This document shows positions 1-64,000 of a stretch of DNA of 64,000 nt, one piece after another (position 1 is the first letter of the stretch; every line of letters starts with the position of its first letter). The notes beneath the pieces are model-generated. The model made no database searches, was not told where the DNA came from, and saw only the letters and a program-made list of their open reading frames with translations. The stretch is from Takakia lepidozioides. Taxonomy: Eukaryota; Plantae; Bryophyta. The stretch spans positions 4,898,001 through 4,962,000 of the forward strand of contig CM060732.1 in NCBI GenBank assembly GCA_030704615.1, in the 5' to 3' direction. The position numbers were made by a program, and so were the translations under genes.

Positions 1-1431
1 ACTCTCATCTGGGAGTTGGGATTGGCAGGAGGTACTTCTATCTCATAGCCTTCAGGTCATATCTCTATAGTCGCGTGGCACTGCATGGCAGCACATTTGC
101 AGGGGAGGCAGCATTTGCAGCTTGGATGCAGGCCCGACCAGAGCTTGGTCACCTTTGTGATAACCTCAAGCTTCAATGATCACTACGTGAGTTCCCCTCA
201 ATTGCTTATTCCTGTCTGAACCTTGTGACCAACTTTCAGGGTCTTCTTAGGATATTATATTCATGTCTGTGTATGAGGCTCATCAGTCCCTGGTAAGCCA
301 TATTTGGTAAGGAAGAGGATGGATAAGTTTGGAATTTCTTCTGATCTATGTTTGAGCTGAGTTAGGGCAGATAGAATCTTACTACAGGACACCAAGCCAA
401 AGACGGTTACTTCAAGCAGTCTCCTGGTTCTATTAGAGTTAGGGATCTATTCCAGTTGATTGAAGTACCTGAAGTTGTATAACAACCGCTTCTGATGCCT
501 GATGCCCACATGTATGCATAAGCTCTCATATAAGAGGTAGCTGCCTTTACTGTTTCTCGAAGGCTTAAGAACGGAAGCCAACAAACCTCTACTTGCAACA
601 GACATTCATTGTAGAGCTCTACAAATAGAGTTGCCTGCCTGAGTGAGTCAGAGATGGTTAGAAATGGAACCAAATGACCTAGAATCTCAAAATCTGTTGG
701 GAGGTTCTGCTGACTTTATATAGAATTTGCAATTTGATGGGGTGGGTGCCTGATTGGACCATCCACACATATTTGTTTTGACCTCGCCATTTTTTTATCA
801 TTGTGGGAGGGAGTTTAATGGACAGGCCTGATTGTTGTGGATGCAGGGTGTTGGGTGTGGTTGTGCACGAACAGTTTCTGATGTTCGCTAGAGGGCTGTG
901 TGTTTAGCTACCAAATTACAGCATTTGTGTAAGGCTAAGGTACAGAGACAAGGCAATTCTGTATATAACATCTGTAGGGATGAGGCTTAAATCAGCCTTT
1001 TTCATCATAACTTGCCCAGATATTTTGATGAGAAGGGGAGGCTTTGGTAGAAGTATCTAAGTTTACAGGCTTTTAGTATTGTTCATGTGCACTCAGTTCA
1101 ATATGAGACGCGTGGGGGCAGCGTCACAAACAGGGCCTGCTCTTGAGGCCCTTGCAAGGGCTCCTTGTGGTTAAACCCTTTATTGCCTATATAGGTTTGA
1201 TGGAAGCCCATACTTTATGAGCCCATAGTTCTAGTACAGTAGGTGCCAGTTTGTTAACTTCTCTACCTACCGGCATCGAGTTTTCTCTTGCAGATGTCTC
1301 ACAGTCGTCTCCTGTACTATTCAAGGTCAAGTGTAGAAGGATGTTTGGAGATGGAAATTCGATGGAACATTGTCTGATAGGCTTTAAGGACTCTGGTTTT
1401 CTCTTTTGCTTTTTGCTTTTTTTTAAATAAA

Positions 1432-1472
1432 GGGAAATACCTGGGAGTGACAGATCACAAATCAGGCCCCTT
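1432..1472 (-). mobile_element. 3' fragment of the tRNA-derived SINE family
   Basis: GGAAATACCTGGGAGTGACAGATCACAAATCAGGCCCC matches the 3' end of the SINE copies at 19488 and 36785; the T-rich run just upstream would be the A-rich tail on the minus strand. Confidence 0.55.
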
Positions 1473-2231
1473 AATTTTGCTTTACATGTTAAGATGAAAA
1501 TAATAATTGTCTGACATTTTTGTTCCACTTTAGGGCTGTGCTTGGTCACTGCAGGGACCACTTTGCAAGGATTTTTTTTTTTTTTTTTTCTTCATTCTGT
1601 TTACCCATTCACAGGAGATGTAGGCCCTCTTTGGCATACCAGAACCCAAGAGAATAAGTATTTCATTTTTGGTTTCAATGCGGAACATCAGAGATATACA
1701 ATACAAAAACTTTTATGGTATGGCAATCTGGTGATACTTCAAAGGTAATTAAATGTTACTAAAGGTAATGGCCACACTTGGAGGTAAGAGCAGTGTGGTG
1801 GTAGGGTGTTTGAAAAACAGTGGCAGTCCACACGTCCACACCAATAAGATGCCAGGCAGTGGAGTTAACTTGGTGTTAAGTTACTTGGTGCACACGTTGC
1901 TGACGTGAATTTGTATTAAATCGGAGATTTCAAGAGATAACATTGCTGTTGTGTAAAATGTCAAAAAAAGAAGGATTAAGTCGATGTTAACCCTTAAGTA
2001 TCAAACCAACCAGGTTTCTTGAACCATCCAGTTCTTACTGGGATTAAACCCGATTCGAGCCAATTTGGGCTCATCACGTAGGAAAAGTTTTTACACACAA
2101 TGGCATTGGCCAATCTTCAAAAAAACAAATTATACATGGAGTGGGATCCCGCAATCTGGGGCTAACTCAGCTTTATCTTGCCAGAGTCGCTTGCATGGCA
2201 ACTGCGGTCAGGTTAGGGAAAGGGTCTCGAC

Positions 2232-2564
2232 CAATGTTGGGCGGATATTAATTTTTTGAATATCCGCCGGTTTCGAGTATTAAGAACTTTTGGTTTTAGA
2301 TATTTGCCGGTTCCGGGTATTACCAACATGAAAAACAGCGGATCCTGGTATGCATCCGGTTATTAAGTTTAGGGTTGAGATCCACCAAGTAGTGACGGGT
2401 ATGGCCGGATATCCGTCGGGTATTACACCGGGTATAGAACTCATTCCGTATTTCATGTCCGCCGGTCATGGATCTAACCCGGATCCTAAAAAAGGCTAGT
2501 TCTGGATCAGGATACATTGATATCCGGGTTGATATCCTGCTGACTCTATATCCGCCCAATAAGG
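2232..2564. mobile_element. MITE-like element, CCGG-rich, related to the 43.3-44.8 kb hAT-type MITEs
   Basis: Inverted ends CAATGTTGGGCGGATAT ... ATATCCGCCCAATAAGG; interior rich in CCGG/ATACC motifs; no TSD recognisable. Confidence 0.5.
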
Positions 2565-2976
2565 AGGGGTTATTGAGGGGACTTCCGGCAATGGGGACTC
2601 CTCTTGGATTTGGTCACTTGGACTTGGCAAAGGTACATCCCTCGCACCTTGCCCATTTGGCGTTTTGTCCTTTGCTTTGCATACAAGTTTTTGGTGTGGC
2701 TTTAGTTTTTTATTTTTTGTTTTGGGGGTGTCTTTCATCTTCAGGAGACAAAAGCATTGCTTGCCTCGTTGGTACAGTCCGCTGGGCTTGCCCCTGAGGG
2801 AGGAACAGTGGTGTTCAATGCAACGAACACCAAAAGTAAGAAGAAGAGACCTCGAACTCCCGAGGTCCCCTTCACCATCAATGAGGGGGCTGCAACCGAG
2901 AGAGAGAGAAGGGAGAGGGAAAAGAACAGCGAGGCAGTGTCGGGGAAGGGGAAAGAGATAGCCAAAGAGAGGGTGC

Positions 2977-3017
2977 AGAAGAAGAAGAAGAAGAAGAAGA
3001 AGAAGAAGAAAAAGAAG
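2977..3017 (+). repeat. (GAA)n microsatellite
   Basis: Run of about 13 GAA units; it produces the poly-K/poly-F ORFs. Confidence 0.9.
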
Positions 3018-3423
3018 TCACGTAGAGATGAAGGGCCTGTGCATGTGGGGGAGGGGGGGAATGCCTCCGCGTCAGCGTATGAGCGCAAGCCGGCTCACGC
3101 CACGTTAGCAGTTCCCGCCACGTTGGTTCTCGCCAGCGTAGTTCACGCCACGTCATTCTCATAGGCACGGACCTATAATCAGCGTGAAGGGGCCCTATAG
3201 CCGCGGACTTGAGCATTCGGCACATAGGGAACCATATTTGGGCGATGAGAAGAAGTGCAGAACAAAATGTTCGAATGAATGTTATTGAATGATTGTGTTT
3301 GAGACCGAATATAGAAGAATGGTTGTGGATAAATTAATGAGGATGACGGAGAATCAATGTGGACAACACGCTCAGAATATGGCAAGGCTCTCCCCGATCG
3401 CTTTGGCGAAATATGCAAAATAT

Positions 3424-3630
3424 AGCAGCTGAGGGGACGCAGGCCTGTCCTGGTCAAATTCCTGTGCTGCACGATTGCTTTCCACCTGCATCAGTGTCCA
3501 TCGTGGGAGACACACCAATGTTTCCAATTCGTCGCAGCTGAGGGGACGCAGGCCTGTCTTGGTCAGATTCCTGCCATATGCCACGATCGCTTTCACCTGC
3601 ATCACTATCCATCGTGGGATCCAACACACT
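3424..3630. repeat. ~110-bp tandem duplication
   Basis: GCAGCTGAGGGGACGCAGGCCTGTC...CCATCGTGGGA occurs at ~3424 and ~3535. Confidence 0.8.
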
Positions 3631-4392
3631 AGTTTCTATTTGCCGCAATGGCTAAGGTCGTTGCCAACTTCCCCTTAACCAGCCAGTGCATAATCGGCGA
3701 CGTGAAGGAAAAACCCAATCAGACCACCATTTAGAGGCACCGCTTTCCTGTCAGGTCTTTTGCATGTTCAAAAAATGTTTTTTATTAGAAATGGTGTCTA
3801 TTCCCGCGGCCATATTCCCTCGGGCATAGTCCCATCATACCTCTCCAACTTCTTGTAATTGGCACCGACTGCATGTCCAGCAGAATATGTTCTATTGTGA
3901 TCGGCACCGACTATGTAGGTTCGGTAGTTAACCCAATCCTAACATCTACGCCACATGATGATGCTGCACCGAGCAGTTTTTGACATGAAAAGCAGTCAAA
4001 TATTAGGTTGTGAAGGTCAAAATTCGAGGAATATTCCCTATAATATGCTCTGCTCATGCTAATATGTGTTCATGCTCATGCTTAATCCCGCTCACCACTC
4101 ATGCCGGGTATCACTTTCTGACTCATGGCAGGTATGGTACAATCAGAATGAGCACGAAGGAATGTAAAATTATTTCTCACAGGAATATGGGGACCCACTT
4201 TTGCCTGAGGACAGGAATTGCTCATTGGGACGAATAATCTTTGGGAGCTTCCAATTGCATGATTTGCTGCCAATTCAGCAATCTCCCATTGTTGTTCTTG
4301 ACATGTTGGGCAGGGGCTTTCAACTGAGACAAAGTGGCTCGGTTGATATGGCGAGCCATATGCATGGTCGTCAGGGGAACAATCACCTCCTG

Positions 4393-4761
4393 TCAGTCCC
4401 CCATTCTGAAACGCATAGTATTGTCTCCCAAGTCAATGGAAGCAACAGCTCCTCTCATCCAGTCAAGACCCAGTAAAAATTGATCTCCCATGGTTACTAT
4501 GCAAGTGATCAAGACTTCTTTACCATGGATGCCAACAGGAATAGAGACCAGGCCCAGAGGTTCATAAGTGCTGCCATCAGCTATCATCACTTCCATACCA
4601 ACTGCAGAGCCAGCTAGCTTTAGACCCAAAATCCAAACTACTTCCAAAGGAACAGCAGATGCAGTGCAGCCCGTATCAATGACACAAGGGAAGTTCAGTT
4701 GACCAACATGGCACGGAGTCATCAAGGGAGCGATGGGATCAGACAGTAACTTCTTGCTCAA
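4393..4761 (-). pseudogene. Retroelement (Ty3/Gypsy-like) aspartic protease fragment
   Basis: CVIDTGCTASAV active-site motif, IADGS flap and C-terminal LLGLDW motif typical of retropepsins; no adjoining RT. Confidence 0.75.
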
Positions 4762-5049
4762 CTCTTAATGCAACACTTTGAAGTTGGCACAAAGCATGAC
4801 CTTCGTATTTTGACTTACCTTCTCGGGTTTCTTACATATTTTGTCTTGAAGATTTCCCACACCCGATCTGTTGGGAGATCTTACTCGTTTAAAGGTTGTT
4901 TACCCTTTTTAAAGGCTGCCATAGCTGACAAATCAGGTTCGAAGGGACAAAACCTAGTGGCATGGTTTGGATCTTTGCAAATGTAACAGGGAGCATGCTT
5001 GCCTTGGTAGGAAGCTCCTGTCGGTGTTTTGCCCCGATTGTTGGCTCCA

Positions 5050-6200
5050 CTAAGAGGGGGAAAATGGAAATATGTAAATTATAGGAAAATAAAAACATAT
5101 ACATTATTATTTACAATTACCCTTAGGACTTCTTAGGATAGTCCTAACTAAGAGGAGAAAAATGGAAAGACATAAATAATTGCCCTTAAGACCCGTTTAG
5201 GCAACCTAAGGAATTATAAGAGGGGGAAAATGGAACATATAATTATTATCTATAATTTCCCTTAGGACTCCTTAGGACTCCTTAGGACTGCTCTAAGGAG
5301 TCATAAGAAGGGAGAATGAAAATATATAAATTATTATTATAATAGGGCGGCCCTAAGGAGTCCTAAGAGAGGGAAAAATGAAAATATATAAATTATTATT
5401 TATAATTATCCTTAGGGCTTCTTAGGACAATCCTAAGGAGTCCTAAGAGGAGAAAAATATAAAGACATAAATAATTGCCCTTAAGACCCGCAGCCTAAAG
5501 GGTTATACGAGGGGGAAAATAGAAACGTATAAATTATTATTTTTATTTACCCTTAGGACTCCTCAGGACAGCCCTAAGGAGTCCTAAGAGAGGGGAAAAC
5601 AAAAACGTAGAAATTATAATTTATAATTACCCTTAGGGCTTCAAAGGATAGTCCTAAGGAGTTATAAGAGGAAAAAAATGGAAAGACATAAATATTTGCC
5701 TTTAAGACCAGTTTAGGCAGCCTAAGGGGTTATAAGAGAGGGAGAATGGAAACATATAAATTATTATCTATAATTGCCCTTAGTAAGAAGGAAAAAACTG
5801 AAAGATGTAAATTATTATTTATAATTGCTCTTAGGACTCCTTGGGGCAGCCCTAAGGAATCCTAAGAGGGGAAAAATGGAAATATATAAATTATAGGAAA
5901 ATAAAAACATATATATTATTATTTATAATTATCCTTAGGACTTCTTAGGATAGTCCTAAGGAGTCCTAAGACGAGAAAAATGGAAAGACATAAATAATTG
6001 TCATTAAGACCCGTTTAGGCAACCTAAGGAGTTATAAGAGGGGGAGAATGGAACATATAATTATTATTTATAATTGCCCTTAGGACTCCTTAGGACTGCC
6101 CTAAGGAGTCCTAAGAAGGGAAAATGGAAATAATAAATTGTTATTTTTTATTGCTCTTAAGACTCCTTAGGGCGGCCTTAAGAAATCCTAAGGGGGGAAA
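5050..6200. repeat. AT-rich ~60-bp satellite with palindromic CCTTAGG/CCTAAGG cores
   Basis: About 18 units of CTTAGGACTCCTTAGG...CCTAAGGAGTCCTAAGAG separated by A/T-rich linkers; higher-order repetition is visible. Confidence 0.85.
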
Positions 6201-6494
6201 AAAAAAAAAAAAAAAAAAACTATAATAAATGTATAAACTTTGATCATTACATTTAAGAATCACGTGTACTATTTATTGGTATGTACCAACAAAATTTGTA
6301 GGTGACACCATTTATTACAATTAAAACAAGATTTTGTCATCGATAGACATTCATACAGCTATTTGTAAAGCACCGACATCCATTTTTAAATAAACCTTCA
6401 TGAGTTATTATCTATTCAAAAAGTGTGTGAGATAAGGTTAATAAATAGCAACTTTTCATTCTGTTTTCATCCAATTATTTTATTTTTCATTCAT

Positions 6495-6880
6495 GACTGG
6501 GTGGAGCACTTGGATGCGACAGAGTTATGTTATAATAACACAAAACACTCCGCAACGGGAGTTTCCCCTTTCGTATTGGTCTATGGAAAATCACCTCTAG
6601 TGCCGACAAGTTCGGCCGCCCAGGACATTGAGGAACCGGCAGCAGCAGCGGTGCTGGAAGAACGCGAGCGTTTGTTGGAGCTCGCAAAGTACAACATTGT
6701 CAAAGCTAGGAAACGGTATGAACGGCAGACGAATCGGAAATGGAGAGAAGTTAAGTTTGAGGCAGGCACGGAGGTCTAGTTGAACATCAAGAATTTTTTA
6801 CTACCTCCGGAAGTGAGTCCAAAGTTTGTACCTCCGTATGCGGGGCCATTTTGCATCCGGAAGGTTATGAATGAGGATGT
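6495..6880 (+). pseudogene. Gypsy integrase C-terminal fragment (GPY/F region)
   Basis: YNNTKHSATGVSPFVLVYG followed, after a stop, by PKFVPPYAGPFCI. Confidence 0.8.
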
Positions 6881-6999
6881 GGTGTCTTTTTTTTTCTTTG
6901 AAAACTCTATAAGTATGCAGAACGAGGATCATTTCCTTCACTTTCTTCTGCAAGCAAGTTTTTTGTATAGAATAAAATTGTCTCTCAGTTCTACTCTTT

Positions 7000-7500
7000 T
7001 GCCATCGTTTGTGTTTCTTCTTTGCTTCTGTTGTTTGTTTATGTTTCTTTTGTTCTTTCGGTTCTGTGGCAAAATAGAACTGTCTCTTAGTTCTTCTCAA
7101 AAGCCTTCATTTGTTTTTTTCTTTCACTTTCTGTTTTTTGTTTATGTTTCTTTCTGATCTCTGTTCTTTGTATTTCTGTGTGAGTTGTTCAGCGGAATAG
7201 AACTTTCTATTTGTTCTTTTTCTTTCGTTTTGTTTTCTTTCCTCTTTGTTTGTGTTTCTTCTTTGCTTTTGTTGTTTGTTTATGTTGCTTTGTTTTTTCG
7301 GTTCTGTGGCAAAATAGAACTGTCTCCTAGTTCTTCTGAGTAGCCTTCATTTGTTTTTTTTTTTCACTTTCTATCTTTGTTTATGTTTCTTTTTTATCTT
7401 TGTTCTTTGTATTTCTGTGTGAGTTGCTCAGTGGAATAGAACTTTCCCTTCTTTCTGTCTCTTCGTTTTTTCTCTTTCGTTTTGTTTTGTTTTATTTTCT
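7000..7500. repeat. T-rich ~240-bp tandem duplication
   Basis: CGGTTCTGTGGCAAAATAGAACTGTCTC at ~7059 and ~7299; TCTGTGTGAGTTG at ~7174 and ~7413. Confidence 0.75.
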
Positions 7501-8659
7501 TCTAACATATCATACACACTATCAGATAACTACCAAAAACATTATCTTATATTTCCAAAAAATCATCAAAATTCATTACAGTGTGATTATGCCACTTGAA
7601 TGTTACATCATAATTTATAGTATATATGATATTCAAGCATGATATCAATATAGTATATACAACTTAGAGATTATAAATATTTAATTCTAATCAGAATTAT
7701 ATATATATAGTATAAATAAGTATATGAAAAATGAATATTTATATTATATTAAATAAATAAATTTAATAATAAATAAGTGTATTTTAAAATCTAGCTATAA
7801 CCTAACGACGTCACTACATAAATCAACTATCATTCTATCCATCAACCAGTCAATTATCATTCCATCCATTATCAGTTACAATCATGTGTTATTTTTACTT
7901 ACTACATAATTATTTATTCATATCACTTTATATCTTATCATTATATTTTCATATTTAAAATTTAAAATCTTAAATATTTATATTATTTATATTGAACATA
8001 CTAAGATATTTATTTATTTTTAAAACTAAAATTATTTATTTAATTAATATAATGATGTATATTTATATATATCAATTTATGTCATGCTTTCAATGTCAGA
8101 TTCATCATTCCAATTTAAATCTAATCAATCAAAATATCTATCATATTACATTTCAAAAACTCCAAATATTTCAAATATATTATTTATATTAACGAATTTA
8201 TTTAATGAATAATAATTTTAAATTAAAATATTTATAATATTATAATGTGTATTAAATACTTTAAATATAAATCAATATATAATGTATAATGTATAATACT
8301 ATATTGTATCATGTTTCCAACCTCAGATTTCAGCATTTCAATAAATTCAAAATCCATTCAATCAAATTGTTTATCATGTTACATTTCAAAATCTCCAATT
8401 TGTTTTTTAACCTTTATGGTTAATCTTTAAGGCCTTTGGGCCATAATTTTGTATGCTATAATGGATAGCTATAAGGTTCGAATCCCTATACAAAAATAAT
8501 TTTTTTTGTGAAAACCAGGGCTGAAACTAGTCCAATATGATATAGGAGTTCATATTCGTATATTGTATAATGTGTATATATCTATATGTATACATCAAAT
8601 ATGACATGTATAATATTGATCGTAATCTGATATACCAATTCAATCCAATAACGCAATAA

Positions 8660-9264
8660 GAAATCTTTAGAGTGATTCTAAGAAACTCTTAGTGTGAATG
8701 TGTTGTTTTTTTAATCACTCTAAAAAATCCTTAGAGCGATTGCAAATAGCAATATAGTTATTTTTGTTTTCTTGCTCTAAGTAATGCTTAGATCAAATGT
8801 GAATAGCCATTTAGAATTTTTTTGTTTTCCCGTTCTAATAAATCCTTAGAGCGGCTCTGAAGGATCCTTAGAGCAAATACAAATAGCAATTTAGTTTTTT
8901 ATGTTTCCCCGCGGTAGAAAATCCTAGAACGGCTTAGAGCGGCTCTAAGGGATCCTTATAGTGAATGTAAATAGCAATTTATCTTTTTTTATTTTCTTAC
9001 TCTAACTAATACTTAGATCGAATGTAAATAGCAAATTAGTTTTTTTCTGTTTTTCCACTCTAAAAAACCCCTAGAGCGGCTCTAAAGGATTCTTAGAACG
9101 AACATAAATAGCAATTTAGCTTTTTCTGTTTTCCCGCTGTATGAAATCCTTAGAGTGGCTTAGAGCGGCTCTAAGGGATCCTTAGAACGAATGTAAATTA
9201 GTAATTTAGCTTGTTCTATTTTCCCAATCTAACAAATCCTTACATTGGCTCTAAGGATATTAAG
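8660..9264. repeat. CTCTAAG/CTTAGAG palindromic-core satellite (insertion target of the outer element)
   Basis: Repeated GCGGCTCTAAGGGATCCTTAGAG units with T-rich linkers; the family continues in reverse orientation at 45360-45517. Confidence 0.8.
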
Positions 9265-9400
9265 CCCGGTTATAGCGTCAGGTCCGTCCGTCAGACCTGA
9301 CGCTCACAGGACCTCCGTCACGTCAGGTTCGGGGAATATTTTGGTAAAAATAGTACCAGGTAAAATATTGTCACTTAAGCAGCCACGTCGCCGACACGGT
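9265..9400 (+). mobile_element. Left terminus of the outer giant hAT-type element
   Basis: Starts CCCGGTTATAG followed by a CGTCA/TGACG-rich block homologous to the inner element's left end at 14675; preceded by ATATTAAG. Confidence 0.7.
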
Positions 9401-9436
9401 GGCGGTGGCAAATACATTTTGAAAATTAACAAAATG

Positions 9437-10315
9437 AACGCGACCGCCAATTATGGCGGTCGCTTCAAAAAAATTTAAAAAAAAAACAAGATTGGCGGTG
9501 GCATTGGCAGTCGCCTAATTTTTTTTTTAAAACAAGCGACTGCCATATTGGCGGTCGCACAATTTTGTAAATATGTACAGAACAAGCGACCGCCATGTGG
9601 CGGTCGGATAATTTCAAAATATATATATATATATATAAACAAGTGACCGCCATATGGCGGTCGGATAATTTCAAAAATATATTAAAAAAGCAGCGACCGC
9701 CATTGGGCGGTCGCTTAATTTAAAAAATATATAGAAAAACAAACGACCGCCATATGGCGGTCGGTATAAAATTATATAAATAAAACAAGCGACATATGAA
9801 AATAAAAGCGACTGCCACCCGGTGGTCGCTTGTTTTAAAACAGTACAATATTTGTGACACCCAAACCGCGGTCGCATCAATTTTAAAATATATATTAAGT
9901 TTAAGCGACCGCCAGCCTAAAGGTCGCTTAAACTTGAAAATATAAAGATCAAAAGCGACCGCCTTAATGGCGGTCGTATTTTTTTTTTTTAATTAAAAAT
10001 AAAAGCGACCACCATATTGGCGGTCGCTTTATTTTAAATATATTAACAAATGAAACGACCGCCATACCGGCAGTCGCAATATATTTTGAAATAAAAGCCA
10101 ATAGCGACCGCCATACCGGCAGTCGCATTATATTTTGAAATAAAAAACAATAGCAACCGCCATACGGGCGGTCGCTTAAATTTAAAAATATACAAATAGA
10201 AGTGACCGCAATATTGCACAAAATGAAAGGAAATAAAAGCGACCGTAGTAGTGGCAGTTGCTTGTTTTTTATAAAAAAATAGAAATAGCGACCATAGTAT
10301 TAGCGGTTGCTTAAA
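9437..10315. repeat. Subterminal palindrome array GCGACCGCC-N4-7-GGCGGTCGC
   Basis: About 20 hairpin units separated by AT-rich spacers. Confidence 0.9.
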
Positions 10316-10401
10316 TTCAAAATTATAACAAATATGGGTGAAGGGTTTAGAGTTACGTCTTATTAGTAAACCTTGTTTAGCGTTGCTCCGATTGTTGCAG
10401 A

Positions 10402-12732
10402 ATGGTAGAGGGCCAGGACGATGACCGTTATGGAAGAGATGACCCCAATGAACATGGACCGCTCCCTAAGAAAATCAAATGGTCAAGGCAAGACTTGAAT
10501 TGGGAAGTATATGGTGACCCTAGCATACTAGCAGAAGAGGGCTGGGAGGATGTTCCGGAAGAGTTCAGGTGACCGATGGCGAGATGCAAAAAATTCGTGA
10601 AATGGTACCACATCAATCGATTGTGGCCTTTGGATAAACATGACATGCAAACCCGAAACAATTACGCAGAGTCCAGGTCTTGCACGAACTTGCATTTCCA
10701 GCATATGGCGAATGAAGTGCATTGCACATTGTGGGGTCAACCTTTCTTAAAGGGCCAAATCCCGTACACCTTGGCAGCCATGTTGTACGTGGAGGCCATA
10801 CTCTTGCATCCAGTGAATTGGCAAACTGCTAGTAGGAGGAACGCAAGGTTGTTATGCGATTTGGAGTACATCTCGGACACATTCGGAATACAACTGGCTG
10901 CAACGTTAGAGGAACAATTGGCGGAAAGATACCAGCGAATCAAGACCCTGCAGGACCGACTAAACTGGCAAACACTGCGCATAGCCGAGTTGGAAGTTAG
11001 ATTGCAAGACATGCCTCCAAAGAATGAAGGCATTGTTGTCCACAATGAGGATTGAACAAATGTCATGAACTTAGACGCGGAATTTGCGATGCCCGATCGC
11101 AGTATTGACCTCATCATTCACGAAATTACGGACGTCCTTCACCCTGTGGCCGATGAAACCATGGTTGAGGAACAGCGAATTGCGGATGAGAGAAGGAGGA
11201 AAGGAAAAGAACCAGTACTGAAAACCGGGGAATGCTTGAGGGTCGTCATTCAATCCGAGATGAACCCGATATTAGATGTCGATCGCGTTACAAAGGAGCG
11301 GGACATTGTCATGGCAACTGCATGGCGCTTGTCCAAAACGCTGGAGATTTGGGCATGGGTCCCATTGAATGGCGATTGGGAGAATTGGGTACAATGGGCG
11401 ACCCATTTGGCCTCCAGATAAGCACGGGTAAAGCGGGCACTGTCAGGCTTGCAACGTGTCGCACCCATGTCGAACCGTAGTGTTGAGAGCATTTATGCCA
11501 ACATGCAAAGGTATAACGATCTCCACATCACATCAACCGTGTTCGTCGGGTATACCAATTGGGTAGATGTGGATTCTATGTTCAATCGATGTGAGCACAG
11601 AATTTCGGGGTCGAACAGAAACATAAACTGGGAATTGGAGATAGAGGAAGAGTGGGACACCACAACATGGATGACCAGCCACATCAAACCGGCCCAGAGG
11701 TAGGAGATACCACGAGGCGTTTTGCCGTCATGGATATCAGATGGCACAATTTGTTGGATGTGTAGGAATCCATACGGCCCAGAGGGATGTCATGTGCTTG
11801 GATTATGTGGACATATGTTCCATCTCACATGTCTTATCCCGCAAGCCTTGCAGATGAGTGCTTGCCCAGAATGCCGTACACCAATCCATCGTCATTTCTA
11901 TGAGCTGGTGGGCTTGGAGGAACGGATGCCCATAGGTTTTGAATATAATCGATACAACCTCCCATTGGATGGGCTACCATTCACATTTTTGAATTGTGTG
12001 CATTGGGGCAAGAACTTGGTATAGGATGCAGACAGAGAGATGCATGGCATACATGCCGGAAACCCGGCATACATCAAAGATCCCCAGTATTTCTGGGTCA
12101 CATCTGACTGGGAGATAACCATACGTGCGGGAGGCATTCGAGATTGGTGGGAGATATAGCAGTTTTGCCGCAATCTGGGAGGGCATTGGAGTCAAAGAAG
12201 GTCCAGGTTTATCCAGGTTCCATGGGTGCCGGAGGAGAACGAATTGTATAACCGACAACCGATTGGAAGACATTTGTTGCTGTCTGAACTGGAAGATGCA
12301 ATAATATGTCAACGACGAATGAATGAGGCGTACGAGGCGGCTTATCGTCGAAACGACACAATGATTAGAGTCAGGGCCCGCGAGAGGCAGTTGGAAAGTT
12401 TCAAAAGTATCATCAAGGCAGTTGTAGAGAAATGGAGGCGACTATGGACAGACCGTTATCATCGTGTTTCGGGGGCTCTATTGCCGGATGTGGACGGCCT
12501 CGTTGCCGATTTGCATGCAGCCCAAGCACTTGTTCTCGATCCACCTCCGCCACGTCGTGAGAGTGAAGAAGAAAGTCAACTTTCGCCGCGAAGTAGGCGG
12601 ATGTAGGCTAGAATTGATCACATGCCATTGGGCCCCTCATTGACCACGAGATCACGGTCGCAAGCTCTGACAATTGGTAGTGCAAATCAGGCCACAGCAT
12701 CAAATTCCTTGTCCTTGGACAGTGACAACTAG
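10402..12732 (+). pseudogene. Cargo gene with a RING-H2-type finger, disrupted by in-frame stops
   Basis: Chain of co-frame ORFs from 10576 to 12606; CWMC-x14-CGHMFHLTC-x10-CPEC RING pattern; clearly paralogous to 20671-22560. Confidence 0.75.
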
Positions 12733-13169
12733 GCTTTTAATGACTGGCAACATAGTACATATACAATGTGCATTTTTGTTATACCTTGAATATTGTTGGA
12801 AAACACAGTGATGGCATTCCGCCAATTTTGTATATCACCAATTTTGTTAATACACAATGCACATGTGCGGCACCTGCCAATTTCAATTGCATGAGCAACG
12901 TTTTCTTCACATTTACACTCGTGTGATGGGGAAGAAGTAGTTCACCCTGTAAACAAATTTACAATGGTGTCATATTTGGTCATGACGTGTATGTAGATAT
13001 TTCCGAAAGCTGGAGAACAAGGAAAATTGATGTTAACCAATAAGTTATAACGAGCTACAAATGGTCATCTTCCAAACAAATTTCGTCTGGTCCCTGCATA
13101 TTTCATAATCATTTCGCAAAATCTATGATATTTCTACGAACATACCCACAAAGTTCTCAAAGCACAAAA

Positions 13170-14570
13170 TAATTTCGATTGATCTCATATTACACTGGGA
13201 CGTATCAGAGGGTACATTGAATATACTGGTCAAGTCTCAAAGCGAACGAAAACCATTTGGATGGGCAACCATCCGTTGGCCTATTGAACAAATTTCGATT
13301 GATCTCATATTACTCTGGGGCCTCTTACATGGCACATAGAACATAGTGGCCAAGTCTCAAAGTGAACCAAAATCAATTCGACATGGCCAACCATCCGTTG
13401 AGCCATCGAATGAATTTCGATTGATCTCATATTAGTCCAGGATCTGTGAGAGGGTGTCTCGAACGTACTGGCAAAGTTTGGAAGCAAACAAAAATGATTT
13501 GGATGGGCAACCATCCGTTCACCCGTTGAATGTATTCCGTTGGATCTGCTATTCCTTTAGGACCTGTTGGACTGTGTTTCGCGTGCTCACGATTTTTTTT
13601 TCATTCCGCTTTTTAATGGGGCGTGTAATGTAGCCATATGCGTGCCAAATTTGGGAGCGAACATAATTCATTTGGACCCAAAACCACAGTTTCTTCCCTA
13701 TTTTGCACTCCAAATTTGATTTGTGTTCAACTTCATGCACTCTTCATAGAGAGTTATGCAATAGTGAGCAAAGATAACACTTTTTTTTTTGGGGCATTTT
13801 TTATTGGTCCAAATTTTGGCGGGGGAGTAGCGGTGGGATGTTTGAAGCCGCAGAACAAAATTGAGCCAAAAAACAAAATCGATACGTGCCAGAAACCCCC
13901 AATGAAAGGTAGTGCAAACCTATTTATTGGCTTAAAATGAGTTTAAATTCAATTAAATTGTGGAATGGCTTGAGGGGTGAACGCGTCGATGGGGAGGCAA
14001 ATGATTTATTCGTCTAATGTGTCTCCACACATGCTCCAGCACATGGGGGCAAAAGAGGGGCTTCAACCACATCCGCTCAATGGGTGCAATAGTCGTGCAC
14101 GCATTGCAGGATTTCTTTTTTGCATTGAACAAAAATCAGATGACAAGTGAACGCCTCATTGGACAATCGAACAAATTTTGATTGATCTCGTATTACACTG
14201 GGACGTATCATAGGATACATTGAACACACTGGCCAAGTTTCAAAGCGAACGAAAATCATTTGGATGTGCAACCATCCGTTGGCCCATTGAACGAATTTCG
14301 ATTGATCTCATATTACTCTGGGGCCTCTTATATGGCACATTGAACATAGTGGCCAAGTCTCAAAGCAAACCAAAATCATTTCGATGGCCAACCATCCGTT
14401 GAGGCATCGAATGAATTTTGATTGATCTCATATTAGTCCGGAACCTGATACATGGTATGTTGAACATAGTGGCAAAGATTGAAAGCAAACGAAAATCATT
14501 TGGATGGACAACCATTCAATCACCCATTGAATGAATGGGGTTTCGTCTTCAATTATACTGGGACATGTTA
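13170..14570 (+). repeat. ~1.4 copies of the ~1-kb repeat unit with ~121-bp subrepeats
   Basis: Highly similar to the units at 23115-30232. Confidence 0.9.
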
Positions 14571-14898
14571 CATGGTATGCCCTTTGAAGCTCTTTTTGTA
14601 GTGTCTCCTGCCTTGTAATGTGATGCTTCTCCATGTCCACTTTATTCAATATGTTGATATTCTCCATCTGGAACCATGGTTGCAAACGTCACGTCACGTC
14701 GGACCTGACGCTGATGCGACCAACGTCACGTCAGTTTTGCCGAAAAAAATCAGTAAAACATGAGTTAGGTGAAAAATATGTCACGTACGTAGACACGTTG
14801 TATTTCAAGCGACACCTAGGCAAGTGAATGAAATGTTTTATAAATTACTCCATCCGCCAATAGTTAAGGTCATTTTTAAATCATTATTTTAAAATTGG

Positions 14899-15680
14899 TA
14901 CGACCTCCAAATGGTGGTGGTCGCAGAATTTATCTTATTTTTTAATAGTTGCGACCATTAGCAGAGGGGTTGTCGCAACATTTTTTGTTTTTTTAAAATA
15001 GATGCGACCACCAGTAGGGGTGGTCGCATTTTTTCTTTTCTTAAACAGTTGCGACCACTGCTACTGGTGGTCGCACAATTTTTTATTTATTCGTAGTAGG
15101 TGCGACCACCGACATGGGGGTGGTCGCAAAAAATTTCTGTTTTTTTAATAAGTGCGACCACCAGCAGGGGGTGGTCGCAGATTTTTATTTATTTTTTAAT
15201 TTTTAATTTTATATTTATTTAAATTTTATTAATATTTATTTATTTAAATTTATTATTTTAAAAAAAAAACCATTCTTTGTGTCCACGAGCATGGGGGTGG
15301 TCGCAGCATTTAAAAATAATAATAGGTGCGACCACCAGCATGGGGGTGGTCGCAACATTTTTTGTTTTTTTAATAGGTGTGACCACCAGCATGGGGGGTG
15401 GTCGCAGAAATTTTGTATTTGTTTAATAGGTGTGACCACCAACAGCGGGGTGGTCGCAGAAATTTGATGTTTTTTTAATAGGTGCGACCACCAGCAGGGG
15501 GGGTGATCGCAGCAAAAAAAAAAAAAAAAAAAAATAAATAATCTTTGTGACCACGAGCATGGAGATGGTCGCAGATTTTTTTTTTTTTTAATAGGTGCGA
15601 CCACCAGCATGGGGGTGGTCGCAGCAGTTTTTTAAAAAAAATAACATGCGACTTCCTCGTGCGACCTAGAGCGGTCGCAA
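14899..15680. repeat. Subterminal palindrome array GCGACCACC-N-GGTGGTCGC
   Basis: About 15 hairpin units with T-rich spacers. Confidence 0.9.
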
Positions 15681-15726
15681 CATTGGATCTGATTCGTCGA
15701 GCGTGTGAAGCTTGGAGGCTGGAGGG

Positions 15727-15734
15727 TATATAAG
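15727..15734 (+). promoter_or_regulatory. Putative TATA box upstream of the hAT transposase
   Basis: TATATAAG just after the array; similar boxes follow the arrays at 20308 and 46691. Confidence 0.4.
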
Positions 15735-16041
15735 GTGGTCCCAATGCCCCTCACTTCTTTTGTGGCAAACACTTTTGTGGCGAGTGAATGTTCTTTATTC
15801 CTTGAGCAAGAGTGTAAGCCCAAGAAGAGGGTGCGGACCGTTTGTTGTTGTGGCTTCCACCAGAGCCACTGTAGTAAATTGTCGAAAAGCACAATATTAC
15901 ATGGTGCATTGATCCACTTGGATTGATGCCTTAGTGTTGGGCCATCGCATTCTGTTCTAATATTGCTCTTCACAAATCTACCAAGTACACTAGTATTTTT
16001 CGTTCAACCTTAAGTCTGTGGTTAGGGTTTTGGGTGTGAGG

Positions 16042-18254
16042 ATGAGGGAGGAGTGGATCCATTGGTTCACCATAGACCCGCACAAAAAAGACGGTGTTCA
16101 ATGTAATCTTTGTGCATTGAAGCTGGCGGGTCGCAAAGATCGCATGTCATATCACCTCGGCTACAGAGATGGGAAGAATGCAGGGGTTAGTTTGTGCCCA
16201 AAAGCCTCCATGCGAGTGAAAGCCCACTTTGCCCAATGTGGAGGCAATATCCCACCGTCTCTTGATGTGGCCGCGGCTTCTGAGCCAAACACTCCAGGTT
16301 CGAATCAAATTGTCCCTCAGAGTTGTACCCAGTGGGATTCTTGCAAGGCGTCTACTGTTCGTGGATAAGCCGGTGGGTCAGGAGCAACACCTGATTGTAC
16401 GCCAACACTTGTACGAACCAGACCATTGAGGCAACAATCAATGTAAGAAGGCTTAAATTTGTCGCACATGAGAACTCTGGATAAGAAGTGGGCCCAATTT
16501 TTCTACGAGGCCAATATTCCGTTCAATGTCTCGAGGCTTCCTGCGTTTGTGGCTGCTGTCAAAGCCACGTCCGATTCCAAGTCCACATACACACCTCCGA
16601 GTTATCGCGATCTCCGCACAGGATTGCTAGAAGAGGCTATGTCTGACCTCACCCAAAATGTGAATGAAAAGACAGGTGATTCTCTCCGGAAATATGGAAG
16701 CACTATATGTGCGGACGGTTGGAGTTCTGTTACTAATCGACCACTGTTCAATGTCATGCTGGTCTGTCCTGCGGGGGAACAATTTTTGGGATCCGTTGAC
16801 ACAAGCGGGGAGAGAAAAGATGCACGTTATCAAGCAGGGTTGTTGACGATTTACATCGATAAAATTGGAGCTGATAAAATTGTTCAAGTGTGCACGGACA
16901 ATGCATCTAACATGGTTAATATGGCCGATATTTTGATGGTACGATATCCTGATCTATATTACCAAGGGTGTGCTGCTCATATCTTTGATCTCATTTTGGA
17001 GGATTGGGGAAAAGAATCATGGATGAAACAACTAGTAAAAATGGCAAAGTCGGTTGTGACGTTCATTCGTACATATCACATCCCTCTCGCATTGTTTAGA
17101 AAGCATGAACCCAAATACAGCCTTAGGAACCCGGGTGAAATCCGCTTTGCCACAAACTTTTTGATGGTGGATCGACTAGTGACTGTGAGGGCGGGTCTGG
17201 AGCAGGTGATCATTGACCCTCAATGGGATGCGTATGTGGGCATCTTACGCGACTCTCGTAAGTCCAAGTCTTTGAGCAAAAGTCGGAGGGTCCGCGCAAT
17301 CATTCGCTCCGACGATTTCTGGGCGAAATGTGCAAATTTTGTGTACATGGTGGAGCCGGTGTTGATTGCTTTGCGGGAGTTTGATGGAAAACAACCAATA
17401 ATGGGTAAAACATGGTTGATATTGGAAAACCTTGAGAAGCACGTGCAATCCTTGAGGCGTCCTCCATTTTCTATGGACGATGATTTGGCGGCAAGGACCG
17501 AGGATGCATTTTACGACCGCAAACGGATGGTTCACACGGACTTGCATTATGCGGGGGCCTTGCTGAATCCATTCTTGCTGGATAATACGGATTTTAGAGA
17601 CGATGTGGATGCCAAAGTCGAGCTTGTACGGGTCATCATGCAACTTGCGCCCTTGAACATGGCAGAGCGAGCATTGTCAGAGTACCAGTGCTTCTCGGAT
17701 CGGCAAAATCATTTTCATGGCATGCCGGATCCAAAAGCAATGAACATGTTGCCACATGAATGGTGGGATCTGATTGGAGCTGGAGCAAGAACGTTAGCTC
17801 CCATTGCAAAGCGTATTCTTGCTCAAATGTGCTCTGCCTCGTTCTGTGAGCGGAACTGAAGCAGTTACTCGTTTGTTTTCACAACAAGATTCGCAACAGG
17901 TTGAATCCTGCCAGGACTGACAAATTGGTTTATGTCTACACGAATTGTAGGCTATTGCGAGAGAGGAGAGCAAGTGACGCATCTGCATGGTACAAGAAGA
18001 ATCTGTTGTCTGAAAAATTTGCCTCAGAGGTCCAATCTAGCAGCAATGATGACACTGATGCCGCGAAGGACTCCGACTCCGACGGTTGGGATGGGTCCGA
18101 TGATGTGGGCAATCCTCCACATGACCCATATGAATTTAATGATGATGATGCTGCAATGCATCCATCCTTCGATGACCTTGTTGTTGATGAACTACGACAT
18201 GGTGTCATCCCAATGCGGACCCCTTCCCCCAGTGGAGCACACTCTCAACAATGA
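16042..18254 (+). pseudogene. hAT transposase (BED finger, DUF659-type DDE core, C-terminal dimerisation domain)
   Basis: W-x-WF...CNLC...H BED finger; ICADGWS, QVCTDNASNM, CAAHIFDL, EIRFAT, HEWWDL, SASFCERN*SSY, LNPARTDKLVYV; several stops and a frameshift. Confidence 0.93.
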
Positions 18255-19299
18255 AGTTGAGGTCAACTCTCCCCACCACGAGTTACACGGACTGCGGGAG
18301 ATGTGCAGGGCGAATCGTCGGATGATGACAACCGGCCGTTGTTATTCCTTCACCGACATCGTGCCCCTGTGAACCGTGTTTTATCTCACCTCGCTCCATC
18401 TCATGTTTCTCTTTCTCAAGCCGGTCCATCCCATGCTGGTCCATCTAGTCTCTCTCCCCCTCATGTAATTCCTTCCATCGCTAGTCCGATCTTGGGAGAT
18501 GGTTCTTTTGCTACGGGATGACGACGACCGGCCATTGTCGTTTCATCTGGCCCGACGACGTCCGCATGTGAACCGTGCTCCCTTGACCCTCGCTGGTCCA
18601 TCTCATGCCCCTTCCTCTCATGTCGGCCCCTCTGATGTACGTGCGAGTAGCCTTCCTCATACGAGACCTGCTCCAAGGCCACCACGAAATCCGGGACAAG
18701 CCCAGAAACGGCAGAGAATTGTGCAACCTTTTTGTTGGTGACCGACATGTGAACATGTCTGATACCCTAAATGGTATTCATGATAGGAGTGGAAATCAAC
18801 CAGAGAGACAACTGAACGTACTCCGAGGACGACTACAAGTCCAATAGCCAGTTGCCTCTGGAAACGAAAGAACAAATGGAGATCATGATTCTAGCACTGA
18901 TCATAGGAACGAGGGTGAAGTGAGTAGGGACGAAGATTTTGTACTAGACGTGAGATCATACCATCGTCGTTGTGGCAGACGGAATTAAGTACAGCTATAA
19001 TTTCTGTGACTTGTCACATGATGTGTAGTATGTTTCCATAGATATCCATGTTTCAGTTTGGGTACATGCATACGTGTACGGAAATAAAAAGGGTGGAATA
19101 TGTGTACCCAAGAAAGGGTTTGGTGGTTGTGCGTGTGTTTGTGTTTCGTCATTACCTTTACATTGTTGATTTCCTATTATGGTTTCGAAAGCCACAAAAA
19201 GCCAGGTGCAGCTCCCAACATTCATCTTCCCCTTCACAAATCCATGGGGAGTCGATACATGTGCTTTTCATCTGCCTCTCCAAACATACATACAGGTGC

Positions 19300-20250
19300 A
19301 AGGGGACCAACCTCATGGTGGTCGCACATATTTTTAAAAATACAATTGTGTAACCACCAGTAGCGGTCATCGCAACTGTTAAAATAAAAGAAAAATGTTG
19401 CGACCACCCCCTGCCCGTAGTCGCACCGATTTACTGATTTACTGATTACCCCTGCTGGTGGTCGCAGATTTTATTTTATTTTATTTTGGAAAACACCTGG
19501 GAGCGACAACTCACAAATCAGGCCCATTAGTAGTGAGAGGAGAAAATAACCTCTTTCATTTATGTGCCAAGAGGCGTAGGAATGGGGCACCACACACGAA
19601 CCATACCACACCCATCAAGTAGCAAGATTTGACCCCAGAATCGTCCGGGTCGCACTCAGTGCACTTAACCAACTGAGCTACTGACTGTTGGTAGATATTA
19701 AAAAATCGGAAAATTACACGACCACCCCCCCTACGACCACCCCCCTGCTGGTGGTCGCATCTATTAAAGAAAAAGGAAAATAGTGCGACCACCAGCAGGT
19801 GGTGGTCGCACCTATTTGTTTTAAACAAAATCTCTGCGACCACCCCTCTGCTGGTGGTCGCGCCTATTAAAAAAAAAAATTATGCGACCACCTCCCCTAA
19901 AAAAAAAAAATCTGCGACCACCCCCCTACTGGTGGTTGCACCCATTAAAAAACATAAACAAATCTGCGACCACCCCCCTCTGGTGGTCGCACCAATTAAA
20001 AATAAATAAAAATTCTGCAACCACCCCCCTGCTGGTGGTCGCACCCATTAAAAAAATTTAAAAAATCTGCGACCACCCCTCTACTGGTGGTCGTACCCAT
20101 TAAAAAACATAAACAAATCTACGACCACCCCCCTGCTAGTGGTCGCACCTATTAAAAAAAATAAAAATTCTACGACCACCCCCCTGCTAGTGGTCGCACA
20201 TAATAAAAAAAGAAAAAAACTATGCGACCACCCCTGCTGGCGGTCGCAGC
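19300..20250. repeat. Internal GCGACCACC palindrome array
   Basis: About 14 units, interrupted by a SINE; lies upstream of the cargo gene at 20671. Confidence 0.88.
19469..19693 (-). mobile_element. tRNA-derived SINE
   Basis: Minus strand shows A-box TAGCTCAGTTGG, B-box-like GGGTCAAATC, a unique body and an (AAAAT)n tail; second copy at 36757-36980 shares the 5' boundary. Confidence 0.75.
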
Positions 20251-20670
20251 TATTACTAGCGTGCACAGTCATGATGACAGCGCGCGCCCCGAGTGTGGAC
20301 GGGGGGCTTATAAGGCCTTGGAGGCCATTCTCTCCCTCACTTTTCTCCACACCAGGACTTGGTGGGCGATGGGATGTTGCATTCCTTGTCATTGAGTCCA
20401 AAGTGGAGGGGGTGCTATTGGTTGGGTGGGGGGTATTTTGGGGCGTTGGATTCTACGAAATCGATGTTGAGTACCTCCCGGGAAGCCCTCCTCTAACACC
20501 CACGTTTTTTTCATATTGCGTCATATCACTTAGAACTGTCGAGGGAGTGACACGTGCCTCTAGTACTTGGGGAGGATTCATTAAGGAGTAGGATTAGGTA
20601 CGATTTAGGAGGGTTGGGAGAGCATTTTTCTTAGCAAACACCTGTCGAGTAGGGGTAAACCAAAGACATA

Positions 20671-22560
20671 AATGGCGGAGGAGGAAGACAGAGGAGGTCA
20701 TCCCAGGGATGACGATAATGAACGTGGACCTCCCAAAAAAAAACCAAAAAGGGCCAGGCGCGAACTTCGTTGGGACATATACAATGACCCCAACATTCTT
20801 GCGGAACCAGGTTGAGAAGTTTGGAAGTTGGGGCAGCGGTGGTCGCTTGGTGACTGCAGGGAATTTGTGGACTGGTGTCACATAAATCGTTTGTGGCCCA
20901 GAGATAGGCATGATCCACAAACCAAAACAAAATCAAGCTAGCTTGCATTCCTGCGCCAACCCGCATTTTCGCCACAGGGCAGAGGAGGTACATACAACAT
21001 TGTGGGGTCAACCGCTCGTCAACAACAAGGTCCCGTATTTATTTGCGGCCATGTTGTACACAGAGTTGATTTTATTGCGACCGGTGGATTGGCAAACTGC
21101 CACTGCGAAACAACGTAGTAGACTATACATGTTCTCTGATATCCCAGACTTGTATATACGTCAGGGGCAGGACATCATACGGTTTGATGGAAACGACGAG
21201 GTGGAAGAAGGAGGAAAGGCGGATGGAAACGACGATGTGGAAGAAGGAGGAAATGCAGACCAACCTCCAGATTATACGCCGCAACAGGTCTCCGCAGCTG
21301 GGCCTTCAACGTCTGAGGTGGAGGGGGGCGAGGTACGCTCTCCGTTGGAGGAACAGTTGGCCGCACATGAACAGCACATCAAAGACCTGCAGGACATTGT
21401 TCATTTGCAACAGTGGCAACTAGCGAAGTTGCTGGAAAGAATGGGGTTGGGGACTCTCGACAGCGTACGCGGTGTGCTTCAGGACCCGAGGCTAATCACC
21501 AACGAGCAAGACATATTGGCGCGTTTGAATATGCCACCAATGGACATTGACCGCGTCATCAACGGGGTTGACTCAATCGGGCATGGGAATAAAGTGCAAA
21601 CGTCTGAACTGGACCCGGCGAGAGGGTTGAGAAGAAGACTTGCGGCGGAGAGGGCAAGAAAAGGGAAGGACCCCATAGTGGAACTGGGGAATGTTCAGCC
21701 GTGCAAATTACATTTTGCCCAAGAACAGGAATTAGAGCAGCTTGTGGGGGAACGCGAGCAAGCTAGGGTTGTTGCATATCGGTACTCAAATGCCATGCAA
21801 ATCCGATCGTGGCCATGGTTGAAGGGGAATTGGCGGAATTGGGTGACATGGGCGGGCCATCTAGCATCGCGGGAAACACGGATAGAAGAAGCGTTGTCCT
21901 CTCTCCAACGTGCAGCACGTTTGTCGAATCGAAGCGTATATAGTATCTATGCTAATTTGCAAAGGCACGACACTGTGCGTGATGTATTCACGTCGAAGTA
22001 CACTGGATTCACCACATGGGGGTGATGTGCATCATGTTTGAGCACTGTGTGCATACAATTTCCGATACCAATAACAGCATAAACTGGGATTTGGAAGTAG
22101 AGGAGGAGTGGGACACCAGGCTGAGGATGTCATCCTACATTAATGAGGATAAACCACCCAGTCCAAAGGGAGCTTTTTTGCCGGAACTTGGGAGGGCATT
22201 GGAGCTGTACCAGACAAAGATTCTTCCGACTGCTTGAGGATCCGTGGGTGCCAGCGGAAAACGACCCATACAATCGCGAACCGATTAGGAGAGACCTATT
22301 TTTGAGGGAGTTGGAGGCCGCTAGCATCCGTTGGGAGGATATGAATGAGACGTACTAGGTGCCTCGTCGGGATGATGGGCCATTTCTTCCAGAGTTGCGC
22401 AGAGACCCCCAGCAGGAGGAGGTGTTGGACAATTTCAAGGCTGTCATCACGAGTGTTCTAAAGTATTGGCAGAACACATGGCGTAACCAAGTTTACTGGT
22501 GGAGGCACGTCATTTACACCCGGAGCATCTTCATCAACATCTGGAGATGACGACAACGAA
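20671..22560 (+). pseudogene. Paralogue of the RING cargo gene, with the RING block deleted
   Basis: Shares EVHxTLWGQP, AAMLYxE, PVxWQTA, WAxHLASR, SIYANxQR, INWxLExEEEWDT and FCRNLGGHWS with 10402-12732; has frameshifts and stops. Confidence 0.75.
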
Positions 22561-23114
22561 GTAATAAATCTACATGAAGATGACTAGAAAGGCTAGAAAC
22601 GTAGGGAGTAGGCCAAAGGTCTCAGGTTGCGAAAACTTAAATGTGCAACCCACTGTATAGTCTACGTAATTTTTGGAAATATGAGGTTCATCCTTTGAAC
22701 CATTTTTTAATAACCTCATACTTGTTCGGTACCTGTTTGACGGCATGTACAATATACTGACAAAGTTTCAAAACAATGAAAAATTGTTGAATGAAGATAC
22801 CGTTGGTTCACCCATTGCAATATTTTAAATCGAACTCATACTTGTCCGGTACCTTTAAGAGGGCATGTACAATGCAATGGCAAAGTTTGAAAGCATTCAG
22901 AAATCGGCACATCGAGTAACCATTGGTTCCTCTTGTGAACCATTTTTTATTGATCTCATACTTGTCCGGTCCATGTAAGAGGCATGTAAAACATACTGGC
23001 AAAATTTCAAATCATTCAAATTTTTATTTATTAAGGAACCTTTGGTTTATCCTTTTCACCATTAACGATTAATCACAAATAAATGAACAGACGCATAAAT
23101 CATTTGCCTCCAAA

Positions 23115-26100
23115 TGATTTTGGTTCGCTTTGAGACTTGGCCAGTATCTTCAATGTGCCATGGAAGAGGCCCCAGAGTAATATGAGATCAATCGAAATTC
23201 GTTCAATGGGCCGAGGGATGGTTGCCCATCCAAATGATTTTCGTTCGCTTTGAGACTTGGCCAGTGTGCTCAATGTACCCTCTGATAGGTCCCAATGTAA
23301 TATGAGATCAATCAAAATTCGTTCGATGGGCCAATGAGGCGTTCAGTTGTCATCTGGTTTTTGTTCATTGCGAAAAAAAAAATCCTGCAATGCGTGCACG
23401 ACTATTGCACCCATTGAACGGATGTGGTTGAAGCCCCTCTTTTGCCCCCATGTGCTTGAACATGTGTGCGACACATGTGCGGAGACACAACAGACGAATA
23501 AATCATTTGCCTCCCCATCGACACCAAGCCATTCCATAATGCAATTGAATTTAAATTAATTTAAAGCCAATAAATAGGTTTGCACTGCCTTTCATCGGGG
23601 GTTTCTGGCACGTATCGATTTTGTTTTTGGCTCAATTTTGTTCTGCGGCTTCCAGCATCCCACCAATACTTCCCTGCCAAAATTTGGACCAATAAAAAAT
23701 GCCCCAAAAAAAAAGTGTTCTCTCTCGCTCACTATTGCATAACTCTCTATGAAGAGTGCGTGAAGTTGAACACATATCAAGTTTGGAGTGCAAAAAACAG
23801 GAAGAAACTGTGGGTTTTGGGTCCAAATGAATTATGTTTGCTCCCAAATTTGGCACGCACGTTGCATATGGCTACATTACACGCCCCATTCAACAACCGA
23901 ATGAAAAAACAATCGTGAGCACGCGAAACACAGTCCAACAGGTCCCAAAGCAATAGCAGATCCAGTGGAATACATTCAACGGGTGAGCGGATGGTTGCCC
24001 ATCCAAATCATTTTTGTTTGCTTCCAAACTTTGCCAGTACGTTCGAGACACCCTTGCACAGGTCTGGGACTAATATCAGATCAATCAAAATTCATTCGAT
24101 GGCTCAACGGTTGGCTCGAGATGATTTTGGTTGCTTGAGACTTGGCCAGTATCTTCAATGTGCCATAGAAGAGGCCCCACAGTAATATGAGATCGAAATT
24201 CGTTCAATGGGCCGAGGGATGGTTGCCCATCCAAATGATTTCCGTTCGCTTTGAGACTTGGCCAGTGTGCTCAATGTACCCTCTGATAGGTCCCAATGTA
24301 ATATGAGATCAATCAAAATTTGTTCGATGGGCCAATGAGGCGTTCAGTTGTCATCTGGTTTTTGTTCATTGCGAAAAAAGAAATCCTGCAATGCGTGCAC
24401 GGCTATTGCACCCATTGAACGGATGTGGTTGAAGCCCCTCTTTTGCCCGCATGTGCTTGAACATGTGTGCGATACATGTGCGACGACACAACAGACGAAT
24501 AAATCATTTGCCTCCCCATCGACACCAAGCCATTCCATAATGTAATTGAATTTAAATTAATTTTAAGCCAATAAATAGGTTTGCACTGCCTTTCATCGGG
24601 GGTTTCTGGCACGTCTCGATTTTGTTTTTGGCTCAATTTTGTTCTGCGGTCCAGCATCCCACCACTACTTCCCCGCCAAAATTTGGACCAATAAAAAATG
24701 CCCCCAAAAAAAAAGTATTCTCTTCACTCACTATTGCATAACTCTCTATGAAGAGTGCGTGAAGTTGAACACAAATCAAGTTTGGAGTGCAAAACAGGGA
24801 AGAAACTGTGGGTTTTGGGTCCAAATGAATTATGTTTGGTCCCAAATTTGGCACGCACGTTGCATATGGCTACATTACACGCCCCATTCAAAAACCGAAT
24901 GAAAAAAAAATCGTGAGCACGCGAAACACAGTCCAACAGGTCCCAAAGCAATAGCAGATCCAGCGGAATACATTCAACGGGTGAGCGGATGGTTGCCCAT
25001 CCAAATCATTTTTGTTTGCTTCCAAACTTTGCCAGTACGTTTAAGACACCCTCACACATGTCTCGGACTAATATCAGATCAATCAAAATTTATTCGATGG
25101 CTCAACGGATGGTTGGCCATGCTTTGAGACTTGGGCCAGTATGTTCAATGTGCCATGGAAGAGGCCCCAGAGTAATATGAGATCAATCGAAATTCGTTCA
25201 ATGGGCTGAGGGATGGTTGCCCATCCAAATGATTTTCGTTCGCTTTGAGACTTGGCCAGTGTGCTCAATGTACCCTCAGATAGGTCCCAATGTAATATGA
25301 GATTAATCGAAATTCGTTCGATGGGCCAATGAGGCGTTCAGTTGTCATCTGGTTTTTGTTCATTGCGAAAAAAAAAATCCTGCAATGCGTGCACGGCTAT
25401 TGCACCCATTGAACGGATGTGGTTGAAGCCCTCTTTTGCCCGCATGTGCTTGAACATGTGTGCGACACATGTGCGGAGACACAACAGACGAATAAATAAA
25501 TCATTGCCTCCCCATCGACACCAAGCCATTCCATAATGCAATTGAATTTAAATTAATTTAAAGCCAATAAATAGGTTTGCACTACCTTTCATCGGGGGTT
25601 TCTGGCACGTATCGATTTTGTTTTTGGCTCAATTTTGTTCTACGGCTTCCAGCATCCCACCACTACCCTACCTTCCCCGCCAAGATTTGGACCAATAAAA
25701 AAATGCCCCAAAAAAAAGTGTTCTCTTCGCTCACTATTGCAGAACTCTCTATGAAGAGTGTGTGAAGTTGAACACAGATCAAGTTTGGAGTGCAAAACAG
25801 GGAAGAAACTGTGGTTTTGGGTCCAAATGAACTACGTTTGCTCCCAAATTTGGCACGCACGTTGCATATGGCTACATTACACGCCCCATTCAAAAACCGA
25901 ATGAAAAAACAATCGGCACAAAAACACCACAGGTCCAACAAGAGCAAAGCAATAGCGGAATAATACATTCAACGGGTGAGCGGATGGGTTGCCCATCCAA
26001 ATCATTTTTGTTTGCTTCCACACTTTGCCAGTACGTTCGAGACACCCTCGCACAGGTCTCGGACTAATATCAGATCAATCAAAATTCATTCAATGGCTCA

Positions 26101-29100
26101 ACGGATGGTTGGCCATCGACATGATTTTGGTTCGCTTTGAGACTTGGCCAGTATCTTCAATGTGCCATGGAAGAGGCCCCAGAGTAATATGAGATCAATC
26201 GAAATTTGTTCAATGGGCCGAGGGATGGTTGCCCATCCAAATGATTTTCGTTCGCTTTGAGACTTGGCCAGTGTGCTCAATGTACCCTCAGATAGGTCCC
26301 AATGTAATATGAGATCAATCGAAATTCATTCGATGGGCCAATGAGGCGTTCAGTTGTCATCTGGTTTTTGTTCATTGCGAAAAAAGAAAATCCTGCAATG
26401 CGTGCACGGCTATTGCACCCATTGAACGGATGTGGTTGAAGCCCCTCTTTTGCCCGCATGTGCTTGAACATGTGTGCCAACCATCCGTTGAACCATCGAA
26501 CGAATTTTGATTGATCTGATATTAGTCCGAGACCTGTGCGAGGATGTCTCAAACGTAGTGGCAAAGTTTGGAAGCAAACAAAAATGATTTGGATGGGCAA
26601 CCATCCGCTCACCCGTTGAATGTATTCCACTGGATCTGCTATTGCTTTGGGACCTGTTGGACTGTGTTTCGCGTGCTCACGATTTTTTTTTCATCCGGTT
26701 TTTGAATGGGGCGTGTAATGTAGCCATATGCAATGTGCGTGCCAAATTTGGGAGCAAACATAATTCATTTGGACCCAAAACCACAGTTTCTTCCCTGTTT
26801 TGCACTCCAAACTTGGATTTGTGTTCAACTTCACGCACTCTTCATAGAGAGTTCTGCAATAGTCAGCGAAGAGAACACTTTTTTTTTGGGGCATTTTTTA
26901 TTGGTCCAAATTTTGGCGGGGAAGTAGTGGTGGGATGCTGGAAGCCGCAGAACAAAATTGAGCCAAAAACAAAATCGATACGTGCCAGAAACCCCCGATG
27001 AAAGGTAGTGCAAACCTATTTATTGGCTTAAAATTAATTTAAATTCGATTACATTATGGAATGGCTTGGTGTCGATGGGGAGGCAAATGATTTATTCGTC
27101 TGTTGTGTCTCCTCACATGTGTCGCACACATGTTCAAGCACATGCGGGCAAAAGAGGGGCTTCAACCACATCCTTTCAATGGGTGCAATAGCCGTGCACG
27201 CATTGCAGGATTTTCTTTTTCGCAATGAACAAAAACCAGATGACAACTGAACGCCTCATTGGCCAATCGAACGAATTTCGATTGATCTCATATTACATTG
27301 AGACCTATTTGAGGGTACATTGAGCACACTGGCCAAGTCTCAAAGCGAACGAAAATCATTTGGATGGGCAACCATCCCTCGGCCCATTGAACGAATTTCG
27401 ATTGATCTCATATTACTCAGGGGCCTCTTCCATGGCACATTGAACATACTGGGCCAAGTCTCAAAGCGAACCAAAATCATGTCGATGGCCAACCATCCGT
27501 TGAGCCATTGAATGAATTTTGATTGATCTGATATTAGTCCGAGACCTGTGCGAGGGTGTCTCGAACGTACTGGCAAAGTGTGGAAGCAAACAAAAATGAT
27601 TTGGATGGGCAACCATCCGCTCACCCGTTGAATGTATTCCGCTGAATCTGCTATTGCTTTGGGACCTGTTGGACTGTGTTTCGCGTGCTTACGATTGTTT
27701 TTTCATTCGGTTTTTGAATGGGGCATGTAATGTAGCCATATGCAACGTGCGTGCCAAATTTGGGAGCAAACGTAGTTCATTTGGACCCAAAACCACAGTT
27801 TCTTTCCTGTTTTGCACTCCAAACTTGATCTGTGTTCAACTTCACACACTCTTCATAGAGAGTTCTGCAATAGTGAGCGAAGAGAACACTTTTTTTTTGG
27901 GGCATTTTTTATTGGTCCAAATTTTGGCGGGGAAGTAGTGGTGGGATGCTGGAAGCCGTAGAACAAAATTGAGCCAAAAACAAAATCGATACGTGCCAGA
28001 AACCCCCGATGAAAGGTAGTGCAAACCTATTTATTGGCTTTAAATTAATTTAAATTCAATTGCATTATGGAATGGCTTGGTGTCGATGGGGAGGCAAATG
28101 ATTTATTCGTCTGTTGTGTCTCCGCACATGTGTCGCACACATGTTCAAGCACATGCGGGCAAAAGAGGGGCTTCAACCACATCCGTTCAATGGGTGCAAT
28201 AGCCGTGCACGCATTGCAGGATTTTCTTTTTCGCAATGAACAAAAACCAGATGACAACTGAACGCCTCATTGGCCCATCGAACGAATTTCGATTAATCTC
28301 ATATTATATTGGGACCTATCAGAGGGTACATTGAGCACACTGGCCAAGTCTCAAAGCGAACGAAAATCATTTGGATGGGCAACCATCCCTCGGCCCATTG
28401 AACAAATTTCGATTGATCTCATATTACTCTGGGGCCTCTTCCATGGCACATTGAACATACTGGCCCAAGTCTCAAAGCATGGCCAACCATCCGTTGAGCC
28501 ATCGAATGAATTTTGATTGATCTGATATTAGTCCGAGACATGTGTGAGGGTGTCTTAAACGTACTGGCAAAGTTTGGAAGCAAACAAAAATGATTTGGAT
28601 GGGCAACCATCCGCTCACCCGTTGAATGTATTCCGCTGGATCTGCTATTGCTTTGGGACCTGTTGGACTGTGTTTCGCGTGCTCACGATTTTTTTTTCAT
28701 TTGGTTTTTGAATGGGGCGTGTAATGTAGCTATATGCAACGTGCGTGCCAAATTTGGGAGCAAACATAATTCATTTGGACCCAAAACCACAGTTTCTTCC
28801 CTATTTTGCACTCCAAACTTAGATTTGTGTTCAACTTCATGCACTCTTTATAGAGAGTTCTGCAATAGTGAGCGAAGAGAACACTTTTTTTTTGGGGCAT
28901 TTTTTATTGGTCCAAATTTTGGCGGGGAAGTAGTGGTGGGATGCTGGAAACCGCAGAACAAAATTGAGCCAAAAACAAAATCGATACGTGCCAGAAACCC
29001 CCGATGAAAGGCAGTGCAAACCTATTTATTGGCTTAAAATTAATTTAAATTCGATTACATTATGGAATGGCTTGGTGTCGATGGGGAGGCAAATGATTTA

Positions 29101-30232
29101 TTCGTCTGTTGTGTCTCCGCACATGTTCAAGCATATGCGGGCAAAAGAGGGGCTTCAACCACATCCGTTCAATGGGTGCAATAGCCGTGCACGCATTGCA
29201 GGATTTTCTTTTTCGCAATGAACAAAAACCAGATGACAACTGAACGCCTCATTGGCCCATCGAACGAATTTGGATTGATCTCATATTACATTGGGACCTA
29301 TCAGAGGGTATATTGAGCACACTGGCCAAGTCTCAAAGCGAACGGAAATCATTTGGATGGGCAACCATCCCTCGGCCCATTGAACGAATTTCGATTGATC
29401 TCATATTACTCTGGGGCCTCTTCCATGGCACATTGAACATACTGGCCCAAGTCTCAAAGCGAACCAAAATCATCCCGATGGCCAACCATCCGTTGAGCCA
29501 TCGAATGAATTTTGATTGATCTGATATTAGTCCGAGACCTGTGCGAGGGTGTCTCGAACGTACTGGCAAAGTGTGGAAGCAAACAAAAATGATTTGGATG
29601 GGCAACCATCCGCTCACCCGTTGAATGTATTCCGCTGTATCTGCTATTGTTTTGGGACCTGTTGGACTGTGTTTCGCGTGCTCACGATTTTTTTTTCATC
29701 CGGTTTTTGAATGGGGCGTGTAATGTAGCCATATGCAACGTGCGTGCCAAATTTGGGAGCAAACATAATTCATTTGGACCCAAAACCACAGTTTCTTCCC
29801 TGTTTTGCACTCCAAACTTGATTTGTGTTCAACTTCACGCATTCTTCATAGAGAGTTCTGCAATAGTGAGCGAAGAGAACACTTTTTTTTGGGGGCATTT
29901 TTTATTGGTCCAAATTTTGGCGGGGAAGTAGTGGTGGGATGCTGGAAGCCGCAGAACAAAATTGAGCCAAAAACAAAATCGATACGTGCCAGAAACCCCC
30001 GATGAAAGGCAGTGCAAACCTATTTATTGGCTTAAAATTAATTTAAATTCAATTACATTATGGAATGGCTTGGTGTCGATGGGGAGGCAAATGATTTATT
30101 CGTCTGTTGTGTCTCCGCACATATTCAAGCACATGCGGGCAAAAAAGGGGCTTCAACCACATCCGTTCAATGGGTGCAATAGCCGTGCACGCATTGCAGG
30201 ATTTTTTTTCTTCGCAATGAACAAAAACCAGA
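23115..30232. repeat. Head-to-head tandem array of a ~1-kb unit (about 3.4 reverse + 3.8 forward units)
   Basis: Period ~1000 bp (23345/24346/25338/26350 and 26640/27652/28646/29645); orientation switches at ~26476. Confidence 0.92.
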
Positions 30233-30349
30233 TGGGCATGTAGAAGACACTTGCAAAGTTTCTGAGCAATAAAATATCATTTCATCGGGGAAGTTTTCGT
30301 TCACCTTTTCATCCAATTTTGAATTGAACTGGATTTTTACTAAATAAAA

Positions 30350-31050
30350 TGATTTAGAGGGCATAGGATTGTGGGGCGCAATGAGTGTGGGGCGCAATGA
30401 TTTTGTTTTTGGCTTGATTTTGTTTTGTGAGTAAAACCCTCACACCACCACATCCTTGCCAAAAAATGTACCAAGAAAAATGTTTTGAAAAAAAACGTTC
30501 ATCCTTTGCTCTATGCTCATTATTGCATAACTTTCTATGAAGAGTGCATGAAGTTGAAGATAACTTCACCTTGGAGTGCAAATGAGGGAATAAAATGTGT
30601 TTTGGATGCAGACGATGTCTGTTCATGGTGATATTTTCCATGCAACTCTTCATGTTGTTATCAAGCATATGGCTTCAGAATGGAATTAAAAACAATTCAT
30701 GTGCAGGCGAAAGATTGTTTTTCCTTATGAATTTGAATAACCGATTCAAACAACTTTGTTGAAATTCAACTTTGGTCCATATGTGCTTAAGTACGTACAA
30801 ATCACGTACACAAAGTTGCAAGCGAAGAAATAATCATTTGCCCCCCGAACGACTCGTTAAACGTTTCAACCAATTTTCAATCATGAATCATTTAATAGGG
30901 GAACTATTGGTTCACCCTTAGAACCATTTTAGATTGACCTCATACTTGTCCGGTAACTTAAAGAGGGCATGTACACAACATTCCCAAAGTTTCAAATCAA
31001 TCTAAAATCATTTGGCAGGGGAACAATTGGTTCACCCATTGACCCGGTGT
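30350..31050 (-). repeat. Diverged copy of the ~1-kb unit and its ~120-bp subrepeat
   Basis: Recognisable segments such as ATTGCATAACTTTCTATGAAGAGTGCATGAAGTTGAA. Confidence 0.7.
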
Positions 31051-31199
31051 ACACTGTCACTCTTCAAGATTCGTGGGTGTGGTGCTTGATTATCCCATAT
31101 GATGGACCCAGGTGCCATGCCCAAGTAATAAACCATTTAAACATTATGGTACGAGACAAACACAATTGAAAACAACATTTATTCAAACATGATGTACAG

Positions 31200-32710
31200 T
31201 CAGAGGTCTACAAGTTTCTATCCATCCTCCAGCAATTTTTGGGCTCAGGCCAATTGAATAGCCCCGTCATGAAACGCTTCACAACATTTTCTAGTTTGTA
31301 CCGCAACTCTACTGTGTCTACACACAAGTTTTCTAGAGCGGAAGCAAAACAAGTTCTAGTAGACATATCGTTGAACAGATTTGCATCGAACGTGTTACCC
31401 CCAGTTATTGCCTAGGCTATCTTCCCAATTGCAAAGGTCTCTGATGGCACGGTTAGAGGGGGCCTACGAGGTGTGTCATCTGACTGGTTGTTGGCTACAT
31501 TATGAACAATTGCAATTTCAGGTGCAATCCACCATCTATGTGTGAGAGTCTTTATCATCTTGTCTCTGCTCTCGAAAATGTACAACGTGGTTTTTGGGTT
31601 ATCCGTCGTGGAGGCCATCCCCCAATCGCATACCCCGATGTACACATCTTCAGACCTTTGTGGAAAATGATGTTGTCGGGGGACATGTCGTTGTGCAAGA
31701 GGTGGTGATTATGGACGTTGAGCATGATGTGCAAAAGCGCCCATGCCAATTGGGTGCGATTCTGTCGGAATCGAACCAGTCGGTTGACCTCCTGCATTTC
31801 CTGCTCCGTCCCCCGTCGTTCCATTAACTCCCTGTTATCCCGATCATTCCCCCATTTCCTGTCAATACTCAACCATGATCGTATGGTCCCCCCATTCCAC
31901 CAATATGTGTAACCTTCATTTCGACGTGGATGCAACGCAAAATACTTTATGATGCCGAAATGATGGAACTTTACAGCCAACGCCTTATTGTTATGTTGGA
32001 CTTTGGCAAGCTCAACATTTGTTTCCCTGGGCGTTTTCCCTGCTAGCTCCCAAGATGGAGGAATGAATTGATCCCCAACAATTCTAACCCTTCGAATTGT
32101 ACCATACCCTCCCTGTTTGGGCGCGTCGAGTTGTTGTACCTGTGCGTTTGTGGATATGTATCTCACGTTCATGCCGCATCCGCGGACGAAGACCCTGCCT
32201 TCCATGGGAGTGGTTTTGTACGTCGTTTGGCGTGGGCCTTTGCCATGTCAGACCATCAATCCACAAGCACAAACAACTCCTCATCCGAAGTTGGCATGCG
32301 ACCTTTAGCTACAAGTGTTCTCGTAACAAACTTGTCCATGGTTTGCCTTAGATTCCATGTGGCATCATGGGCCCGGTCCTCCATCCATTTCGTGAACTGG
32401 AACTTCGCCCTGTCCTCCTCCCATTCATCCCTGGCCAAAGCCTCCCTCATTCTCATCTCCATATTGTGCTGGAATCTAAAGGAACCCCTCATTCTTATGT
32501 CGGACATACAAAAGATTCAAACGCATTATGTCATTGTCCTTCAAATAATCCAACACTACTTGCTTCACCACCTTCGCGGCCTCTGCGCTTGGATAGTCTT
32601 TTTTATCGACCTGACTATCTCGTTCATGTGCATGTTTACGCTTCCTACCTTTACGCCCACTTCCCGAGGAACCCCCTGACACTGCGTTCGAAGCAACGTT
32701 TTCGGACATG
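31200..32710 (-). pseudogene. Protein kinase (divergent Ser/Thr type) with N-terminal extension
   Basis: GGYGTI Gly-loop, LAGK, HNDMSPDNIIFH catalytic loop, DWGMAS (DFG position) and WIAPE; frameshift near 31650 and further stops. Confidence 0.85.
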
Positions 32711-33027
32711 ATGAAAGTACTCTGCGGAATAGACGCGGCTTCGTAACGGAAAACTAAACCCAGACTATTGATAACCTTATATACTAGTAGACCAATTTCC
32801 TCACCCTCTATTGGTATAGTACCCAAAGCAAACTCTCCCGCAGTCCCAGGGAAAAAAGGCAAAAACTCCTCCCCCACACAAATCCACTTTCTCCCCCCCT
32901 CCCACGCTCAGTCCTGGCCATCGAAGTTCAAACTCCAAGAAGCCCCAGAACCGCACTCACAGAGAGGGAAAAAAGTGGGTTGGGAATGAGGGGTAGGCCC
33001 TGATATACTGCCTGGAGAGGCCTGAAG

Positions 33028-34050
33028 TGCGACCGCCTCTGCTGCCCATTCACGCCTCGCCACGTGTCCAGGGAGCGGTCGCACCTAATAACAAAAAAGA
33101 AAATGTGCGACCCCCCATAAGCGGTCGTACCTAATAACCAAAAAAAAAAAGTCTGTGACCACCACTGGCTGGTGATCGCACCCATTTAAAAAATAATTAA
33201 AAATGTGCGACCATCCCCTGCTGGTGGTCGCACCCATTTAAAAAATAATTAAAAATGTGCAACCATCATCTGCTGGTGGTCGCACCTATTTAAAAAAATT
33301 GAAAAGTTGCGACCACCACCTGCTCGTGGTCGCACCTATTTTAAAAAAAAGAAAAAATTGCGACCACCACCTGCTGGTGGTCGCACCCAATTTAAAAAAA
33401 GAAAAAATGTGCGACCACCCTCTGCTTGTGGTCGCACCTATTAAAAAAAATGAAAATGCTGCGACCACCACCTACTGGTGGTCGCACCCATTTAAAAAAT
33501 AAGAAAAAATGTGCGACCACCCCCTTCAAGTGGTCGCACCTATTTTAAAAAAATAAAAATTTGTCCGACCAACCTTTGCTGACGGTCGCATGATTGACAA
33601 TATAAATCATAATATATGAATTTTACAGATAATTAATGAAGTCCACGTAATAAGGCCACATCGGTTGCCACGTCGGTTCTCATAGTAAATAGTCAGTAAT
33701 AAAGTAAAAAAATAAACATATTTATGTACAGTAACGTCGGTTTTGGACGTGACGTGACGCACGTCCGTCACTGACGTCGGACGTGACGCTGACGCGTCAA
33801 CGCCACGTCACGTCCAAATTTGCAACTAAGGCTGGTGGTCGCACCCAATTTTTTTTATAAAAAAATGTGCGACCACCCTCTGCTTGTGGTCGCACCTATT
33901 AAAAAATTTGAAAATGCTGCGACCATCACCTGCTTGTGGTCGCACCCATTTAAAAAATAAGAAAAAATGTGCGACCACCCCTTTCTGGTGGTCGCACCTA
34001 TTTATAAATAAATAAATAAATGTCCGACCAACCGTTGCTGACGGTCGCAT
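33028..34050. repeat. Right subterminal GCGACCACC palindrome array
   Basis: Units with A-rich spacers, mirror orientation to 14899-15680. Confidence 0.9.
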
Positions 34051-34287
34051 GATTGACAATATAAATCATAATATATGAATTTTACAGATAAATAATGAAG
34101 TCCACGTAATGAGGCCACATTGGTTGCCACGTCGGTTCTCATAGTAAATAGTCAATAGTAAATTTTAAAAATATATATATATGTACAGTAACGTCCGTTT
34201 AGGACGTGACGTGATGCACGTCCGTCACTGACGTCGGACGTGACGCTGACGCGTCAACGCCACGTCACGTCCAAATTTACAACTAGG
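33373..34287. repeat. Tandem duplication of the inner element's right end (458 + 457 bp)
   Basis: 33373-33830 and 33831-34287 both begin GCTGGTGGTCGCACCCAATTT and end ...CCAAATTT(G/A)CAACTA(A/G)G. Confidence 0.88.
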
Positions 34288-35288
34288 TCTGGAACAGATC
34301 CAAACATGTGTGCAGAAATCCTTAAATAAGCAAATGACCATCTCAACTTTTATAAGCCTCATCCCCAGCTTCCGGTTTTGATGGTCATTTGGTTTTTTAA
34401 GTCTTTATATACGCATGTGTGGATATGTTCCAGATGGAAGATATTAACATTGGAAAAATAAGAGTTGGAGAAGCACCTCATTACGAAGACATTACAGAAG
34501 ACCTCAACATGTTGAACATCTGGATGAAGAACATTGCTCATCGTCGCTTCAAAGTTCAAGCGCTTCTGAAATGATCACATGTTTGTTGGTGGAAGCAGAT
34601 ATCGTAGGCCACATTGATCTCGTACCCATCGAAGACTCTCGTAGGCCACATGGAACGGTTCATGTGATACATTTTCACAAATGCGATGTAATACATTTGT
34701 GAAATAATATCACATCAACCGTTTAATGTGGCCAATGCACCTCTTCCGCACCATGGCGGAAATGTTCGCCACTTGAAAGCACAAACACAAATAATCCGTG
34801 CAAACAATCTCAAGAATCATATATACTGCAAGGTGTTTCATACTGCCGATGTTCATGTAGCTGAATTATTTAGGAATCGTTTTGTTACTCCCATGCCAAC
34901 AACATCAGGTCCACTGCGACTGCCATATTCCAAATTCCGTATCAGCCACCACGGATATGAAACCAAGAACTTCGCACAAAATCTCCAATTCATTCAATTT
35001 ATGGTGGGCCATGGCTGCAGCCTGCAAGCTGGCCTGGGTGGCTGATACGTTCGTTTGAATATGACAGTCTCAGAGGACGTTGACATGGGAATATTTCCAG
35101 CAAAGCAAATCGGGGGAAGTACCTTGAATTACCTGGAACCACCAAGTCATGCGGTTGAGCCACACATCCATTGCAGGTTCGGAAACTTCAAGTGGGGTCC
35201 TTATACTCTCCGATGCATTCCAGATCGACAGCCACCGTGTCTGCCATGTCCGATCCAATGTCAGGAGCAGGAAGAAGAGTGGCTATTG

Positions 35289-35934
35289 CTAGGAAGGAAC
35301 TTCAGTGCATTGAAACCTCACATTCTCTTTCGCCTCCACACATGCCGTTGAGAGGTGATGCAGTTTCTCCAACTGCATGGTCGGCTGCATGGCCCGAGAA
35401 TAGTGTTTTGCAATCTCGAGGATGAAGTCCTTTCCAAATGCCGGATCTGCAATGGCCACCAGCTTCACAAGCTTTGACTTGTATTTGGTTCTGGACTTGA
35501 CTTCGACTTCCTTCAAGTGCTCGGTCAATGACTGCAATGTTTTTGTCTGCCCCTCACTTTCCATGAAGAAGCGTTTGGCATGGGCCAAATCCAGCTTGAT
35601 GTTTGACTGCCAAGAAAAACATGCAGAAGCATTACATACGATCCATGTGGAAAGATGACTAGAAATTGGGGAAGGATGAGCAGAGGAAAATGAGAGGACG
35701 ACTTACTTCGTATATGACCTCTACCATTCCATTCATAGTGAGGCGATACCATGTCCGGTCTATTTTTGCCAGGGTTTTTTGAATGAGCTCGGGCTCCAGC
35801 ATTTCGGCGAACATGTGTGGGTCAGTGAGACCAGTTTTCCTCACCCTGTACAGCATATGTGCCATGTGGGTATGCACGTAAGCATTTTCAGTGACCCTGC
35901 GAGGCACACTCTCCAGTTCAGTCCAATGAAGCAC
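35289..35934 (-). pseudogene. Degraded ORF relic of unknown function
   Basis: Two co-oriented protein-like ORFs; no motif recognised. Confidence 0.3.
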
Positions 35935-36756
35935 GGAAACAAAACTGATTGGAAACCGCAGAAAACGTCACTCTCTCCATCAACATACTCACCACCGAAC
36001 CACTCTCCGGAAGCATACGAGCAGCATACTTACTCCCCAATTGGATACTTTCAGCATCTTACTCCGGGGTCAGTTACTATTATGTTTTGAAGAGCATACG
36101 AGTAATTCATCATCTTCGCGATTCACTGAAAGTCTGCAAGACCACCAATTCTTCGAGAAGTGCAGCTGAACGGTTGCACAAGACATTGTTGGTTGGCGTA
36201 ATATTGGAGGATATTTTTTGTGAGGTCATCACCATATCAACGATTCTCGAGACAGCATTTCAGGGACTTCTTCCATCTTCTGCTGACGAAAACCTTCGAA
36301 ACAACGGAAGAATACAGATTTGAAAATGGTCCCTCCAACCTTGTCAAAATATCGTGATTTTGGGAAATGACTTTCCTCAAAATATTTTCATCATAAGTAC
36401 GTCGGCCGACATTGTCTTGTACTAACGGACTTCAGCCCTCTTTCTAGAAGTTGATACTCTCATTGACATGGTTTACGTTACTTGTATTGGTCCATGCCGC
36501 ATGGGGCGAGACTTACTCAAATTGACATGGTTCTGAAATAAAACCTGGTTGTTTATCATCAATGTCTCCCCATTGTCTTTCATTTCATTTCATGGTATTG
36601 TGTCATTGTGCCATGTTTTGCTCACATATTTGATTGATTTGTCTTGTACGTTACATAGTAACGGCCTTCACAAGCTCAGTCGCGGTTACGAATATGACTG
36701 GTGCTCCAATCATCCATCAGGCCGCGGATCATGAAGCGAGTTATCACCCGACACCC

Positions 36757-36980
36757 ATTTTTTTAATTTATTTTTTAATGTAATGGAAACACCTGGGAGC
36801 AACAGCTCACAAATCAGGCCCCCTTAATAGTATAACCTCTTTCACAGTAACCCCGCCATGTGGCGTTGGAATGGGACACCACCCATGAACATATCACACT
36901 CGTCAGTAGCAAGATTTGACCTTATAATCATCTGGGTGGCACTCAGTGCACTTCACCAACTGAGCTACTGACTGTTGGTA
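36757..36980 (-). mobile_element. tRNA-derived SINE (second copy)
   Basis: Homologous to 19469-19693, with A-box TAGCTCAGTTGG, GGTCAAATC and an A-rich tail. Confidence 0.75.
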
Positions 36981-37639
36981 TCTCATTCAACTCTTACTAA
37001 ACGTCGAATGAACAGTGGAACTTGCTTTATGAGCCAATAGAAACTGTTTTTTCTCCTGAAGTTTATACATAATGTTTCTTTATTGCTCATATTATATATT
37101 AATAGACAAACAATTATTTATATCTTTATATTATATTTAAAAGTATCCATTTAAATTCATTTAAATAATTTAAAAAAATACATATTCAGATATTTCTCCT
37201 TATTTCTGGACCAAACTTTAGTCCAGATTTACTTAAAATTGTGTTCAATGTAGTATAGGACGAGCAATAATATGACTATTAGGGCTGGCAGCGAACTATT
37301 TGCATCATACGAGTTCTCCCGGGATGATTGGGACCTCCGGTTACAGCATGAGTAGGATATGTATGATACAAATAGGGTTCCTTTGAGATAGGGATCACGT
37401 AGAGGGGCATTGTAGATATTCTCATGATGTATTTTGTATACATCCGATTAATCGATTGATGTAAATATCTTTTCTTGTTGCTCGTGTGGATTGCAACTTT
37501 GCATATGTGATCTGAACATACTTATGCACATGTGGACCAAATATGAGCTTGAACCAAGTTCCTTCAATGGGTCATTCAAGTGTTGAACGCAGCTACGTGT
37601 CGTAGAGACAAAAAACTGCATTTCGCCTACACATGATTT

Positions 37640-38200
37640 TCCATTCTGAAGCCATATGCTGAATGACAACATATGCAATGTGCGTGCAAAATTTGGGAGT
37701 AAACAAAAGTCATTTGGACCCAGAACCATATTTTGTTCTCTCATTTGCACTCCAAAGTTGAGTTATCTTCAATTTTATGCACTCTTTACAAAGAGTCTTG
37801 CAAAAGTGACCCTAGAAACACACATTTTTTTGTTCCATTTTTTTTTTGTCCAATTTTTTGCATGGATGTAGTGGTGCAAACCCCAATGTCACAGAACAAA
37901 ATAGAGCAAAAAATAAAATCATTACGCCCCTCAAAACCGCAATCCTATATTTTTCAAATGCAAATATTCATTTTAAATTCATTTGAATTCGATTTAATTC
38001 AAAATTGGTTCAAGGGTGAGTGCGTTTGGAGAGGCAAATGTTTTTTTTTTAAATAATTTTATTTATTTTTTATCTGCTGGATCTTTGCACAGGTGTTGCA
38101 CGCATATTTAAACACATGTGGGAAAAAATGAAGCTTGAGCCACATCCGTTTGATGGGTGCAATCGCACGAGAGGATTTTCTTTCACATTAATAAACAAAA
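37640..38200 (+). repeat. Old diverged copy of the ~1-kb unit
   Basis: ATATGCAATGTGCGTGCAAAATTTGGGAG...TCATTTGGACCCA...TGCACTCCAAA...CCACATCCGTTTGATGGGTGCAAT. Confidence 0.75.
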
Positions 38201-38599
38201 ATTGGTTGATAGGGTGAACACGTCCTTGGGGGACAAATGATTTTGTTTGGGTTTGAAACTTTACATGCGTGACGCTGCGCACATACATGTAATTACTGAA
38301 TGACATGTTCGATGTATGCACACGTTGAAGGTTGTTGTTTGCATTTCGCTTATAATAAGTTGTATGGTTGCAAGGACACATTATGATATATGCCCGTATA
38401 TTCATTTGTTTGTATCAGGACTTTGTCCCTCCCTTCCTGGTCCTTTCTCTTGGCACCCCATCCGAAACAACCCAAGTATATCAGGTGGGAGCCGTGGGCA
38501 AGACGCCGCCCCCACGGTACCGAACGATGATGACGATGACAGTGACAGTGACAGTGACAACAACAATGAGGATGAAATTAACCAGGAGGATGTGTAAGC

Positions 38600-39862
38600 C
38601 ATGGAAGATCTCTTAATGCATCATGTGGGCGCTGACGCATCCCATGGAGAGGAAACCCGGCCAATCGATGATCCTGAAATGGCCCCCTCAAATGACACGG
38701 AGAGGGAGGCGATAACTCCCTTGTACGAAGGGGCGAAAGTGAGTCGACTTTCAACAATCTTACTTTTGCTCAATCTTCAAATTCGATTTGGCATAAGTAA
38801 TGTTGGGATGTCTGCCATAATGCGAACTATTGCGGACTATATCCTTGCTCCACATTTGAAGCCCAAGATGCCACGGTCGCGGAAAGAGGCGCGCGAAGTC
38901 TTGGACTCGTGGGGATGGGCTATAAGATTTTTCATGCATGTCCATGTGATAAAACCCTATACTACGGAGAGGATTCGCATATCAACAGGTGCCCAAAGTG
39001 CAAGAAAGACTGATATTGGGATGATGTCCAAGGGAAAAAAGTACCACGCAAGGTATAAGCGTCATTTCCCCTCGCATGGAAATTATTTATTTTAATCTTC
39101 TCAATGCATGTAAAGTGTATTCCACAAAGTTTAGGGTCTTTTCCTAATGAGGGAGAGGGTGCATAAAGGGAAAGACATAAGGTGTTGTATTACGTGTGCT
39201 AATGGGATGATTACATGTGGGGGACGTGGGGTATTTCATACTAGAAAATGCATTACTTTTCGATGATCCCGCGATTGAAGGCACACTACCGAAGCCCCTC
39301 ATTGGCAACACTGATGAGATGGCATGGCTTGCATCGGAGCCCCCCGGGAAAGGTGTGCGGGCCACAAGATTCACGAGCATGGAGGCATACTGAAGAGATG
39401 TGGCCCTTTCTCTTGGAGGACCCACGACATGTCCGCCTCAGCTTCTCCTAGGATGGGGTCAACCCATACTCTGTCCAATCATGTAGTCATTCCACTTGGC
39501 CGGTGACCATGGTGAATTACAACATCCCTCCTTATCTTTCAATTAAAAAAAAATGCCATATTATGTTGGCTGCCATTGTACCAGGTGAGTGTTCCCATTT
39601 CATTCTTATTATTCATTTGGACTTTACATTAATCTTCTGATCTCTGGCGCAATTCGGATGCAAGATTGATGAGTGACATAATCATGGAGTAAGACGTGTA
39701 ATTCATTATGTAGTACATATTGGTGGAGCATTGAAACAATGATGTGAATGTCTCACAGGGAAAAAAAACAAGTGGCAAACATGGACACGTACTTGCGACC
39801 TCTAGTTGATGAACTTAAGGAGCTATGGAGGGGGGTCATGGCATTGGATGCTTCACTCAAAG
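38600..39862 (+). pseudogene. CACTA/En-Spm Tnp2-type transposase N-terminal part, intron-containing, truncated
   Basis: PLYEGAKVSRL; HACPCDKTLY...CPKC; IPRLKAHY...MRWH...DSRAW...DPRHVRLSFS*DGVNPY...STWPV...YNIPP; DTYLRPLVDELKELW. Confidence 0.88.
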
Positions 39863-39864
39863 TC

Positions 39865-42060
39865 ATAGTGTTGAACACTCCTTTTGCATCCTCGACGCAC
39901 CCACATTTTACAAATATGTCCACCAGGGTATTGTTCAGAATGACATCAGCTCTGAAGATGTCGCCATTTACAGAAGGGCAATAATGACATCAATTCCAGC
40001 TTTGATGATATCCCCATGCAGGGCTCGATGCACCCACATTTATATGTCCACCAGAACAGAAGACATTTGGTACAATTCCAGCTCTGAAGATGTCGCCATG
40101 GCCCTCTTTCCCCTCTTTCCAGAGCTGCCAGGGCAATGTTCAGAATAACATTTGGTACAATTCCAGCTCTGATGATATCCCCATGCACCTCTTTGCCCTT
40201 GTCCAGGGCTCGATGCACCCACATTTTGCATACATGTCCACCAGGGTATTGTTCAGAATGACATTTGGTACAATTCCAGCTCTGAAGATGTCGCCATGGC
40301 CCTCTTTCCCTCTTTCCAGAGCTGCCAGGGCAATGTTCAGAATGACAATTCCAGCTCTGATGATATCCACATGCACTTCTTTGCCCTTGTCCAAAGCTCG
40401 ATGCACCCACATTTTGCATACGTCCACCAGGGTATTGTTCGGAATGACATTTGGTACAATTCCAGCTCTGAAGATGTCGCCATGGCCCTCTTTCCCCTCT
40501 TTCCAGAGCTGCCAGGGCAATGTTCAGAATAACATTTGGTACAATTCCAGCTCTGATGATATCCCCATGCACCTCTTTGCCCTTGTCCAGGGCTCGATGC
40601 ACCCACATTTTGCATACATGTCCACCAGGGTATTGTTCAGAATGACATTTGGTACAATTCCAGCTTTGAAGATGTCGCCATGGCCCTCTTTCCCCTCTTT
40701 CCAGAGCTGCTAGGGCAATGTTCAGAATGACAATTCCAGCTCTGATGATATCCCCATGCACCTCTTTGCCCTTGTCCAGGGCTCGATGCACCCACATTTT
40801 GCATACATGTCCACCAGGGTATTGTTCAGAATGACATTTGGTACAATTCCAGCTCTCAAGATGTCGCCATGGCCCTCTTTCCCTCTTTCCAGAGCTGCCA
40901 GGGCAATGTTCAGAATGACAATTCCAGCTCTGATGATATCCACATGCACTTCTTTGCCCTTGTCCAGGGCTCGATGCACCCACATTTTGCATACGTCCAC
41001 CGGGGTATTGTTCAGAATGACATTTGGTACAATTCCAGCTCTGAAGATGTCGCCATGGCCCTCTTTCCCCTCTTTCCAGAGCTGCCAGGGCAATGTTCAG
41101 AATAACATTTGGTACAATTCCAGCTCTGATGATATCCCCATGCACCTCTGTGCCCTTGTCCAAAGCTCGATGCACCCACATTTTGCATACGTCCACCAGG
41201 GTATTGTTCAGAATGACATTTGGTACAATTCCAGCTCTGAAGATGTCGCCATGGCCCTCTTTCCCCTCTTTCCAGAGCTGCCAGGGCAATGTTCAGAATA
41301 ACATTTGGTACAATTCCAGCTCTGATGATATCCCCATGCACCTCTTTGCCCTTGTCCAGGGCTCGATGCACCCACATTTTGCATACATGTCCACCAGGGT
41401 ATTGTTCAGAATGACATTTGGTACAATTCCAGCTCTGAAGATGTCGCCATGGCCCTCTTTCCCCTCTTTCCAGAGCTGCCAGGGCAATGTTCAGAATGAC
41501 AATTCCAGCTCTGATGATATCCCCATGCACCTCTTTGCCCTTGTCCAGGGCTCGATGCACCCACATTCTATCCGCATGTCCACCAAAGTATTGTCAGAAT
41601 GACATTTGGTAGCTCTGAAGATGTGGCCATGGAACTCTTTCCCCTTTTCCAGAGCTGCCAGGGCAATGTTCAGAATGACATTTGGTACAATTCCAACTTT
41701 GATGCTATCCCTATGCACCTCTTTGCCCTTCTCCAGGGCTGCCAGGTTTGCACAAGCATTGAAAATGCTCACAAACATGATGTGGCCGGGCTTCACCCCT
41801 TCCCCCATCGTTTGATGATAGAGCACTAGAGCCTTCATCCCACGTCCTTGTTGTGCATACCCTGCAAGCATCGCGTTCCACGACACCACATCTTGTTTAG
41901 CCATAGTGTTGAAAACTCCCTTCACATCCTCGATGCACCCACATTTTGCATACATGTCCCCAAGGGTATTGTTCATAATGACATTTGGTACAATTCCAGC
42001 TCTGACAATGTCACCATGGACCTCTTTGCCCTTTTCCAGAGCTGCCAGGCTTTGCTGGAA
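39865..42060 (-). pseudogene. PLS-class PPR gene relic with a tandemly amplified ~186-198-bp segment
   Basis: ALEKGKEVH...NNTLGDMYAKCGCIED...VVSWNAMLAGYAQQG...FVSIFNAC; about 8 near-identical frameshifted units. Confidence 0.9.
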
Positions 42061-42329
42061 GCCCATTTAATCACCTTTGTCTCTACATCTGCTGACTTGG
42101 CTTCAAATTGATGCAAGAAATGACTGCAGTGTTCCTAAAATCTCTTCTATTGTAAATGCACATGCTAGTCCCATCCTCACATTGTATACACATGAAATTG
42201 AGTGGCAACAAGTGAATAGAAATAGGTAAATGATTTATTTCATTTCTAGGAGTATTAGTATTCTCTATCCTTGCCTTGAGTGTTATCCAACGGGGGAGTG
42301 GTTGACCCTTCGCTTCATGTACAGATATC

Positions 42330-42493
42330 AGAAGAAGGACAAAGAGGTCCATGGTTGCATCGTCAAAGCTGGAATTGTGGCAGATGTCATTCTGAACAAT
42401 ACCCTTGTGGACATGTATGCCAAGTGTGGGTGTTTTGAGGATGCAAAGCAAGTGTTCGAGAAAGTGGTCTGTGAAATCCCCCATGGGTCATGA
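42330..42493 (+). pseudogene. PPR motif fragment, opposite strand
   Basis: KEVHGCIVKAGIVADVILNNTLVDMYAKCGCFEDAKQVF. Confidence 0.8.
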
Positions 42494-42807
42494 CACAAGG
42501 TCGAGGACAATGTGGTGAGGGCACCTTCTTCTTCAGCCTATTTCAGCCTATTTTGTCCTCTCATTAGGCTCGTCCCTGAATTTGCATGTTGAATTCTGTA
42601 TTTTAGCTCGTTGGGTGGATTTGCATGGGTACATGGTCAACTGGAAACAGCAGCGGCAGAAGCACAATTGATAGAACCAGGCACCACTAATGAAGGCACC
42701 TTCTTCAACACATTTTAGCCTGTTTCCCTGTTATCAGAGTCGTCCCTATTTTTCATGTTGAATTCTGCAAGTACGCTGGTTGAGTGAATCTAGTTTGGAG
42801 TGACTTT

Positions 42808-43346
42808 GACATGATACTGCCAATGTGACAACAATAAAGTGTCCTTGAAAATAGGTAATAGATATGAGGAGAAGCTATGGAATGAATACTTTTCTGACCC
42901 CAGTCAATGGTGGGATAACCGAGGCAAAAAGGTGTATGCCCGTTGTAAGCAGACGCAAGTCAGCATAGGAACTAGTGTGATAAGTAGGTTGGGGTGTTTG
43001 CTGGAAGAGTTCTAGGCTGTCATTGTCAGCTGCTAGCAGCAAGGCAAGGATGTATGCATGATCTGTGCAGAGGCATGGATAGCTGAAGGAGCAGGGATAG
43101 AGTGTGGGTTGCCTAAGGCAAATACATTAGGCGATTAGGCGATTTGTTCTAGGGAACACCCAACTCAACTTATCAAACTATGCTGAATTACGTCTGCTAC
43201 TCTCTGAAATGTAACAAACATTCACTTTTTTGCCTCGGTTGTCCTATCATTGACTGGGGTTAGAAAAGTATTCATTCCATAGCTTCTCCTCATTGTTTTT
43301 TGATACTTTCCTGTTGTCACATTGGCAATACACATCTGACATGATA
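42808..43346. repeat. Inverted duplication containing an OSB-type PDF-motif exon fragment
   Basis: + strand 42866-42931 reads EEKLWNEYFSDPSQWWDNRGKK then GT; the inverted copy at 43224-43346 has stops at the WW codons. Confidence 0.7.
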
Positions 43347-44076
43347 CCTGGTATTGGTTTTTGTAATACTATGGTTAATAACCGACTAATATTGGCAATT
43401 CCAATACTATGGTTGATAACTGGACCGGCTGGTATTGCCAAGGCAATACCCGGGTGTATACCCGTATCATGGGCAAAAACAAGGACTATACCATGGTATG
43501 AATAGGAAATTGGCTGTGCACAATATGTCAGGGGTCAGGGTAAGAGGTGCACATGTCAGGGAGGGTATGTCGAGCCCCAAGGGCCCTCCACTATGTATGC
43601 TTCATTTCTTAGCACATGTAGGGCGGGCCCGCCCCTATTCTTTATTTTTTTTAGCACATGTAGGGTGTCTTATATGGTTGCAATCAGTCTTCTTTTAACT
43701 AAGCTTGCTTCAATTTGGATACAATAATCTGCAACGTTGTTATTATGTAATGCAATTTTGCAACATAATAATTAATTTATTTGTGAAATCAACTGAAATC
43801 TTCTAAATTCAATGCATATTAATGATTTAGTGGTTATTTTTATTTTTATTTTTAATTACTTATACCCGGGTTGATAACCAGCTGGTATTAGATTGGAATA
43901 CCCATCCTATTGATACCCGTCCGCAAATCGAAATCATACTACTATTGAGAACCGGCGGGTATTAACATTAAGGGAATCTTTCAATACTATGGAACCGGCT
44001 GGTATTGCAAAAAAAAATAAAAAATCATTACCCGGACCCGGCTGGTATTAGAAAAAGTAATACCGGCCCAACACTG
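43345..44076. mobile_element. 5'-truncated hAT-type MITE
   Basis: ATACC/CCGG-rich; ends TACCGGCCCAACACTG followed by GTTCACAC. Confidence 0.6.
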
Positions 44077-44084
44077 GTTCACAC

Positions 44085-44814
44085 CAGTGTTGGACCGGTA
44101 TATAGGTCTTGGGCGGGTATCAACTAGGGTAAGGGTAATGGTATGAAGGATCATACCAGGCGGGTACCTACAAGGGCAAAACCCAGCAATACCCTGGTGG
44201 GGTAGGATATATGGACTTCTAAACCCTAGTGCAAAACAGACTAGTCGGGTCTTCTTCCTCGCGCTACCATTCCAATACCATGCATGCGTCGGTTGAGGGA
44301 CAAGATGCAGGGGTAGGGTTTAGGGTAGTTTTCATTAGGGATACAAACTACATAGAGCATTTTCAAGAGGGCACTTCAATGAGATTTGAGGCAGATTTGA
44401 CAAGATGCAATGTTAGTGTCTGCTCTTCAAGAATGGTAGAGAAGAGTTAGGGGCCATTTGGGATATTTTTCAATATTGAAATGGGCCATTTGAATAGTTG
44501 AAATCTTAATGTGATTTAAAAGGCCTCAGTCCCTTTTTTACTTCTATTTTTATTTTTATTTTTATCGCTAGAAAGAACTGCACTAGTGTAGCTGGTACCA
44601 GACCCTGGCACATACCAGGCTGGTATGACTTTTAGAATTTTGTTTAATACCATACCAGTCAGATTTTCACTTTGATACCATACCATATACCATACCAGGC
44701 TATTAAATTTACACATCATTTGATACCAGTACCATACTGGTTTCAATAATTCAACTGTACCCCAATACCATTACCCTAGTGGTATCAAAAAACCATGATA
44801 CCAATCCAACACTG
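44085..44814. mobile_element. hAT-type MITE (730 bp)
   Basis: TIRs CAGTGTTGGACCGGTAT / ATACCAATCCAACACTG; exact 8-bp TSD GTTCACAC at 44077-44084 and 44815-44822. Confidence 0.88.
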
Positions 44815-45517
44815 GTTCACACCTTGTACACCAAATGAACACAAGAAGAATACCCCCCTCTTTCCTTGTTCGGGAAAGCTTTTATTCAAATTCAGATCCA
44901 AGTCACGGACACGCGTCAAGGTGCAAGAGGCTATATGCCACATCATCATGTCAAGGGATAAGCGCTGCAAAGTATTTATGTATAAGTAACGGTATACTAG
45001 AGTAGATATGACAGAGTAGCTTGCAACAACTCTCTAAAATATGGGCCATCACACCATTACACGAAGGAAGATAAACTTGTTATCTGTTATTTTTAGGATG
45101 CCAGCTAGTGCCAAGTTTTTGTTTCTCGACAAGACAGAAGGCCACGTCGACAAGTTCTGGCTAAACCCTAATATATTTTAGCCAAAAAATCACATTATTT
45201 TTAGCCAAATAACTATATTGTTAATAGTTGAATTATTGAAGGGGAAGAAGAGTTAAATCTCAAAGGGTGCCATATGGCCTCAACAGTCAACCATAACCAA
45301 GAAGAAAAACCCTAACATATTTTTTACATTTATTCTAATGATCTTAAATTGGAAAATAAAATTTAAAAAAAATCTATTTACGTTCATTGTAGGGATCCCT
45401 TATAGCGTTCTAAGCCGCTCTAAGGATTTCATAGAGAGGGAAAACAAATCGGTCAACCATGATGAAGAAGATAAACTTAACATATTTTTTTCATTTATTC
45501 TAACGATCCCTTAATAT

Positions 45518-45690
45518 CCTAGTTATCATTCCTGACGTGACGTGGCGCTGACATGTCGGCCGTCACGTCACGTCGAATCCGGACGTTTACCCATGTAATT
45601 TTTTTTACATTTGACTTTTACGATTTACTTCTACCATTTGTAATGACATGGCAACCACGGTGTAAAACAGACGTGGCCAATTATTAATAT
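45518..45690 (-). mobile_element. Right terminus of the outer element, in inverted position
   Basis: CCTAGTTATC...TGACGTGACGTGGCG is homologous to the reverse complement of the inner right end; preceded by CTTAATAT, the reverse complement of the left flank ATATTAAG. Confidence 0.7.
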
Positions 45691-45714
45691 TTATTAATTA
45701 TTTTTAAAAATGTG

Positions 45715-46395
45715 TCCGCCTATACTGGCGGTCGCATATAATTTATTATTTTTAAAATAAAAGTGACCGCCCATATTGGCGGTCGCTTGTAATTTAATAT
45801 TTTGTTAAATTAAGCGACCGCCTATATTGGCGGTCGCCGGTAATTTATTTATTTTTAAATGAAGCGACCGCCCATATTGGCGGACGCTTGTATTGTATTA
45901 TATTTTAAATAAAATATATTGGCGGTCGGTTGAAGTTTATTATGTTTTAAATGAAGCGACCGCCCAGATTGGCAGTCGTTCGCACTTTATTATATTATTA
46001 TTATTATATCTTTGATATATTCTGTAAAAATATAGCGATCGCCATGTGGCAGTCGCAATATATATATTTTAAATTTAGTGACCGCCATTTGGCGGCCGTC
46101 GCTTTTTTTGTTAATAAAGAATACAACGACCGCCATTTGGAGGCGGTTGCTCGATTTGATTTTGATTCTTAAATTAAGCGACTGCCGTTTGGCGGTCGCT
46201 TACTTAATATTTTTTTTTAAATGAAGCGACAGCCATTTAGCGGCAGTCGCTTATTTATATTTTGAATCTTGAATTAAGCGACAGCCAGTAGGCGGTCGCT
46301 TATTTAATATTTTTTTAAAAAAAACAGCGACCGCCATGTGGCGGTCGCTCTTCTTGTTTTTATAAATATGTCGACTGCCATGCGGCGGTCGCGTG
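45715..46395. repeat. Subterminal GCGACCGCC palindrome array
   Basis: About 14 units, same type as 9437-10315. Confidence 0.9.
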
Positions 46396-47112
46396 TTTTT
46401 TTTTTCTTAGAAATCCAGGGACCCGCCGTGTGGCGATTTGTTTTTAATTTTTTAATCATGAAGCGGCGTCTGGCCAGCCACGTGACGAGGTACCACGGGT
46501 CAGGAAAAACGAAACAAATGGGATGGGGGGAGGTGGTTTTGAACCCTTGACCTCTCCCATGTGGATGCGCGTGGCGAGGTGCGACTGGCCAGTCGCGCCG
46601 CGCTGACACGTGGTGAGGCACCACTTGCCTGTCACGCCTTTTCAAGCATAATGCCATTTTGGGGGGGGGGGAGAAGGGCTGGTGGGCGCCTATATAAACC
46701 ATTCCCCCCTCCTTTTCTGATCACTTTTGCCCTTCTCGTGGTACGGTTCATTGGCATCATGTAGTCCTTTCGGACTTCGTTCGAGGACCAATTTACGGGA
46801 GGTTGTTGGTATTCAATGCTACAAAGGTTGTACGACAACAACAAGGAGAGTCACATTAGCCCATGTAGTACTTCGGTTCATGGGCAAGCCATTCAATTGG
46901 ACTGAGCCGAAATACGTATATAGGACGGAGTAGACCATAGTCTCGTAGATATGAGATTTGTGGTGGTACAATGGTTCTTTTATGAAGACATAACTCAATT
47001 TTGATTGTGCATGTAATAAATAAAGTCACATTGTAAATACTACATTGCATATGTTCGACCCTGACATCTGTCATCGCAACATAAATGGTTTGTGTATTGG
47101 CTCACTATTTAT

Positions 47113-47468
47113 ATTTGTAATGTTCCAAGGTTTCGGAAGGGTTATGAGAAAACGATATATTAGTTCCGTATGAGTTAGACAACAAACGTCTCACATCTCA
47201 TTCAACTGTGCGACACTACCATGAGAGGCATGGATCAGAAAGTAATAGGTGCACATGCGACCTCCGAACGTTTGATACTAGGTCCAGCGAATGGTTTACT
47301 TGAACGTCCGGAGGTCGCATGTACACCTATTACTTTTTGATCCATGTCACTCATGGTAGTGTCGACATTTGAATGAGATATGGAACGTTTGTTGTCTAAC
47401 TCCTATGGAGCCAATATATCATTTTCTCAGTACCTTGTCAAAAACATTGAAACATTCGAAGTTACAAA
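47113..47468. repeat. Long imperfect hairpin (~160-bp arms)
   Basis: 47119-47275 is the reverse complement of ~47300-47457 with scattered mismatches. Confidence 0.85.
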
Positions 47469-47753
47469 CAGTGCCACAAGACACGGCCGGTTTTGTTGAA
47501 ATGACATCTGTGAGGTTCGAGCGTATGCAATTTATTATTTACAACAAAACTTTATTTACTCGGGGGACCGGTATTGCTGCTGGAGCGCAACTGATGGTGC
47601 GAGTTCTCTATTGATTACAGCTGTCACAACCAATGTCAACAATCATATTTACGGTAAGGTGTTTCATGCTATTGTTGTTCCTCTAGCTGAATTATGTAGT
47701 ACTCTTTTTGAATTCTGTGAACTGCTACGTAACAATGCATGTTGGAAACGCAG

Positions 47754-50460
47754 GTAATGACGAATGCGAAGGAGCAAGTCGTAATGCATACAAATTTGTT
47801 CGGCTTGTATGTCAAATGGGATGGAACACAGACATTGGAAGACTACGTGACACGTTTCAGATGTGCGTACAAGGACAACCTCTTCGCCAGGGAGCTGCAG
47901 ACAGCAAGAACGAGCGTGGAGTTTACACACCAGAAGGGGGCGGGAAAAACTACAATGCGAATTGTGTACAGGTGAACCCCAGCTCCCGTTGTATGCAAAA
48001 GCTGGGTTATGAGGTTTGCCTGGGAAATGCAGCACAGCATTCGCACTTTATCTTTTTGGTTGCACTCTGCAAATACATGGTCATAACTTGTGCTCACGCA
48101 TGCTGACTGTCTTGCAGGTATATGAAATACGTGCTTCTTAAGACAGGGGCCCTGGCTCAAGAGCCACCGTTCTTCATGGCTTGGACCGTGGCGGGCCCAA
48201 GCTGTGTCTACCTACCAGAGATGCATAAACAATGGCATGCCGCGCATCTCGTTGGATGCCCGTGGTACTTGGACATGTCTGGCGGACTTGTTGATGAATC
48301 GGAAAAAGATCTACACACGAAAGCGGAGGAGAGGAGAAAGGAAAGACGTGTCCCTGCTGGGCCTGAGTCGGCAAAGGACGCCACTGCTCTGGAACAATCC
48401 AGAAAGACAGCTGAGATGGCATAGAAGACGGTGGATGCAGCTGTGCAGGCTCAACAGAAGGGGTCGAAGAAGAGGACTCGCCAGCAAGGAACAACAGTTG
48501 TGACACCCAAGAAGACGAAGAAGCAGAAACAGAAAGAGCAGGAAGAGGGTGACGAAGAGGACTCCGATGGAGACTTTGCAACCAGCCCACCCCCCAAAAC
48601 GCAGCCGAAATCCCCTGTACCCACGGTTGTCACCTAAGGGACGAGAATAGGCTCAGCAAAGAAGACACTCTTCAACCCCCCGGGGGGGGCACCCTTTCGA
48701 GCCGGTGGAAATGAAGAGGCCGAAAGTGGAGCCAGAAACAGTAGTTCAGTGTGTCAATGAAAGTTTCTTGGCGGCTTTGGATGGACGGGCAGCGAAGTTG
48801 GCATACTCAAGACCATGGAGGGTCTGAAGGGCAGAGCACTGAAGAAGGCGGCTGAAGCAGAGCCTTCTAACACCCCTGGGTTTCTGAAGATGGTCTCGTT
48901 CTTTGAGAAGGTGTGTGCAGGGAAGGATTGCAGGAGGGGCGGAAAAGCCACCGAGTGGTCTTGCGATATGATCATCTTGGATATCCCGGACGGAGAGCCT
49001 GTGGAAGGATTGCAAGCTTTGCCATCTTGGAATAGGTACTCCGAGGACTTTTGGAAGAAAGGATTCGGGCTCGCCCGCATGGTGTTGGACGACAGAGGCT
49101 GTGTGGTTGTCCTGGCGAGCAGAGGCAAAAACACGGAGACAGGAATTGCGAAGTGGACCCGCAAGAGCACCGTCCCAATTTTGAAGAAGAAGTGGACATG
49201 CATCAACACATTGGGCCTTCGGTCGGAAGGGAAGAAGGTAATTAGGACATTAGCAATCGTCCTTTCATTTTGTAACCTATTTTGAAATGCGGTGCCGCAT
49301 TCGATTCCTAATCATTCCCCACTGTGTATGCAGACGAAGCAGTTCGATGCACACTGCTTTGTGAAGGAGAACTCGACCTTTGCTTTCCGGAAGGAGGGAT
49401 TGCTGGTTGACCCAAACTGCAACCCCATCGATTACGACGTCCTGTTCAACAACGTTCCCACATAACTCCTCCCCCATAGCCTCACTTCAACGGATCCCCT
49501 GTGGTATTCAAGGACTCGGAGCCCTGCCTTCATTCAGACAATTATGGAGGCATGCATTGACCTGGAGGGCAGAGTGCTGGACCTCATCTGTGGAACAGGT
49601 ATGTGGATTCTTGTACTATGCTGTTCTGTGAATTCTCATTTTGTTCAAATTTGCCATGTGTGAAGGGCCAATTTTTAATGAGTGGATGGCATTGTAACAG
49701 GTGCCTCAATGTGGGCTGGGCGATTTTCCGACCGGCACCTGTTTGCCTACGAGGAGGACACATCCGTCTGGGGATCCCATCTGGAAGGGCTTCAACGGAA
49801 TGTGAAGGCTCCCATCGAAGCCAAAGATACCTCGGATGATTCGTCGGACTCGGAGGAAGAGACAATGGACATTGATGCCGAGGAGAACCCGGAATACGAG
49901 TGAGTGCAAACATTGTAAGTTTGCAAAGCCTTCTGGGTGATTTTTTGTCAAACGCATTTCCGGACTGTGGTTCTCATTGGTCTCGTGGGTGATTGTTATG
50001 TGCAGGATTCCAGGATCCGGGTCGAAACCTGTAGGGCCTACATTTCTTGCCAGGAAGAATGTCCCGTTCTTTGCGAGGACCAACTTCATGAAGAGCCCGG
50101 TGAAGGACTACTCCCTTCTTAGTTATGCAGTTAAACTTGCAAATACCACGATTAGACGATGTGAGAATCCCAGTAAAGTGGAGCTGATTTTTGAGAGGGC
50201 TAGGGAGGACAGAAGGATAAGGAAAGAGTTGGCAGCAGCTGAGACAGGTAGACGGGTGCGAAAGTATATATGTGATTCAGCGGAAGAGAGCGATGCAGAC
50301 ATGGAGGACGACGACCCAACGGAGGTGAGATGGTCAGTTCCGCAAGGGGAAGATGGGATTCTCGAAGCCTGGCCAATGAGCAGTCCGCTGGACATGAGAA
50401 AGGCAATGACGGGGTGGAGGGGGAGCAGGACAGTCAAGGACAGGATGACGATAGTGATGA
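47754..50460 (+). pseudogene. Multi-exon beta-class N6/N4 DNA methyltransferase-like gene (copy 1)
   Basis: DMIILDIPDG (motif IV position), then RSPAFIQTIME, VLDLICGTG/ASMWAGRFSDRHLFAYEED (motifs X, I, II) across GT-AG introns; stops and frameshifts upstream. Confidence 0.65.
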
Positions 50461-51436
50461 TTTTCAAGATTGGTAGAATTTTAATTAACTCTCTGTACAT
50501 TTACATTCTCTTCCAGAGTATATAAAGGGAGGTTTACTATTTCATGAGCAGAAACCATGAGCCATGAGCCATGAGCCGCATGAGCCGCATGAGCGGTGAG
50601 CCGAAGTCTAAGACACGCGGATTTCATGAGCGGACTCCTCCAAATTTGGAAATGCGGCAGATTAAAAAAGTATTAAAATAATAGTTTTTTAATTTGACCT
50701 TGCCGTTTTGGAAGTTCCAGATCCTGTAATGCGGCGAAGATATGTCGTCAGTAACAACTCCGCTCATGGTTTTTTAGATCCGCTCATGGAAATGAGTGAC
50801 CGTGCAACGAGAAATCTAGTATACCACGGCAAAAGGACGTCATATACTGGCCTATATAGAGTATTCCGCGGTTTTACATGCCTTAACATTGGAATGAAGC
50901 TGACCCTTCTGCCGCGATTGAACCAATAGAGTCTGCACCAATAGAATTTGCAGTACTTCACAATTCTGTCATCTTCGGGTATTCGGCGGGAAAGGTTTGC
51001 GACTCAACTGGGAAATGTGGTGCCGCATTAGGGTTCGCACGTGCGAAATTTCTGGGGGGTTTGATGTTGGCGACGGTCGGCTCCCTGAAGGCTGGGTGCG
51101 ACTATCTTGCTATGACGAAGGCCGCAACTACCAGTACCTACGACGTTACTTGGAAATGCGGCACCGCATTTCCTTGCCGGGGGTCGAATGAGGAAAGCAA
51201 AGTTTGGGAGAGCAGAAAAACAAGAACCCTCCAACAAACAAAAATACAAGCACGTAGAAATAGAAGTGAATGACATAGTATTATCTTAGTTCGAGCAAAA
51301 CAGATTACTGGTAGGCAAGACATAAGTCGGACCTTTCTGTGGCCAGAGTCAGAGGTACTTGCAGCAGTACAGTTCTACTATAACTGAAACTCTGAAAAGG
51401 ATGGGCGTACCATTGTGTGGGGACCGCAAGCCAAGC

Positions 51437-54400
51437 TCACTGGTCCCCTGGATCCATATTCAGAAGAGTGTACACCTCTTGGGGGCTCAACCCTAGTGCA
51501 TGTATGAAGTGATGAGTTGTGGAATTACACCGGAGTCTCTTTAGGTACACATAGTACAGATGCTTGCAAAGGCAGTATGATGCCCCCTTGTTCGCCATGA
51601 TCTGGAAGTTGATACAATTGCAGGTGGGTAATTCTGAAATGGTGATGGTGTAAACCTCATTGCGAACGGTTGAGCCTGCCGTGGTCATCTGATACACACG
51701 CCCGAAGCCTGGTGGGGGCACTTCTGTCGAGCTCTGGATTGTACAGTTCATCCGAAGTGCATTCCCCATCCTTGTCTCGTTCACTTTTGAGGGAGGTCGC
51801 CGCCTCTTCGGTTTCCCCCAACGGTGTGTAGGATGCTCAGAGCTGTCGCGTCCCATTGTTCTTGCTCTCACAGGGGTTGGTGGTGGAGGCTGTGGAAGCA
51901 GAAGAAATGGTTGTCCTGGGACGTCAGTGTGCTGCACCATCCGAAATCCTGCGGCAGTAAGGGCGTCGACCTCAACCTGACTCAGATCGCAGCCTGGTTC
52001 CACCGGCCACACTGGGGGAGCCTCTAGCATTGTTTGTATGCCGTACTTGGGCTTTACATACACGCAAGTCATAATGTCGTGCGTGTAGAACCAGAACTGG
52101 TGGTTGTCGCCCCGCAAACTTTGCATGGACAATCTTCCTGTAAAAGTAGGAGCAGGGACAGCCCCATCTGGATTCCTCCTTATCATCTCTAAACCGTTGC
52201 CATGTATCCACTCAAATTGCGGAACACCTGCCTCGAAACGCCGACTTTGTGCGAGCAATTCTCCACTATGACGCAGACACAGTCGTCTCCACAATGGTTT
52301 GGCCATACTGCATAACAGCGGGCGGAATCTGGGGCAAGTGAGCGGTGGGAATTTCTCGCACGGAATCCCCGCTTGAAGGCGATGGCGATCTGGAAACTCT
52401 TGGGCTTCCACTGCTGGAAGACACATTGTGCGGCAACATGACGGGACCTCGAGGTGCTGTCCGAATGTTCCTGTCGGATCTCCAGGAATCCTCTTCGCAC
52501 CCGGGTTCCTCTTCATCCTCGCCTCACAGGGCGAGTATTGACATCCCCCTCTAGGTGTTCACCTCTGCGGTGCAGAGCGTCCCTTTGATCTTCTCTCGCA
52601 ATGCTGTCGCCCATTTCAGTGGATTCTTCGACCGAAGCTGTTCGTACCAACAATTCCTCCCTATCCGGCCCAAAGCCCCATTTTTTCCCGCTCAGGAACT
52701 TGTAATACGTGGCTTGCTGCATAATTGCTCTGTCGATGCCCTCCATTATGGCCGTCACTACGTCCACCAAATGTGCGGCAGAAGACGCTCGCCAGGAGGA
52801 GTGGACTGATTCTGCCATATTCGTGTTCGGCATGTCCGTGTCGGAATCCAAGCACCGCTCCTACAAGGACAGAAACAATGGTGAGGGAAAAATGGAAAGG
52901 TCCGTAATACAACGACAATTGCAAGAAAAAGTCTGGCATCATACCTCCTGCATGTACTGTCCGAACTGTCGATACCGGAAATGCCACCACCCCAACCAGT
53001 TGTGCAAGGCTCCCAGATTGGTTGTCTCCACTGCACCTGACGTGTTCCACTAAGCCTCGATGATAGCAAACTTAACCTCCGCGTCATCAAATGTGGGTGC
53101 ATCCTTCCACGCCACGCCGTACAAGGACATGTTTCAGCCTGGAATGAGCTAGCAACAAATTTGGTAGTGTAGTGAGATAGACTCTGCATCCAATGGAATC
53201 CACAGGATCTCTCTTTCCCCTCCATTGGAATATTGGGGTCCTCACCATACAACCGCTGCCCAGTTGGCCTGAGCGTTGTCTGCCATGAATCCCCTGAAAT
53301 TGGGCTTTGGCAAACCCGCCCTTGCCATCTGCTCGTTTATGCCCTCCCACAGATGCATCTCCGACTGTGTGTCCTCCCCTTACATCTCGCAGATTGCAAT
53401 CGTCATGAGCCTCTTGGAGTGATAGTCATAAACATGCGCACCCATAGTCACCCACTGATGGTTTGTAATTCGCTTGATGTGATCAAATATCACCCAAGCA
53501 TTGGACAAGTTTCCAGTTGTCATGCGAGTGACCAAGTCGACTCCACTCCCAGGCTCACACGTCGACATTTTAAAAATGTAACAACGATCGGATTTGCTGC
53601 CTTGCCCTGGAAACCTGCTACCTTGGATGTAGTCATATCCAGTCCTTCGTTTCACCTCCAGGATTGAGTGCATGTCCGACCCCCGGCCGAACTTCTGCTT
53701 GCAAGATACGATGTGATTCCGCACAATCGGACTACAACGTGTGAGACGGACTCCAACAGGTCAAGCATCTCCTCTTCGTTCAAGGGCACTCGGTCTGAAC
53801 CATCTTTGACATGATTTTGCCAAGAGCAATCTTGTGGGCTGCCTTCAGCTGAATCTGCTTTGGTCTGGCTCCGGGGCTCAATTTCACCTCCTCTTTTATG
53901 ATGTCGTGTGCTTCCTGCACAGCCTCCCGCATGTTGCCTCTCGCTAAGGGGTGGCAGTGGACCCCAACGTGTATGCAAGCTCTAGTCAAGTCCGGGAGCA
54001 ATTGGATTACATAATATTGCTTGGCTCTGCACATGGACATGCACGTCGGTGGTTCTTTGCAATGTGCGCACTTGAAAGTACCCGCAGGAGCTTGGCTGGA
54101 GACAATGAATGGATGATGGGTTGTGCCAGTCCAATCCGTCTCTTTCTCCGCCCTCATTTGGAGAGAAAATGGAAGCAGGCGGGATTGAGGCACCTCAGCT
54201 TCCCCGCACAGAGGACGTATCGTACACGAACACCATCAGCAATTTTCGTGCTACTGGTCTTCGTCACACACTAGGGGTATCCGTCATGCTTTCGATCCAT
54301 GTCTGTTAACATCCCTGAGGCTTTGTTTGACGAAGTAACAAGTGGAAACTCGAAGATGACATTGCCATCGACTTCGGGAGGCAGATACGTTACCTTCCTG

Positions 54401-55164
54401 ACTGGAAATTTGGCATAGTCGAGAGCAGCCAGCTCGGAGCGAGAACCATCGAGGTGATGTTGCCGTAGGAGCTGCACAATGGACCGGGTTGGAGTTATGC
54501 TCGAGGGTACATGCGTAGCACCTGCAGAGACGTCCATGTTGGATTTGAACGACCGTGTGGAGGACATGGGGACCTCAATGCACTCATCTTCCTTGTCGGA
54601 AATGTCGAATACCTCCACACAAGAAGCTATGGAGGGTCTTGACGGTCCAGGTCGGGAATGATTATCGTTGCATACCTCTCTGTTGGCAGTGGCCGCCTGT
54701 CGGTTTCCCGACTCCTTTGTGGATGGTGTGGGCAGCGACTGATTCGGAAAGGGAATGGGCATTCCCACAGCTCGGTACAGGATGGTATCTGATGGGGGTA
54801 CGTGCCATTCGATTCCGCAACCTCCGTCGTTACCTAGCACGACAATGGTCTCGTCAACCTGTCCAGGAACATCCTTCCTTTCTTCTTCCAAATAAACTGT
54901 ACCCGGTTTGAGCTTGAATTTGGAACAAAGGTAAGTTTCAGTCTCCCTGCAAAGTCCTCCCTCATTTGGGATCCAGGCTCTCCCAAGTTGCGGAGGACAG
55001 CAAACTATAGCGTAGGAATTCGGAGTCATCGAACACCGCACGAAGTTGGCAAGTGCGATGTTCACTATAGCGACAGACCAAGGCTCACAGGCACCATGTA
55101 AGTGGATCTGCGGAGTCCATCGACGATTGGAAGTTGCACATTGAAGTGGAAAGTATTGTTTCAA
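51437..55164 (-). pseudogene. Mutator/MULE-like DDE transposase with Cys/His DNA-binding domain and C-terminal SWIM finger
   Basis: CAHC..C...HVGVHCHP; VIFDH; FRGFMADNAQAN; CGFHW; NTNMAESVH; SWIM CNC-x-CLCKH; several stops and frameshifts. Confidence 0.75.
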
Positions 55165-55421
55165 GCTACATGCATGAAGGTGGGAGGTGTGATTCCATAT
55201 CCACTAAGTATGACAATGATGGCCGATTCGGCGACGAAATAACATCTCCTGACAGTTTCTCCTGAGGGTGGATCAACCAGTATTCGCGGTGCAGACATGA
55301 ACGTTTGCACTGACAAGTGCCAGGACTGTTAGTTAAAACGGTTAGACAACCAAGTTGTGCTCATTAAGACAGGCCGCAATTGTGTTGTTTCGAAACAATG
55401 CAACCCATTGCACATGGCTGA

Positions 55422-56750
55422 ACGGGAATGCGGTCCCGCATCCCAGTTCGACATCATCCTCTCGTTGATTGTCATCGGAAATGCGGCACCGCATTTCCGT
55501 CAACATGGAAACGAAAATACTGGTGCAACGGAAATGCGGTACCACATTTTAGTCCACTGTAAAAGCAGGCCCATGGTGGAACGGAAATGCGGTATCGCAT
55601 TTAGGTCGAATGGGACTAGGAACACACGGTAGAAAATAATAGCAACAGCGCATTTCCATCGACTGGGACACTTTGGGTAGGCAGGAACGGAAATGCGGTG
55701 CCGCATTTCCGTCCGGTCTCTTTCCATGGAATCCAGTGCACGGAAATGAGGTCCCGCATTTCCGTCCAGTGTGCTACTTTCGATTGCTATTGGACGGAAA
55801 TACGGCACCGCATTTCCGTCCGAGGTGCACCTTTCTATTTTCAAGAACGGAAATGCGGCTACTCATTTCCGTCCAACATGCAACGCCTGTAACGGTAATG
55901 CGGCACCGCATTTCCGTCCAGGGGAATCCTTTCTACTTTCCAGAATGGAAATGCGGCACCGCATTTCCGTCCGAGTCGTACCTTCCGACATTCCAAAACG
56001 GAAATGCGGCGCCGCATTTCCGTTTTGCATCTGAGGCATGCAGCAGTGCGACGGAAATGCGGCACCGCATTTTCGTCCGGGGGAAACCTTAATACTCTCC
56101 AGAACGGAAATGCGGTGCTGCATTTCCGTGCAACAAGTAAGCTATGTGACAGTGGAACGGAAATGCGGTACCGCATTTCTGTTGTGATTGAAAATCATGA
56201 ACCATTGCAACTGAAATGCGGCACCGCATTTCCGCCCGAGTCGCACCTTCCAACATTCCAAAACGGAAACGCGGCGCCGCATTTCCGTTTTGTATCTCAG
56301 GCATGGAGCTATGGGACGGAAATGCGGCACCCCATTTCCATTCAACAAGTAAGGAATGTGACAGTGGAACGGAAATGCGGTACCGCATTTCCGTTGTGAT
56401 TGAAAATCATGAACCACTGCAACTGAAATGCGGCACCGCATTTCCGTCCGAGTCGCACCTTCGGACTTTCCAGAACGGAAATGCGGCGCCGCATTTCCAT
56501 TTTATATCTCAGGCATAGAGCTGTGGGACGGAAATGCGGCACCGCATTTCCGTCCCGGGGAAACCTTTATACTCTCTAGAACGGAAATGCGGTGCCGCAT
56601 TTCCGTCCAACAAGTAAGGTATATGTACGTTCGGGATGCTACTTAACGGAAATGCAGTGCCGCATTTGCGTTTTCACTCTAACTCATCAGACGCTGGGAC
56701 GGAAATGCCATGATATGTGAACACGTGGACCAACAGAATTGCGGCACCAC
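55422..56750. repeat. Array of the 26-bp palindrome ACGGAAATGCGG-NN-CCGCATTTCCGT with a 53-bp period
   Basis: About 25 units; exact 53-bp spacing from 55892 to 56581; ~27-bp spacers fall into a few recurring types. Confidence 0.92.
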
Positions 56751-57394
56751 TTTTTGATGTCTGCACTCATGCTGGCTAAAGTGGTAGGAGGCGGCGCGGC
56801 CTGACCGTTGGTTAATGATGTTTGTTTTGTGGTCGGCAGGCGTACCTTTGACGATTCGAATTTCGTAATGAGGCATAGTCCACGAGGAGACACTTCCATC
56901 CCAGCCTTTCGAACCCAAGCGGTGCATCATTGCCGTTTCATCTTCATTTGTCGTGTCTACTCATTCACCCCTCTCACGCCCTTTCCATCTACACTGTTCG
57001 CCCCTTTTCCGCGTCTGTTTTCTTCTTATGCTCCAACCTGAGAGGGAGGAAGTTCTTGTACCTGAGAAGAGACATCGTTGCAAGCTCCGCAAGTTGTACT
57101 TCGGGCGAAGGCCAATGCCGAAGGGGAGGAAGCAGATGCGTCTTTTGGAGGAGATGGTCGTCTCGCAGGGATGCCTCGGCGTGAGCCTAGTCACGTGAGC
57201 GCAACTGCGCTCACGCCACGTCACCTTGCGCCAATGCCACATCACGGGGCTCACTCCACGTCATCACACTTGAAGACCGCGTCACCACGCGCCCAGGAAG
57301 AAGTGGAGTGTATTCCCGCGGATTGGCACCCTTTACCGCGGAAACAAGCTGGACGACATAATAAAAGGCAGTGGTCATTCCCACCTGAAAGCAA

Positions 57395-57755
57395 CAGATG
57401 AATAAAGGATGGATGAATGTACATTTGGATGATAAACAGATGGATGAGTGTGAAAAATGAATGTAGATGGATGAATGAGGGATGGATAAGAGTCAAATGG
57501 ATGAATGTATAATGGATGTTGAGCAATGAAAAACATTCATGACAGGAAGATGCATGACTAAAACTTTAGACGAATGCACAACGTATATGACATGAGTGTG
57601 GAAGGTTTGTGGGGTGGATTAAAGAGTACAGAGGATGAATGTACAATGGATGTTGAACAAAGGAAACATTCATGAATGGAGCACGCATGAATACACTGTA
57701 GATGAAAGCACAATGGATATGAGAGTGAGGGAGGTTTGTGAGATGGATTCATACA
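57395..57755. repeat. GGAT/GAAT low-complexity tract with internal duplication
   Basis: Repeated GGATGAAT(G) units. Confidence 0.7.
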
Positions 57756-58199
57756 TATTGCAATTTAAATGGTAGTTGATTCTTTGATTTTTTTCTTTCC
57801 AAAGGAACAACTACGGTGGAGGAAGGGGATTCAACGTTTTCCAAAGAGGATGAAACAAAAGAACATAGTTCAGTCTGACTCAGAGTCAGTACAATGTATC
57901 CCCACTTCCTCTGTATCTAAGTCTAAGTATTTAAGAACTCCGGATCTACGCTGGCTATACACCTACGGCCGGCAGTAAAAATTCAGGGGATAGGGACTCA
58001 GCCGCGTGAAGTGCCATTGCTTCGGCATAATCAGGAAGCAGAAAATTGGAAAGGGGGCTGTCAAAACAGACTCGCCACAAATGACTGTATCTCCTGAAGA
58101 TCCACCGCTGCCTTTCCTGAAAGACAGCCTGAAAAAGTTATTACTATAACTTTGACGTTATTGAGAAATTGAGTATGACTCCCAAGTGGTTTAGCACTT

Positions 58200-61100
58200 A
58201 CTCACATGAAAAGTCGTTGTCGACCTGCTTATCTTCGGGATCGTCATCATTTCGAATTTGAATCCGATCAGTCTGTGTGCCTGAAGTGGAGCTAGACAAA
58301 AGGGGAGGAGCACTGTGTTGTAGAGGTCAGAATCACCCTCCATGCCAAAAAGGCTTCTTCCGCCTGCCTTGCATGCATGGTAAGTTGCTCCTGCACCAGA
58401 CAGGAGGACATGAACAGTTTGGTGGGGGGATTTAAGCAGATGGAACTGGTGAAAGAAAATCAATTCGGAAGGGAGAGAACAAACCTGTGGACACAGAAAG
58501 ATCGACCACCCGTGCAGAATGGTGGCTGCCTGACTCCAGCAGTATTTGCATGAACGCTGGGGATTTTTCCTTTGCACCTCTCCAGGGAGTGCCATCTGGT
58601 CTCTTCAGAGTCTGACTGGACTGCATGAAGTTGTACAAAATGTCATCGACATGCAGCTCATAGAGGGGGGTTGACGAAACAACCCTGGTCAGAAATCTCA
58701 AAGCTGCGGATGGAGGATGGTGTCTTTGAGGTGCGAATCCTCCACAGGCAGATCGCCTCGAACATCCTCGTCTGCCAAAGATAGCAGGTTAGTGTGGTAA
58801 ACACAATCTATAGTGGAAGTGTGTACATCGGCTATTCAGAACTCAGCACAAAAATCATTTTTTATCATGAATCGGTGATGATCGGTGTCGATCATGACAG
58901 ATTCTTCTAGAGTGGAGCTGCAAAGAACATTGAAACTCATCATGAAAGCACAAGCGAAGGGAGACGGCATACCAGCTGACCAGGGAAACCCCCTTTCACA
59001 AGGTAGAGGTTGTTCACACATTCATGTGCGCAAAACTTCAAACCTGAAGACTTCAGGTATGATGCCAATGCCCGACGACTATTTTGTCACATGACTGAAA
59101 AAGCAGAAGTGTCCCTGCATCAGAGAGGAAATTATTACAGAACCCGAACACCCAACTCCAGTAGTTGTCCTCGAATTTGTTCCAGCCCGGCGTCTTGCCC
59201 TTTGGAAGAACTTCTGGCACAGCCTGGCCATCCGGGATGTCGAGAATGACAATGTCAGCCGCATATGTTTTCTGCACACCGCACACGAAGTGGGACCTGT
59301 GCTCACCTGCAACAGACATGTTTTTTTTAAAACGATGGCAAGAATGTTTTCAAAGAACCAGACTGAAATACTGCCAATGAAACTTTCAGAGAAAAAGAAA
59401 AAAACTGGAATCCTCACCATTGAGGAATGAGATTATGTTGTCCCAGGTAGGCGAAGGCACCCCAGTGTATCCTCTCTTTCGACTCTGCATCATCGACAGC
59501 CAACCCTCATTGACAATTTTAATCTCTCCTGCCGAATCAGAACGGGAAGGGTGTGGCTTGGCATCGAACACGCACTGAACTGTGCGGGTATATCTTCCAG
59601 CAGTGAAGTCCTGCCCACTCTCCATCTCCTTTTCTTTCTCCTTCCCCTTGTCCTTTTCCTTCTCTTTGGACTTGTCTTTGTCCTTTGGCTTTGCTGGTGA
59701 GATGGCTATGACATCAAGAGCCTTGTCTTTTGGTTTGCGGCCCGCCTTCTTTCCCTTCTGCGGCGTTCCCTGAGCATCAGGCTCCTTGACAGCCAATGTT
59801 GCTATGTTTCTTTGGTACTCTTCGTCAGTCAGAGGCGCCAGCATCTCTGCATTATTGTTCAAATATTTCAAATGTTGTTCTTGAAAGGTCGTGTGCTCCG
59901 GTGGGCAGTCAAGGTACCAGCCACAGTCTCTGAAGTGAGAAGGACTCCAGTCCTTCAATATCCCTGCAGTACATGGTTGGATCGTTTGCAGGGTCCGACC
60001 ACATGTCAAGATAGTCTGGAATACCGCTCAGGTGATTTCCTTCCATAAGCACATATTTCGTGTACCTGTTAAACAGGAGATAAATCCCAACCCACCAAAG
60101 CGCGAAGTGAGTAAGATGCAAGTAGCACAGAATGAAAAAAAACATGGAATGAAATGGCTCTGAGAACTGCTCCAAGGACCTTTCAGGACCACACGACAGC
60201 TCCGGATGTGAATGTCGTCAACGCCATTCAAAACATTCCATTCAATGATACTGTAAATACACCCTAATCCACGTGAATGCAAACTCTCGCTTTGGAATGA
60301 CACAGACATAGAAGTGAATGTCGTCAACGACATTCACTTTGGATTTGTGAATACACTGCTAATCAAGCCTAATGATTTCTCAAAAGAGGCAAAATCATTG
60401 GATGGAAATCAGAAACTCGAGTAAGGAACCCTCCCCAAAAACTCAATGGACATTCATAACGAACATAACACTGAGGACCTCATAATAACACTGGATGTGA
60501 ATGGCGTCAACGCCATTCACAAAATTACGACAAGGAACCAATTAATACACCCTTAGCTCCCAATCCATGTAAATTCAAATTGTCGCTGGTGAATGACACA
60601 GACATAGAAGTGAATGTCGTCAACGACATTCACTTTGGATCTCTGATAACACAGCTAATCAAGCCTCAAGATTTCTCGCAAGAGGCAAAAGCAATGCAGA
60701 ACAACTGAATGTCTGCATTGACATTCAGCAAACTGAAGTGAGGAACCCTCACTGTAAACTCTATGGACATTACAAAAACTTACATAACTCTGAGGACCTC
60801 TCAACAACTCTGGATGTGAATGTCGTCAACGCCATTCAGGGACATTATCAATTCTAATCAGGGACACTATAAATTACACCCTAAGCTCCTAATCCAGGTG
60901 AATTCAAATTCTCGCTTAAGAATGACTCAGACAAAGAAGTGAATGTCGTCAACGACATTCAATTTGGATCTATGATTACAATCCTTATGAAGCCAAATTA
61001 TTTCCCAAAAAGTGCAGTAGAGTTTCCAGTATGATATTGCACCTGTACACAACTCGCATCATGGCCCACTCTCCTCCAACCTGACTGTCAAAGTCGTTGG

Positions 61101-63929
61101 ACCGTAAAATGTTACCATCTTTGGAGAACTCCCGGAAAAACAGTATCTCCAGGTGAGACCTCTCCACTTCCTTATGTATGCCTCCAATGACATTTGGGAG
61201 GGGAAACAATCGAAATGTTCAAGTCCTTCAAAGTCTGATCCAGCACAATGACGGCGCGCTTTTCGAGCTGCAAATTGTATATTTGTCAGTATTGCAAATA
61301 AGATACTCATCACATAATTGAAGAAAAGAAAACGGCTTATTTGAATACACACCTGACTCCAAAATGTAGCCTTGTGGAGCCAGTTATCAAACCCAAATCA
61401 CTGATTCCTTCCACCTTTGTGCCAGGCTGTATGGTGCTCTTTTGGAATGATTCAAGTCCTTTACTGTCTGATCTGAGTTCCATATCTCCAGCCACCTTAT
61501 TTTTGTTTGTGGGTCGACCATGGATATGGCCAGCCGGTGCAATTTCTCCTGCTGCATCTTCCGGATGCACATGCTTCATAGTGAGATTTGATCTGCTGAA
61601 GGAACTCAGAACCAAGTCCAGGATCTACTATTCTAAGCTGCTTTCCGAAGGCGGACATCAATTTGGTTCTTCGCATTTCAAACTCCTTTTTTATTGCTGC
61701 TTCCACACCCTTTGATGTCCTTAGTTCCTCTGGTGTAGTGCGGTAATATTCGGATTTTCCCTTCTCAGCTGCCTCTGCCAGTTCTTGCTGCATTGATTCA
61801 AATAGTGATTAGCACCGAAGGGACTACAAACATGTATTCAAAAAGTAAACTGAGTACAGACTCGGGCTTACCGCATACATGTACTCCAGAAACGCCTCTC
61901 GAGTCAAAGAATACCAAGTGCCTGCAGCTCTTCCTGTTTCGCACTTCTTGATTATATTGGGGAGGAGTACTGTCCAAAAATCATCCAGCTTCATCAGACC
62001 AATCCTCTGAATTCGGAATAGTGTGTGGACCAAGCTTGTTTCACATGCGATTTCTCGTCGAAAAAAACATTGGAAACATTGCATTCCTTAACACTGTTTT
62101 TTGGGATTAACAAGACTACAGAGGGAATGAAATCTCTAGGATGACTTACTTGTTCACGTCGTGCATAGCTGTAAGAAGCCTAGCGATGTCGTTTCCTGGA
62201 TCCAAAACCATTGCCTCCACAGCAACATGCTTGTCTTTGTCTTTCGCATGGTGTTTCTGATGTATCCCATCCATGCCAGCAATCGGTGGTTGCCGTCCCA
62301 GACGTAAAAACATGTGGTTGCAGAATTGTGGGTGTTCTTTCCCATCATGAGGCCCAGCTCGAACTCCTCATTGGCATCTTTCCAGCACTCATCCCAGGTA
62401 TCACTGATCTCTGGAGACACTAATGTGCTTTTCCCATTTATATCCGTCAGTGACACATAAAAAACTTGTGCACCAAGTCTGTATCCATGCACGAAATCAC
62501 TCTCCAATTTTGTTATGTCATGGGAAAGAGGTGGACGCACAACAGGCATAGATATCATCCGGCACAGAGGGATGTCCAGACGCCCTCCAGATACGAGCAT
62601 GTCCCTTATAACCTCCTGAGAGTTTACCTTCTGGAATGACATGAGTTCTTTCACCTTGTCAAGGTAGTGCACTTCAGATTCATCTGCTTCATCGTTATTC
62701 TCTGAGCTTTTTCCAGACTCGTCCCCATCTCCAGATCCTTTCCCCTCTGATCCTGTAGGCTTGGACCTCACAGTTTTTTTGCACGATGCCATTCAATTTG
62801 ACTGAGTAATGTGCAAATAGTGAACGGCGGTAACGACCATCACTCTGTCTCGACGAAACTCACAATGAATGGTGTGAAACAAATTCAGAACCATCTACAC
62901 AAGCAAAGCTGATCTGCCGAATTCAAAAACAAAGCGAGAGCGAGAGCGAACGGCGTTAACGACAATCACAAAAGACAAGGACCTGCCGGATCGGTGTTGT
63001 GTAATGACATATGTGTAAGTGATTGGCGGCAACGACATTCAGTATAGTTTAGGGCGGACAGTAAGTGCAGATTATTCAGATTGACTCCATTGTGATTACC
63101 GTCGCAAGCATTCACGGTTTCTTGTCTATGTCGAGAGTACTTTCCAATCGATACTCTACCTGAATCTACAGTATGGTCTTCAAATCTTTGATTGGCGGTA
63201 CCGCCTTTCCACTTCTCTATCTGTTCAACCTCATACAAAGAAAATGCATTGCAATACATTATGACTGAATATGCGACCCTCACTCTCTCTCTTCAAACAC
63301 ATAGGTAAATAAATCTCATGAGGAGAATCAAAATGGCGTTAACGACGCTCGCAATTCAGTAGACTTCAATCACATGTTCCTGCTAAAGAAGGGAAGAGGA
63401 AGGACTGCTTGAAAGGCAATCAGACAGACTGTATGATCTGAACAACAGTGAATGACGGTACCGTCAGTCACCCACTCATTGTGCGTAAACCCTTAACAGA
63501 GGAGTAGAAAGCAAATCACCGTTGTTTCATGGTGATGGTCGGTAGCGACAATCCCTTTCTGGGACATTCCACTCAATCTCTACGCAGATCTTCAAAATGA
63601 AATGTAAGTTAGAGAAAACTTACTGGCGCCTTCTTAGGTTTTGAAATTGGATCCCCTTCTGCAGCTTTCCTCTTCCCTCTCACATCTGCTGGAATTTTTG
63701 TCTGCTCTAGGGTTTCTGGACCTTCTCCCGGTTCAGCGTTCCTCGTACTTCCACCTCCTTCAGTTTCCCTGCGAGTCATCTCTGCATCCACAGGCTGGTT
63801 TCCAACGCGCACTGTTATCGCCGACTGTGTCACAGCCGCTGCCTCAGTCTCGGTCTGCTCTTGTGAATCAGTCTCCGCGTTCACCTGCTGCCTTGGCCCT
63901 GTGTTCTCCAACAAACGACGCCTCGTCAT
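58200..63929 (-). pseudogene. Multi-exon ParB-like domain + beta-class N6/N4 methyltransferase-like gene (copy 2)
   Basis: N-terminal VVRP...FYVWDGNHRLLAW (ParB/Srx signature); C-terminal ADIVILDIPDG, EKSPAFMQILLE, VVDLSVSTG/ATYHACKAGGRSLFGMEGD; exon boundaries approximate; at least one frameshift. Confidence 0.65.
60190..60980. repeat. Intronic ~300-bp tandem repeat, each unit with two GTGAATGTCGTCAACGACATTCAC palindromes
   Basis: Palindromes at ~60208, 60313, 60497, 60610, 60816 and 60939. Confidence 0.85.
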
Positions 63930-64000
63930 TTGCTCTCTTGCTCTGCGTCTCTCTCTAAGGGAAGTAAAATAAAGAGACTTTCTTCTCTTTCGTATTGTAG

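Follow-up and report, generated by a model that had tools for sequence, protein, structure and literature searches.

hAT elements are textbook one-gene DNA transposons. The locus described here, from a moss that is probably Takakia lepidozioides and in which a transposase, a RING-family gene and a protein kinase lie within 19.6 kb, raises the question of whether so large an interval moved as one unit, and whether its extra genes were captured from the host or belong to the element itself. All coordinates are positions in the whole 64,000-nt stretch of DNA analysed (the window). A single hAT insertion of 19.6 kb occupies positions 14675-34287 and is flanked on both sides by an exact 8-bp target site duplication (TSD), as a preliminary description of the window had claimed: TCTGGAAC is found at 14667-14674 and again at 34288-34295, and the duplication stops at 8 bp. 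Two fixed boundaries would share an 8-mer by chance at ~1e-5, and with a slip of 3 nt allowed per end 0.14% of random pairs give an 8-mer match. An 8-bp TSD and short terminal inverted repeats (TIRs) are the norm for hAT elements (PMC12506042). The termini here, CATGGTTGCAAA and CCTAGTTGTAAA, are identical at 9 of 12 positions and at 10 of 20 over 20 nt, an imperfect 12-bp TIR within the short (5-27 bp) hAT range.

The left end (L type; 14675-14810, plus strand) combines this TIR with a CGTCA/TGACG-rich subterminal block and is 72% similar to an end at 9265, while the right end (R type; 34050-34287, minus strand), also a subterminal block plus TIR, is 72-78% similar to an end at 45518. Blocks of CGTCA/TGACG motifs are recognisable at both ends from the nucleotide sequence. 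At the right end the final 460 nt occur as a tandem duplication (33373-33835 versus 33831-34292, 92% identity); the internal copy (33373-33830, minus strand, 92% identical) has a flank that differs from the TSD, and no internal terminus that would split 14675-34287 was found.

The flanks of the insertion carry a record of the event. The left arm of a hairpin lies at 14593-14666, and its loop and right arm lie at 34296-34500, as delimited by folding of the rejoined flanks and by a reverse match. When the flanks were rejoined in a scripted empty site they formed one hairpin of ~290 nt (-126.6 kcal/mol, z -16), from which it follows that they were once contiguous. Energy and duplex controls indicated that energy alone did not discriminate, because other hairpins and purine-rich tracts score well too; the weight is therefore placed on the 57 base pairs that cross the junction and on a BLAST comparison in which the only non-repeat partner of 14615-14674 within the window was the reverse of 34427-34484. 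When the hairpins were scanned for miRNA-style targets, none within the window was convincing. The past insertion is visible from the TSD and the split hairpin: it happened once, inside a related element. The particular worth of this dead copy is that the split hairpin marks both junctions as one insertion.

To the surrounding element belong an L-type end at 9265, assigned by end similarity, and the flank ATATTAAG next to it (9257-9430, plus strand). It carries a RING-H2 gene (10405-12606, plus strand; finger at ~11749-11880) with six internal stops in one frame, and 1-kb/120-bp repeats (13171-14580, plus strand) of the same family as the repeat block of the inner element. The RING gene and the 1-kb repeat of the insertion both recur in this neighbouring family member, directly beyond the left junction. 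At 45510-45700 (plus strand) the flank CTTAATAT, the reverse complement of ATATTAAG, adjoins the R-type end at 45518, which is probably the right end of the outer element in inverted orientation; the ends of that element seem to have been split by an inversion.

All three genes of the 19.6-kb copy are broken. The transposase pseudogene (16039-18053, plus strand) matches DUF659 with a Pfam E value of 1e-36, which bears out its earlier assignment to hAT. It is interrupted by stops at 16366, 16444 and 17857 and a frame change near 17878, and keeps its D-D-E and CxxH motifs (16711, 16894, 16969 and 17836). Over 636 aa it is 43% identical to P0001, an intact relative of 776 aa in which the PF05699 dimerisation region is present. 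The transposase tree comprised unnamed relatives only.

The kinase that had been noted in the interval is a pseudogene at 31226-32710 on the minus strand, reading inward from the right end. Its G-loop, lysine, HND and DWG motifs are present, together with three frame changes and two stops; the region 31755-33087 has 97% DNA identity to a relative, L009, in which the frame is open. Across the family the G-loop, VAIK lysine, helix-C glutamate, HxD catalytic loop, DFG-like and APE motifs can all be identified in the predicted proteins, and the catalytic residues are conserved at 25% identity. The kinase fold is recognised at only 10-15% identity to known structures, and dN/dS is 0.09-0.33, or dS is saturated. 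A search of 292 clusters and PDB gave no close host kinase. Neither viral contigs nor bacterial genomes contained kinase relatives, which leaves no sign of viral origin beyond the generic fold.

The RING-family accessory gene (20675-22496, plus strand) is also present as first described, but it encodes no RING finger: some 146 codons have been deleted at ~22176, which removed the RING-H2 finger and left an orphan N-terminal domain and the C-terminal part. A putative C3H2C3 RING-H2 finger is seen in the outer copy and in relatives. The N-terminal domain is common to the RING gene and to a stand-alone orphan gene of relatives, for which dN/dS is 0.37. It has no match in Pfam, Atlas or PDB, which does not in itself prove a new fold, and comparison with known DNA-binding folds gave neither a match nor a VANC-like domain. 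On these comparisons both the kinase and the RING/orphan N-terminal domain appear to be without a close known relative.

Much of the remaining length is repetitive. A repeat block at 22685-31042 passes from diverged 120-bp units through 1-kb units to a degenerate copy, and the 7-kb satellite palindrome reported earlier corresponds to its inverted 1-kb section (23104-30234), whose arms are 95% identical over 3.1 kb. About 3.3 reversed and 3.8 forward units meet at ~26476; they are 91-96% alike within the block and 86-90% similar to the unit outside the element. No strong local fold was seen for the 1-kb repeat, nor any match at the relatives' loci, and Rfam gave nothing above threshold in 19001-38500. 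About 7 kb of the block is local repeat expansion, by which the size of this element is inflated.

Palindrome arrays accompany the genes. The left array (14919-15673), with ~52-bp units each holding a GCGACC...GGTCGC palindrome, precedes the transposase; the middle one (19731-20255) precedes the RING-family gene and is followed by no terminus; the right one (33077-33590) lies upstream of the kinase. The CGTCA-rich blocks and GCGACC arrays had been proposed for both ends, where they do occur, and they recur at the internal site 19731-20255. In the window as in relatives, each gene is preceded by an array whose motif differs by family. The array motif of the window (GCGACC) is unlike its subterminal motif (CGTCA); in relatives the two resemble each other. 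A TATA-like word follows the left array at 15727, and such words stand behind some arrays only.

In other samples, the same kinase family and a RING-H2 gene, each behind a motif array, are found in hAT elements whose transposases are about 45-50% identical; the termini of relatives are of the CAGGGTT type. Element B spans 20,906 bp with CAGGGTTGT at both ends and contains kinase, orphan, RING and transposase genes; it is the only relative with both ends intact, and its flanks agree at 4 of 8 positions without a matching TSD. In element A these four genes extend over ~22.6 kb and the left end is degenerate, and no matched TSD pair was found in the relatives A, B and C. Kinase, orphan and RING genes are linked in L024 and L025, L008 holds a RING remnant and a transposase, and L006, with a related transposase, has no accessory gene within the readable 10 kb upstream. 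Three loci (L025, L026 and L027) are 98.5-99.7% identical from a shared CAGGGTTACC end and have three different flanks, in a comparison traced from one terminus that stops short of the transposase and the second end. Among relatives the transposase gene is found intact and the accessory genes are full-length single-frame ORFs.

We therefore read 14675-34287, with a probability of roughly 0.8, as a dead member of a hAT transposon lineage with several genes. A large hAT element with asymmetric ends that moved whole, as originally proposed, is supported by the exact TSD, the rejoined hairpin, the lack of an internal terminus and the gene set of relatives. The description of its genes as cargo holds insofar as they travel in one unit; as captured host DNA it does not, given that relatives share the genes and that kinase dN/dS is at most 0.33. 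The extra genes make better sense as long-standing genes of the element, maintained by purifying selection, than as recent host captures.

The moss lineage shares with the hAT superfamily (Ac/Tam3/hobo; in plants DUF659 plus Dimer_Tnp_hAT) the 8-bp TSD, short TIRs, subterminal repeats and a DDE transposase with CxxH and a C-terminal dimerisation region, but differs in its length (13-23 kb versus a few kb), its two or three fixed extra genes and the motif arrays that stand inside it ahead of each gene. Giant eukaryotic transposons have been reviewed without mention of hAT (PMC6431247), and Repbase in 2017 held no moss hAT (PMC6027215). A literature search, with most subscription journals outside its reach, returned no description of this hAT family and no report of hAT elements carrying their own kinase and ubiquitin-ligase-like gene. 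The 14-kb cargo-carrying ToxhAT/ToxTA of wheat fungi, formerly named as a hAT, is no precedent for a large hAT because it has been reclassified as Tc1/mariner on its TA TSD (PMC12506042). Parallels are found among multi-gene Mutator-like elements. In VANDAL, short motifs targeted by VANC are amplified as tandem arrays in non-coding parts and differ between families (PMC5735166). The moss lineage likewise has several genes and family-specific non-coding arrays, but its transposase is hAT and it has a kinase and a RING-H2 gene in place of any detectable VANC-like domain; anti-silencing is a VANDAL feature that would extend to the moss lineage by analogy. KAONASHI, an Ulp1 protease gene of non-TIR MULEs (PMC13317346), is likewise a case of a multi-gene plant DNA transposon that keeps a protein-modification enzyme, albeit a Mutator element with a SUMO protease of recognisable host origin, as against a hAT with kinase and ubiquitin-ligase-like genes that have no close host parent.

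Two other accounts would deny the extra genes a place in a single old element. Joining of a small hAT on the left to an unrelated kinase-bearing end on the right, by rearrangement or misassembly and with a chance TSD, would suit termini alike in only 9 of 12 positions and a region that is nested, repeat-rich and rearranged. It is very improbable, since the TSD would arise by chance at 1e-5 to 1e-3, the flanks rejoin into a single hairpin, 14675-34287 contains no terminus and element B holds the same gene set between paired ends. Alternatively, a hAT may have acquired fragments of host genes accidentally and carried them neutrally, as Pack-hAT elements known in maize and rice do (PMC8903248). 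Pack-TYPE elements (Pack-MULE, Pack-hAT) also move gene sequence between the ends of a TIR element (PMC8903248), and broken genes in the 19.6-kb copy would fit. Such elements are non-autonomous with recent host fragments, however, and the moss lineage encodes a transposase of its own, with genes that are old, under selection and full-length. The same genes accompany strongly diverged transposases as single-frame ORFs with low dN/dS, and no close host kinase is known from the clusters or PDB; this reading is largely refuted and highly improbable.

The remaining accounts accept the multi-gene element and differ on what its genes do. A kinase and an E3 ligase are a common phospho-degron pairing, and they might act on the transposase itself, timing or limiting jumps through phosphorylation and degradation, with the arrays as transposase binding sites. 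The arrays adjoin the termini as well as preceding genes, their motif in relatives resembles the subterminal one, and transposases can themselves activate cognate copies (10.64898/2026.08.24.746577). Yet this would not explain why relatives also have a stand-alone gene that shares the N-terminal domain of the RING gene, and the two motifs differ in the window; we consider it unlikely, though to be taken seriously. A poison-antidote or spore-killing module, by which losing the element would carry a cost, could account for two or three fixed enzyme-like genes long kept in a selfish element. Spok proteins have a kinase-like resistance domain. Drive genes are carried by large fungal elements (PMC8092012). 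No nuclease or toxin domain was found, and we regard the module as improbable. The many dead copies neither support nor exclude it, since strict addiction in a multi-copy family would have no need to avoid them.

Among helper roles we favour, at somewhat below even odds and by analogy with VANC in VANDAL, self-activation against host silencing. From established hAT biology, the transposase would have bound the TIRs and subterminal motifs, and the whole unit would have been excised and then inserted with an 8-bp staggered cut. The accessory genes would be selfish helpers, retained for the boost that they give to copying of the element itself. The orphan N-terminal domain may recognise the arrays, a conjecture given its lack of a match to a DNA-binding fold; the arrays could alternatively be putative transposase sites. 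The targets of the RING-H2 ligase and the kinase may be host proteins of silencing or chromatin, or the two may modify one another. In the 19.6-kb copy the genes would have decayed, and the 1-kb repeats probably expanded and inverted, either before or after its last jump. Taken as a whole, it is possible, if doubtful, that hAT elements of an old bryophyte lineage carry the genes for a control module of their own, a putative array-reading domain of unmatched fold fused to a RING-H2 ligase, plus a dedicated kinase family, which switches the element on against host silencing via host-protein modification.

If true, this would be a transposon counter-defence through phosphorylation and ubiquitination, unrelated to VANC. 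The helper role is open to trial in a model moss, because intact and apparently recently mobile relatives exist (L025-L027). Such kinases and RING genes will be mistaken for host signalling genes when bryophyte genomes are annotated. The retention of kinase, RING-H2 and orphan-domain genes under selection across deep divergence shows that an organisation with several genes, familiar from Mutator-like elements, evolved among hAT elements as well.

The focal hAT element (14675-34287, ~19.6 kb) is flanked by an exact 8-bp target site duplication (TSD), TCTGGAAC, at 14667-14674 and 34288-34295, and identity between the flanks ends at 8 bp, as the preliminary description had stated. The chance of a fixed 8-mer of this composition is ~1e-5, and 0.14% of random position pairs match when a slip of 3 nt is allowed at both ends. 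The termini, CATGGTTGCAAA on the left and CCTAGTTGTAAA on the right (reversed), agree at 9 of 12 positions. Directly inside them lie subterminal CGTCA/TGACG-rich blocks, followed inward at both ends by arrays whose ~52-bp units each hold a GCGACC...GGTCGC palindrome; these features had also been described beforehand, and an additional array of this type is present within the element (19731-20255). The final 460 nt of the right end occur in tandem duplicate (92% identity), with the TSD flanking the outer copy only. A scan for end-like sequence between the focal ends found no terminus-like sequence except this duplicate, so the unit is not divisible into two smaller elements. Tests of hAT membership by TSD, short terminal inverted repeats, transposase motifs and subterminal repeats were positive.

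Leaving the repeat family aside, the 60 nt to the left of the element have one partner only in the window: 34427-34484, which they match at 77% in reverse complement. As an empty-site stand-in internal to the window, the two flanks were rejoined in silico with one TSD and folded, producing one ~290-nt hairpin (-126.6 kcal/mol, z -16 versus shuffles) with 57 pairs spanning the rejoined junction and the TSD within the stem. Controls using energy only are weak, other window hairpins folding equally well, and the case for contiguity therefore rests on the cross-junction pairing, from which we infer that the flanks were once joined. This pairing, the TSD and the lack of an inner terminus support the earlier claim of a single mobile unit.

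The focal element landed in a hairpin cluster of an outer element, at 34288-35080, where three hairpins are found (the split one, 34644-34733 and 34909-35078); the segment 34801-34884 is 80% similar to 47627-47710. An L-type end at 9265 is 72% similar to that at 14675, and an R-type end at 45518 is 72-78% similar to that at 34287, which points to membership of a related family. The flank of 9265 is ATATTAAG, that of 45518 is its reverse complement, and both ends sit within one repeat type. The two ends are most simply read as belonging to a single outer element, with an 8-bp TSD, the right part of which would have been inverted afterwards; they may instead represent separate insertions at a favoured site. 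Repeat blocks at 5059-6220 and 8718-9260 are of the CCTAAGG/CCTTAGAG type, the host repeat of both outer ends.

Several other features were observed around the focal element. At 47017-47558, immediately beyond the array and TATA-like word that go with the R-type end at 45518, lies a near-perfect 540-nt hairpin (-287 kcal/mol, z -25), a possible source of small RNAs. Broken orphan reading frames occur on the minus strand of the outer element (35000-36500), with no match in Pfam or in the relatives' loci. Fragments at 38600-39900 resemble a CACTA-type transposase by eye, the one frame tested giving no Pfam match, and tandem 196/85/111-nt coding repeats at 40057-42500 are pentatricopeptide-repeat-like in appearance. 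An array of ~26-bp palindromes with a 53-bp period (55414-56750), like the GCGACC arrays in layout and different in motif, probably serves another element as its subterminal or promoter array. A dispersed repeat of ~230 nt (78%) occurs at 19469-19693 in the focal element, 36761-36980 in the outer element and 1419-1475 near the window start.

The transposase, RING-family paralogue and kinase reported inside the element were all located, each in damaged form. The hAT transposase (16039-18053) retains DUF659 and the D-D-E and CxxH motifs and aligns across 636 aa at 43% identity with a relative that is intact at 776 aa, its reading frame being broken by three stops and one frame change. The focal copy cannot make transposase, with both ends kept. 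The RING-family gene (20675-22496) and the one at 10405-12606 are indeed paralogues; the former has lost its RING-H2 finger through a deletion of ~146 codons at ~22176. The protein kinase lies on the minus strand (31226-32710) and is read from the right end towards the interior; its catalytic motifs are retained, and the gene is broken by frame changes and stops. The segment 31755-33087 has a 97.4% identical match in a contig from SRR15431198, a metagenome of Takakia lepidozioides sampled in British Columbia (PMC9021317), which makes Takakia the probable source of the window; the contig may be the focal locus or a sister copy. The 7-kb satellite palindrome proved to be an inverted block of approximately seven 1-kb units (91-96% alike), three in reverse and four in forward orientation and each containing 120-bp subunits, with no match in Rfam and no counterpart found in relatives from other samples. 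The unit also occurs 3' of the RING gene outside the focal element (13171-14580, 86-90% alike), marking it as a family feature of the Takakia genome expanded in the focal copy, which would be ~12.5 kb without the expansion.

The closest transposases (43-51% identity) are metagenome-derived, with a distant one from Physcomitrium patens. Element B, a relative assembled from two loci (L007 and L010), spans 20,906 bp with CAGGGTTGT at both ends and encodes a kinase, a stand-alone orphan gene, a RING gene and a transposase, with motif arrays preceding the genes; its flanks formed no TSD. The same four genes are present across ~22.6 kb in element A (L001, L011 and L015), the left end of which is degenerate. 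L008 combines arrays with a transposase and the remnant of a RING gene. Three further loci (L025-L027) carry an intact 494-aa kinase, 343-aa orphan and 1039-aa RING-H2 gene, and are 98.5-99.7% identical from a shared CAGGGTTACC end with three different flanks, which argues for recent movement of this end with its attached genes (near end only). In L024 a kinase ~25-30% identical to the others is linked to RING and orphan genes, and the sequence covered holds no transposase; upstream of this divergent kinase lie two genes (3223-3774 and 5050-7778) that have the N-terminal domain common to RING and orphan genes. The DNA readable around the L006 transposase contains no accessory gene. Gene order, orientation and array motifs all vary between families. 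Long hairpins lie between kinase and orphan gene in relatives (L010, 7877-8323; L022, 2909-3291), and such blocks may have been conserved across the lineage.

The kinase, comprising 292 clusters at 50% identity, forms a family of its own. No named host relatives were found among the 20 clusters looked up, the single named record being a lichen metagenome bin, and no members were found in viral or bacterial contigs. Catalytic residues are conserved at 25% identity, and the model (pLDDT 85) adopts the protein-kinase fold, sharing 10-15% identity with solved and viral kinases. Pairwise dN/dS is 0.09-0.33 for the kinase, or dS is saturated, and 0.37 for the orphan. The RING gene and orphan have in common a ~150-aa N-terminal domain, confidently predicted in fold (pLDDT 89) and without matches in Pfam, Atlas or PDB. 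The proposal of gene cargo holds in that the same genes travel with relatives' elements; judged from sequence, they are long-kept element genes and not fresh host captures.

The focal lineage is not VANDAL, yet is VANDAL-like in organisation, and tests for Pack-TYPE membership (PMC8903248) were negative. Of plant DNA transposons with a protein-modifying gene, KAONASHI comes closest (PMC13317346). ToxhAT has been moved to Tc1/mariner (PMC12506042) and so provides no precedent for a large hAT, and hAT is absent from a review of giant transposons (PMC6431247). The focal element is real, and no description of its family was found in the literature searched, mostly outside subscription journals.

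Excision through transposase and terminal inverted repeats (TIRs), followed by insertion with an 8-bp stagger, is established hAT chemistry. Here, the transposase would bind the TIRs and subterminal motifs, and the whole unit would be excised and then inserted with the 8-bp stagger. For the extra genes, selection and linkage only are observed. Their favoured role, at a probability of about 40%, is self-activation against silencing, by analogy with VANDAL, in which the short motifs bound by VANC have been amplified into tandem arrays within non-coding parts (PMC5735166). Control of the transposase itself by the accessory genes ranks second and is rather doubtful, a poison-antidote role ranks third and seems improbable, and other roles or neutral cargo account for the remainder. 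The upside of the finding lies in this putative helper function of the accessory genes.
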